From the NCBI GenBank assembly GCA_002269645.1, contig NIVC01000907.1:124001-188000 (forward strand): a stretch of 64,000 nt of DNA, written 5' to 3'. The notes under the pieces are model-generated. The model had not been told where the DNA came from. It did no database searches and saw only the letters and a list, made by a program, of their open reading frames with translations. Every line of letters starts with the position of its first letter. Position 1 is the stretch's first letter. This stretch comes from Macrostomum lignano (taxonomy: Eukaryota). A program made the translations under genes and the position numbers. Positions 1 through 64,000 of this stretch are shown here, in pieces.

Positions 1-1040
1 CGGGATCTGGGATCGGGATCTGGGATCGGGATCTGGGATCGGGATCTGGGATCGGGATCTGGGATCGGGATCTGGGATCGGGATCTGGGATCGGGATCTG
101 GGATCGGGATCTGGGATCGGGATCTGGGATCGGGATCTGGGATCGGGATCTGGGATCGGGATCTGGGATCGGGATCTGGGATCGGGATCTGGGATCGGGA
201 TCTGGGATCGGGATCTGGGATCGGGATCTGGGATCGGGATCTGGGATCGGGATCTGGGATCGGGATCTGGGATCGGGATCTGGGATCGGGATCTGGGATC
301 GGGATCTGGGATCGGGATCTGGGATCGGGATCTGGGATCGGGATCTGGGATCGGGATCTGGGATCGGGATCTGGGATCGGGATCTGGGATCGGGATCTGG
401 GATCGGGATCTGGGATCGGGATCTGGGATCGGGATCTGGGATCGGGATCTGGGATCGGGATCTGGGATCGGGATCTGGGATCGGGATCTGGGATCGGGAT
501 CTGGGATCGGGATCTGGGATCGGGATCTGGGATCGGGATCTGGGATCGGGATCTGGGATCGGGATCTGGGATCGGGATCTGGGATCGGGATCTGGGATCG
601 GGATCTGGGATCGGGATCTGGGATCGGGATCTGGGATCGGGATCTGGGATCGGGATCTGGGATCGGGATCTGGGATCGGGATCTGGGATCGGGATCTGGG
701 ATCGGGATCTGGGATCGGGATCTGGGATCGGGATCTGGGATCGGGATCTGGGATCGGGATCTGGGATCGGGATCTGGGATCGGGATCTGGGATCGGGATC
801 TGGGATCGGGATCTGGGATCGGGATCTGGGATCGGGATCTGGGATCGGGATCTGGGATCGGGATCTGGGATCGGGATCTGGGATCGGGATCTGGGATCGG
901 GATCTGGGATCGGGATCTGGGATCGGGATCTGGGATCGGGATCTGGGATCGGGATCTGGGATCGGGATCTGGGATCGGGATCTGGATCTGGGATCGGGAT
1001 CTGGGATCGGGATCTGGGATCGGGATCTGGGATCGGGATC
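1..1040. repeat. Tandem satellite, 13-bp unit CGGGATCTGGGAT, about 80 copies, continues off the left window edge
   Basis: Near-perfect periodicity with one short irregularity near 980-990. Confidence 0.97.
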
Positions 1041-1291
1041 TAATAATCTACGCTCGTAAAATCAGTTAAATATAATCAGGCTGTAATTGAGGCCTGTGGC
1101 GGTTTCGATGTTCCAAGCGGAGGGCTGTTATCAAGAGCAGCATAAGCAGGTAATTGATGCCTGGCACAGGTTTGGAATACGGTATAAACCTAAACATGAC
1201 GAAAGCATAAATATTAGTACAGATTGGCTTTTTCAGTTTAGCCTGAGAAAGTTTCATGGGACCAGCTCATTCCATGTACCATGTTAAGGAG

Positions 1292-1320
1292 CTAAGGAGC
1301 GGAACCCTTCGGTTCATAAT
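1292..1320 (-). CDS. Candidate short terminal exon of the Gab/DOS gene (DYEPKGSAP*)
   Basis: Acceptor TTTTCCCAG at 1321, phase 1 matching the donor at 1587, then TAG. An alternative acceptor near 1190 also fits (GLYRIPNLCQ...), so the C-terminus is unresolved. Confidence 0.3.
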
Positions 1321-1587
1321 CTGGGAAAAGTATTGCAAGGGTGGGAATTCGAATTGGGATCGTGGGATCAAGGTACGGGATTCAGGGTGTGAGGTCATGA
1401 TGCTAGATCCCGGTGCAAGATGAGAGTGCGGGATCAGAGTGTGGGATTGAGCTAAGGATCGGGGTGGGGGATCATTGTGTGGGATCATTGTGTGGGATCA
1501 GTGTGTGGGATCAGTGTGTGGGATTGGACTCCCTGGCAGGAATATGGAGCTCGTCAGTAACAAGGCACTGCAGCGCAAGGCCCTTAC

Positions 1588-3618
1588 CAGATTCGGGCGG
1601 AGGCACCCTGGGCTGCTTGAGGGCATTTTTCCTGGGCGGCGGTGTGGGAGACGATTCGGCCTGCTGCTCAAGCAGCTGCTGCTGCTGCTCCGCCGAGATG
1701 GGCGGCGGCGTGCCGTACACGTCATCGGCGCGGGCCGCGGCGAGCTCCGGCACCGGAGACGGCACCCGGTAGACCGAGGGGTCCTCGGCCGGCACGCCGT
1801 AGACGCCCTCGGCAACCAAATCTGCTTGCAGCTCGGCGGGCAATTTGTAGGCCTCGCTGTCCGCGTCATCGACCGCGGCCGGCTGCAACCGCGGCGGCGG
1901 TGGCGGCGGCGGTCGCTGCAGCATTGGCTGGGTGCTGAGCAGGCCGGCTGGGGGATGAGTGGCGATTATTGTGAGCACTCTACATATCGGCGACAGATTA
2001 GCCTCAATATAGTGAAATGCCCAGGCTTTTGCCACATATTTTATGGTGGTGGGGGACGAAGCCAAGAATCTTACAATTCCTAAATTATTTTGGGAATCGG
2101 TGCTATTAGCACTCATTTTAGCGCCGCAGACAGACATTCACTTTGGCGTCAAAGACAGGCACTCACTTTGGCGCCGCAGACAAGCACTCACTTTGGCGCC
2201 GCAGACAGGCACTCATTTTGGCGCCACAGACAAGCACTCATTTTGGCGCCACAGACAAGCACTCACTTTGGCGCCACAGACAAGCACTCATTTTGGCGCC
2301 GCAGACAAGCACTCACTTTGGCGCCACAGACAAGCACTCATTTTGGCGCCACAGACAAGCACTCACTTTGGCGCCACAGACAAGCACTCATTTTGGCGCC
2401 GCAGACAGGCACTCACTTTGGCGCCACAGACAGGCACTCACTTTGGCGCCACAGACAGGCACTCACTTTGGCGCCGCAGACAGGCACTCACTTTGGCGCC
2501 GCAGACAGGCACTCACTTTGGCGCCACAGACAGACACTCACTTTGGCGCCGCAGACAGGCACTCACTTTGGCGCCGTAGACAGGCACTCACTTTGGCGCC
2601 GCAGGCACTCACTTTGGCGCCACAGACAGGCACTCACTTTGGCGCCGCAGGCACTCACTTTGGCGCCGCAGACAAGCACTCACTTTGGCGCCGCAGACAG
2701 GCACTCACTTTGGCGCCGCAGACAGGCACTCACTTTGGCGCCGCAGACAAGCACTCACTTTGGCGCCGCAGACAGGCACTCACTTTGGCGCCGCAGACAG
2801 GCACTCACTTTGGCGCCGCAGACAAGCACTCACTTTGGCGCCGCAGACAGGCACTCACTTTGGCGCCGCAGACAGGCACTCACTTTGGAAATGCCTGTTT
2901 TGAAGATGATTTCCAACATATCGGCAAGCCTAGGGCTGATAAAAGACCTGTTAAACTGATGAAGAGAATTATTAAACGTAACTAACTCTGTTGGATCAGC
3001 GTGATGCCGACAGGAAACTGCTGGGTCTGCTGCGGCCGCATGGCCTGCTCATCATTGGACTCGACCTCCTCGGCCAATCCGCAGGCCAGGCTGATGCTGC
3101 GCGCCCAGTTCTCCATCTGGGAGACGCTGTCGGGCAGGAAGAAGTAGGTCCGGTCGTGCGACTTGTGCTTGGTGTCCAGCTGGAAGAATGGCAGCTGACT
3201 GTCCGCAGCCTTGTTGAAGTGCCTCGTGAGCCGGCTGGGGATGTCTGACAAGATACTGTCAGGCGGCATCACATGAGTGACAATGTCCTTGGCCTTGCCC
3301 AGGTCTATGGAGCCCTTGACCTTGGCCAGCTGCTTGTTTTTGTAGTACAGCAGGCAGTGGTTGATGCCGTTCGCGCTGCCGCTGATGCGGTACAGGACAA
3401 AGAAGCGGCGGCGCCAGCGCTGTTGAGATGGAGAGAAGCTGTTTAGGGGTGTGGAGTTGATAAAGCAAGAGTAAATAAAGCACAATACTGTAACTTACAG
3501 GCCTGAAAGCTTTAGGTCGCCTGAAGGTAATTAACTTAGAAGATGACTCAGTAGCAAATGGCGGTGACTTGAGCATCCACCCTTTTACTAGGGCCTTTTT
3601 CTCTTCACTGAGTTCCAT
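1588..3618 (-). CDS. GAB: Gab/DOS-family PH-domain docking protein; exons 3499-3618, 2987-3419, 1588-1947
   Basis: Spliced N-terminus VKGWMLKSPP...RWRRRFFVL...LLYYK...KGSIDL...RTYFF...QMENWARSI matches the Gab/DOS PH domain. GT-AG junctions are phase-consistent (0,1,1). Exon 3 has YxxP motifs (YKLP, YGVP, YRVP, YGTP) and a PTPPPRK SH3-binding motif. Confidence 0.88.
2109..2888. repeat. Intronic minisatellite, 25-bp unit GCACTCACTTTGGCGCCGCAGACAG, about 31 copies
   Basis: Visible periodicity; lies in intron 2 of the Gab gene. Confidence 0.95.
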
Positions 3619-5560
3619 CTGTGGTACTTGACAATTGAGCTAAATATTGTTTTATTGTTGGCACTGACTTATAAATCTGAAATATATAATAAATTAATTA
3701 ACCTTATTTCATTTTTCATGGACTTTTATTAATAAAACATGTTATGTAGAACAAAAATATTTTATAGGTGATAAATAAGTCTGCAAAGGAAAGTTGCAGA
3801 GCAACATCTATTCTTACTTTTATTTTAGCATTGCATACAAATTTTCCATTGCACATTGCTATAGCAATTAGCAAACTATAAAATTATTGTTAATGATAGG
3901 TCTATAAATTTGAGAATATGATTATTGGTGTCAAAAGCAATACAAAAAGGCTTCAGCTAAAATCAAATCATATCAATAAAAGCGAACATCTGTTTTAATT
4001 TATTAAAATTGCAAGCTGAAGTTCTCTGTGTATCAGTGTAATAAACAATAATTTGAAATAATATAAATAAGTGTAAAATTAAAAGTTTATGACAACACAG
4101 TTTCTGCAGGCTTATATTCAATAAATTCAGTGTCCTTAGTACGATACAATTAAATTCGTCCAACAATTGAAAAAGGAAATTTCCTCCACTTTCATGCCCG
4201 CTTCCTTGAAAAGTAAGAAGTTGAATCTACGCCAATGCATTTACTCGTAGTTGCGTAAGTGGCAATTAGATTTTTTCACTGCTAAAAGCAAGTTCTACTT
4301 CACATTTGGTTGAGTATACCATTCTACTAAGCTAATTTTGTTTAGAAAATCGTTGGTCCGCTAGGTTCTTCGATTTACTTTTGACACGTATTGTTGTATT
4401 TGAAATAAGCAGAAGTGTGCAGTCAGCAATGTAGAGGACGTTTCCGCCGGGATTAAAAAAATTATAAGGCAGAACAAAAAAATGAAGCAGATTGCAAAGG
4501 GACGTTGGGAAGCTGTAGAAATATGTTAAAAATTGACATAATATTTATTATATTTTTTTAGCTTAAAAAATTAAGTACTATAACGTTATCAATATTAGCA
4601 TAATCATACTGTTTCCACGTGCTGAAGATCGTCTAATAGCGTCTTGTGCTACCACTCCCATGCGTCACACCAATCTCCTATCTTATTGTGATGTTGTCCC
4701 GAATTGTTTAACAGCAAAAAATAATATGGTATCATACCTGTTGTTTATCATTAATTTGTTTGTCATAAAAAATAGAAATCTGCAGGTATAGCCCAATTGC
4801 TTCTATGGAATTTCCGCAATAAGAATATACTGTAGGAGTGTGCTTCAAAGGGCGACATTATACAATTATATTAAGCTACGTTCTCAAGAAAACTATTATT
4901 GATAAGACAGATAAATTCGATAAGCATTATGCTTATGATCCTATTAACAATATATATAATGATCGATGCAATAACCATCGTTAAGGTTAATTTTAGATGT
5001 GAAAAACTGGATTGTACATGCAGTTCTCTAATTTTTATATTGATTGAGCCTTATTAGGCACATTCAGTATGTACGAGCTAAGACTTTCAAATAGTAGGCA
5101 TTGTACGTTGTATACTGTTTATTAATTTACAATTATTAATTTGTTCTTTCTCTACAAATCCGATATATTGATTTATTCAACTTAATTTACATGTATTTGC
5201 TATTGATATAGTCAGTGAATGCTGAATATGGCTTTGAATAACATGTCACATGTCGCATGTAGGTTGAATCTATAGTTATCAATAAGTATAGTTGCTAGAT
5301 AATAATATTGAACATAATATGGTAACACTCCGTTCGCTATGAAGTTCTTAATTCTTGAAAGCAACGTACATTCCAGGCAGTATTGAGAGGTGCCAATATA
5401 TGCAACGATAATTTGACCCGATATTCCACCCTGATATCATCAGGCTTATGCCATACCCTTATCCCACGCCCAAATCTCACAACGCAATGCAGCATGTTGA
5501 TGCCACATCCTTGATCTCCCTGCACCATCCTGACCTAGCTCGATCCCACACCCCGATCTC

Positions 5561-6399
5561 TGGATGGATTTCTGAGGTAAGGAGGATCAGGGATGGATTT
5601 CTGAGGTAATGAGGATCAGGGATGGATTTCTGAGGTGATGAGGATCTGGGATGGATTTCTGAGGTGATGAGAATCTGGGATGGATTTCTGAGGTGATGAG
5701 GATCAGGGATGGATTTCTGAGGTGATGAGAATCAGGGATGGATCTCTGAGGTGATGAGGATCAGTGATGGATCTCTGAGGTGATGAGGATCAGGGATGGG
5801 ATCTCAAAGGTGGTGAGGGTCAGGGAATGGGATCTCTAAGGTGATGAGGGTTAAGGGAATGGGATCTCTGATGTGATGAGGGTTAGGGAATGGGATCTCT
5901 GATGTGATGAGGGTTAGGGAATGGGATCTCTGATGTGATGAGGGTTAGGGAATGGGATCTCTGATGTGATGAGGGTTAGGGAATGGGATCTCTGATGTGA
6001 TGAGGGTTAGGGAATGGGATCTCTGATGTGATGAGGGTTAGGGAATGGGATCTCTGATGTGATGAGGGTTAGGGAATGGGATCTCTGATGTGATGAGGGT
6101 TAGGGAATGGGATCTCTGATGTGATGAGGGTTAGGGAATGGGATCTCTGATGTGATGAGGGTTAGGGAATGGGATCTCTGATGTGATGAGGGTTAGGGAA
6201 TGGGATCTCTGATGTGATGAGGGTTAGGGAATGGGATCTCTGATGTGATGAGGGTTAGGGAATGGGATCTCTGATGTGATGAGGGTTAGGGAATGGGATC
6301 TCTGATGTGATGAGGGTTAGGGAATGGGATCTCTGATGTGATTTAGGGAATTCTCTGATGTGATGAGGGTTAGGGAATGGGATCTCTGATGTGATGAGG
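5561..6399. repeat. Compound minisatellite: about 29-bp GGGATGGATTTCTGAGGTGATGAGGATCA units grading into 31-bp GGGTTAGGGAATGGGATCTCTGATGTGATGA units
   Basis: Visible periodicity; the unit type changes progressively across about 5800-5870. Confidence 0.93.
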
Positions 6400-7295
6400 A
6401 AGACAATTAATTCCTTCTGTTGCTTTCAATCGAGTTTAGTTGAAGATTCTGATGGGTTTGGTCTTCTTAATTCCTTTGATCCGAGGCAATTGTCGGGCCT
6501 CAAAGCATAGAAATCAATCACATTTAGTGCTCCTGCCTCCAGCTCCTGTCAGATGGTCGGTCCCAAGGTAGCATACATACGTGCGGCAAGCAGCTGGTCC
6601 TATAGCTAAGAGAGGACAGCGAAGAGACGAGCTGGGCAAAAAGACAGAAATCAGCTAATCCGACGCCACCAACCCGTGCGCACTGGCTCACCAAACCAGC
6701 TCTCGCAAAATCGGGTTTCCGACTAGAATGGAACCTGAACTACATATAACCTGCAAACCAGTGTCTTTTTTCTTTCAATCTCGAGGTCATCATTATATCC
6801 GATAAATGGGACGCTGCTGGGACTGGATCGCATTGACCATGCACTAGACTAGGTCAGTTGAATGTTCTGTTACCGTAAATCATAAGACTCCTATATGCAG
6901 GCTTCTGGCCACAAATTTCACTACAAACTCTCCAATAGCGCTGATGCAGAGCAGTCAGCCCTCTGAGCTGGTGAATTCTTAGCTCGTCCATTAGATAAGT
7001 CGCATTGATGCCCGAGTCAGCACTAACGTACATGAAAGACTTGAATTCTGATTCAAATGATTGATCGATCGATTAGGGCACTGATTGGTCATTCGGTCCA
7101 CTGTAACTAATTTAATCCTCATCTTCAGCTTAGCTGCCCATCTGAACTCGCATTGCGAATCAAAGACAGAAAACAAATTAGCGGAACGGAGAGAACAAAG
7201 GCAACAATTGGATAGCACGAGCAAAACATCCCAAAAAACCCGAACAAAGGGATCAAGGAGTAGGGTACACGGCGACGGGGCGAGTCAGGCGAGCG

Positions 7296-8095
7296 CTAGA
7301 GAGGTGCCGACAGCACACGGTTGACCATTGGGCGCAGGAGGCGGAGGCAACCTCCCGACTGCGGCAGGTAGCGTGAAACGGCGCCGCTGCGCCAGCCGCC
7401 CAGCCGCTTGATCTGCTCCACGTCGAGGCCGCTGTCGAACGCCAGACAGGCGCCACCCCGTCGTAGAGAGTGGCCTGAGAAAGCTGTCGCCGCCCAACCC
7501 GCATCTGTCAGAGCCTGAGCGAGGCGGCGGTCGAATTGACGCGATGACATCGGGCACCAGCTTCCGGCGATGTGGACGCAAAACAGCCGAGTGAACGCCG
7601 GCCAGACCGCAGCTTGTTAGTCTGAAAATGCCGCCGCAGGGCTTGGACAGGACAAAGTGGGTGGCTTCCGGCCTCCTGGTAGTCTTGTCCGCATTGGTTG
7701 GCCTTCGATTGTCGAATTCGGAGTCTCCAGCACTGACTATCGGCCTGAGTGTCGCCGACGAGAATGGAGTGGCGCCCGCAGACATTTGCTTTCCTGAGAA
7801 GCGCCCAGAAGCAGCAGAGCACGGCGGCCCAAAAGGCGGCGTCTTCAGGGTCTCTTGGGTTCACCTGGTTTGCCAGTGAAAGCAGAACCGCCGGGGTGAT
7901 GGGGTCTTTCTGCTTGACTGAATGGCGGCTTGTCCGTTTGGAGCTCTTAACTGCCAGATCGATCAGGCCGGACTTGGTGATGTCGGGGAGTTGCGCCAGC
8001 TTGAAGCTCCAGCTGATGGCCGCCAGGTGTCCACCGAGGCTACCGGGTGCCACGCCGCGCTTAGCCAGGCGTCGCACATACTCGACCAAGTGCAC
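7296..8095 (-). pseudogene. Tyrosine recombinase (YR) of the retrotransposon, frameshifted near 7595
   Basis: FWALLRKANV (catalytic R), IRQSKANQ (K), PLCPVQAL, FSGHSLRRGGA (HxxR), GGWRSGAVSRY (W, Y). The two frames join if one base is added at GGC/CCG. Confidence 0.88.
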
Positions 8096-9420
8096 CGGGG
8101 ACGCCGCTAGTGGCTGAACACCTTCGAGGTTGCAGTAGCGCTGCCACTGTTCGAGGTTTGAAGCGTACGATGCCTCGTACTAGGAGCCCAGGCGTCGGCG
8201 AGAAAGCGAAGGAGCGGCCCGGGTAGGCGGGAGGCAGGAGGCGCCGGACCTGCAAAAGCAAAAGGGAGGCGGAGGCAGGGCAGAGCGCGTGGCGCGAGAT
8301 GCAGCAGGATTCAGCAGCTAAATCATGCAGGCTACGGTAGAAGCGGAGAAAGAAATTCTGCGCCCCGCTTCTAGAAGCAAGGCGAGAGGCCGGATCCGCC
8401 AGGACCTGGAAGGCGCCTGGAACGTGAAAGGCCCGCAGCCACAGACCCCACGCGTCGCAGGCAAGCGACAGCGTGTGCAGTAGCCGGTTGACGTCGTTAC
8501 ATGGCGAGCTGAGCTTGTTCAGCGCACCGACAGCCGCCGAGCTGTCGCTGTACACGACGATGTCCGCACCGGCGAAGCGGCCCGGGGCCGCAAGGATGCT
8601 GAGGACAGGCGTGATGGTCTCCTTAACGTTGATGTGGGCCGAAGCAAAACGGCCACCAGCGTCGTTCTTCCAGTTGATGTAGAGCCAGTCGGATTTATTG
8701 GCCTCCCGAACAATGCAGGCACCACCCGAGTTGCAGGCGTCAGTCTCGATGACGATCCTTCGAGCGTAGCGAGGCCAGATGGGCGCGCAGCCAACGGACT
8801 GAAGGCTTCTCCTCCACCAGTGCAGCAGCTCAGTGAGGTGCGGGATCAGCCGCAGCTTGTCACCAGGTCTAGTCGCCCGGCTCGCCAGCATCAGTAGAGG
8901 GCGGATGGAAGCTCGGCCTTTCCTGGTCACGCTGCTCACCCAGGACAGCTTGCCGCAGATCCGCTGAAGGTCGCGCTTGCTGATGGCACCGCGTCGATGC
9001 AAGCAGCTCCCAAGTGCGTCTTCGAGTGCACTGAGCTTGGCCGGTGGGATGCTCAGCATCCCCGACTCTGTGTCAATCAGGACGCCCAGGAAAACCGTGC
9101 GCCGCGACGGCCCGCTAGACTTATTTTCGTTGATGGTGAAACCGAGGCTCGTCGCCAGGCTCCTCAAGCTCTCGTAAGCCTCGACACAGGCCTCGTAGGT
9201 GCTCCCGGCCACCGCGAAGTCGTCGAGGTAGCCAACGCAGGTGAACCCGCGCATCATTCCGTCAATTAAAAAAGGCCCGTCGGGGTCGCCGCCCAGCTCC
9301 TTCGCCCAGGCATTTGCGTCAAGGGAGCCACTCGGATTGAAATTGATGTCGCGAATGGAGTAAAAACTTGGGATTAAAATTTGCGGCTGCCAGCTTGCCG
9401 GGGCCACTGGAGCCGCGGCT
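8061..9420 (-). pseudogene. RT/RNase H ORF with a large in-frame deletion of the RT N-terminal core
   Basis: YLDDF, LGFTINENKS, VFLGVLIDT, CGKLSW; RNase H IETDACNSGG, HINVKET, YSDSSAAV, HVPGAFQVLADPASR. The N-terminal W..L..DPD..FLIDG...GF segment runs straight into YLDD, so the intervening RT motifs are missing. Confidence 0.85.
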
Positions 9421-10397
9421 ATTCGTTTTTTGCCGCGTGTTGCGTCTCGCCGTGGTCCGAGCGCAAGCAGACCCGGCACGCATGAGTGTACTTGCAATTC
9501 TGGAACTTGCAGCCACCACGGGTGTTGAACTTGAGGCAGACGGGCGCTCCTTGGATCACCGGAATCTTCCTGTCCATGCGAGAACGGGCATGTTGTGGAA
9601 TCTGCTGCGGGGCGATGAGGTGCCGTGCCACCAGCGAGAAACTCGGTCGCGCCCAGTCTTGCATGCCCGCCTGCTGCTCTCTTCTAAATGCGTCGTCGAA
9701 CCACATGATCCTGGTGGTGTCGTAACCTGCCTCGACCAGCTCACCGATCTGCACATTGTACTGCAAGTACTGCCGAACGCCTTCCAGGTCGAGCTGTCCC
9801 CTAGAGATCAGGGCGTCGAGGATGCGCGCGTTGCCGACTATCCACTGACCGATTCCTGCAGCGATTCGGTTTTAGGCTGATTGGCGGTTGGATGCAGCAC
9901 CTTTTCCCTACGACTCGCCGACGCCGTCCGAGAGTCGCAACCGCAGAAATCCGCAACGACGAGTGGTGCCGCCCGTAGCCCTAGTTGAGCTACTGAGGGC
10001 TCGAGCCTGGTCTCGAACCCGGGACCTCTGAGCATACTCGGGATATTCATGTCGCTACTACAATCAGAGGGCTCATTAAGAAGCTGTTGGTCCACCTCAC
10101 CTGGTCTAAATCGGCCTTCCAGCTGCTGGCGCATTGCTGCCGTCTCCGATTCCAGGCTAGCTATCTTCCGCCGGAGCTCTACTAGGTCCAGCGCCTCCCC
10201 TGCCTCCAGCCGTTGTTGCTGCTGCTGCCGCCGACCTTCGCTGTCGGTCTCCGCGGAGTTTGACGCCGCTTGTTCCCGCCGACTAGCTGCTTCGCTCTGG
10301 TTCATCGCAGTGGAGAGTCTGCTGACCAGGTCTTTCTTGTAGCCGTGCGTGCTCAGGCCCCTATATCTCAATTCTCACGTAGCTGATTTACAGTCAT
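9419..10397 (-). pseudogene. gag-like ORF1: N-terminal SAP domain, coiled coil, conserved gag block and C-terminal Cys/His zinc knuckle; two frameshifts (about 10374 and 9860)
   Basis: MTVNQLRE(E)LRYRGLSTHGYKKDLVSRL after a 1-nt repair; IGQWIVGNARILDAL...YLQY...FDDAFRREQ; CLKFNTRGGCKFQNCKYTHACRVCLRSDH. Confidence 0.8.
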
Positions 10398-11279
10398 CCT
10401 ACGCAAACTCATAGTACCCAGAGTAAGTTGGGCTAGCCAAAAATCGCAAAAAACGCACGCAAGCTGGCGAGGAGAGATAGGCCGAGGCGGGCACAACGCA
10501 CGGGGCTAAAAAGGCCCCACAGACACCCACCCCCCGTCCCGGGGGCGGCGCACCCACCCCCGGACCAAGCACCCCCAAACACGGGCAACGACAAGCCCCC
10601 CCCCCCGGCCCCGCTAACAGCGATTGGCCAGCCAATCTACACTTAATTATCCGACCAGGTTTGCCTTCTCACTGCCGATGGCCAAGGAGTTCTGAGACCG
10701 CAAGCAACAGACTCGTCGTAGCTCAGGGATAGCCGACTCTCGATGGATTTCTAGCAGTTGACTTCAAAGATGATGTCTACTAGTTTGATGTCGTTCGACG
10801 GAGGAAGATATATATGTCGCAATTAGGGGGGCATGCGAATTCAGCAGTCAGCAGACCATCTGGCGCCTGCAGACCCGAAGGTTCGCATGCCATGTGGTCG
10901 CCTGTAATACCTTAAAATCTGGTGATTAACAAACCGAAAAAGTATGCTATCATAGTATCGAATCCCTGTGGAAAAGAAGTAAAAAAGCAATTCCAACGAA
11001 AGCATCACTAAGTCTTCAGGGAGACGAATTAACTTGTGTTAGGCCTTGACTTTACTGATATTATTAATTTTGAAACAAAGTAAAATTCAGGCAAATTAAT
11101 ATGAATTAAGGTTATACAGCACAAAAAACTAAAAACAGAAAAATAGAAAGCGACATGCGGAAGATCAAATCAATTCATTCCAGCTTCTATAATACCAAGC
11201 AACAGAGATATCTGAGACCGTTGTAATACAGTAGGCGGTAAGTATAGTATATAATTTAATTATCCACGAAATAAATTAA

Positions 11280-11460
11280 GAGACTGTGGTCTAATGGTTC
11301 TAGCGTCGGACTGACGACTGAAAGGTCGGGGATTCGACCCCCCAGTCCTTGGATTGAACAGCCGTACGCAGCCTTCAGATGCGCCGCGCAATAGCTGCGG
11401 CTGAGCTGTCGGTTGCAAATCTGCCCACTAGGGCAGTGTGATCAATTATTTATTATTAAT
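11280..11460 (+). mobile_element. tRNA-derived SINE (family A)
   Basis: A box TGGTCTAATGG, B box GATTCGACCC, cloverleaf-like head, about 100 nt of non-tRNA body and a (TTA)-type AT-rich tail. Confidence 0.7.
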
Positions 11461-12043
11461 AATTACATTTAACATTGAAGACAATGCCCATGAATGATCG
11501 ATTTTTCCTAAATGAACAGAATTGATTACAAAATAGCCTTCGATAAATTCCCCCCTGATTGGATTCCCAATTTATTTATATTATTAATGAATTTTCTCCG
11601 TACGACTAAACATTTACTTACGCCAAATGTACTTAATCAATCTTTACTATCAGTAGTATACATGTAAATCAGATTCAGAGAGATGAGGTTACTAACGAAC
11701 AAAAGTTATCAATTATGTGAGCCTAATGGCCTACCTTTAAGTACCCACCAAATCAGTGACAAGCTGTTTGCTGGCAAGCTTGAAAGTTGGACTTCTGCTG
11801 CCACTCTACTGTATGTGAAGAGTGCTATAGGTGACTACTACCTCCATTCTGTTTAATGAGCAAAGATCGTTCATGGACATTGTCTTCTATATTCATTTTA
11901 ATTTCCCCTACCCTTGGATAGTTTTGGGTTCATGCAAGCTGAATTTTACAATAAAATCCGGTTAGAAATTAAGTCCAAGTTCTATGCACGAAAGAAAAAA
12001 ATGGCAAAGTTATTCAAAGCCAGTACTAAAACTGGCACAAAAA

Positions 12044-15000
12044 CTAGACAGCACAATGCTTCTTATGTTCTTTCCAGTTCTTCAATTGACAGTCACGATC
12101 ACAGAAATAGACCCTCTTACATTTTGCACAACGCTTTAGGGCCTCGCACTTTCCACAGTTCGCGCAGACCTGGAATTCAACCGGCTCAATTGAAGCCCTG
12201 GACCCTGTCGGAATTGAGCGTTCTGACATCGCTATTTGAAAAAAAAACTTAGGTACTTCTTTGGTGGGAAGTCATCATTGCTGTCAAAGCACGGCAGCCT
12301 CATACTATCAGCATGGAGTCCTTTATCGTAAAATTCCCGAGCTTTTTTAGTTTCCATCAACAAAAGGTACTCCGTGGCAATGGAGAAAAAAGCTTTCGGA
12401 ATGTGGCGGCTGTCTGGTTCATTCGACGAGATGTACTTTTCATATGCATCGATTACAATTTGACGATCAGCTCTACTGGCAGATTGATTGGTGCTAGTCT
12501 TAAGCCTTAGGGACGTCGCTTTGCCATAGAGCCAGTCAGGCTCCCATTCCAGCTCCAGAGCTTGCTCAAATGAGCGCACCGAGGCCATGTACTCACCACA
12601 GAATCCGTACAAATTTCCCACCAAGTTGTGGTAGTCGGCAACATCGGGATTCAGAGATGTACACTGCAGTGCCATTCGAAGCAACTCTGAATTACTACTA
12701 CTCTTACTTACAGTCTTGTAATGGATAATGACGTACAGTGCATCCGCGTCTCTCGGATTTCGTTCAAAGGCTTTCATTGCAGCAGAAAAAAGACTTTCAA
12801 ATGTCTCCATGTCTAACGGGAGAGGATGCCAGACTCTATCGGCTTGCCGGTACAGCCGAAACGCTGCATTTGTATTGTTATTCTTCAGTTCCGACTTCGC
12901 CTGGTCAAAAATATTTAAAGACTCGAAAAAACTTTCTGCTTTTTTCGAGCCCTGAGCAGCCCGAACTATCATCGTTGGCAACGCAGCCAAATAATCGAAG
13001 CCAAACGAACCCCTACCAGGATGGGGCGGATTTTCTTGGGCCTGCCTAAAGTTTAGAAACATGTTAGAAAAAGCCTCCTTAGTCTTTCCACTAGGCAAAT
13101 ATGACTCCATGAATCGATCAATTCGTTCAGGATAGGTCAGATCACGGATTGAAAGGGTTTTCGAAGCTTCAAACTTAACAACCTCGTTCGATAACTCAAT
13201 GAATTGATCAACAGCAGTCTGGCCCTCTGTTGAACGAAGAAGCCACCGATGAGCTTGAGTCACATCGCGATCGCAACCATGACCCAGAGCAAGAATGTGG
13301 CCATAAAGCTTTTGAGCATCTTTGTTTCCGCTCTCTGCAGCTACTCGAATAAAAGAGACGGCGTCCTCACTCTTTCTTTGATTTAAAAGGAGACATCCTA
13401 GTTTAAAGGTTGCTTCTTTATGATTTAAATCAGAAGCCTTTCTGAAACATTTTTCTGCCTGTGACAGATCTTTTTGAAATCCGCCATCTCCCGTAAGGCG
13501 ATTCATTCCCATCACAAATAACGCTTGCTTATCATCGGAATCAAGCATGCCTTGAAGGATTTTCTTGGACGCATCAAGAGATTCTGCACCGGAAGCACCG
13601 GAACACTGCAACTGCTGCAGTACAATGAGAGCGCCTGGAAGACCCTGCTTTGCAGCAGCTTTTAATAACCCAGCCGCTTTCGATGCATCCTGTGGTCCTC
13701 CTTCTCCTTTTACGAGCATTTCAGCCAGATTCGATTGAGCCTCCGCGAGTCCAAGGTCCGCAGATTTCTGGTACCAACAGCGAGCGGAGTTGAGGTTCTT
13801 CTTGCAGCCAGAGCCTCTGTACAGGGCCAAGCCCAGGTTGTTCATTCCGGATGGACAGCCATGCTCTGCAGATTTCAGAAACCACTGGAACGCGAGCTTG
13901 TCATCCTGGTCAACATTAAAACCATCTCTATAGGCCATTGCTATGGCATTTTCTGCTTCCGCGACACCAATATTGGGAAAAACAATATCAGCTCTAGTTG
14001 TTTTCAGATAGGGCTTCTGCGCAGCAGCTTCGTGACAAAGTTCGAAGTACTTTTTCGGGTTTTTAGACCATCCAGCTAACCCTTCTTTGAACATGACTGC
14101 CATGTTGTACAAGCCTTCTGCACTACCTCGTTCGGCAGCAGACTGGTAGATTTCCAGCGCCTTCTTCTCCTCCTCGACTTTACCTTTTCCTGCATGCAAA
14201 ATACGATGGGCTTTGCTGATTTCGTAGGCGGTTTGGAGATGGACCATGTTCATTTGATAGGCGTCCTCATCTGAGACGTCGGATGCCTGCTTCAAAAAAT
14301 GAGCTGACAAATTTCTCGAAACCTCCGGCGTTTTAATGTGATTGAAACCTCCGCCTACAGGATGCTCTTTAATTTTGGCATCGGCTACCAAAGCTTGGCA
14401 GTCCCTCGATCTTACAAGCAGAGTCTCATCTCTAGGATCGATCTTCAGACCATCCTTGCACGCATCCACAGCCTCCTCATACAGCTCAAGGTCGTACAGT
14501 GCTTCAGATAAAATTCGGTAAAACTTGACCTGCTGTGGGTTCAGTACGATGGCCTCCTCGGCGTCCTCACGAGCCAAATCGAACTTGCGCAGTTGGATTT
14601 CACACAGGGCGCGATTTGAGTACAGAACTGCCTCTGTTGAGTTTATGTGGATTGCTCCGGTGTAGCAGTTCATCGCTTCTGTGCACCTTAAGTTTTTGTA
14701 GTGCTCATTTCCTTCGATCTTCAGCTTCTCCCAGTCTTCGCCAGAAGTTCCAGCACAGCCAGTGAAGCTCATGATTTGCTCTCTGCACTCAGTCAGTCCC
14801 AGCAACGATGCCAGCTTGAGCAGGCACTCGACATCGTGCTCAAAACGGTTGACGTCAAAATCTTGATGGGAATAGCGGTTTCTTGTCGCCCTGGCTAATT
14901 GCATTGTTTTAAGAAGCTGATCTTGGCAACTCTGATCTGGTAAAAGCTTGGTTATTTGTGTCTCTACCACCTGCAAGCAGGTGTTGAAATCTGGTTGCTG

Positions 15001-15132
15001 TTGCTGTTGAAGTCCACAGTGCCTCTTTAGTAATGCATTAATCCCCTCTTGTAGCAAATTAATGGCAAAATGAATATTTGCAGCTGCTCTAGCATTTTTT
15101 ATGGTTTGAGAATCCATGCAAAGATAAGACAT
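12044..15132 (-). CDS. Single-exon HEPN(Swt1-like)-TPR-SEL1 repeats-TPR-zf-MYND protein; the MYND domain is separated by a frameshift at a T9 run (12239-12247)
   Basis: N-terminal helical domain with RNRYSH; three TPRs (WEKLKIEGNEHYK...LYSNRA); about 7 SEL1 repeats (e.g. GMNNLGLALYRGSGCKKNLNSARCWYQKSADLG); C-terminal TPRs; CANCGK...CAKCKRVYFCDRDCQLKNWKEHKKHC. Adding one T restores a single ORF. Confidence 0.85.
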
Positions 15133-16320
15133 GCATGAAAAAGTTGCATGGAATTTATTTTAGATACCTAATTTAAAGTAGCCTATGTATTTAGTCAAAT
15201 TAAAAGAAGATAGTTTAGCCTCTTTAAAATTGACAGCTCAGCTCCTTAGAAAATTTTTAAAATAAATGGTACAAGTACACCACTAAATACACAAGTCAAT
15301 GCTAGCTCCAAAAAATTCAATAAATTTTGGGGAAATTTTTACTTTAATTGGCTTAGCCTAGTATTGGCATACCAATATCATGCTTTGACATAAATATACA
15401 AGTGTACCATATTTGCTAAGCTAACCAACTATTGATGTTTGGATTATTAATATAAACAAATTTATTCTATATGTGTATATGAGTAATGTTAATATAGTTT
15501 GCCTATAAGATGCACAACCATTCATAAATAACTATGGTAATATATATTGCTATTCTAGAAATTTCTACAGTATATTATTTTAATTATAGCAAGTTAAATT
15601 ATGTCCAAAAGGAAAGTTCTGCCTAACTAAATTAATACTGTTTGTTTTTACACTATGACTCTTTCTTAGAAAAATTCTTAATTCACTCAATTTCTTAGAA
15701 TCTCATGGTAGTGATCAGTGCCCAAGTGGTAAGATACTTTCTAATTAAAAAAAACTATGTCCAAATTTATAGTGCTCCTAGAGATCATGGGTTTCTAGCA
15801 TAGGCTTCTAATCTACTAATATCTAATGTTTTAACACTTAATGCCTAATCTCAGTCTCTATGTCTTTTGAGCCTTTCTGGCTTTGGTTGCCTTGTACAGC
15901 TTTGCCCCTTTGAGCCTATATGGCTTCTGTCCTTAGACTCAACTTTTGTAAAAACTGAATAAGCAAAGATTAGTTCTCAGCAAAAATTTCTTTTTAGCAA
16001 GAGGCAAGCTAAGAATAAACTAGAGCTTGTCTCAGAATTGTTTTATTTCATGCTAGGTGAAGCCTTTATATAATAATCATGGGAGTTAAGGGGTGCAATA
16101 TAATTAGTGGGGACAACTTAAAACAAAATTATATGAATATTTTAACAAAACTAAGATTTTTAACAAATAAAACCCTATTAAAAAAGAAATTTTATGATTG
16201 GCCAGTAAATTAATTTTGCATATAATTGCTTATAATAATAGAATAGAGACTAGCCAGACCCTACTTGAATTCCTATAATTTTTTCTAGAAATTCTAGTTT
16301 TTAGATTATTCAATAGCAAA

Positions 16321-16511
16321 CAGTAGCGCAACCAGAAATTTTTTGAGGGGGGGGTAGATTCTGGAAGGTAAAGTCCCGGGAGGGGGGGGCAGAGGGGAGG
16401 TTCTGTTTTTGGCGAAAATTCGCTTGGTCCCCCCTTCGATTTTTTTTTGGGTCTCCGCCTAAGGGGGGGGGCAACTGCCCCCTTGCCCCCCCCACCCTGG
16501 TTGCACCACTG
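16321..16511. mobile_element. hAT-type MITE, 191 bp
   Basis: TIRs CAGTAGCGCAACCAG / CTGGTTGCACCACTG; perfect 8-bp target-site duplication ATAGCAAA at 16313-16320 and 16512-16519. Confidence 0.92.
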
Positions 16512-19238
16512 ATAGCAAAAACTTAAAATTCAAAGTGATTTAAAATTCAATCAAATAAAAAATTGCAACCTTGTATATTATTTTATTAATTAATATCAAT
16601 ATTAGTAATAGTTACTTTTATGCCTTGCCCTCATTATTTAATAATGTTTGTCTATTTATAAAGTCTTCTCTAAAGTTGAAGTCTTTTAGGCTTTGAAGTC
16701 TAACTTTTCTACAATAGTTATGTTTTAAAACTCACCCCACTAATGGACAAAATAAAATTCTTATAATATAGAATATTAAATTTAAACAATATATAATGTA
16801 CAACAGTTGTACTAAAAAGTTACATTTATCAATATAATTTAAATTTTGTATGTTCATCCAATTAGAAAAGGTAGTAATTTTTCTACTAAAAATTTTAGTC
16901 TTTTAGCTTGATGACATAATTGATGAAGCATTTTGATTTCTTTCTGATGTTCATTACTGTTTTTTTTCAACTTTTAACTTTTTTGACTGTAACAAAACAA
17001 TAATAATACTAATACTAAGACGAGAAGAAGAAGTATAGAGCATATAAAAAGTTAAATAATGAGTGAGTCTTGATCCACAAACATTATTAACTAATTCCCA
17101 AATCAATAAAAAGACCCCCGCTGGGCCCGCCAGGCTGCACGATAAAATTATCGCGAAAGCGAAAACTCGATCGTAACATTGGTGCTATTCTAATACAATC
17201 TTTTATAAAAAGTAAACTCATATGAATGAGAATTATTAAAATACCGAACATTTTTCACTGTATTCTGATTTTATTGATGTGACTACAATAGAAAAGTATA
17301 TACTTTGTTTTACCCTCTGAACATAAATTACGCAGAAATTTATGGAACCCAATCCAATTCTACTTTCACGACGGCATGACATCTATGATATATAGATGTG
17401 ATGTGATACATGCACATAGGTGAACGATTTTCCTACAATGAATGAAAGAAACGAGAAACTAAGTTTTGTAAAATTTGGTTTGGCATGCTGGTCCAATTGG
17501 TTTTGGTAACGTGGGGCCGCCGTCCTGTCTAGTGCCATGAGCTTGTGCATGCTACCCACAGTTTTATTAGGTGGTGCTTACCAGGGTGAGAGGGTTCTAC
17601 TATAGTCGCGTACATGTAAAGTGCAGTGAAGAGCTGCATGTTCCAAAGTTTTTTTCAGCCAGCTATAGTATTCATAATACTCCGATACTATCAGAATTAG
17701 AACGATTAAGATGTATGTTATATACCACACTTTTATTAATTGGTTTCCCCCTGAAACTTCTCCCGTACAATTAAGCACCTCTTCCGGCAACTTTGATTTC
17801 TGGTACATATATATGAACATGATCATGTACATGCATGTTACTATGTAAGCACTGGAATTGTGCTTACATCGAAGCGAAAAAACAACGGCCTCCTCTCGTC
17901 TCAACCGGTTCTATCCAGCCAGACCAGCTCTACACTAAAGGGCAGATAACAAAGCTGAGGTTCGAAGGCCAAGCCAGCAGCCTGCGAACGCGTGACACCG
18001 TAGACTCGCAGCAATGCTTTGGGGGGTGATATGGTTGCCTAACAACGGGACAGAGAAAAACTGCTCGAGCGATAACCCTGCCCCGCTCAAACTATGCATT
18101 TGTGACGTTGTCAGTTTAAGTGGTCCCGAAAAGGGCCGTTGGACTGTAGCCCCTCTACAATTTCTCCAATCGTTTATTTTAACGTTTACTTGTAGTAGTG
18201 CCCAATGAATTTGTACTTATCGCTAACTCACTGCGCATTTTGCTATCCTTTCATGCGACCGTAGAAAACTGGCACGATCGATAATTTTAAGATCTTTAGC
18301 CAGCCAATGAAAACCGCTCGTGCTTCGCGCTACCCCCCCCCCTCTGCGCTCCTTTATTAACCCTCGCCTGGCGGGCTGGGGGGCTCCACTTGTTTTTGCG
18401 TTCTTGTTCGCCGCCCTGTCTGGCGTGTCTAGCCTTGTCTAGCCTTGTTTTCCTTCTCTCTGTCTGGCTGCCTCGAGCCTCCTTATCTCACGCCACGGCT
18501 GACGCCAATCTCGCCACTGCTACTCATTGCCTCCACTGTGCTCATCGCCATTGTCCATCACGTTACGTCGCCATTGCATCATTCGTCTGCCACTTGACTT
18601 CATCTCCAAATTATATTCAAACCCATTGTTGCAGCCGCCAGTGCCCAGAAGGCTATAGTTTGTGTATTGACAGTAATAACCAAGCCTAATATTGATATTA
18701 ACAATAAAAACAACTACGGCAGTTTCCTGCCTTTATTGCCAAGTGCTCCGCTACACAATCCGCTTTGCAAGAGTTGACTTCAACTTATTTTGGAACTACG
18801 ACTTACTGCAACGCTTGTCAAAACGGCCCTTTTAAGGGTCCTAGCCATAGTTAGCCGCTACGCCACATCGTGACACATTGCTCTTCATTTTGTCAACTAA
18901 ACCAGTTTGCTTGCTTGACTATAAAATACACTGTCTTGAATAATTTTCGGCAGAGAGATTCGGAGATGTGAGCCTCACACTCATAACAGGGCCCTCAGAG
19001 GCCAGGTGTGTTCGAAAGTCTTTCTGACTTGTGAGCAGATAACAGGAATAAAAACTGTTATATACTATAAAATGTACACTAAAATGTATACGCGGCAGTG
19101 TCAATTAAAACGTTAAATTGTTCAAAAAAGCTCAAAACGATTATCAAAAGGTTATCAAGGTAACGTAAACAGGGGCAGTGAAGTTTAACTTTATTTTTTG
19201 CTAGCTTGCGCAATTCGTGCTTTAAGATCACATTATCT

Positions 19239-19805
19239 TCACCACTGACCCACCTGGGCCGATCGCTGCATGGCGATCTCGCTAGGCACAGCGGCGAATC
19301 TCATGAGCCGGCATATTCGGCTGGACTGCACGAAGACGCAGGCGAGGCAGTGCGGGCTGCGGTGGCAGGCAGCGGCGCATTCGATATGATAGGGCTTTTC
19401 GCGATCTCGCTGCGGTGCATCAGGGATCGAGCTTTCGTGGAGACTGAGATATGCTCGCGGCATTTGGTTATCGCATCGATCCGAGACATTTGTTCAACTG
19501 AGGGCATGATTTTTTATATTCATGATCATTGAATGCTCTCGAAAGCTACACGTCATGCATGGGAGTATTACATGTAATTCAAATCAATATTTATCCGTGT
19601 CAAGCTGAAAATGAGTCCTGAGAAAATACACTAGTGTAGATCTAGATTTTCGTACAGATTTTTCAGGCCAACCTCCACAAATCTGAAATGGATTCCCATT
19701 GCATGACAGCTTGTTGTTGCAGTCAGCTTCATTAGAAGCACCATATGTGAGACGCATGTAGGTCGAGTCGCAGTAAGCAGAAGCCAGCACATCTCCAAAG
19801 GTCAT
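19239..19805 (-). pseudogene. Fragments of a WSC-like and PAN/apple-like domain gene, degenerate or frameshifted
   Basis: AYCDSTY...YGASNEADCNNKLSCNGNPFQICGG (C-terminal half of WSC); IECAAACHRSPHCLACVFVQSSRICRL (PAN Cys spacing). Splice-like sites flank the pieces but no intact ORF could be assembled. Confidence 0.4.
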
Positions 19806-20500
19806 CCTAGCTGACCATATACTGTAATTTCGGCAGTCGATTCTTCAATTGAAAACAGCCCCTGCAGGGACTTTGTGCCCAATGGGACGCGTTTCGACGA
19901 AACTCAATCGCTGTTTAATATTGGAAATTGAATCAGGCAGGCCGCAGGCGGAGATGGAAGGCTTCGAAATTTGGCATTTTAAACAACAGGAATACGTTGC
20001 CACGGTTTCGGAAGATTGGGGAGTCAGTTTGGGGAGTTATTGTGACAGATCACGCCCTCTCCTGATAGCGCCGCTGATGCAGATTCGAGGTAATCCACAG
20101 CTGGAGTTGTTCATTCTAACATGTAGCTGGCCGACGCGTGAGCCTAAAAAAACTCCCATTTGGGAGTGGTTCTAATAATGCAAAGGACTACTTTATTGGA
20201 CTACGTTTCTTGGAAAACTTTAGGAGGCAGATCATTCCGCAAATACACCACGGTTTTTTCAGCACAAAATTGCTATTGCTCTTGATAAGAGGCAGACCCA
20301 ATGTTCATCTTTTGTGTTGCCTTTCTTACAGCTCTATTCATACATATTCAAAGAGCTTTTCGTTTAGAAAAGTTGAATTTTCTGTTAATTTTTGGTCCTA
20401 CGTACAATCGTACATGTGCTGTGCCAAAAACCCATAAAAATTGCACGGCATGGCTCATCGGTTTTATGAACCAATTTTATAATTCTTAGCTGACTGTAAT

Positions 20501-20803
20501 CAGCGGGGTGCTTTCACAGCGTCGAAATTTCACATCGAAAACTTTAGCAAAGGATTTCATAAACTCGAAATTTCACAAGGTCGAAGTTTCACAACGTAGA
20601 AAACTCAAATATCAGCCACTTTCACAAGGTCGAAACTTCATAAGCTCGAAATTTCAGAACGTCGAAAATTTAATATAACAAGAACCATACAGTAGTTTTT
20701 TCTACGTTGTGAAATTTCGACCTTGTCAAAGTGGCTGCTATTTGAGTTTTCGATGTGCTTTCGACGTTGTGAAATTTCGAGTTTGTGAACCTTTCCCCCA
20801 CTG
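20501..20803. mobile_element. Foldback-type MITE built from inverted, internally repetitive arms (subrepeat TCGAAATTTCACAA)
   Basis: Termini CAGCGGGGTGCTTTCAC and GTGAACCTTTCCCCCACTG are imperfect inverted repeats; GAAAACTCAAATATCAGCCACTTTCACAAGGTCGAAA recurs inverted near 20715-20755. Confidence 0.75.
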
Positions 20804-22795
20804 TAACAGAGATGATAATGTAGATTATGATGATAAGGCGGTGGAGGGTTGAGGGCAAGGAGGCCGGACAGCTAAGGGACCGCAAGCCTAGAGCAAGCCT
20901 AAAGCCTAAAGCTTAATCCAAAAAAGCAGACAACCCCCCCTCAGGCGTAATGTACATGTACAAATTAATCGGTAAAATACGAGTATCGTGCAAGAATACT
21001 ATAACCATAGTACATGTACATAGATGGAACTACTTTACGAGAAATAATGCGATATGCAAGAAATACAAATAATAGAATAAATATAATACTAAGCTACGAA
21101 AAACCTACAGATTCAACAGTAACATTAGCGCAATAATAATACGTATATAAAATTGTTAAAATAAATTAAAGAATACAAGTAGTACAGTATCCATGCGAGA
21201 TAAGGAAATACGATACATATGCTTCTACGAATAACACTGTCACAAAGGCAAAAGTAGCAAAATATGGACGTTTGGGTCCGCCTCCTTTTAAAAGTAGTAA
21301 CCATTTTTTCGGCTATTATCTACCCCCGTGACCTACTCCGCAATCTACTCGATTATTTCGACGGATACCATATTGTAGCTGTTTTTCGATAAAGTTTTTA
21401 AATATTGAAATTTAAGCATATTGTCAACACTAGGGTTTCAAAACTGGCAATAAATAAAAAACCGACAGAGCTAAGTCACAGCAAACTGGTTAATATTTCT
21501 GAGTAAATGCAAAGGATTTTTGGCAATCTAGCAAAGAAGCAATCAGCACTTGAGCTTTCAAGACCACTGAACCGATTATAGCCCATATTACCCCGTTGGT
21601 TTTGCATTGTGTCATTTTAAATTTTCATATTGAGTTTAAATCGGATTCCAGATCCTCCTCGCTAACAGCCGCTTGAAGATGGTTTTTCTCTTCCGACAAC
21701 CTTACAAATTAACCCCCCCCCAGGATATCCATCAATTAAAGATGTAGAAGACAGAAGACAGCTTCACAGCTTGATATTTTTGAAACAACAAAACTGAAAT
21801 AACTGAGCTTTTACCATCACCAACTAAACAATTGAGTAATTTTTTGTAGAGAAAAACAACCAGACATCAATGGAGCAGAAAAGCCGAAAAATACCAGAAA
21901 AAAATTGAAATAGTTTGTTGTAACAAATCGACAGGTTGATAAATATGATAAAGTAGTTTTATGTTGAGCACCGTAAATAAAAATGCTTATAACCCAAAAA
22001 GCAGGCTGATTTAAGGAGGGCTGAGTGAAAGTATCGGACTGTAAGATTAGAAAGCAGCAGCAGAGAATAGAATATTAGATAAAAAAAGTACCATTGCTTG
22101 ACAAAATCAATTGATAAATAGGCTGGTGAAAATATTTAAACATCACCGGATATGCAGAGTTAAACTTCGGGCAAGACCGCCTCGATGAGATAAAGTACAC
22201 CGATTGCAGAGCCAGAATTGGAAACGCCTCATTGTGGCCCACAGCGCACTAGGAGCGGTAGGGATTAACGTTCGAACTTTTATGCTTGGACGACACAAAG
22301 CGACATGATAAGCACCAAATGCTAATCAATAGTACAAAATAAGAAACTAAATAATATTAATCTTGAAAAATGTTTATAAATAGTTAGACAATATTGTAAA
22401 TGCTTTGAAATAGACTCGCCCACTGGAAAAAAACTGAAAGCGGCTTGGACCTCCAGTTCAATCTTCAATCGATGTGGTCCCGAAAACTGCTCCAAAAGTT
22501 ACTTAACTTTTCAAAAATTTGCTACGTAAAAGTCTCTTTGAAGGCCCTTCAGTGGCCCGTATAAATTCCCCTTAAAGGCAAAAAAAAGCCTTTTAGATTT
22601 TTCAGCGAGCCATAGATGCATACTACTCGTAGTAAATGTATTAGTTCTTAATTAACGCTAAATAGGTAAAAAATAAGGAAGCGTATATTGTTCAAAAGTA
22701 ACTGTCCAAGCACCGGGTGGGTCAACAGAAAAAGGATTAACCGTCTTCAAGTATTTAACAAAAGTTTTAGATAAATTAGCCTTAAAATCAATGGC

Positions 22796-25489
22796 TTAGG
22801 CGCGACAATTCTTCTTGTGCTTTTTCCAGTGGTTTACTTGGCAGTCGCGACCACAATAGTAAGAGATTTTGCACTTGCTGCAGCGCTGCAGGGCATCAAG
22901 TTTTCCGCAGTTCGCGCATCGGCAGTTGCTCGACTTGGCCGAAGAAGCCGAACTCGAGAGCAGCGGATCTTGCAAAATGATTTTCATCAACTTCTTTGGA
23001 GGAAAGTCGTCGAGTGACTCGAAAACCGGCAGTCTTATTTCAGGACTCTCGGCACGGAGACCCTTTTCAAAATACTCTCGGGCTTTTTCAATGTCCGTGA
23101 TGGAATAGCTCTCGGCTAGGCTGTAAAAAGCCTTTGGGACATTGTGACTGTCTGGCTCACTGGACGAAATGTACTCCTCGTAAGCTTTGATCACAGCTTT
23201 GCGATCAACTCCATCTTGTAAACGTAGAGAGGACGCTTTACTGTACAGCCAGTCCGGCTCCCATTCAAGCTCGAGAGCTCGTTCAATCGATCGATGAGAT
23301 GCAATATAATCGCCATTAAATGCATGCAAATGGCCAACTAGGTTGTGGTAATCGGCGACATCAGGATTCAGATGAGTGCACATCAATGCCATGCGAAGCA
23401 GCTCTGCAAGGCTGCAAAGTTTCAAAGCCATGTTGTAATGTACTATAACGTACAGCGAATCTGCGTCTCTCGGGTTTCGCTCGAAGGCTTGCGTTGCAGC
23501 AGAAAATAGACGCCTTAATTTCTCCAAGTCGACTGGAAGCGGGTGCCAGACTCTATCAGCCTGCCGATACAGACGAAACGCGTCTGATATGCGATTAATC
23601 TCTAGCGCCAAATCTGCCTGGTCGAGTAGATTCAAACAAACGAAAAATTTCTGCGCCGTTTTAGATCCTTGAGCAACTCGCTTTGCCATCATTGGCATTA
23701 CGGCGGACAGGTTAAAATCCGAGTAAAGACGCGCGGGGTGAGGCGGGTTCTCATGACTATTCTTGAAAATACTGAGCAAGTCTTTAACACCCTGTTTTTC
23801 CTCGCTTGACACCAGAGATTCGGCATATCGTTCGATTCGCTCAAAGTATGTTAGCCCGCTTTTGGAGAGCTTCTCAGCAGCTTCGAACTCGATAACTGCA
23901 GTGGAATACTTGATAAGTTCGTCAAGATCAGACTGAGGCTGCTTTGAACGAAGCAGCCATCGACGAGCTTGCGACACATCGCGTTCGCAACCGTGACCAA
24001 GAGCCAATATGTGACCATAAGTCCGCTGAGCATCTTCGTTTTCACTGTCTGCGGCTTTTCGAATATAAATTGCGGCGTCTTCATTACGTCGCTGCTGCAG
24101 AAGAAGCCTTCCAAGCTGAAATGTTGCTTCCTTGTGATTTAAAGCAGAAGCCTTCCTTAGGTGCTTCTCCGCCTCCATCAGGTCTTTAGTGAAGCCGCCT
24201 TCTCCCATAAGGTAGTTCATTCCGATTACAAACAGGGCTTGCTTTTCGTTTGAGTCAGCCATTTGCCGAACGACCTTGGTTGAAGCATTCATTGATTCGG
24301 CACCAAAAGCCCCAGAACGCTGCAGGTGCTGCAATGCCAGGAGAGCGCCTGGAAGGCCCTGATCAGCAGCAGTTTTAAGCAGCTGTGCCGCCTTGAATGC
24401 GTCTTGTGGTCCTCCCTCTCCCTTTACGAGCATTCCCGCCAAATTAAAAAGAGCTTCCGACTGACCGAGGTCTGCAGACTTCTGGTACCATGAGCGGGCA
24501 GATTTTAGGTTCATTTCGCAGCCCATGCCATTGTAAAGTGCCAGACCTAGATTGTTCATTCCTGATGGACAGCCATGCTCTGCAGCTTTCAAAAACCAAT
24601 TGAAAGCAAGCTTGTCGTTCTGGTCAACGGCTAGACCATCTCTATAGGCCATTGCTACAGCGTTCTCTGCTTCTGCAACGCCAATGTTGCGTAAAACAGT
24701 ACCGATTGTTTTCACTTTCAAGTAGGGCTTCTGTTCCGCAGCTTTGCGGCACAAATCGAGATACTTCTTCGGGTTGACGGCCAGTCCGGCCATTCCGTCT
24801 TTGTACATTAAAGCCATATTGTACAGACCCTCCGCACTTCCACGCTTGGCAGCGGATTCAAAGATTTTAAGAGCTTTCTGCTCGCCGCGCACGGTACCTC
24901 TGCCTGACAGCAAAATTCGGTGAGCTTTCTTGATTTCTGAAGCAGTCTGCCAATTGGTACTGTCCATCGTTCCTACGTCGTCCGGTGAAACGGGCCCTTG
25001 TTTCATCACGTGATCGGCAAGACTTTTCGAAGCATCTTTGGTTTTCAATTGATCAAAGCCCCCAGCAAAAGGGTGCTCTTTAATTTCGCGGTCTATGATA
25101 AGGGCCATGCAATCTCGCGCTCTAACATTTAGAGTTTCATCTCTAGAATCGATCTTCAGTCCATTTCTACACGCATCAACAGCCTCTTTGAACAACTTAA
25201 GGTTGAATAAGGCTTCAGACAGAGTTCGGTAGAACTTCACCTGATTCGGATCGATTGCAATGGCGTCCTCAGCGTCTTGACGTGCAAGATCGAATTTGGC
25301 CAATTGTATTTGACAGAGGGCACGATTTGAGTACAAGGCGGCGACTTTTGAGTTGATGCCAATTGCTTGGGAGTAGCAGTCAGCTGCCTCTGACCACTTC
25401 ATGTTTTTGTAATGTTCATTTCCTTCAGCTTTAAGCTTCTCCCAATCTTTACTTGAATCACCAGCAACAGCAGTGCCAGAAAGTGGCAT
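22796..25489 (-). CDS. TPR-SEL1 repeats-TPR-zf-MYND protein, about 897 aa, single coding exon; paralog of 12044-15132 without the HEPN domain
   Basis: Uninterrupted ORF collinear with the paralog from DWEKLKAEGNEHYK onward; in-frame MYND CANCGK...CSKCKISYYCGRDCQVNHWKKHKKNC. Acceptor TTTTTCAG at 25498 precedes ATG 25489 (MPLSG), implying a 5' UTR intron. Confidence 0.92.
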   Translation of the reverse strand: MPLSGTAVAGDSSKDWEKLKAEGNEHYKNMKWSEAADCYSQAIGINSKVAALYSNRALCQIQLAKFDLARQDAEDAIAIDPNQVKFYRTLSEALFNLKLFKEAVDACRNGLKIDSRDETLNVRARDCMALIIDREIKEHPFAGGFDQLKTKDASKSLADHVMKQGPVSPDDVGTMDSTNWQTASEIKKAHRILLSGRGTVRGEQKALKIFESAAKRGSAEGLYNMALMYKDGMAGLAVNPKKYLDLCRKAAEQKPYLKVKTIGTVLRNIGVAEAENAVAMAYRDGLAVDQNDKLAFNWFLKAAEHGCPSGMNNLGLALYNGMGCEMNLKSARSWYQKSADLGQSEALFNLAGMLVKGEGGPQDAFKAAQLLKTAADQGLPGALLALQHLQRSGAFGAESMNASTKVVRQMADSNEKQALFVIGMNYLMGEGGFTKDLMEAEKHLRKASALNHKEATFQLGRLLLQQRRNEDAAIYIRKAADSENEDAQRTYGHILALGHGCERDVSQARRWLLRSKQPQSDLDELIKYSTAVIEFEAAEKLSKSGLTYFERIERYAESLVSSEEKQGVKDLLSIFKNSHENPPHPARLYSDFNLSAVMPMMAKRVAQGSKTAQKFFVCLNLLDQADLALEINRISDAFRLYRQADRVWHPLPVDLEKLRRLFSAATQAFERNPRDADSLYVIVHYNMALKLCSLAELLRMALMCTHLNPDVADYHNLVGHLHAFNGDYIASHRSIERALELEWEPDWLYSKASSLRLQDGVDRKAVIKAYEEYISSSEPDSHNVPKAFYSLAESYSITDIEKAREYFEKGLRAESPEIRLPVFESLDDFPPKKLMKIILQDPLLSSSASSAKSSNCRCANCGKLDALQRCSKCKISYYCGRDCQVNHWKKHKKNCRA

Positions 25490-27856
25490 GATCCAGACTG
25501 AAAAATAGCAAAAATGGTAAAAAGTTTTCATTTATAATCGAAGTCCAACTATTTGAATTATGAAGTTGATTTTCATGGATAGAGACATAGAAATTACGAG
25601 TACAGATAAGCATGGCACTTAAAAGCACAATAGCCTGGACACAGGCCAAATAGTAAATGACTGCATTTTTAGGTGGTCATAATGCACTTGTGTTGCTGTG
25701 CTTTTGAGAAATATTTTGCACTAAACCAAGAAACCATGATATAGAGTTAGGGGATAAGCTTTAGGAAATAGTTTTATGAAGAGAAAGAGACTTCAAAATG
25801 CTTACTAACTCTTTTACCAGTGGTAGATGATGTATTTTAAATAAATAGCTAAAATCCAAGGGCCAATCTTTGCAAAAGGCAGATAGGAGCAAAATGTTTA
25901 TGGAAAAAGGGAAGTGATTCATATTATAAGAAAGATATATTGATTCTGCTGTTGCCTTTGGTAGTTTGTATAATGCCCAATAGGAGCTATTCCTTTACCA
26001 TGGCAAAGGAATAATAAGTTATAATTATATAGCTCATACTAATAAATACAAAAAATAATCAAGACAGATAATCAGATTTGAACTAGCAATGAAAATATTT
26101 AGTGTTGTTTATTTTATTTCCAAATCATGGTTTCCAAATATATTCTCCTAGAAGCACTCTATATGAACATATAATTGCTCTTTGAATCGAGTTGAAAATA
26201 GCATATAACTAGCAATCAGCAACCCCAATTGGAGAGGCAACAGAGAGTGAAATAATTTTTTAATAAACTATATGTGTAGCTTCTGACCTTATATAGTCAC
26301 TATTGCTAGTATCATAAGGAAAATGATGTTTAAAGCAAAAAAGCATTAGCACTGAAGGCCAACTATCTAGCCTAAGATATCAGAATCTCCTTTGAGCTTC
26401 CTTTTAAACCATGACTTAACCCTAATTCTCCATTTAATCTACCTTTAACTTGACCTATCAACAACTTCCAATTGATGTTTGGCATCTCAGTGACCCCCTC
26501 TATGAGCCAAAGCATTTTAGCAATCCCTTTATGACTATTGGCATCTATTTCACCTATGAGCCTTGATATTAAAGAATTTTCAAAATGAACTTTGACATTT
26601 AGCAATTCAGCAGTACCCTTTAAGCTTATAAATATTAGCAGTTCTCCTTTATAAGCCTTAATATCTTAGTAATTCCCCATTAGACTTAAAATTTTAGCAA
26701 TTCCCACCTTGATATCTTAGCAATTCCACTTGTCAAGCTTGATATTTCAGCAATTCCCCTTGTTAGTCTTGACATCTTAGCAATTTAGCAACTCCCCTAA
26801 TCATACTTAGCATTTTAGTAATTTCCTTTATATTAGTCTTAAGTCTTGATATACAAAATAATTCTCCTATTTGCCTTGATATCTTAGAAAATTTCTCCCA
26901 TAAGCCCTAATTTCTTAGCAATTCACTATTTAACATTTTTGATGATATTTCTTTTATATGTAATAGGCTTCATCTTTATTTCTTAAAAAAAAGCAGTTTT
27001 AAAATTCTACCAAATTTTTATACTGTATAAATATTAGAAATATTTTCTACTCATATATATTTTTGTATAAATTTGTTCTGAACAATAAGGTCAATTCAAG
27101 AATAAAACTATAAATAGGAACAAGCTGCAAGCCAAATTAAATAAAACCTCAAAGCATATTTCATATCTTTCTCAATTAACTTGTTTTGTTTGAGTTTTAA
27201 TATTATCAAGAATAAAATTAATCAAGACTGATAACCAGATTTGAACTAACAATGAAAATGTTTAAACTAAAGTGCATTATAATTTTTTTATTTTGAAAAT
27301 ATGATTCTTTCCAACTATATTTTGGAGAAAAAATTGATAACCAACTTTAAGGCAATTGCCTATTTTTATGATCTAATTGTTTTAGCAATAGAGTAATAAA
27401 TAGAATATAGATATTAGCGTATGAATAACCCCAAAGATTGGGAAAATAAACCATTCAAAATGAGACCCCCTATAGGAAAAAGTTGTAAAACTGTGGACGA
27501 TGTTCAGTGCAACTACTATTCAACTTATTATCCATCAATTTTGGAGGTAGGGTAGGTGTCAACCTTCATCGCCTCTCATTGGCTGGCACCCCAATCACTA
27601 GGTGATCAATACGCATCTATATAGCACTTGGTGCGCATGTACTGCAGGCGCGTGGCACCAAGCGCCATCTAGCCACAGGCACACCCTCCCAAGCCACAGG
27701 CACCCCAAGCCGAAGGTATACTCTCCCAACATAAGTGTATACTTTCCCAATATCTAGTCAACAATACATACTCAACAGGCACCCTCTATCTCACGCCCTG
27801 CCCTCACCTAGCCTCTCCCCCCTCTCTCACCCACATCTCAACTAGCGAAATCAAAC

Positions 27857-28028
27857 CCAGCCTCCGCATCACACACATACACACACACACACATACAGAC
27901 ATATATCCAATATTCACAGCAGGAGCTCCCTGCCGATGGCGCCATCGCCTATGGCAAGCAGCATTGCAGGATGTGCTGGGTGGCAAATGTGTGTGTATGT
28001 GTGTGTGTGTATGTGATGCGGAAGCTGG
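27857..28028. repeat. Inverted repeat with (CA)n/(TG)n-rich arms of about 45 bp around a central palindrome CGATGGCGCCATCG; probable small MITE
   Basis: Left arm CCAGCCTCCGCATCACACACATAC... is the reverse complement of the right arm ...GTATGTGATGCGGAAGCTGG. Confidence 0.65.
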
Positions 28029-29019
28029 ACTCGAAGCCAGCTTCTGCATACTTACGTACCTACTTTGTGTACTTACATCAATATTTATGTACATTTGCAT
28101 ACATGTGGTCCTATATACCAGAAATTGTGTACATTTATTTGTACAATTATGTCTATACGCTACATTGCATGTAGTTCATTGACCTGCGTTTGTAAATACA
28201 GTTTAGCCTGTGCACCGCATTCACGCCTACTTTTGTGCTAAGATACCTGCTTTTCATTAAATGCACTACACCAAAAGCAAATTTTGTTGATACATACTGT
28301 GCTTTTGTATAGGGGCTAGTGTGCTTTTTAATACACATGTCTTTAGTGTAATTCAGTGTGCTTCAACTTGGCTCGCAAATCTTGCACTATGGCTCTCTAG
28401 GGGAAAGTACTCTGTTACTTGTGTTGGTTGCGGGTGATTGTAAGGCTTTCTGCTTGACTTCTTTAGTTTACTTGATATTGATAGCTAAAAAAGGAGTAGG
28501 AGCTGACGCACCTACCTTGGGGGAGGAATGCAGCCCCGCGGTCCTGGGCAGTGCTTTCTATTATCTCTCTCTATCCACACTGTACTTGGTCTCCACTAGG
28601 GATCTCCCCTTAGGGTTAAGAGTGGGTGGGCCCTTTGTACTCAACCCTGGGTTAAAAACTCACATTTGGTGGTTCTAGGAAGGAAGTTACAGTGGAGTTC
28701 AACAAATGTCTGATAAGATACTTGTCTCAAAATAATAAAAACCTTAATAAGTGCTGGATGCCTTTACTAGTTGACCTCTACAATTGTGCATTAATTAATT
28801 CTGTCAATATTTTCCCCTACATTATCCCGTTGGAAAAGTTATGCACCTGCAGAGGCATAAAAGGTAAACAAGGTGTACAAAAGAGGCACTTTGGTGGCCT
28901 ATTTTGTGTGTGTTTTGGAAATGCACCTAAGTGCACCTTTTATGCCTAAATGTCACCAATATTTTTGAAAAGAGGCATGAAAAGTGTAAAATTGGTGAAG
29001 TGGTCATTATTATTTTTTG

Positions 29020-30734
29020 TTGTGACGGTTGTAGCGTGACGGTTGTAGCCTTCAATTTACCCACTCTAACCAACTCGGAAAGATTGAAAACTGCATGTAA
29101 CACAAACAAAAAAAGACTACTAAAGGTCATTATTCAAATTGTACACCAATGTTACGTATTTCAACAGTAATTATAAGTGACTAAAATCATTATTATGGGG
29201 GTCATCGTTGGAGCTTCCGATGGAAGGCTGCTGGACAATGACCCCAGTTGGCTATCCCATCAAGCGACCCCTGGCATCCATCTGGTAAATGGCGCTAATC
29301 CAACATTAAAACATGTGTGCAATTTAACTATAAAATGAGTTAGAAAATGCATTTGAATTAGAAAATGGTAAATGCTGCATGATGTCTGACAGTGCATAAT
29401 AAATGCAGTCCTGCTTCTTTGGCCAGTGGTAGGTGTTTGGCCCGCACTCAGCCATGACACTGACCTTGGCCTCTGGCTCGCCATTCTTTGTGCAGACTTT
29501 CACTACCTGGCCAGCGTACAGCTTCCCGTCGTAAGTGACAGCCACCCATTGGCCTTTGGCTAGCTGGCTGGCACTGCTGGCGTCTTCCATCACACCAGTG
29601 ACACCACCAGAAGGCTGGTCACCATCAGGCCAGACAAGCTGCACAATAGACACGCCAATGGTAGACAGGGTGGCAGAGCAGTCCACTCCGTCAGGCTTGG
29701 CTGCCCAATAGTGTAGGCGCATGATGCCGACAGTCTGGTAAAAAAGGGGTTGGTTTATGGAATTCAAAATGTACGCTTGAACATATTTTTTTCTCTAAAG
29801 CCTGTTGTTGCTTAATTACTTTAAGTAAACTGTGTTGTTTTTAAAAGTATTTTTGCCTTCTGTCTTAACTTTTTTACTTACACTTCTGAAACCGAATGCA
29901 TGCCTGGCGGTTCTGATCCCTCACCTGCGTTGGTGATTGCAAAGCTCGGCGCCGCTCACTCCTCAGCCGCTCTTTTTCTCGAAGGACAGCTGCATGTCTT
30001 ATGCGATAGTCCTTGCTACGCTGTGAGGAAGGCTTCATTGTGAATTGCTGCAAAACTGAATATATGGTACATTGAAAGTTTAATAATGCCTTTAACTTGA
30101 TTTCAATTTGTAAAAGAAGATGATATGAAAGTATACCAGATGGTATACCATAGAGTGTCATTAGATACAAAATTCCTGTGACGGTCGTAGCTAACTTTGC
30201 AGACTTTTTTCTACTAGCCCTTAAGACTTATGTGAACCAAATTTTACCAAATAAAAGTACACATGAAAGACCAGTTTTTAGTGCATTTTTACAATAGTAG
30301 GTCTTACAGGAAAGCCAAGAAAAAACTTTTCAGATTTTTTGTGACGGTCGTAGTTGTACTACAGTTTTTAAACTTTGAAGTCCAATATTCATTGTCTTAT
30401 GAACTTTACATTAAAAAGAAAGATTGCAATAAGCTGCAAAAGACACACTTAACGTATAGAAAAAAAAGTATGGCTCAATGAAATACCAAACAGCCAGGGA
30501 ATGAAATTATATTTGTTATAAGAAAAGCATTAGGCCTATATTTAGGTCCGGGTGAAGGGTATGCACATTGGGAGCAAAAAATCAAATGAAAAAAGATAGC
30601 AGATTAAAAAAAAATAAAAAGGACAAAAATATACATGTTTAACTATATTATAAACATAAAGTTGTCATTATTCAACAATTTTTTAATTTTTGTCCTAGTG
30701 CCCTACTAGTGGTGACCCATTCGTGGAATTGCCC
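29020..30734 (-). mobile_element. Internally deleted DNA-transposon relic, possibly Sola2-like
   Basis: Basic N-terminal fragment (MKPSSQRSKDYRIRH...EKERLR, ATG 30038) and a C-terminal Tudor-like fragment (GQWVAVTYDGKLYAGQV...YHWPKKQD...SDI), with no DDE core between them. Motif GTGACGGTYGTAG at 29022, 29036, 30178, 30341; candidate terminus GGGCAATTCCAC at 30734. The other end was not found and the superfamily call is from recall. Confidence 0.5.
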
Positions 30735-32872
30735 TAGAAATGAATATAGAGTCTTTTTGATACAATTTTTATCAGAATCAAAGTTTAGTCAAAAAGTTTT
30801 CTGAAATTTTTTAGTTATACCATATCAGAAATTTTTCTGATTTAAAGATCTGCAAGCTTCAATTAAACCTAATAATCCATTTAAAAGAATAAATTATTAG
30901 ATAGATACCTACTAACCTACCTAGATAGATAGATAAAGACAAACCATTTGTAGTATAATGGATTATAATTGCTTTTTTAATGAGTTAAATATAACATAAT
31001 AATTTGTATTAGGCCTAAGCATAGTTTTTTTAGAAATAATTTCTATAGCAAAAATTATAAAAATAGATATATCTTTAATGACTTTATCTTGCAAACTGAA
31101 ACCATGCAAATGTGGTATCAAACATTTCCAGCGACATTACAAGTTCAAATTGCAGCTCTGGGATATCCTGAGGAAGGCCAGCTTTCTGTTAGTACTTAAA
31201 CTAGGCCCTAGTCTGCCTCTCCTCTCCATGTGGGACTTTTTAAAATGCTATATAACGGATGACGAATAAGTTGACTAATTTAAGCAAAGATTGTTCTGAG
31301 CAGTTTGCAAGTCGCTATTATGATGTAGCTCGATATAACAAAATGAATGAATCGAGAAGTGCAGATTATGCCTGTAAAGTTTTTTGGCGTAATAATTTTA
31401 TTTACCTAAAAATACTTTATACATAACAATTACAAAAAGCTAGACATCTAGACAAATAGCTAGACAACTGGACAGTAAGCTGGAAATTCGGACGAAAGCT
31501 AGGCGAATTAGCCCCCGATCGTGGGTTCGCCCAAACCTATGCTTACAAGTATTTCTGAAATAAAAAATTAAAAGAATTGGAAAACTAAGGGTAGTCATAG
31601 GGAGGGTTGGTCTGGATAAGAAATAAGAATTCGTCAGGTTCATAAATTTTCATGCATGACACACTATATGTACAACAAATGTTCGAATATGGTGCAGATA
31701 TTCAGGTAACCAAGGTAAACTAATATTTTCGGGTTATTTTCGCATTTCAGATATTTAACTAATAAATGAACTGTGTTGAAATCAAACCTACCCAAAATTC
31801 ATATATCTCCACATCGACGCTACGTAAAACATGATCGATGAACTTCTCTTTTTGTCTGCACTTGCATCAACTGCAACCCCCATTTTAAACTTCGAATAGG
31901 TTTTGAGCTACTTACCAGTGTTATAGAGAACACAATCAATAGTGCAAATAGTATATAGATCGCGGTTTTTTTAGGATGTGAAGTAAAGATGCGAAACCTT
32001 AGAAGCTAATTTTAGAGTGCTATTCGATGGGCAGTCATCATAAAGTACTGCCTATAGCTTGCTCGGCACATGTACATGTATACTTAACATACTATTACTA
32101 TATATATATAGCGAACAAATTTGTCCACACACACAGACACACAGAGTTTTGATTTTTATATGTAGAGATATATACTATATTACTGAAGATTGAAAAAACA
32201 ACACTTGCTAGTTAAAACTCTGATAGTAGGATAATTTACTTCATGCAATAGCCACTGTAAAATGTACACAGTACGCACATGTACATGTATATGGTACTAG
32301 CTACAATTTAATACACATGTGTATGTACATGTACACATACATGCGTGTGGTGATATAGCTACATTGTACACATGTTAAACATACATGTAACTGGGAATTT
32401 TATTTTTATTTAATATATCTGAGAGCTATAGGCCGGCCTCTGTCAATAAAAGCACTTTCACAAGTTGTTCATAAATTGAGACAGAAAAGCAGCTTATATA
32501 CATGCAGCTTAACTAAACCCGCATAGATTGGCATCGGCATGAGGAGTGGAATTGTCTGGAAAATGTCCCCCCCTCCCCCACAGAACAATGGGGCTCAATT
32601 GGGAACTATTTGCAGCTGTTGCATGCATGGGAAAGTTTCAGCAACCCGTTCTGACTAGTTTAGTCCTGTCTGACAGGTGTTAAAGCAGCAGGTACATCTA
32701 CATCAAATGCATGCTGGAATTCCAATCGCGCATAAGAAATTGGGTGAGAGACGCAAGGTTTGCGAAGAATATATTGACTTAAAAATTGGGAAGGCGCCTG
32801 GATGAAAATTTTCTGCTCCACTTCAACGGGAGAAACAAGTCCAACTTTTCATCAGCTAAAACTAGTTCTGAA

Positions 32873-34665
32873 ATGGCTTTGAAAGACGGCACGGATGAAA
32901 AGAAACCGGCATCGAAGTCGATTATCGATGTCATCTGCGCGTCGGCAGCAGAGACAAGCACCCACGGCCTGTCCCGCCTGGTCGGCAACCGGCCAGTCTA
33001 CGTGAAGCTCACCTGGCTAGTGCTGTTCCTGGCCATGGCTACCATCTTCAGCTTGCAGGCTCGCGGCTTCATCTTAAAGCTGCTGCAGCTGCCTGAGACC
33101 ACAACTATACAGGAGGACTCCATCGGCATGGTGTTTCCAGACTTGTACATCTGCCCACAGCCAATTATATCTGGGAGCTACGGAAACTTCATAGACAATG
33201 CCACCGCTCTGCTGGTGAACAGCTATATCGACGGGATTGCCAGGACTTTCAATTTTACCCCGAAAAACGACGGAGATGCGGAAACTTTCATTCGCATACT
33301 GTTGAGCACCATGCCATACAAACTGCTCAGCGATACGTTCGGACACCAGGCTCAGCAGACTCTGTACAATGACATCTTCTCAGATGAAGTTGAGCAGGAG
33401 GTTTCCATTAACAAGACAGGTTCGTTGATCAGGTTCCACAGCCCGGCCCTTCTGAATTGCATTTTCATCAACCTAACGAAAGAGCGTCGCAATTTCATGA
33501 AAGACTCATGGAATTTCTTCACCCTCTACCTGTTCTATGACTCGGCTATTAACGGGACCTACCCTACAAATGAGCTGCTGAAATCCGTGCCATACGCGAA
33601 CATATCGGGCGGTGTGAAGTTCCCAATCTGGGACATTCAGAGCGGCATGGCTTACAGAAGCGGCGCCTCAATGCGGTTAAGCTTAGTGGCGCCGGGTCAC
33701 TATCCCACTGACAACGCGGCTCATATTTACCTGGAGCCTGGCAGAGACTACCAAGTGCTAACAGACATGAGTTTGGAAATCATGAAAGACGGGATTCCCT
33801 GCACTGAAAAGCCGCCCAAAGTCTCTGTGATAGACCCGTACAGCATGCAGGCGGACCTCTACGAATACAACGACGACTTCTGTTGGATCGAGTTTAAGGA
33901 GCGCCTGCGCTTTCGGAATGCCTCCTGCATCGACAACGCTGCCCCTGGCTGGCGGAGTTCAGCAACCTTAGCCGCTGCTTTGACGCCTCAGAGTACCTTG
34001 GACGCGGTGCCTCCTCGGAAAAGCGAGCTGCCTTCCTTCAGACCAGTCGAGCAATGCGCGGTGGAAATTTCCCCTACGACCTCAACCACGTCCAGTCCGT
34101 GTGCAACCGGCGCAGGCCCTGCTCGAAGCTGATTTACAACGCCAGGGCCTACTCTAGCAAGTGGCCGACTTTCAATGGAATCCAGGATACGGTGCTTCAC
34201 CGGATCTTCCTCCGCATTGCTCAGGAGAAAATGCTCGCGATGCGCGATCTGCCGTTTCCAGCATACACCATTCTGGCCGCGATGTTCACCGCGATCGAAT
34301 CGAACGTCACAGCGGCCGGCAAGGCCATGCTGGAATCCTACGCCTCTCGGGTCATCACTAAGGTGACAATTCGCACCGGAAAGATCATGGGCCCTACTGT
34401 GATCATGTCTCGATCATACTCTTTCTTAGAATTTGTGTCCGACGTTGGCGGAATCCTGGGACTGTTCCTCGGCTGTTCACTGCTGACGCTGTTCGAACTG
34501 CTTGAGCTGCTGTACAACCTCATCGACATTGGACTTCGAGGCTCTTGCGCCGCCAGAACTGCTGATCAAAGGCAGGAGACATGGTCTACGACAACATCGG
34601 TTGGTAGTCTGGCTGCTGATAGCATCGGCCAGGACTGCAGCAGCTCTGCAGACAGCAAGGTGTAG
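32873..34665 (+). CDS. DEG/ENaC/ASIC-family amiloride-sensitive channel subunit, single coding exon, about 597 aa after a 1-nt repair near 33935
   Basis: Pre-TM1 TSTHGLSR (HG motif), TM1, FPDLYICP, Cys-containing thumb region, TM2 FVSDVGGILGLFLGCSLLTLFELLE with a GCS filter; the two ORF halves overlap in adjacent frames. Confidence 0.9.
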
Positions 34666-35211
34666 AGCCCCGAGTAGGGAACCCAGAGCCGGAAATCAGA
34701 AATTTTATTGACTGAACTAATTCTGATTGCTTATTGCACTTTATTTCAGTTTACTGTGCAATTCCACGCAAAATTTGTCGCACTATAGCTATAGAAACCA
34801 CAGAATACTACTTTTAGTAAGAGAAAGCAGATGTGAACTAACAAACCAAGATAAAAATTCTTCGAGGCAGGAGCTTTTAGTATGACTGGGTTTCTGTTGA
34901 TCGGCTTTGACTAACTGCTACAAAAATTTTGACATTTTTTGCAGAGTAACAAATGTATTTGCGTATAATATGTACAGGAAGCGAAATGGATCACATGACA
35001 ACAGCTAAAAAAGTGGGAAAGATTAGGTAATTATTCACTTACTGAGGACACAATGTGGGAATACGGAAACGAGAGCCTTTATAAATCAGTGTTATTAAAG
35101 TTTTAGCTCTACGTCATTAGTCAGTCCTTTACATACCATACTAATTATTTATTCTTTCTACGTGTATATTAGTGGCAGTTTGTGAAACAGATGCCCAGCT
35201 CAAGCGAGAAG

Positions 35212-36239
35212 TCAGCTGTCTTCTGCTTCCTCCTCGTCCGCACTGCTACTGGCATCGTCCCCGGTGTTCTGAACATTCTTGAAGAACTCTGGATCTATCC
35301 TAGCCAGCTTCTCGAGCCAGTCGGCCTTCGACAAAGTGTAGGAGCCTCGCAAGAAGCCCTCAGTCTGAGTGGCGTCAACCACGGTCAGACCGCAGCTGGA
35401 TTTGGTCTCGCCCAGGTTTGTGTAGAATCGCTCTAGCTTAGTCGGCAGAGGTGTTCGCTGGCGCCGCCTGCCTCCAGGAGCTGCTGCAGAAGTTGACGCA
35501 GCAGGCGCCTTTGCGACTGTGGTGGCAGCAGCGAAGGTCTTCGATCGCTCCACGTAACGCGGAGTTGAACCGCTTGGTTTTTGCGGCTGTTGCAACCGGT
35601 TTGCTGTCAGGGGTTTTGGCCTGTCTACCGTCTCGGGAGCTTGCAGTCCTGCTGCGGAATTCTGGGGCGGCAGCGGCTGCTGCCTCTCCTGAGCCTTCCT
35701 CGGTGCCCTCTTTCGAGTCGGCGGGCCTAAAAATCTGATGAAATGAAAATATTTTATCAGTCTTACGACATTGCGAGATATTGCGGGGTATTGCGAGACT
35801 ACCTAAGTCTCTAGTGTCTCGAGTCTCGAGTGTCTAAGGAACGAGTGTCGGAGTAACAAAACATCTTAGTGATCATCCAGTTCGGAGCTTCTACTCTGAA
35901 TGGGGGCTAGGATTTGACGCAGCCCATTTTAGCTGTGCAGTAGCCGTGACCGACCCTGCTTGTATAACTTGGAGCGCTGGCCGCGAATGCGCTGACCCAC
36001 GGGCATAACGATCCCCGTTACAGCTTAGCTCAGAGAAGTAGTCTTGAGCCTCACTTGACAGACAGGGGCTCCTCATCCGATGAGCAGCGTCGAATCGACT
36101 TCAGCAGCCGGGAGGTGTTGAGGCGCTCGTTCTCCCAGTCAGCCATGGCGGTCACGTGCTGCCGATGGAGGCTGCCCTGCTGCAGCTGGTACGCCTGCTC
36201 GAGCCGGCTATTCACCGTTAGAAAATTTTTGCCGGGCAT
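35212..36239 (-). CDS. Uncharacterised two-exon protein, about 235 aa (exons 36055-36239, 35212-35734)
   Basis: ATG 36239 follows an acceptor-like site; donor GTGAGG at 36054 and acceptor TTCATCAG at 35735 are both phase 2; the frame stays open to TGA. Helical N-terminus, low-complexity middle, acidic tail. Confidence 0.6.
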
Positions 36240-36805
36240 TTTGTGTGCTACCAGCTGACAGAACGAATTTTGGTATTGTTGTAGTGCAAAACTAAGTGTG
36301 GCGTGATGCGATCCGAGCGTATATACCGGCAAGAGGGTAGCACACGCAGCCACCGCCTGGGCCCAGATGCCAACAGTGTCAATTCTTTGCTGCTTAGTCT
36401 CTTTCACACAATGGATAGCGGCAATTAAGGCGAGACAAGCCCTGCCCACTATGTAATATAACAGAAACAAAAATAGCAATTGAAACTCAAAGAGGGCCGC
36501 CCCCGCTGCGCTCGAGTGTGCTATAAAGGCTACAAGACATTGTTAGCTATTGAAATTGTGTGTTTGCTCCATAAAACCTCCCAGAGTGATTTGCTCGGTC
36601 GCACGTAGCTGCTGCAGCGGCCCAGCTTATCTCTACAAATAGGCTCTTGCAGTTTGGCAGCAACTCCCGCTGAGGCAGGTCTGCGGAGACGCCCGATGCA
36701 GCGCGCATTTCGTTTTGAGAATGCAAAAAGGTCACACAAAAATAAGCTTGAGTAAAAGGCTGATGGGGCAAATATGGATCCAACCAAAACCCGTTATTTT
36801 AAAGA

Positions 36806-37706
36806 GGGCCAATACTTGTAGAGTATGTGAAGGTTGACCAATGCTTGTAGACAGTGTGCAGGGTGACCAATGCTTGTAGAGGGTATGAAGGTTGACCAAT
36901 GCTTGTAGACGGTGTGCAGGGTGACCAATGCTTGTAGACAGTGTGCAGCTGGGTGACCAATGCTTGTAGACGGTGTGCAGGGTGACCAATGCTTGTAGAC
37001 GGTGTGCAGGGTTACCAATGCTTGTAGACGGTGTGCAGGGTGACCAATGCTTGTAGACAGTGTGCAGGGTGATCAATGCTTGTAGACAGTGTGCAGGGTG
37101 ACCAATGCTTGTAGACGGTGTGCAGGGTGACCAATGCTTGTAGACAGTGTGCAGCTGGGTGACCAATGCTTGTAGACAGTGTGCAGGGTGACCAATGCTT
37201 GTAGACAGTGTGCAGGGTGACCAATGCTTGTAGACGGTGTGCACGGTGACCAATGCTTGTAGACGGTGTGCAGGGTGACCAGTGCTTGTAGACGGTGTGT
37301 AGGGTGACCAATGCTTGTAGACGGTGTGCAGGGTGACCAATGCTTGTAGACGGTGTGCAAGGTGACCAATGCTTGTAGACGGCGTGCAGGGTGACCAATG
37401 CTTGTAGACAGTGTGCAGCTGGTGACCAATGCTTGTAGACAGTGTGCAGGGTGACCAATGCTTGTAGACAGTGTGCAGCTGGTGACCAATGCTTGTAGAC
37501 AGTGTGCAGGGTGACCAATGCTTGTAGACAGTGTGCAGGGTGACCAATGCTTGTAGACGGCGTGCAGGGTGACCAATGCTTGTAGACAGTGTGCAGGGTG
37601 ACCAATGCTTGTAGACAGTGTGCAGGGTGACCAATGCTTGTAGACGGCGTGCAGGGTGACCAATGCTTGTAGACAGTGTGCAGGGTGACCAATGCTTGTA
37701 GAGTGT
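36806..37706. repeat. Minisatellite, 29-bp unit GGGTGACCAATGCTTGTAGACAGTGTGCA, about 30 copies
   Basis: Visible periodicity. Confidence 0.95.
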
Positions 37707-37894
37707 TTACCAGACTGCAATTCGTGCAGTGCATTGTTGGATCCTTTTCCATCACACGCAGGCGCTTCTGAAACGCATTGAGCTGGCTATGGTTCCGTCT
37801 GGACTAGTTTATACCAATTAAATAGTTAATATTGAGCAGCCAGTCTTTACATTCATTGCGCTTGTACCAACAATATAAATTTAAATAAATTTTC

Positions 37895-38220
37895 GCAGGA
37901 CTGCGGGCTCCCTGGCGCAACGCATTCGGTAACACCGTCCCACAACCAGCGGTGAGGCGATCTTGCCGATCCCACTGACTCCTGAGCACATACAAAGCGT
38001 ACCAACTTTACGCAGGCACAGCACTCATGCACACGCTCACACAGGGTGCACAGCGGCCCTGACTTTCTAATCGTTAAACATGTACACTCTGTACCTTGGG
38101 GGCTTGACCCTCAGAAGTGTGAATCGCACGAAAACCTCCCGAAAGACAACGCACGAAATCGAACTATTTGGGGGGAGGGGGTCGTGGAGTCGTCGGGCGC
38201 GTTCACCGCTGAGCTGCTCT
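37895..38220 (-). mobile_element. tRNA-derived SINE (family C head) sharing its central domain with family B
   Basis: Minus-strand head with CAGCTCAGCGG (A box) and AGTTCGATTTC (B box); central CCCCCAAGG...GTGTACATG...TAACGAT...AAAGTCAGGGCCGCTGT is shared with the copies at 40166, 60288 and 61190. Confidence 0.6.
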
Positions 38221-39592
38221 CTGCTCTTCCCCTACGCTTGTCTCAAGGACGACCAGAGTTTTAATGGTGTTAATTTTTTTAATTTATTTTTATTTTTAAT
38301 ATATTTATTTTTTTAATAGTGGTAAATTTTTTTTCTCTGAAGATTTGACGTGGCATTCGACTGTCAGTGATATTTGACTTCCAGTAACATTTGACTGTCA
38401 GTGACATTTCATTGCAAGTGACATTTGACTGTTCCTAACTCTAAACCTAACCTAATCCCAAACTCTCACCCTAACCTAAATCTTCGGTAGTTAAATGAGG
38501 GTATACCTAAAAATGAAGTTCTTTCTTTTCTTTAGGAAAAGCCTTACAAAAGTGGCTTTCGGTACCTGAAGCAATGCACAGAGGACCTGTTTTGGCGACC
38601 TTCTAACCAGTTGTGTAATAAGTTGCATATTCTCATGGTCAAGTTACTTACGAGACACGAAGATCCGACCTTGAAGCCATTATAATTAGGTCAAAATGAA
38701 TTGTCGCACAAGGCACTGGCAAGATGTGAAGTGGCGAAACCGGCATCTTCTTTGTCAAGTGGGGAGGGGGGGGCACACGCGGAGACTCGCGCTCAGACTG
38801 ATGAGCTGCTGATCGACAAACTCAAGAAACTGTTCAACTTTTTCGGTGCGTGATCTGGCTGAGGCTTTTCCCACCTCGAGCGCCTAAGCCATGCAGGTGA
38901 TTAATAAGATATCTAATCGATTTTTGGACAAAATTTTCGTGCCGCCTAGTAAGTTTTAGTCTTTGAAGTTATAAGACTGGCTCAGCGGGAAATGTCAAAC
39001 AAGAATTAAAATTGTGGCGAGTGAAAAGAGGGGAATCACCTGCACGTGCTGCTCATATTTGAGCTCTGCGGATGGGTATTTACGAGCCTGTGCCAAATTC
39101 TAGATATTCGAACATTTGTTTCTTTGAGAAAAATAAAACCATTTAGTGCAATGAAGGTCAAGATCGAGGACTGCTGTGACAAAACCATGACGGACAAATG
39201 AAAATCTCAGGTCTGAGTTCGGCCGGGTTGAGAAAAAACCTGCTCTTTATTTTAACGAAGCATTGCAAGCAAAACAGATCAGACAGCTCTATGCTCAATA
39301 CGCGTTTAAACAGACTGGATACTTGAGTAGAGCCATAGTTTGAATATATCCTTCTCAACCCAAGACAAGTAGGCAACTGTGAGGAATGAGCGACAATTGA
39401 CAGGTACAAAGGGTAGCGAGGAGCACAGGCAACTGAACAGGAAATCGCCAGTGTGCCACAAACCGGCTCATGTGATTCGAAGGCCTTTTCCGTTCTCAAC
39501 TGTACTCAACTCGCTTTATCCAACTCCGAGGGCCGAAAACATCCTGAGAATTGGACGAATGTTCTGATTACTTCCCCCGCCTCAGCCTCTGC

Positions 39593-42500
39593 TCACAGCG
39601 CCGACTCTTCCGATGGACTGAGTTTCGGCCGCACCAGGCCGAGGCGCTGCAGGCCGAGCTTCACCGCTGACAGGCGCCGATCCCCGCCGCCAGACGACGC
39701 CGGCTGAGGCGAAGATGGCGACGGCGTCGGCGGCTGCAGCTGCTGCTGAGCGGCGCTCCTAGAAGCTCCGTCGCCAGGAAGATCATCGACTGAAGTCGCG
39801 TCCGAGTGTTCGGGCTGGTTTGGCGGACCAGACTGGTTGACGATCTCCTTGACCAGGTTGAGATCCTCCTTGAGATCAGCCCTGTTGCTCACCAGCTGCG
39901 GGTTCTGGCCGATCTTGCTGAGCCGCTCGGCCGCCACGGACTCCATGGTGCGGCGCATCAGCGGGTAGTTATCCAGCACGGACAGGAAGTTCTCCCGCTC
40001 CAGCGAGTACAGGTTGCAGTAGGTCTCGGCTCGGACGCTGGCCACGCGGCGGGCGTTGGTGAGCAGGCAGATTTCTGAGGGGTGCAAAATGAATAACAAT
40101 GTCCTGAACCAATTTTAGCACCACCATTTTTTGGTATGCATAGATAGAGGCAAGGGGACGACTCTTTGCACCCTGGAGCACTTTAAGCAACATGGTCACA
40201 CAACCGGCGAGAGGCATTACCGCCCATTCTGCCGACTCCCCTGAGCAGGCACACAAGCGCGCGGATACGTACGCAGTCATACGCACAGGCACACACTCAC
40301 GCAGGATTATACAGCGGTCCTGACTATATTTATCGTTAGGCATGTGCACTTCACTCTACCTTGGGGGTTGGCCCTCAAGGACGTTAATTGCACGAGCAGA
40401 GCCATGCCGAGATCCCATTTCAGAGCCAAATTAATGCGACTGCACTGGGAATCGAGCCTGGGCTGCTGGCACATGAGAGCGCCGCGCCAGACCACTGGGC
40501 TACGGCCCCCACCATGTTGCTATGGAAACGGTGTGAACCTACGTAGATCCAGGGACACGCACCCGGGAACTCCAATAAAACATTGAGGGCACTCCAATTT
40601 AATGTCGAGGAACCGAGTAAGACGTCTAGAAATCTAATTTGATTTTCAGGAACTCGATTAGACACCTACATGTAGGACCCCAATTAGATACCCAGAACCT
40701 CAATTGGACACCCCGAACCCCAGTTAATTTTACACACTCAGGACCTCAAAAAGACACCTATAATGACTCCAATTAGACACCCAGGATTTCAATTAGACAC
40801 CACGGACCCCAATTAGACACCCAGGACCCCAATTAGACCACCCAGGACCCCAATTAGACACCCAGGACCCCAATTAGACCACCCAGGACCCCAATTAGAC
40901 ACACAGGGCCCCAGTTAGACACCACGTACCCCAATTAGACACCCAGGACCCCAGTTAGACACCCAGGACCCCAGTTAGACACTCAGGACCCCAGTTAGAC
41001 ACCACGTACCCCAATTAGACCACCCAGGACCCCAGTTAGACACCCAGGACCCCAGTTAGACACCCAGGACTCCAGTTAGACACCCAGGACCCAAGTTAGA
41101 CACCACGTACCCCAATTAGACACCCAGGACCCCAGTTAGACACCCAGGACCCCAGTTAGACACCCAGGACCCCAGTTAGACACCCAGGACCCCAGTTAGA
41201 CACCACGTACCCCAATTAGACACCCAGGACCCCAATTAGACACCCAGGACCCCAGTTAGACACCCAGGACCCCAATTAGACACCCAGGACCCCAGTTAGA
41301 CACCCAGGACCCCAATTAGACACCCAGGACCCCAGTTAGACACCCAGGACCCCAGTTAGACACCCAGGACCCCAATTAGACACCACGTACCCCAATTAGA
41401 CACCCAGGACCCCAGTTAGACACCCAGGACCCCAATTAGACACCACGTACCCCAATTAGACACCCAGGACCCCAGTTAGACACCCAGGACCCCAATTAGA
41501 CACCCAGGACCCCAGTTAGACACCCAGGACCCCAGTTAGACACCCAGGACCCCAATTAGACACCACGTACCCCAATTAGACACCCACGACCCCAGTTAGA
41601 CACCCAGGACCCCAATTAGACACCACGTACCCCAATTAGACACCCAGGACCCCAGTTAGACACCCAGGACCCCAATTAGACACCCAGGACCCCAGTTAGA
41701 CACCCAGGACCCCAGTTAGACACCACGTACCCCAATTAGACACCCAGGACCCCAGTTAGACACCCAGGACCCCAATTAGACACCCAGGACCCCAGTTAGA
41801 CACCCAGGACCCCAGTTAGACACAATTAAGTAAAAGTCTGGTTTCTACTCTGAAAAGAAGGCAGGAAAGACGTTAGTACATCGATATACCGATTCCGCTG
41901 CATGTTTGACAGAAAGTTAAAATTTGCTGGTATTCCAGGAGATGAAGATCATTACTCCTTGACCTAGCTTTAAGTTTAGCTTTTATGCTAGCCTATCTAG
42001 CTTTAGACGCCGAATCATTTTAGAGAATAAAAATGGCCACTTTATACAAAATTTGTGCGTTGAAATTCAATGCTTTTCCGTTTCGCTGAAGTGGGTCTGG
42101 AATGCAGGCAGAGTGCGATAATTCCAGATGGTCAGGAATCAAGTACCGGGCGGATGGGTAAGCAGAATGAGGATTTCTTCCGCCATTCCGCATTCCGGTC
42201 GAGCTGAATTTGGTCGAAATTGCGAGGAATCCGTCAGACTGAACAGAAGCTGCGTAGGCATCGAAAGAAACTTCTTGGCGAATGATCGATCGGAGATCGG
42301 GTACGAGCGAAGGACATTTTCGATATGGAATGCGGTGCATTGGGCCTTAGGGAGTGCATCCCGTATAGTTCGCTTGGCAATCAAGTTCACGTTTGAATCA
42401 AATTACATTCAGGCTTGTTTCAGGCACATTTCAGGTCAGTTTCAGGTCTTGTTCAGGCATACTTCAGGTCAGTTTCAAGCCTCGTTTCAGGCGTACTTCA

Positions 42501-45500
42501 GGTCAGTTCCAGACCTTGGTTACGCATACTTCAGGTCAGTTTGAGGCCTTGGTTAGGCATACTTCAGGTCAGTTTCAGGATTCTTTTTGGTTCAGCAATA
42601 TTTTACTTCAAGACCAACAACGGATCAACTAATTGCTATAATATTTTGAGGGAATCTTGATTCATCTGCTTCTATCCACCTGCTCTGCATTCGAAATTTT
42701 TGTAATCGGCAAGTCAAATCAAGCCTCTGACGGTAAGGCAACCCAGACAAATGAGGGCAAGCGTATACGAGTAGTCAAATCCAAATCTATCAGTTGGCAA
42801 CTTCTTCACCGTGGTGCGAAAATGCAGTAATGAGGGAATCGTCTGATCCAACTAAAAATTATGTAGCGAGATTGCATCAAACAGGCAGCCTTCACTTCGT
42901 ACAACCAAGGTATTGAATTTCTTTATGAAAGCCCAGAGAAGATATAAATTACTGCATTCTCTAACTGCGATACTTATGACTGTTCACCGGTTATTAGACT
43001 GCATTCTCACCTGTTCTTATCTTAATGACTGTTCACCTGTTATTAGACTGCAGCCTCACCTGTTCTTATCTTAATGACTGTTTGTTATTGGATTGCAGCC
43101 TCACCTGTTCTTATCCTAATGATTCTCCCCGTTCCAATTCTCCCCGTCTCCCCGTATGCATTTGCCTGGAACCTATCCGTTCCAGGCAAATGCATGTGCT
43201 CCAACTTCAAACGAATGTGGCCACACGAATCGAGCCATGGGACTCTGGCACTGACGCCTCTAAACTATTGATAGTCTCTGAGTTCCATTCGAATGTTGTT
43301 GTTCATTTGCTCATGAGTTCCATTCGAATGTTGTTGTTCATTTGCTCATGAGTTCCATTCGAATGTTGTTGTTCATTTGCTCATGAGTTCCATTCGAATG
43401 TTGTTGTTCATTTGCTCATGAGTTCCATTCGAATGTTGTTGTTCATTTGCTCATGAGTTCCATTCGAATGTTGTTGTTCATTTGCTCATGAGTTCCATTC
43501 GAATGTTGTTGTTCATTTGCTCATGAGTTCCATTCGAATGTTGTTGTTCATTTGCTCATGAGTTCCATTCGAATGTTGTTGTTCATTTGCTCATGAGTTC
43601 CATTCGAATGTTGTTGTTCATTTGCTCAAAGGCCGACAAGTGCTCAATCAAATCTCACTAAGCCAAGAAGCACGCCATTCCCACTCGCTCACCGCCAAAG
43701 TAGGACCCGTCCGATAGGCTCGTGGCCACCTCTCCGTCCTTGGTGATAATGTCCACGATGCCCTCCTGGATAAAGTACATCTTCGTCCCGATGGTGCCCT
43801 CCTTGATGATGAGGTCGCCAGGTTGGAAAACTTCGTATTTAAGCCGGGTGACGACCTCGGAGACGAAGTCCTGGTCAGCGTAGGTGAAGAAGGGCACGGC
43901 TGCCACCAGGGCGCGGCAGTTGTAGTTGATGATTTGCTGCGGGCGGGCAAGTTAAAAGTCCAACTGAAATCATGCCTCTCCCTCTCTCCCTCTTCTCCCC
44001 CTCCTCTCCCCCTCCTCTCCCCCTCCTCTCCCACTCCTCTCTCTCTCTCCCTCCTCTCCCGCTCCTCTCCCCCTCCTCTCCCCCTCCTCTCCCACTCCTC
44101 TCTCTCTCTCTCCCTCTCTCCCTCCTCTCCCTCTCTCCCTCCTCCATCTCCTCTCCCCTCCTCTCCCCCTCCTCTCCCCTCCTCTCCCTCTCTCCCTCCT
44201 CTCCCCCTCCTCCCTCCCTCCTCTCCCCTCCTCTCTCTCTCCCTCCTCCATCTCCTCTCCCCTCCTCTCTCTCTCTCCCTCCTCTCCACCTCCTCCCCCC
44301 TCCTCTCCACCTCCTCCCCCTCCTCTCCCCTTCCTCTCTCCCTTCTTTCTCCTTCCTCTCTCCCTCCTCTCTCCCTCCTCTCTCCCTCCTCTCTCTATTC
44401 TCGCTCTCTCTTCTGTATGCCTCCATTCCGCCGCCAATCTCTTTTTTTAAACTAAGAAGGCATTCGTTCAGGCCGTAAAATATAGCATAAACGGACATTT
44501 AAAAAACAGATTTACAGGGAGAAAGCTAAATTTATGACAACTTAATGAAAAAAATATAGATTTTCCACAGGAACTCCAGATATAGAAACTGAAATAGGGG
44601 ATTTTTTACGAATCTGTGCACTTTATGAAGTGGCCTTCAAATCCCCCCAGAAGAAAGAAAAGGCACAGCGACCAGCATGCAGTCATTCGGCAGATCTTCA
44701 ACAGACTCTGGTGTGGCTATAACACCTGCTATCTTGCAGCCAATTAAATGCCGCTTGCAATTAATTAAAAGAGGTTACGTGAGCCGCTCAACCGGCATGC
44801 GATGCTCTGACGAAGCTGGAGAAGATGCTAAATCATGGACTTCAGCTTGAGCAGGCAGATAGTTGGCTACAGGAGGAGCTAATGAACCGAAAACTCAAGC
44901 GGCTTAAGTGACTCTGACAAGTGTTCTCAAATCGAGCCCTCGCCCAGGCTGCTCACCTCTCTGAGGCACTCGGACAGCTCACTGAGAATTTCGCTCTCGT
45001 TGAACATCTTGCCCTGATACCTGTGCTCGTAGTAGTTGGCTATGCGCTGTCTGAGCGCCCTGGGCAGCTTGCGGTAGGCCATGTACTCTTCCACCTGCTT
45101 GAACTGCGGGTGGCGAGCGGAGAGATTAGGTATGGAATGGGTATGAGGGTATATGGGTATCTGGATGTATGGGTATGAGGGTATGTATGTATGTATGTAT
45201 GAGGGTATGTGGGTATGTGGGTATGTGGGTATGAGGGTATGAGGGTATGTGGGTATGAGGGTATGTGGGTATGTGGGTATGAAGGTATGTGAGTATGAGG
45301 GTATGTGGGTATGTGGGTATGAGGGTATGAGGGTATGTGGGTATGAAGGTATGTGGGTATGAGGGTATGTGGGTATGTGGGTATGTGGGTATGTGGGTAT
45401 GTGGGTATGAAGGTATGTGGGTATAAGGGTATGTGGGTATGTGGGTATGTGGGTATGAGGGTATGAGGGTATGTGGGTATGAAGGTATGTGTGTATGAGC

Positions 45501-48500
45501 CATGAGGGTATGTGGGTATGTGGGTATGAGGGTATGTGGGTATAAAGGTATGTGGGTATGAGGGTATGTGGGTATGTGGGTATGTGGGTATGTGGGTATG
45601 AGGGTATGAGGGTATGTGGGTATGAAGGTAAGTGGGTATGAGGGTATGTGGGTATGTGGGTATGTGGGTATGTGGGTATGTGGGTATGAGGGTATGAGGG
45701 TATGTGGGTATGTGGGTATGTGGGTATGAGGGTATGAGGGTATGTGGGTATGAAGGTATGTGGGTATGAGCCATGAGGGTATGTGGGTATGTGGGTATGT
45801 GGGTATGAGGGTATGTGGGTATGTGGGTATGTGGGTATGTGGGTATGAGGGTATGTGGGTATGAGGGTATGTGGGTATGAGGGTATGTTGGTATGAAGGT
45901 ATGTGGGTATGAGGGTATGTGGGTATGAAGGTATGTGGGTATGAGGATATGTGGGTATGTGGGTATGAGGGTTTGTTTGTATGTGGGTATGTGGGTATGA
46001 GGGTATGTGGGTATGTGGGTATGTGGGTATTTGTATCTTGGTATCTGAGTGATCAGATATGAGGGTATGTGGGTATCTATGTATCTAGGTTTCATGGGTA
46101 TCTAGGTATAATATGGTATAATGTATAATATATCCATTAAAGATTTAGGTATGTACTTAAAGGTATCTGTTTTTTATCAGGATTCTGAGTGTCTAAATTA
46201 GTAATTAAGCATTGATTTTTCTAAAAATGGCAAATTGCTCATACTTACCTGAGTATCTCGATTTTAATGTAATAATTAAGATGTTTGGTTATATAGGTTT
46301 CTGGACTATGTGCAACTGGGGTATTTCGTGATTCAGACATGCAGAAGTTTTTTACAAAGGGCTTAAGTTGCCATGTATGGCCTGGTTGATTTGGCATGTC
46401 TTGTTGCCTCAGTGCCTGTGCATGCCTGATGCCTGGGTGTCACTCACTCAAGCAGCCAGTTAGCCTTGGAGACCCTCCTAGAGGCTCAGTGAGCAGCGCA
46501 GCAGCTCCAGTGGGACGCTCACCTTCTCTCTATAGAGACGCTTCGACGTATCGAAGCTCTGGATGAGGGCGGCGGCGTGGCCCACGAACAGCGCGTAGCA
46601 GGATGAGCCGGTCATCATGCTGACGATGGTGATCCAGGCCTCGCTGATGCTGGTTGGCGGGTGCTGGCCGTAGCCAATGCTCAGCATGTGACTCATGGCT
46701 TTGAACAGGGCCCAGGTGTACTGCCGGAACCAGTGCGCCTCCTGAGGATAAACGTTTGAGATAGGATTTTAGAGTTTTGAACCGTAGATGATTCTACTTA
46801 GATAAGTCAGTTTAATAGCATTGCGGTAGCCTAGTTTTAGTAACAGTTGGCCTCACTGCGGTGTTAAGTAACTACACTGTGGGAATTCGATCTGTTTTTT
46901 TCAACCGGATTCAAACTACGGGGTTTGGTTGTGCAGCTTAACAGCCAGCTAAAAGAAAGGTTTGTGCGTGGTAGGATTTGGATGGGTGGGGGTTTGTGCG
47001 GGACAGGATTTGGAGGGGTGGGTGTAGATGTATGTGCAGTAGGAGCTGGGGGTGGGGGATGCGCGGGGCAGGAGTTGGTGGGGTGGGATATGTGCGGGGC
47101 AGGAGTTGGAAGGGTGGGGTATGTGTGGGGCAGGAGTTGGAGGGGTGGGGTATGTGCGGGGTAAGGAGTTGGAGGGGAGGCAGTTTGCGCGGGGCAGGAG
47201 TTGGAGGGGTGGGGTATGTGCGGGTTAGGAGTTGGAGGGGAGGCAGTTTGCGCAGGGCAGGAGTTGGAGGGGTGGGGTATGTGCGGGGTAAGGAGTTGGA
47301 GGGGAGGCAGTTTGCGCAGGGCAGGAGTTGGAGGGGTGGGGTATGTGCGGGGTAAGGAGTTGGAGGGGAGGCAGTTTGCGCAGGGCAGGAGTTGGAGGGG
47401 TGGGGTATGTGCGGGGTAAGGAGTTGGAGGGGAGGCAGTTTGCGCAGGGCAGGAGTTTGAGGGGTGGAGTATGTGCGGGGTAAGGAGTTGGAGGGGAGGC
47501 AGTTTGCGCAGGGCAGGAGTTGGAGGGGTGGGGTATGTGCGGGGTAAGGAGTTGGAGGGGAGGCAGTTTGCGCAGGGCAGGAGTTTGAGGGTGGGGTATG
47601 TGCGGGGTAAGGAGTTGGAGGGGAGGCAGTTTGCGCAGGGCAGGAGTTTGAGGGGTGGAGTATGTGCGGGGTAAGGAGTTGGAGGGGAGGCAGTTTGCGC
47701 AGGGCAGGAGTTGGAGGGGTGGGGTATGTGCGGGGTAAGGAGTTGGAGGGGAGGCAGTTTGCGCAGGGCAGGAGTTTGAGGGGTGGGGTATGTGCGGGGT
47801 AAGGAGTTGGAGGGGAGGCAGTTTGCGCAGGGCAGGAGTTTGAGGGGTGGGGTATGTGCGGGGTAAGGAGTTGGAGGGGAGGCAGTTTGCGCAGGGCAGG
47901 AGTTGGAGGGGTGGGGTATGTGCGGGTTAGGAGTTGGAGAGAGTTGGAAGTTGGAGCCCACATGTATGGTCAGTTTAATGCTAAAGAAGAGACCACTAGA
48001 CCAGATTGAATATTTACTATCGATGATGTAATTCTGTAGGTTAATAAGTTGCATATCAGATCGTTTGGAGATGCTGGTGCAGTTTTTAATTTCGCTTTTT
48101 AAAAGTGAGCCAATTCAGCACGGATCAACAGTGCAGTTAAAAGATTGTCCACGTCCACAACAGTAAAAAACAAAAGTAGCACATAGACAGGAGGGCGGCG
48201 CTTCAAAAAAATATTGCAGATATCATGCTAAAGAGGTGCAAAAAATTAAAATTCCAGGTGAGTAGTATCTATCGATGCTTTGATGCTTTGACCTGCAACC
48301 CCTAAGGGCCCATGGCGTGTACATGCCTTGTGATGACAAGTAATTTTATATGTACACGCATCCCTGTGCGAGCTGAGTGCTTGCGTCCGCGTGTATTCAC
48401 GTGTGTGCCCAGAGGTCGACGGAGTGTTCTTAATACGCCTCTTCGCTTCCAACACCTGCAGCCCCCCGTCACGAGCAAAAACTGGTTTCTTCGGGTTTAG

Positions 48501-51500
48501 TAAAGTTAATAAAATCTGTAGCAAAAGTATGAATATTATAAAAAGTTAAAACTAAAAAACTGGCCAAGCACGGGTCAGCTACCAGAGCCTACTGATACCT
48601 GGATGTTCAGCTTCCTAACCCAGGAGTCTTTGGGAAAGTCTTGAATCGACGGCACGAGAAACTGCAGGCAGCCATTCCAGTGCGCCAGCAGCAGCATCAA
48701 GCAGACCAGGTTCACAACACGCATGAACACCGACGCCACGTTTAGCAGCTGCAAATGGGGTTCGATTTTGTGCAGAGCGTCATGCCCGCGACAAGTGAGA
48801 ACGGATCTCAACAACAACAACAACATGAACAGTAAGTCGGGTTGGAGTGACACAGCTGCAGGCAACTTTCAAAATTTTAGGATCAACAAACGCTAAGTGC
48901 TAGTGGGATCGCCTGTCGCATTCGCTCATCAGACCAGCTTCACCTTCAAGTTGCACCTGACCACCCAGGACTGTTCGGGAAAGTCCTGCAGAAAGGGGAT
49001 CAGGTACTGCAGGCAGGCATTCCAGTGGCCCAGCAGCATCATTAGGAGGACTAAGTTGAAAATCCCCATGAACTTATTGGCCGCACTCAGGAGCTGCAAA
49101 TGAGGATAAGTTGAGCGACGGAACAGTGAGATATCCTTTGCCCCACGCAGGTACAGCAGTTTTTGATCCCACGGTGGTCGCTGATGAAACTCAGCATGAT
49201 CGCATGATGAACTTGCTTTACAAAACTGGCTGTGCGGTCATCACGACTATCTTAGCATTTTCATCTACCCGTAATTCAAGTGCGATGAATAGGTATTAGA
49301 CAAATAGGAAAGCGGCAGTCACATAAATTTATGAATCATGAACACGATAGGGTCGGTGCTGAAAACTTACAGGTGGTTGACAAATAGTTGCACAGTAAGG
49401 CTGCAGCGACATTGACTTGGTTAGCCCACAATTCAGAGACGGGTCAACACTATAGCTATAAGCGAGAAAGCACAAGTGACAAAAACTGCCGATAAAAAGC
49501 TTTCGGCGGGCCGCCACCCATTAATATAGAATTTACAGCTAAAGTAGAATTGTGACGCTGCACTCACAAATCGTGCGAATCGCCTTGGAGGACAAGCTTT
49601 TCGTTATTAAATGCATCGGATAGATTGATAGACAGTTTTTAGTTCTTTTGTACTAAATTCGATTGCAAAACATTTCACCGTCTTTGGACTTCCAAATTGC
49701 AAACGGAGCTATAGCGTGCGTGTGTGCGTGTGTCTGTGTATTTTGTCCGAGGTTAATCCACCAAATCTCTGAATAAAGTTTGAAAAAAGGTCTGCAAACT
49801 GCCAAGTACAGCTGCGTTCTGCGAGCGCGGAACTCCCAGATTAGCGCTGTTTTGCCCGCCTAAAAATTCTCAAAACATGCGGATTATTGGGAGTTCGCGG
49901 GAACTCTATTTACTTGCCGGTCTGTGGTACAGTTCTTCAAACTTTAGCCTGATGAACTGTAAATCAAGCTTGGTCAAAACACTGACTTGTCCCATTTGCA
50001 ATTCAGTAACCAGAAGTGGAGATAAATGAGCAAAAGACCCGGCCTCCAGACCATTTAAACGAATTGCAAGTGAAGCGTTATTCAACTGTACATGTTAGCT
50101 GCGCACGCCGCCACCTTATGAATCCCTAGTTTCAATTCTCGGCATCACCTTAAGGCCACTCCTGGCCACCCAAGAGTCGTCCGGGAAGTCGTTGAGAAAC
50201 GGTATAAGGAACTGGAAGCAGGCATTCCAGTGGCCCAAGAGCATCATGATGAGCACGAGTTTTATAATGCCGAAGCACTTGCTGGCAATTTGAAAGAACT
50301 GAAAATTCGGTTTCAAAGAAATCACGATTGACTACATGAGTGACAGTTGCATCGAATCACCTAGAGCGACGTGGGTTTGGATAATTCTCTTTGATTACAG
50401 CCTTAAAATAAGCAAGCTTTTTTCCGCGAAGCACAATCACGTAATACGTCATAGTTACGCAATAGCACTGACCTCCTCCCATTGGCTGACGTAGCGGACC
50501 AATCGCGAGAGTCGCAGCAGGCGCAGCAGGCTGAGCAGCTTGGCCAGCCTCAGGATGCGGAGAGCTCGGCCTGGTGGGGGTGTTGTTGGGATAGAGATGA
50601 TAATTTTGACTGAGTCCCAAAATTTAACAAACTCAAAGTTATTTTTGCTTTATGTATGAGAATACGCTCGTAGATCTTGGTGTGATTGAAGACAGTTGGT
50701 ACCAATTTTCAAGACAAAGAAGGTGTACATATCTGTCTGAGAAAGTCAATGCTGGAAAAAGCTGGAAATCCTTTTTTGAACTTACATCATTGGCCGAACT
50801 TTAAAGCTGATAAGCTTTGGAAATGAGCCAAGGAAAAGCAGGCAGACACTGAATGGCATAATTTTGAAAGTTGATCGACCCAATTGTGATCTCCAAATTT
50901 TAGCGCCAGTATCACAGGTAAACTGCTTAATTCCCATCTTGTGCACTAAAAATTTGTGACCCAACCAAGCAAACTATTGTAGTCCCCGATGAAAGAACAC
51001 AAAAGAACAGGATTTCGCCGCAAATATCCCAACGAACTTGCGGTGCTGCGTCCCCACAACTACAATTGTGCTCCTTGTCAAGGCCAGGTTCTCACCCGCA
51101 TGCACGAGCTGGCTGACATTGTTCCTCTGGTTGAGCACCAGGAAGATGTAGTCCATGGGGATGGAGGAGATCAGGTCCAGGAAGAACCACGACTTGAGGT
51201 AGTGCTGGGCGATCATCTTGGGATCCAGGATGATTTCCTCGGCAAAGTCGTTAGTGATGACGCCTGGTGAAGAGCGGGCGGTGCGGCGGGAAGAGTGTTG
51301 CAAACTGGTGAGAAAGTGCAATTGGCCAATCTATCTGGCCGAGGCAAATTGAGCAGAAGAGCTTGTGGAGAGGAGCGGAGGCAGTGGGAGCTTCGAGCCG
51401 CTTCATTTGGCACTCAGCGGACCGGCTTAAGGAAAGTGTCGGAGTTGGACTCAATTTTTTTCTCGAGTTTCTCTCCTGGGAGAATTTCCCCACACTTAAG

Positions 51501-53814
51501 TCACCGGGAACAGCCTCAGATCGATACAATTACTGGGCGTGATTGATCAGCTCGAGCCCGTACGCTACCCGCTTGCCTGTGCGGAAGTTGACAGCAATGT
51601 CGCCGAGGAAGATGGTGTCCGAGACGCAGTTGAAGATGATCCAGTGGGCGCTCAGGTCGTCATTGAAGAAGGAGATGGCCACGGGCAGGACCACCAGGTT
51701 GGTGATAAGCATCACCAGCATCACTAGGTCCCAATAGAATCTGAAGTGTTGACGCGAAATTAAATTTCTTGTAAGTCTATCAAACCTGTTGATTGTTGCC
51801 GCCACAAAAGCTCGGACTGACTGACGGGGCATCCGCCTGACCAGCTGCTGTTTGCGCATTCCTCGAGATAATCTTCGAAAAAAATTTGCCTTTTACTCTC
51901 TTGCAATCCGTAGTGCAAATTGTTTCTACCAGATGCATATTTAAGGGCCTGCTTCCATCACTCATGGGAGGTAAGTGCCTTTAAAGCGGTGTAGGTTCAC
52001 GAATGTGACGGGAATTCCCCCTGACATATCGTCTGAACCTGTGTGCCTAGAGAACACACTGCAGCCCAACCTTCCATCAAGCACTTATCGAACTCTCAAA
52101 ATCTGCACAAGTATGATAGTCAAATAGTCTGGTGATTAAATCTTTAAATAAGCTCGCTATTGCCCGCGATCCTCTGTACCTTTTGTACGTAGGCTTGTAG
52201 GCTCTGGCATAGATTTGTAGGCTCTGGCGTCACACCTGCGAGCTAGTTCTGTCCCGAACTCCAGGTCTGCTCAATCCATGCCCTAACGTAAACCTTGCCA
52301 ACCATGTAAACCTTTGTCCATGTTGTAAGAGACCTCGGCTATGCTCCATCACTTTTCAAGGTCAAAGTCACAGTATGCTTGACGAAAAATGTCAGGGTTG
52401 GTTACAAGGTCGTTATTTAAGGTCAAGGTCTACTAGCTTTTGATTGAGGTCCTGGGGGCAGTGATTGACACGAACGAACGAACATCTTTTGCACTTCAAT
52501 GCGCATTGTAAATGCAGCGAGCTCGGTGCACCGTGAAAGTTGAAACAATCCGGGATGTACAATCCGGCTATAATTCCTCGACTGCCATTTCCCTTGAAAT
52601 CGAAAAAAATATCTGGGAATATTTTTCTACGAGCCTATAGGTTTATAATTGCGCGGCCCGGTGTCGCAGCTTTGTCTGTACGAATCAAGGGCAGAAATGT
52701 GACATTCGAGGGCTAAAGCATAAACACAACGAATTGAACCGCTTTTTTGCGGCCGTTAATTGCTTCTGCAACGTCGAGTCCCAGTTCTGGGCTTCCGGGT
52801 TGCAAAGGTCATTCTTTTCTAAGAATTACCGTTTGGCCTCCGTGTCACTGTCCATTCACATACGCTCGTAATCTCCTGATGTAAGCAGACTTACTGTAAG
52901 TCAGGTCCTTTGATGAGACATCTACTATAATGCCTGGTTACCTAGTATGGTCCTCCCTCCCTCTCCATAGAGTCCCCCGACTCACCTGAAGTTGCTGCAC
53001 GGATGAATTATCCACTTCCCAGACTGCTGCTGACGCCGCTTCTCCTTCAATAGCGCGTTCTTGTTGCCGAACAGTTTCATTGCCAGCTTGTTGTCAGACG
53101 GCTGGAAGAAGGCGAAGAACTGCTCCTTCAGGTAGCTGGATGTGCTCTGCTGCTGCTGCTGGTCGGCCCCCATGTCCACCGTGCTGGCGTCCGCGCCTTG
53201 CCTGGCCGAGCCGCTTTCTCCATCGGTCTCCAGCGGAGCAATCAGCGGCTCGCTGGTTCCGCCTCCCAGCGAGTGATGGTGACCGCGGCGCTGCTGCTGC
53301 TGCTGCTGCTGCTGATGCTGGGAATTTCGCGGCTGGCGCACCGAGCCGAACCTGCCGACGAGCTTGGCTCGGAAGCTCGGCCACCGCTTACTGCCACCGC
53401 CAGCAAACGAAGTTGAAACGGACACGGGCAGGTGAGGAGGCGTCTGCTGCTGCTCTTGCTGCTGGCATCCGGTGTCGCTGCTGTCGCAGTGATTCGCAGT
53501 CTCTAGCAGCTCCACCGGCTGCTGCTGCTGCTGCTGCTGCAGCTCCATGGAGTTGAACCTTTCCGCTTTGACGCCCGAGCGTCGGTCCGTGTCCAGCGAT
53601 TTAAAGGCCCGCACCGAGCGGAAGCTGCCGCTGCCCCGGCCAAAGCCGCTGGAGGAGGTGGCAGGTCGGACAGCCGGGCAGCCGCCGCCGCTATTTGGCC
53701 CCGGCCGCCGGCCAATCGAGTGCAGGCGCTCGGACAAGCCCAGGTCGTCCTCCACCGGCAAGCAGAACGACTCGCTCCGGTTCAACAGGGGCGAGCGGCT
53801 GCCGCCGTCCGGGT
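39593..53814 (-). CDS. HCN: Hyperpolarization-activated cyclic nucleotide-gated channel (HCN/Ih). Exons 52986-53814, 51577-51740, 51096-51263, 50473-50570, one of (50149-50298, 48944-49093, 48599-48748), 46523-46741, 44957-45103, 43693-43936, 39593-40074
   Basis: [16 protein letters not shown]; S4 [32 protein letters not shown]; pore [15 protein letters not shown]; C-linker [12 protein letters not shown]; [27 protein letters not shown]. All junctions checked and phase-consistent. Confidence 0.97.
40166..40510 (-). mobile_element. tRNA-derived SINE (family B) in the last HCN intron
   Basis: Minus-strand head GGGGCCGTAGCCCAGTGG (A box) and GGCTCGATTCC (B box); highly similar to the copies at 60288 and 61190. 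Confidence 0.8.
40680..41823. repeat. Intronic minisatellite, 20-bp unit CCCCARTTAGACACCCAGGA
   Basis: Visible periodicity with a few alternating unit variants. Confidence 0.95.
42409..42579. repeat. Short degenerate tandem repeat, core CAGGTCAGTTTCAGG, about 5 copies
   Basis: TTCAGGTCAGTTT recurs about every 33-35 bp. Confidence 0.7.
42976..43122. repeat. 49-bp tandem triplication
   Basis: ATGACTGTT starts at 42976, 43025 and 43074. Confidence 0.8.
43280..43628. repeat. Perfect 35-bp tandem repeat GAGTTCCATTCGAATGTTGTTGTTCATTTGCTCAT, about 10 copies
   Basis: Identical head-to-tail units with no spacers. Confidence 0.96.
43975..44412. repeat. CT-rich low-complexity tract
   Basis: Composition almost entirely C and T on the plus strand. 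Confidence 0.9.
45128..46080. repeat. 8-bp satellite GGGTATGT/GGGTATGA
   Basis: Visible periodicity. Confidence 0.95.
46985..47955. repeat. G-rich 64-bp minisatellite in the intron between the S5 exon cluster and the pore exon
   Basis: GTGCGGGGTA recurs at 64-bp spacing (e.g. 47281, 47345); many G-runs of 3 or more. Confidence 0.93.
48599..48748 (-). CDS. HCN: HCN alternative S5 exon c (canonical type): [50 protein letters not shown]
   Basis: CATTTGCAG acceptor, GTATCA donor, 150 nt, phase 0-0. Confidence 0.9.
48944..49093 (-). CDS. HCN: HCN alternative S5 exon b: [50 protein letters not shown]
   Basis: CATTTGCAG acceptor, GTGAAG donor, 150 nt, phase 0-0. Confidence 0.9.
50149..50298 (-). 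CDS. HCN: HCN alternative S5 exon a: [50 protein letters not shown]
   Basis: TTTTCAG acceptor, GTGATG donor, 150 nt, phase 0-0. Confidence 0.9.
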
Positions 53815-53828
53815 CTGGAGGACGGAGT

Positions 53829-54120
53829 TGTGATTCACTCACTGATTGTGTGATTCACCTACAGATTGTGTGATTCACCCACTGATTGTGTGATTCACCC
53901 ACTGATTGTGTGATTCACCCACTGATTGTGTGATTTACCCACTGATTGTGTGATTCACCCACAGATTGTGTGATTCACCAACTGATTGTGTGATTCACCC
54001 ACTGATTGTGTGATTCACTCACTGATTGTGTGATTCACCCACTGATTGTGTGCTTCACCCACTGATTGTGTGATTTACCTACTGATCTTGGGATTCACCC
54101 ACTGATTGTGTGATTCAGTC
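53829..54120. repeat. 20-bp minisatellite ACTGATTGTGTGATTCACCC, about 14 copies
   Basis: Visible periodicity; abuts the HCN acceptor at 53815. Confidence 0.93.
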
Positions 54121-54607
54121 ACTGCCAATTGATTAATTCATTCAGAAGCTTTTTTAAAAAGACTATTGCACAATAGACAAGTAAAAATGCATTTTATAGT
54201 TTTAAAGTTTTCGCTTTGCACAATTTCCAAGTCAGCAACTCGCAATTCTTCATCACTTTATCACCAAGGCACTTCCCCACGAGTTCAGTGCATGTAGCTC
54301 ATACAGCGCTGCTCGGCAACTCGAAACCCGATCTCAAAGCCGCTTGCTTTCCGAATTGCGACTCGAATTTCCTTTTCATTGCCAGACAGCGGGAAGATGA
54401 TTCAGAGCCGTAGGGAAATGAATGAGAGGTGAGTCCAGCTGGATAATCCTCTGCCTAAGGCTGACTACATGCAAACTACGGATTCTGGGTCTAATTATGC
54501 TATCTGGGCAAAATTCTCTCCGCCTTGCCTTAACTCTGTTGGTCTATTGTGAGCTGTTCCGTTGCTATGTGGCTTTAGCCGAGCCTTCTTTTTTCTCTGG
54601 CTTCATC

Positions 54608-54951
54608 CTCTCCCATTCTCCCTCTCAGTCTCCCTCTCCCAGTCTCTTTCTCCCAGTCTCCCCCTCTCTGTGTCCCTCTCTCTCTGTCTTTCTCTCTCTC
54701 AGTCTCCCTCTCTCAGTCTCTCTCTCCCAGTCTCCCCTCTCTGTCTCCCCCTCTCTCCGTCTTTCTCTCTGTCTGTCTCCGTCTCACAGTCTCCCTCTCA
54801 CAGTCTCCCTCTCTCAGTCTCCCTCTCTCAGTCTCTCTCTCCCAGTCTCCCCTCTCTGTCTCCCCCTCTCTCCGTCTTTCTCTCTGTCTGTCTCCGTCCG
54901 TCTCACAGTCTCCCTCTCCCAGTCTCCTCCTCTCTGTCTTCATCTCTCTCA

Positions 54952-55003
<52 letters not shown>

Positions 55004-55467
55004 CTCCCTCTCTCAGTCTCCCTCTCTCAGTCTCTCTCTCCCAGTCTCCCCCTCTCTGTCACCCCCTCTCTCTGTCACCCCCTCTCTCTGTCACCCTCTC
55101 TCTCTGTCACCCCCTCTCTCTGTCACCCCCTCTCTCTGTCACCCTCTCTCTCTGTCACCCCCTCTCTCTGTCACCCCCTCTCTCTGTCACCCCCTCTCTC
55201 TGTCACCCCCTCTCTCTGTCTTTCTCTCTCTCAGTCTCCCTCCCTCTGTCTCCCTCTCTCTGTCTCCACCTCTGTCTCCCCCTCTCATTCTCCCTCTCCC
55301 TGTCTCCCCTCTCTGCCTCCCCCATCTCTCTCTCCCTGTATGTCCCTATGTGTCTCCCCTTTCTGTGTCTCCCTATCTGTCTCTTTGTCTACCCCTCTCC
55401 CTCTCCTCCTCTACGCTTGCTCTCTGTATCCCCCTCTCTATCTCCTCCTCTCTGTCTCCCTCTCTGT
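54608..55467. repeat. CT-rich low-complexity and microsatellite tract
   Basis: (CT)n core near 54955-55000 and CTCTCTGTCACCC subrepeats. Confidence 0.9.
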
Positions 55468-56039
55468 CAGTGAGGGAAGTTCTTCAGTGTGAAGTGAAAA
55501 AACCAGAAGGGAACCCTTTCAAGCCTTAGCCTGCATGGTCTCTCCAACACCCCTATTATGTGTCTCTTTTGACTGTCTGCTGGCACGCCTTCATGCGGAA
55601 CGGCAGAATTTCCAGCCCAGGTTTCGCTGCTGCTTTGGCCCCCCGGGGGGATGCAGGGCGGCTCAAAGCCGCTCAGAGGAGCGACAGAAGAAAATTGGAG
55701 TCTGCTCTCTGAGCACTGGAGAACTGAAGGCGACAAGCTGAAAGAGGAGCGAAAAGACAGAGACATGCTTTGAAGATTTCGGCTGCTATTGAATTAGCGG
55801 CTGGGTAAAGAAGTGGGCAAGAAAGCTTTGAGACTTTTTCTACCGTTGAATACTCACTTCAGCTACTGTTTGCGAGTAGGAAGTAGCAGAGAGAAATGCT
55901 AAATTTACAGTAATTTTCGTTTTCTCATTTCTATTCTCTATTTAGGTGAACTTTTCCGCCCTATTTTTTTTCAAAATCCCGAGAATCTCAGCCGCTACGC
56001 TTTGTTCAGGCACACCAGGTAAACAGTAATATCCGCAGG

Positions 56040-56255
56040 CGGGCTTCCGGCACCCTGGCGCAACGCCTTCGGCGCAACGCACATGCAAGTGCGCCTGTAC
56101 GCAGGCACAAACTCATCACGCAGGGTCTACAGCGGCCCTGACTTTTTAATCGGCAGGAAGATTCGTCTATGGTAAAATGACTTTCTAATCGGCAGGAAGA
56201 TTCGTCTATGGTAAAATGACTTTCTAATCGGCAGGAAGATTCGTCTATGGTAAAA
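56040..56255 (-). mobile_element. Partial SINE (3' and central part) ending in a 39-bp tandem triplication
   Basis: CACCCTGGCGCAACG and CAGCGGCCCTGACTTT match the SINE copies; unit GACTTTYTAATCGGCAGGAAGATTCGTCTATGGTAAAAT starts at 56140, 56179 and 56218. Confidence 0.55.
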
Positions 56256-56744
56256 CGCCAGGAGCAGCGACCCCGCCTTGTTTAGCAGGAAGCGGACACA
56301 TTGGGAGCACGAGAATCGCCCGCAGGAGATTTGCCCGCTGACAATTTTCTAAATGCGCTGCAGGAAAAAGCATTGCGGGCGAATCTCGACTGGCAAATCT
56401 CATGTGGGCAATTCTCATGGACCAATTTGCTAAATCATCCGCTTATTCTTACAGCTCCGAAAATGACAAAAGTGCCTTTCTCTAACAATTTAGCGAGGGA
56501 TCTGAAACACCGGGTGCGTTGGCTGCACTGGCTGACAACCTGGCCGAGACAAAACAGAAGAGAGCGTTTGGGAATGAATCTCAGAGGGAGGCATTGTGGC
56601 AGAACAAAAGCAGGGAAAATGCGAAGGAAGAAGAGGCGGAGACACTGATACTGCGATGCAAATGTGCAAGACTGCAGTTGTACATGCCGGCACTCCACGT
56701 GTAAGCCTGCAGTTGTACGTGCTGGCACTCCTCTCCCATTTCTA

Positions 56745-57420
56745 TCTTTCTGTCTCCCGTCTCTATCTTGTCTATCTACCGTCTCTATCTTGTCTATCTC
56801 CTGTCTCTATCTTGTCTATCTCCTGTCTCTATCTTGTCTATCTCCTATCTCTATCTTGTCTATCTCCTGTCTCTATCTTGTCTATCTCCTGTCTCTATCT
56901 TGTCTATCTCCTGTCTCTATCTTTTCTATCTCCTGTCTCTATCTTGTCTATCTCCTATCTCTATCTTGTCTATCTCCTATCTCTATCTTGTCTATCTCCT
57001 GTCTCTATCTTGTCTATCTCCTGTTTCTATCTTGTCTATTTCCCGTCTCTATCTTCACTATCTCTTGTCTCTTTTGCGTCTATCTCCCGTCTCTATCTTG
57101 TCTATTTCCCGTCTCTATCTTCTCTATCTCCTGTCTCTATCTTTTCTATCTCCTGTCTCTATCTTGTCTATCTCCTATCTCTATCTTGTCTATCTCCTAT
57201 CTCTATCTTGTCTATCTCCTGTCCCTATCTTGTCTATCTCCTGTCTCTATCTTGTCTATCTCCTGTCTCTATCTTGTCTATCTCCTGTCTCTATCTTGTC
57301 TATCTCCTGTCTCTATCTTGTCTATCTCCTGTCTCTATCTTGTCTATCTCCTGTCTCCATCTTGTCTATCTCCTGTCTCTATCTTGTCTATCTCCTGTCT
57401 CTATCTTGTCTATCTCTTAT
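56745..57420. repeat. 22-bp minisatellite CTATCTTGTCTATCTCCTGTCT
   Basis: Visible periodicity. Confidence 0.93.
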
Positions 57421-57742
57421 CTCGTGTGTCATCTGTTTCTTTCGCTCTGTTTAATCTCCTGACACTCCTCCGCCAAAATTTCTACCGTTGCAGGAGGACA
57501 CAAAAAGTTGCTGCTCCCAAGCCTCTCTTTTCCATCTGTTTGTCTTAAATCCTCATTTCCCGTCTCCATCTGGAGCCCCATAGCCGCAGCTGAGCTGCTG
57601 TGCTCAAAGTGAACCGGCGCACCAGTCTGAGAAGAAATGCAGAGAAAAACATGGCTGACGACTGGCTTTGGCTTATTTCTGAGAAATAAGGAAAGTACGG
57701 TAAAGGTTGATGAACCTATCCCCATTGAGTCATGAGCAGCGC

Positions 57743-58075
57743 ATCCTCATGGATTTATGACTAGCTACTTCTCATGGATTTATGACTAGCTAATCCTCAT
57801 GGATTTATGACTAGCTACTTCTCATGGATTTATGACTAGCTAATCTTCATGGATTTATGACTAGCTACTTCTCATGGATTTATGACTAGCTAATCCTCAT
57901 GGATTTATGACTAGCTAATCCTCATGGATCCTCATGACTAGCTAATCCTCATGGATTTATGACTAGCTAATCCTCATGGATTTACGACTAGCTAATCCTC
58001 ATGGATCCTCATGACTAGCTAATCCTCATGGATCCTCATGACTAGCTAATCCTCATGGATTTACGACTAGCTAAT
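57743..58075. repeat. About 25-bp minisatellite ATCCTCATGGATTTATGACTAGCTA
   Basis: Visible periodicity. Confidence 0.9.
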
Positions 58076-58104
58076 CTAGCACAGTGTGCACTCGCGGCAC
58101 TCAC

Positions 58105-58359
58105 TGACACTTGTTCTGTAATTCGCACAGCCAGAGATGGTCCTCTGCCGTCTCAGGCGGCTTCCAGTCGCGTGGTGGTGGCCCGCCAAAGAAACAGCTG
58201 AAGTCTGCTGCTCCTGCGGCGTCCATCCCGATGATTCCCTCAGATCCGGCAGCCGATCTCCGTCCATGTCACCTGCGGCTCTCCCGTGGTTCACCTGCGG
58301 TCTCCGGGATCTCCCAGAATCAGCCTTAGTCAGGGGGCTTTTACAGATTGGTACAGCCT
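58105..58359 (-). CDS. HCN: Candidate upstream HCN coding exon (255 nt, phase 1-1)
   Basis: Acceptor TACGCAG, donor GTGAGT, open frame EAVPICK...RLRRQRTISG...; phase fits exon 62625-62700 and the acceptor at 53815. Confidence 0.45.
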
Positions 58360-58765
58360 CTGCGTAGTTGACAATTGAGAGCACCCGGCGGCGGGACAGA
58401 GAGAGGCTGGCAGCTCCATCAACCTACCAGCTTCCTCGCCCTCCGCCCCCGCTTCTCCCTCCTCCCCCACACTCGTAAGCTCCAGGTGACAGACGGCCCG
58501 CTGCAGAGCCGGCCTGCCCGTGTTTCCCCATTCTTCTGTTTCAGGCCCTGCCAGCAGTACTCAGGCAAAACTGTGTTGGTGAGAATCCCAGCAAGGGCTG
58601 ATCACGCACATGCGGCCTGCGCTACTACCTGCAGCTGCCGTGTGTGACTGGGGGGGGGTGATGAGAGCGCATCTGTGATGCTGCTTCTCTCAGGCACTGC
58701 GCAGCACTGAGCCTGTTGAATTATTGCTGCACTTCATCCACTGAAGCTGCTGGGCTATCAGTATG

Positions 58766-59320
58766 CACTGATGATTCACTCAGACTGATGATTCACTCAG
58801 ACTGATGATTCACTCAGACTGATGATTCACTCAGACTGATGATTCACTCAGACTGATGATTCACTCAGACTGATGATTCACTCAGACTGATGATTCACTC
58901 AGACTGATGATTCACTCAGACTGATGATTCACTCAGACTGATGATTCACTCAGACTGATGATTCACTCAGACTGATGATTCACTCAGACTAATGATTCAC
59001 TCACTGTCCATAATTCACTCACTCAGTACATGATTCACTCATTCAGTCCATGATTCACTCAATCAGTCCATGATTCACTCACTCAGTCCATGATTCACTC
59101 ACACAGTACATGATTCACTCACTCAGTCCACGATTCACTCACTCAGTCCATGATTCACTCACTGTCCATGATTCACTCACTCAGTCCATGATTCACTCAC
59201 TCAATCCATAATTCACTCACTCAGTCCATGATTCACTCACTCAGTCCATGATTCACTCACTCAGTCCATGGTTCGCTCACTCAGTACATTATTCACTCAC
59301 TGTCCATGATTCACTCACTG
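58766..59320. repeat. Compound minisatellite: 17-bp ACTGATGATTCACTCAG grading into about 20-bp CATGATTCACTCACTCAGTC
   Basis: Visible periodicity; the unit type switches near 58990. Confidence 0.93.
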
Positions 59321-59689
59321 TCTACAAGATCCAAAGCAAGCATTTTTGAGACCCCAGGCTGCTCAGCACTGCAGCTCAGGAAAATTGCCAGGTAACTGAA
59401 GTGAGACGGCAGTCTCATACGGGCCGTATACCGGTAGACTGAGTGGGCAGAAGTGTCTCACAATGCACAAAATGAAGTTTTCCAACAGGCACCTGGGAAT
59501 TCAACTATAGGAATGGCAAATTTGCAGCATGCATGAGCTGAGTAGCCTGGGCTGTCGTTGCAAATTTATGGAAGCTGTGACTTCAGCCCTTTCAATGATG
59601 GTTATTTTTTCATTAGTTATAGACAGTGTACTAAAATATGAAATGAAATATGGCTGTTTCACTCTCAGTTATACCATTGAAATTCTAAG

Positions 59690-60073
59690 GGTCTGTAAGT
59701 CTGTAAGTCTGTAAGTCTGTAAGTCTGTAAGTCTGTAAGTCTGTAAGTCTGTAAGTCTGTAAGTCTGTAAGTCTGTACCGGTAAGTCTGTAAGTCTGTAA
59801 GTCTGTAAGTCTGTAAGTCTGTAAGTCTGTAAGTCTGTAAGTCTGTAAGTCTGTAAGTCTGTAAGTCTGTAAGTCTTTAAGTCTGTAAGTCTGTAAGTCT
59901 GTAAGTCTGTAAGTCTGTAAGTCTGTAAGTCTGTAAGTCTGTAAGTCTGTAAGTCTGTAAGTCTGTAAGTCTGTAAGTCTGTAAGTCTGTAAGTCTGTAA
60001 GTCTGTAAGTCTGTAAGTCTGTAAGTCTGTAAGTCTGTAAGTCTGTAAGTCTGTAAGTCTGTAAGTCTGTAAG
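59690..60073. repeat. 8-bp satellite (GTCTGTAA)n
   Basis: Near-perfect periodicity. Confidence 0.97.
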
Positions 60074-60287
60074 TCCACTAACATACAAGAAATGATGTCA
60101 CCCTTCTGAGCATTTACGAACCTCAATTCTTGAAACCTGTTTGTCTGTTAGTCCATTTGCTAGCCGAAAAATTAGTGTTCAAAATATTCTAATGGTAGCC
60201 TGTAATTCAGAGTCTGTAGCCTGCATGCATGTCTGTAAAATCTGTCTGTGAATCCAAATCTGTAAGTCTGTAAGTCAGGAGGGGGGG

Positions 60288-60606
60288 GGGGCGTAGCCTA
60301 GTGGCTCTCATGTGCCAGCGACCCAGGCTCGATTCCCAGTGCAGTCGCATTAATTTAGCTCTGAATTGGAATCTCGGCTTGGCTCTGCTCGTGCAATTAA
60401 CGTCCTTGAGGGCCAACCCCCAAGGCACAGTGAAGTGTACATGCCTAACGATAAATAAAGTCAGGGCCGCTGTACACTTCTGTGTGAGTGTGTGCCTGTG
60501 CGTATGACTGCGTACGCATCCGCGCGCCTGTGTGTCTGCTCAGGGGAGTCAGTGGAATTCGCAGTAATGCCTCTCAGCGGTTGTGTGACAATGTCGCTTT
60601 AAGTGC
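60288..60606 (+). mobile_element. tRNA-derived SINE (family B), plus-strand copy
   Basis: GGGGCGTAGCCTAGTGG (A box) and GGCTCGATTCC (B box); body matches the reverse complement of 40166-40510 and 61190-61516. Confidence 0.82.
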
Positions 60607-61189
60607 ACACAGCCCCTATCTCTAACTGAAAATTATGTAAGTCTGTAAGCCTGTAACTCGGTAAAGTCCTCAAGCAGTTTTTCCAAGAATCTCACGAGCT
60701 CCGGAGCACTCGGACGAAGGCCAGCTCAGCAGCCTGCAGCTGCTCCGGCCGGCTTCTGGATGGTGCTGCAGCATCTTCTACCTCCCTGTCACAAGTGCTG
60801 GAAGCGGCAGCCCCGAGTCACCTGATTTATACAGCGCCAGCCCTCATTAAAGCTGCCCCGCTGAGGCCATCCCAATGGCCAAAAGTCTTTGAGCTCGTCA
60901 ACTTCAAAAACGAAAAATTTGCCTGCCGGATTTCCGGCACTTTTTTGCGACAGGGAGAAATTGCAAAGACAAAAAATTCTTCTGAAAAGAGGGGGGGCGA
61001 CTTTGTTAGCGGCTGATGCTACTGGAAGTAGGACTCCAGTAGCCGTCTTATATATATTTTTAATTATGTTGGAGAAATTATTCTAGTCTAGCATACTAAG
61101 CAGCTGATATTCTCGTGCACTCAATTACACTCAAGTGCAAGATTATAGTGGCCCTAAAAATCTTTTATTAGAGGCAGGGCGGGCTGTTT

Positions 61190-61516
61190 TGCACCCTGGC
61201 GCACTTTAAGCGACACATTGTCACACAACCGCTGAGAGGCATTACTGCCCATTCCCCTGACTCCCCTGAGCAGACACCTGAGGATACGTACGCAGTCATA
61301 CGCACAGGCACACACTCACACAGGAGTGTACAGAGCCCTGACTTTATTTATCGTTAGGCATGTACACTTCACTGTGCCGGGGGGTTGGCCCTCCAGGACG
61401 TTAATTGCACGAGCAGAGCCAAGCCGAGATTCCAATTCAGAGCCAAATTAATGCGACTGCACTTGGAATCGAGCCTGGGCCGCTGGCACATCAGAGCGCC
61501 GCGCTAAACCACTAAA
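61190..61516 (-). mobile_element. tRNA-derived SINE (family B), minus-strand copy
   Basis: Reverse complement of 60288-60606 over about 310 bp. Confidence 0.82.
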
Positions 61517-62307
61517 ACACCTCACGATGCACCTTAACCATCGGGCTTCCAAGCACCTTGCTAGTCAGATGCGCTCCAGAATGCATCACGGACGGGACAT
61601 GCAAAGCTAATTTTGTTAGAAAGGCCTCGGCTCCGCATTCGCTTCAAACTGATCGACTCTGACAGCAGCTGATGGCGGACGCAACAAGGATTCTGGGCTT
61701 TGGCAGGGGGTCTACTGATCCGATTACCGGGTCCGAGTGAGGATCTCAGGCCAGGATAAGTATCGATACGCGACCGCTGAAGCAGAAAGCTGGCAACTCG
61801 CGCCAACTACGCTAGAGGTCGGTTCTCGCTAAAGAATTCATTAGCGACATGGGAAGTTCTCAGTTTTTTAACACTGAATCTCCAATGTCTCCCCTTCTTG
61901 ACTTCTGAATTCCAAATGAAGCAAACATAGGTTTTGTCAAAGATTTATTCGAAAATTTAGTCAAGAAAATGTTTAACGCCCGTGAAGCCTCTCTACTCGT
62001 AAAATTCGGGGAGAGTAGCTCGCCTTACCAAAAGTAGCGAGCTTTAGCCAGAAAATTGTTTTTCATGTTCGCTCTTTCCTGAATTTTCCTCTCTATCCGG
62101 CTCTCCGGCCTTTTGAAACTTTAAAATAAGCCATTCGGCCCGCTCAAGGTTTGCGTCTCTTCTCAGCTCTCTCCTCTCTTCTCTCCCCTCTTCTCTCTTC
62201 TCTCTCCCCTCTCTTGTCTTATCTTCCATCTCTGCTCTCATCACTTCTCTTGCCTCTCCTCTCTTCTCTTATTCTCAGCCTCATTTCGAATTCGGAAGTC
62301 CAGATAT

Positions 62308-62522
62308 AGAGGGTGAAGATGTGGAGGGTGAAGATGTGGAGGGTGAAGATGTGGAGGGTGAAGATGTGGAGGGTGAAGATGTGGAGGGTAAAGATGCGGA
62401 GGGTGAAGATGTGGAGGGTGAGGATGTGGAGGGTGAAGAAGTGGAGGGTAAAGATATGGAGGGTAAAGATGTGGAGGGTAAAGAAGTGGAGGGTGAAGAC
62501 GTGGAGGGTAAAGATATGGAGG
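62308..62522. repeat. 15-bp minisatellite GAGGGTGAAGATGTG, about 14 copies
   Basis: Visible periodicity. Confidence 0.92.
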
Positions 62523-62624
62523 TTAGAAAAGTGAACGGAAGGTAAAGCAATTCCGCAACAGGTAGGAAGGCCACCAAGGAGAAGCCATTGAGCCTTGAAT
62601 TCCCAGCGCTCACAAGATGCTCAC

Positions 62625-62700
62625 CATCAGATCCGCAGCTCTCAAACACGGCGGGCGGCACCTCAAGCAGCAGGCATCGCTTGTCTCTGTTCTTCGACAT
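62625..62700 (-). CDS. HCN: Candidate first coding exon of HCN (MSKNRDKRCLLLEVPPAVFESCGSD)
   Basis: ATG at 62700, strong donor ATG|GTGAGC in phase 1 matching the phase-1 acceptor at 53815; GC-rich promoter-like sequence at 62790-62930. The exon at 53814 has no upstream ATG of its own. Confidence 0.5.
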
Positions 62701-62970
62701 TTTCTGCCAACTGCTCGTTGTGGGAATTTAAATCTGGAATGGATTCTGGGAGGGATGGATAAAGCTAAATGAAGTAAATCTCTGAGACTCGCAGCCGGAT
62801 TAATACTGAGTCTCCTGAGAGGCTCCCACGGCGCTCCGATCTCTGATTGGCTTCTGGCTGGCAGCAGCCGCCACAGCGGGGGCGCCCCGGCCCGGTCGAC
62901 ACGCCAAATTTCGTGACGGTGAGCGCAAAATTAATTGGCAAGATGAGGCCAGCAGGAATTCGAGAGAGAA

Positions 62971-63891
<921 letters not shown>

Positions 63892-64000
63892 GTATTCCTC
63901 ATCCAAGGAGGCATTTTTAGAAATTCCAAGAAATTCCAAGGAGGCAATAATGATTATAATATATAATCATTATATATAATCATTAATATATTATAATTAT

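Follow-up and report, generated by a model that had tools for sequence, protein, structure and literature searches.

The window analyzed here is the whole stretch of 64,000 nucleotides of the Macrostomum lignano contig. On its minus strand, an uninterrupted open reading frame (ORF) of 966 aa was found in the ORF list at 12232–15132 (stop included), and its content, assigned from Pfam matches, AF2 models and dN/dS values, comprised a HEPN domain, a TPR unit, Sel1 repeats and a TPR-like region. A separate ORF of 61 aa on the same strand (12044–12229) encoded a MYND finger, as judged from Pfam, in a frame other than that of the main ORF. The HEPN gene is part of an intronless tandem array in M. 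lignano, and a tandem paralogue of 911 aa was located at 22796–25531, also on the minus strand. The full-length AF2 model of the 966-aa protein was all-alpha, with a mean pLDDT of 84.5, and the protein is of a cytosolic type, as judged by its lack of a signal-like hydrophobic stretch at the N-terminus. The dN/dS values of the ORF against its paralogues were 0.25–0.31. The HEPN segment belongs to the protein, as shown by the unbroken ORF and by the recurrence of its N-terminal layout in relatives from oomycetes to rotifers.

An earlier sequence-only reading of this DNA had placed a helical domain of about 120 aa at residues 1–125 (14758–15132), and mapping on the minus-strand ORF showed its coordinates, including those of the RNRYSH motif (14866–14883), to be exact; the peptides that it quoted were likewise all present in the 966-aa ORF. 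We delimited the Swt1-like HEPN domain to residues 8–124 (14761–15111, minus strand) by AF2 modeling, the PF18731 matches of its relatives, hhalign and dN/dS. AF2 modeled this segment as helices, as had been expected, with a mean pLDDT of 85.7 and a pTM of 0.79; four core helices (8–39, 49–63, 67–88 and 94–110) were followed by a fifth (114–124). The Rx4H catalytic motif, R84-N-R-Y-S-H89, identified by sequence and conservation and followed by Q90, occupied the C-terminal end of helix 3, and D48 (14989–14991), an acidic residue that is conserved in the alignments within an invariant D-F dipeptide, opened helix 2. In the model, both positions match the canonical HEPN anatomy, for which the placement of the motif and the role of an acidic residue in helix 2 have been described (PMC3710099).

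On its own, the Rx4H motif is no more than chance would give, as approximately 1.2 occurrences are expected from the R and H content of a protein of such composition and two were present in the 966 residues, the second of which (RNLSAH at 273) lies inside a disordered linker. What exceeds chance is the conservation. Both R84 and H89 were intact in 96 of the 114 family domains, so that the motif is indeed retained among relatives, N85, at the place where HEPN motifs (Rx4-6H) have a polar residue after the R, was N or H in 98 domains, Q90 was kept in 103, and D48 was D in 99/111 and invariant in alignments A1 and A4. Among the full-length members, R84 and H89 were kept in at least 90%, and D48 and Q90 were invariant. 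The window domain retains every one of these family-conserved residues (D48, R84, N85, H89 and Q90), and the dN/dS values of the HEPN segment against three paralogues (0.23–0.32) show that it is under purifying selection with its R-N-x3-H intact.

We addressed the identity of the domain by profile comparisons. Although residues 1–138 of the window protein matched no Pfam family at E ≤ 10, and the closest paralogue scored only 13.2 bits against PF18731 (HEPN_Swt1), below the gathering cut-off of 27.5 bits, the N-termini of 15 of 19 relatives matched PF18731, three of them above the cut-off (41.7, 40.4 and 29.5 bits). A search of 1.84 billion proteins with the family profile found 103 in all; HEPN_Swt1 was matched in 36 of the 96 proteins that were scanned from this search, with a best value of 3.3e-36. 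Two of the profile matches were bacterial HEPN_Swt1+DUF499 proteins (73 and 68 bits), which PADLOC called as HmaC, an anti-phage ATPase. When the family was aligned by hhalign with the bacterial DUF499/HmaC-type Swt1-like HEPN domains, the match had a probability of 99.0% and an E-value of 6.5e-18 over 106 columns, with RNxxxH opposite RNxxxH and D opposite D; D48 thus aligned with the invariant D of the bacterial domains. These results, together with the conserved motif, bear out the earlier assignment to the Swt1-like HEPN domains, and we concluded that the N-terminal domain is almost certainly a true member of the Abi2/Swt1 clade (PF18731).

Several structure-based and single-sequence searches were silent. 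Foldseek of the HEPN model returned no HEPN entry from the PDB (best E 2.6, TM below 0.4) and no significant match in BFVD (best E 0.37); phmmer found nothing among PDB sequences, the family profile A1 gave only weak non-HEPN helical matches there, and the sole hint with the profile of bacterial-type domains (A3) was HepS, at E 0.09. A word-indexed homologue search found nothing when the domain was the only query, relatives surfacing with the full-length query only, and a PADLOC scan of the window protein was empty as well. The sequence-only reading had counted a missing fold match against itself, and none was obtained from the PDB or BFVD; the profile evidence overrides this result, and because small helical bundles are hard for Foldseek, the null weakens the HEPN claim only slightly. 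The alternative that the segment is no HEPN domain but a bundle of helices in which an Rx4H arose by chance draws on the same nulls, on the lack of a Pfam match for the window sequence alone and on the expected frequency of the motif. Against it stand the profile–profile match, the relatives above the Pfam threshold and the family-wide conservation of both the motif and the helix-2 Asp, and we regard it as very improbable and, as far as sequence comparison goes, effectively refuted already.

Other HEPN classes were considered and rejected. No match to the DZIP3-like HEPN (PF18738) was obtained at E ≤ 1 with the window protein or the 19 relatives, and membership in the KEN class (RNase L/Ire1) was rejected for want of a Ribonuc_2-5A or kinase-like Pfam match. 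An identity as a Swt1 orthologue was not borne out either, as Pfam identified neither a PIN domain nor a HEPN dyad, and the protein carries a single N-terminal HEPN. Swt1, a nuclear-pore pre-mRNA surveillance endonuclease of yeast and human, shares with the flatworm protein the region after which PF18731 is named, but combines a PIN RNase with a HEPN dyad, whereas the flatworm protein has one HEPN with an intact motif and no PIN. The HEPN domains of Swt1 itself have been judged inactive (PMC3710099).

The HEPN domain is followed by a three-TPR unit with a capping helix (residues 133–256; 14365–14736, minus strand), which PDB sequence matches placed in the Hsp70/Hsp90 co-chaperone class. Pfam TPR_1 matched the ORF at 2.1e-14, and the best PDB sequence match of the unit was TPR2B of Hop/STIP1 (5.9e-23), followed by SPAG1, RPAP3, SGT, CNS1, CHIP, PP5 and TOM70; with almost no exceptions, the closest solved relatives were EEVD-clamp co-chaperones. 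In the alignment with Hop TPR1, whose carboxylate clamp (K-N-N-K-R) we take to be K8, N12, N43, K73 and R77, the residues K138, N142, N173 and K203 matched the K, N, N and K, and they were conserved in 16–17 of 20 family members. The fifth clamp residue was one position off, with Arg at 206 and Ile at 207, the equivalent of the Hop Arg position; therefore, EEVD binding is not assured. A disordered linker (residues 255–276) leads to a Sel1-repeat solenoid at about residues 296–657 (13162–14247, minus strand), which was identified by Pfam (9.1e-31, five stretches), AF2 helix pairs and Foldseek and contains about nine Sel1 repeats. Foldseek of the full-length model retrieved generic Sel1/TPR solenoids only, headed by Sel1-repeat proteins (E 2.6e-12) and including SEL1L. 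We dropped the notion of swappable effector heads, by which kinase, TIR or caspase domains joined to Sel1 repeats (P0031–P0037) would be counterparts of this protein, as the likeness was confined to the generic repeats. The C-terminal part is a TPR-like helical repeat region (residues 714–944; 12301–12993, minus strand), assigned by AF2 helices and by Pfam, with TPR_17 and TPR_8 at residues 822–861.

Downstream of this region, the reading frame is broken. A homopolymer of nine T (12239–12247) is followed by an in-frame TAG (12232–12234, minus strand), and the MYND finger proper (12053–12166), in which all zinc ligands are intact, matched Pfam zf-MYND at E 2.6e-10 and 40.6 bits against a cut-off of 22.7. 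One added T at the homopolymer would read the main ORF into the MYND frame, and in a full-architecture paralogue of 1028 aa on another contig (L002 5965–9051), as in many relatives, HEPN, TPR, Sel1, TPR and MYND are encoded by a single ORF. Thus, of the TPR-SEL1-TPR-MYND fusion that had been described for this locus, the HEPN-TPR-Sel1-TPR part was confirmed in one ORF, but the MYND finger lies in another frame after the T9 and the TAG. A tiny intron does not account for the change of frame, since the only in-frame GT..AG is 17 nt long and implausibly short; an indel of T9 versus T10 is the simpler reading.

The frame break raises the alternative that the window copy was recently disabled or truncated, the frameshift stripping it of the MYND and impairing the function of the locus. 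The position of the TAG and of the MYND ORF would fit such a history, as would the birth-and-death features of the array, which includes a truncated copy (L002 15365–18025) that ends short of the C-terminus, a copy that lacks the HEPN and a mosaic dS. However, the 966-aa and 61-aa ORFs are otherwise free of stops, the zinc ligands persist, and a single-base homopolymer error in the assembly would produce exactly this picture. Moreover, three relatives (P0012, P0024 and P0025) naturally lack a MYND, and therefore a protein without it may still work. We consider a disabled window copy unlikely.

The other members of the array extend this picture. The 911-aa paralogue at 22796–25531, characterized by its ORF and by tblastn, consists of TPR, Sel1, TPR and an in-frame MYND with no HEPN; a tblastn search of the window with 19 HEPN domains detected one HEPN only, and none at this paralogue. 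Its copy on another contig (L009) was 98.3% identical at the DNA level and had no HEPN within 8 kb upstream, and the dN/dS of the HEPN-less paralogue against the HEPN copy was 0.15. The mosaic dS across the array suggests gene conversion. Dead motifs, such as RDRHSR and TSRLST, were observed among the paralogues, the dead-motif copies being P0004, P0005 and P0025. Pfam does not detect the domain in the Macrostomum copies, and the current labels of these genes are those of TPR/Sel1 hypothetical proteins only.

The family is small and scattered across eukaryotes. The survey that had been suggested for this architecture did find it in flatworms and rotifers, and also in tardigrades, oomycetes and a blastoclad fungus; its occurrence in Phytophthora (PITG_12794), Pythium and Aphanomyces, and in the blastoclad, shows that the protein is not specific to animals, contrary to the earlier inference of an animal protein. 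No family member was found in the viral contigs of IMG/VR, and the species genomes of GTDB gave a weak Sel1-type match and nothing more, so that we rejected a giant-virus or bacterial origin. A family member on contig L003 adjoins genes for a kinase-KEN RNase, an RNase H, a NOV_C and a GmrSD_C protein; this kinase-KEN neighborhood did not recur in the sister contig L007, and we treat it as an aside. Our literature search on the architecture, on PITG_12794 and on PF18731 found no paper that describes it, which agrees with the earlier view that it is not a characterized family. UniProt, however, already carries a label for a Pythium relative.

Taken together, we proposed that the likeliest function of the protein, with a probability of roughly 0.6, is that of a latent, dimerization-dependent endoRNase gated by partners bound to its repeats. 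The HEPN head would be a latent, metal-independent endoribonuclease, two of which would pair to form a composite and active Rx4H site, as in other HEPN RNases, and the solenoid and the MYND would set the timing of this pairing via partner proteins. The first TPR unit would probably bind the EEVD tails of Hsp70/Hsp90, so that chaperones could hold or position the RNase until proteotoxic stress or infection led to its release or clustering, and the output would be RNA cleavage and translational arrest. RNase L and Ire1 follow this logic, which has also been proposed for sacsin; in the flatworm protein it would operate without a kinase. Paralogues with dead motifs or without a HEPN may serve as non-catalytic partners or competitors. 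For the components of this proposal, we think it probable that the HEPN domain is an active RNase, although the inactivity ascribed to the HEPN of Swt1 speaks against it, as does, for the window copy, which is possibly truncated or decaying, the frame break before the MYND; that partner or chaperone binding gates the RNase is a possible but tentative step, for which the only specific lead is the EEVD-clamp class of the first TPR unit.

The HEPN head might instead be a non-catalytic module for RNA binding or protein docking, as has been proposed for the HEPN of Swt1 itself and for human sacsin; the protein would then recruit RNA or RNPs to its partners as a scaffold or co-chaperone adaptor and would not cut RNA. 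Motif-less HEPN domains that are nevertheless conserved are known from the Swt1 dyad and from some of sacsin (PMC3710099), and in several members of the family, M. lignano paralogues among them, R and/or H are gone while the rest of the domain persists. The HEPN-less paralogue is maintained at two loci, and therefore the scaffold is of use without catalysis. By contrast, the window copy keeps R, N, H, Q and the helix-2 Asp, the R and H being shared by 84% of the domains, a pattern that would be costly to maintain without catalysis, and the nearest prokaryotic relatives are of the "active" Ava_2192/DUF499 type. We therefore consider a purely non-catalytic role improbable.

A further possibility is that the protein is an immune effector, antiviral or anti-transposon, of a lineage-specifically expanded family, in which the repeats would recognize a ligand from a pathogen or mobile element in the manner of the RNase L ankyrin repeats. 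The tandem expansion and diversification, with dead-motif and effector-less copies, are typical of conflict genes; the closest HEPN domains in bacteria are carried by the anti-phage ATPase HmaC; the distribution among micro-eukaryotes is patchy, and introns are lacking from the M. lignano genes; and both the L003 neighborhood and the existence of generic Sel1 proteins headed by TIR, caspase or kinase domains would be in keeping with this role. However, the overall dN/dS of 0.15–0.31 showed no sign of positive selection at such resolution, the neighborhood is absent from L007, the viral contigs yielded nothing, and the Sel1 similarities are driven by the repeats. Thus, an immune function is a somewhat doubtful alternative to the partner-gated RNase.

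HEPN RNases are central to prokaryotic immunity, where they include Cas13, Csm6, abortive infection and toxin–antitoxin systems. Compared with the bacterial Ava_2192/DUF499 (HmaC) proteins, the present family has a homologous domain with the same R-N-x3-H and helix-2 Asp, and in both the HEPN is N-terminal and precedes a large regulatory module; however, this module is an AAA+ ATPase in the bacteria and a TPR-Sel1-TPR-MYND solenoid in the present family, whose genes are eukaryotic and lie outside R-M-like operons. In Table 1 of the 2013 HEPN survey (Anantharaman et al.; PMC3710099), the eukaryotic copies of the Ava_2192 type are "all solos", and the present architecture is not listed. Sacsin, which joins Hsp90-like modules and DnaJ to a C-terminal HEPN, C6orf70/ERMARD and DZIP3 (HEPN and TPR) resemble the flatworm protein in combining HEPN with chaperone-system or TPR modules, but they belong to other HEPN families (HEPN-T, C6orf70 and DZIP3), none of which was matched here, with other partners and another domain order; the sacsin HEPN has been proposed to act at the RNA level when proteins unfold (PMC3710099).

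Our working analogy is with RNase L and Ire1, whose HEPN RNase has a repeat or sensor module upstream of it and depends for its activity on ligand-driven dimerization. Their KEN domain, however, is another and permuted HEPN family that is coupled to a (pseudo)kinase, and the flatworm protein has neither kinase nor Ribonuc_2-5A, so that the analogy would be functional only. Carried further, the protein would be a kinase-independent counterpart of Ire1/RNase L, kept on Hsp70/Hsp90 by its EEVD-clamp TPR and by a Sel1/MYND solenoid that binds partners. Once proteotoxic stress or infection had titrated the chaperones, the HEPN would be set free or clustered to dimerize and cut RNA, the dead and HEPN-less paralogues would inhibit it, and horizontal transfer would have carried the genes between the micro-eukaryotes concerned (oomycetes, blastoclad fungi, rotifers, tardigrades and flatworms); we offer this extension as speculative and unlikely in its full form. 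Among the EEVD-clamp TPR co-chaperones (PP5, CHIP, Hop/STIP1, SGT, RPAP3 and SPAG1), to which the flatworm unit at residues 133–256 is closest, with four of five clamp residues in register but the fifth Arg displaced by one residue, PP5 and CHIP join the TPR clamp to a catalytic domain and the other four serve as adaptors; to our knowledge, an RNase domain has not been described as the catalytic partner in this class.

We know of no eukaryotic HEPN RNases that are understood other than the KEN type (RNase L and Ire1) and Las1. With the present family, a eukaryotic HEPN that is, by its sequence, apparently competent for catalysis becomes available within a defined and conserved architecture, and in an organism, M. 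lignano, in which RNAi knock-down is routine. The locus also provides natural controls, in the form of dead-motif paralogues and a paralogue without the HEPN. If the chaperone-clamp lead holds, the protein would tie RNA cleavage directly and physically to the Hsp70/Hsp90 system, a connection that has so far been hypothesized for sacsin only.

The window derives from contig NIVC01000907.1 of the Macrostomum lignano assembly GCA_002269645.1. Its main ORF runs uninterrupted from 15132 to 12232 on the minus strand and encodes 966 aa. Its N-terminal domain (residues 1-125) occupies 14758-15132 and its R84-N-R-Y-S-H89 motif 14866-14883, both on the minus strand and exactly where the sequence-only reading had placed them. 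Within this ORF, Pfam detected several TPR families as well as Sel1 repeats (9.1e-31), but its first 130 residues matched no family, even in a separate scan of that segment at E<=10. The bare Rx4H motif is not above chance, being expected 1.2 times given the composition of the protein and found twice. The second occurrence, RNLSAH at residue 273 (about 14299-14316, minus strand), lies in a disordered low-confidence linker and illustrates such chance occurrence. Therefore, the case for a HEPN domain rests on homology and conservation.

A word-indexed homologue search with the HEPN domain alone returned no matches, and the full-length query returned about 30 relatives of the same layout, from 19 of which the N-terminal regions were aligned. 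In this alignment D48, F49, Q90, and E102 were invariant, and RNxxxHQ was present in most members. Scanned singly at E<=1, 15 of the 19 matched PF18731 (HEPN_Swt1; best 1.7e-10), three of them passing the curated threshold (41.7, 40.4, and 29.5 bits, against 27.5). Only 103 among 1.84 billion representative proteins matched the alignment profile at E<=0.001; thus, the family is small. Among 96 new matches, HEPN_Swt1 was found in 36 (best 3.3e-36), Sel1 in 13, MYND in 4, and DUF499 in 2. The two DUF499 proteins match HEPN_Swt1 strongly (73.1 and 68.4 bits), and PADLOC assigns them to HmaC, the AAA+ ATPase component of a candidate anti-phage system; their counterpart in the HEPN survey of 2013 is the "active" Ava_2192 type (PMC3710099). 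In profile-profile comparison, our alignment matched eight DUF499-like bacterial-type domains with 99.0% probability (E 6.5e-18, 106 columns), with the D-F of the family over the bacterial-type invariant D and RN..H over RN..H. On these profiles and relatives, rather than on a direct Pfam match, the N-terminal domain is assigned as a Swt1-like HEPN, with a probability of roughly 0.93, as the sequence-only reading had proposed. The expected conservation of RxxxxH was also borne out, R and H both being intact in 96 of 114 family domains. Among the family domains retrieved (114 for the R/H count), position 85 was N or H in 98 and Q90 was retained in 103; D48 was retained in 99 of 111. Across 20 full-length members, D48 and Q90 were invariant and R84 and H89 were at least 90% conserved.

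The AlphaFold2 model of residues 8-124, run on the same alignment (mean pLDDT 85.7, pTM 0.79), contains helices at 8-39, 49-63, 67-88, 94-110, and 114-124, with D48 opening helix 2 and R84..H89 closing helix 3, the placement given for HEPN domains in PMC3710099. Foldseek with this model matched no HEPN structure in PDB (best E 2.6) or BFVD (best E 0.37), and sequence profiles found no solved relative, the sole hint being HepS (E 0.09). The sequence-only reading had looked to a HEPN fold match, and by that measure this result counts against it; we judged it to reflect the limited reach of the method and limited coverage of the clade in PDB, outweighed by the profile evidence. A Swt1 orthologue was ruled out, as the main protein contains neither PIN nor a HEPN dyad; DZIP3-type HEPN was ruled out by Pfam scans of the main protein and the 19 relatives, and a KEN domain by the scan of the main protein. 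Compared with three M. lignano paralogues, dN/dS was 0.23-0.32 for the HEPN segment and 0.25-0.31 for the whole gene. From its residues, the domain is probably catalytically competent, albeit with considerable reserve.

The HEPN domain runs continuously into the TPRs in the main ORF, and relatives from oomycetes to rotifers have the same start point. The full-length model is all-alpha (mean pLDDT 84.5), with the HEPN domain followed by three TPRs and a capping helix (residues 133-256), the disordered linker (255-276), a Sel1 solenoid (about 296-657), and a second TPR-like region (714-944). The MYND finger named in the sequence-only reading is real (zf-MYND E 2.6e-10), but here it lies in a separate 61-aa ORF in another frame (12044-12229, minus strand). 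On this strand a T9 run (12239-12247) is directly followed by the main-ORF stop TAG (12232-12234); a tenth T would give the reading ...KKYLSFFFQIAMSERS... into MYND and restore a single ORF of ~1030 aa. This break reflects either an error in the assembly or a frameshift of very recent origin. In a paralogue on contig NIVC01000528.1 (L002 5965-9051, 1028 aa), HEPN, TPR, Sel1, TPR, and MYND share one frame, as they do in many relatives.

Foldseek matches of the full-length model were generic solenoids (Sel1-repeat proteins, SEL1L, Ctr9, Ski3, and TOM70). The closest solved sequence relatives of the first TPR unit were almost all Hsp70/Hsp90 co-chaperones, led by Hop/STIP1 TPR2B (5.9e-23) and followed by SPAG1, RPAP3, SGT, CNS1, Toc64/OEP64, CHIP, PP5, and TOM70. 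K138, N142, N173, and K203 align to the first four carboxylate-clamp residues of Hop TPR1; at the fifth, the protein has Ile207, preceded by Arg at 206. Of 20 family members, 16-17 conserve the clamp-aligned positions; these matches, together with the co-chaperone relatives, make the first TPR unit a candidate binder of EEVD tails and a reasonable lead.

Named members occur in animals (several M. lignano paralogues, the rotifers Rotaria and Didymodactylos, and the tardigrade Paramacrobiotus metropolitanus), in the oomycetes Aphanomyces stellatus, Phytophthora infestans (PITG_12794, annotated "MYND-type domain-containing protein"), and Pythium oligandrum (UniProt name "Swt1-like HEPN domain-containing protein"), and in the blastoclad fungus Paraphysoderma sedebokerense; the remainder come from other assemblies and metagenomes. 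IMG/VR viral contigs held no family member, and GTDB species genomes gave a weak Sel1-type match only. Thus, the family is eukaryotic and patchy, and not specific to animals. The M. lignano genes lack introns and lie in tandem. The window holds two copies and, by tblastn with 19 HEPN domains as queries, only one HEPN; the other copy (22796-25531, minus strand, 911 aa) comprises TPR, Sel1, TPR, and in-frame MYND. At the DNA level it shares 98.3% identity with a copy on NIVC01000528.1 (L009 8001-10691), where the 8 kb upstream likewise contain no HEPN. Because copies at two loci both lack HEPN, and dN/dS against the HEPN copy is 0.15, the effector-less form appears to be maintained. NIVC01000528.1 bears three further HEPN copies, all with RNRYSH, and dead-motif paralogues occur elsewhere in the genome (RDRHSR in P0004, TSRLST in P0005). 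Against L002 copy a, dS varied sharply along the main gene, from 0.05 in the TPR unit through 0.48 mid-gene to saturation at the C-terminus. The comparison of 12232-15132 with L002 5965-9051 and 15365-18025 was likewise mosaic (TPR unit 0.05-0.13, HEPN 0.2-0.8, middle 0.5-1.3, C-terminus saturated), which suggests gene conversion among array members.

Elsewhere, on L003 (6423-11039; JAWVHC010001808.1 of the gene-dense assembly GCA_040384225.1), a 516-aa gene for a kinase with Ribonuc_2-5A (KEN, RNase L/Ire1-type HEPN) is followed 28 bp downstream by the relative P0021, with RNase_H, NOV_C, zf-PARP, BTB, and GmrSD_C genes close by; the arrangement was not repeated on the related contig L007. 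A paralogue at L008 706-3082 (GCA_025491035.1) carries, in one ORF, HEPN (RIRNTYSHQ), the TPR unit, and then a kinase domain resembling casein kinase 1, with Sel1 remnants downstream; either the kinase was inserted into a family member or it was fused with one.

Within the window, ORFs resembling retroelements occur 2-5 kb downstream of the HEPN gene (7285-9880, minus strand); one (8061-9497, minus strand) matches RVT_1 weakly (E 5e-05), short of the Pfam cut-off, and adjacent ORFs have no Pfam match. Among neighbouring host genes, a PH-domain exon (2982-3485, minus strand; E 1.5e-09) is syntenic with a PH gene beside the array on NIVC01000528.1. The others are an amiloride-sensitive sodium channel (ASC), divided between two overlapping ORFs (32786-34665, plus strand; 7.4e-12 and 1.7e-13), and a cyclic-nucleotide-binding-domain fragment (39593-40099, minus strand; E 1e-04). 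Long both-strand ORFs of short tandem peptide repeats (2043-2985, 36732-37755, 43648-44498, 45040-48054, 54422-57548, 59665-60126, and 62847-63920) represent satellite-like or tandem-repeat tracts, whose composition profile shows strong GC/AT skew.

Fusions of HEPN with TPR have been described in other HEPN families (DZIP3, C6orf70, and LA2681) and in bacterial Swt1-like proteins that carry STAND ATPases (PMC3710099). Eukaryotic Swt1-like copies of the Ava_2192 type were entered as solos in that survey. Our literature search found no paper describing the HEPN, co-chaperone TPR, Sel1, MYND architecture, PITG_12794, or PF18731, in agreement with the earlier view that this is not a characterised family. 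A lone HEPN domain is inactive until two pair (Cas13, Csm6, RNase L, Ire1, and HEPN toxins; PMC3710099), so activity would be expected to depend on dimerisation or clustering, in turn set by partners of the repeats and MYND. Given its co-chaperone-type TPR, the protein may be tethered to Hsp70/Hsp90; under proteotoxic stress or infection, its release or crowding might then trigger RNA cleavage and translational arrest, and dead-motif and HEPN-less paralogues could act as non-catalytic partners or competitors. For Ire1 and RNase L such triggered cleavage and arrest are established, for sacsin they have been proposed, and we infer them here; by this analogy, control of the predicted RNase through partner or chaperone binding is a tentative proposal, with the odds somewhat against it. 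An immune effector is a live alternative, compatible with the stress reading, and is favoured by the expanded M. lignano array, the defence ATPase on which the bacterial HEPN relatives sit, and the patchy distribution of the family. Automatic annotation recognises HEPN in some relatives and misses the Macrostomum copies, and the family is functionally uncharacterised; what we show at the sequence level is a Swt1-like HEPN domain with the full set of catalytic residues, under constraint, carried on a putative partner-binding solenoid.
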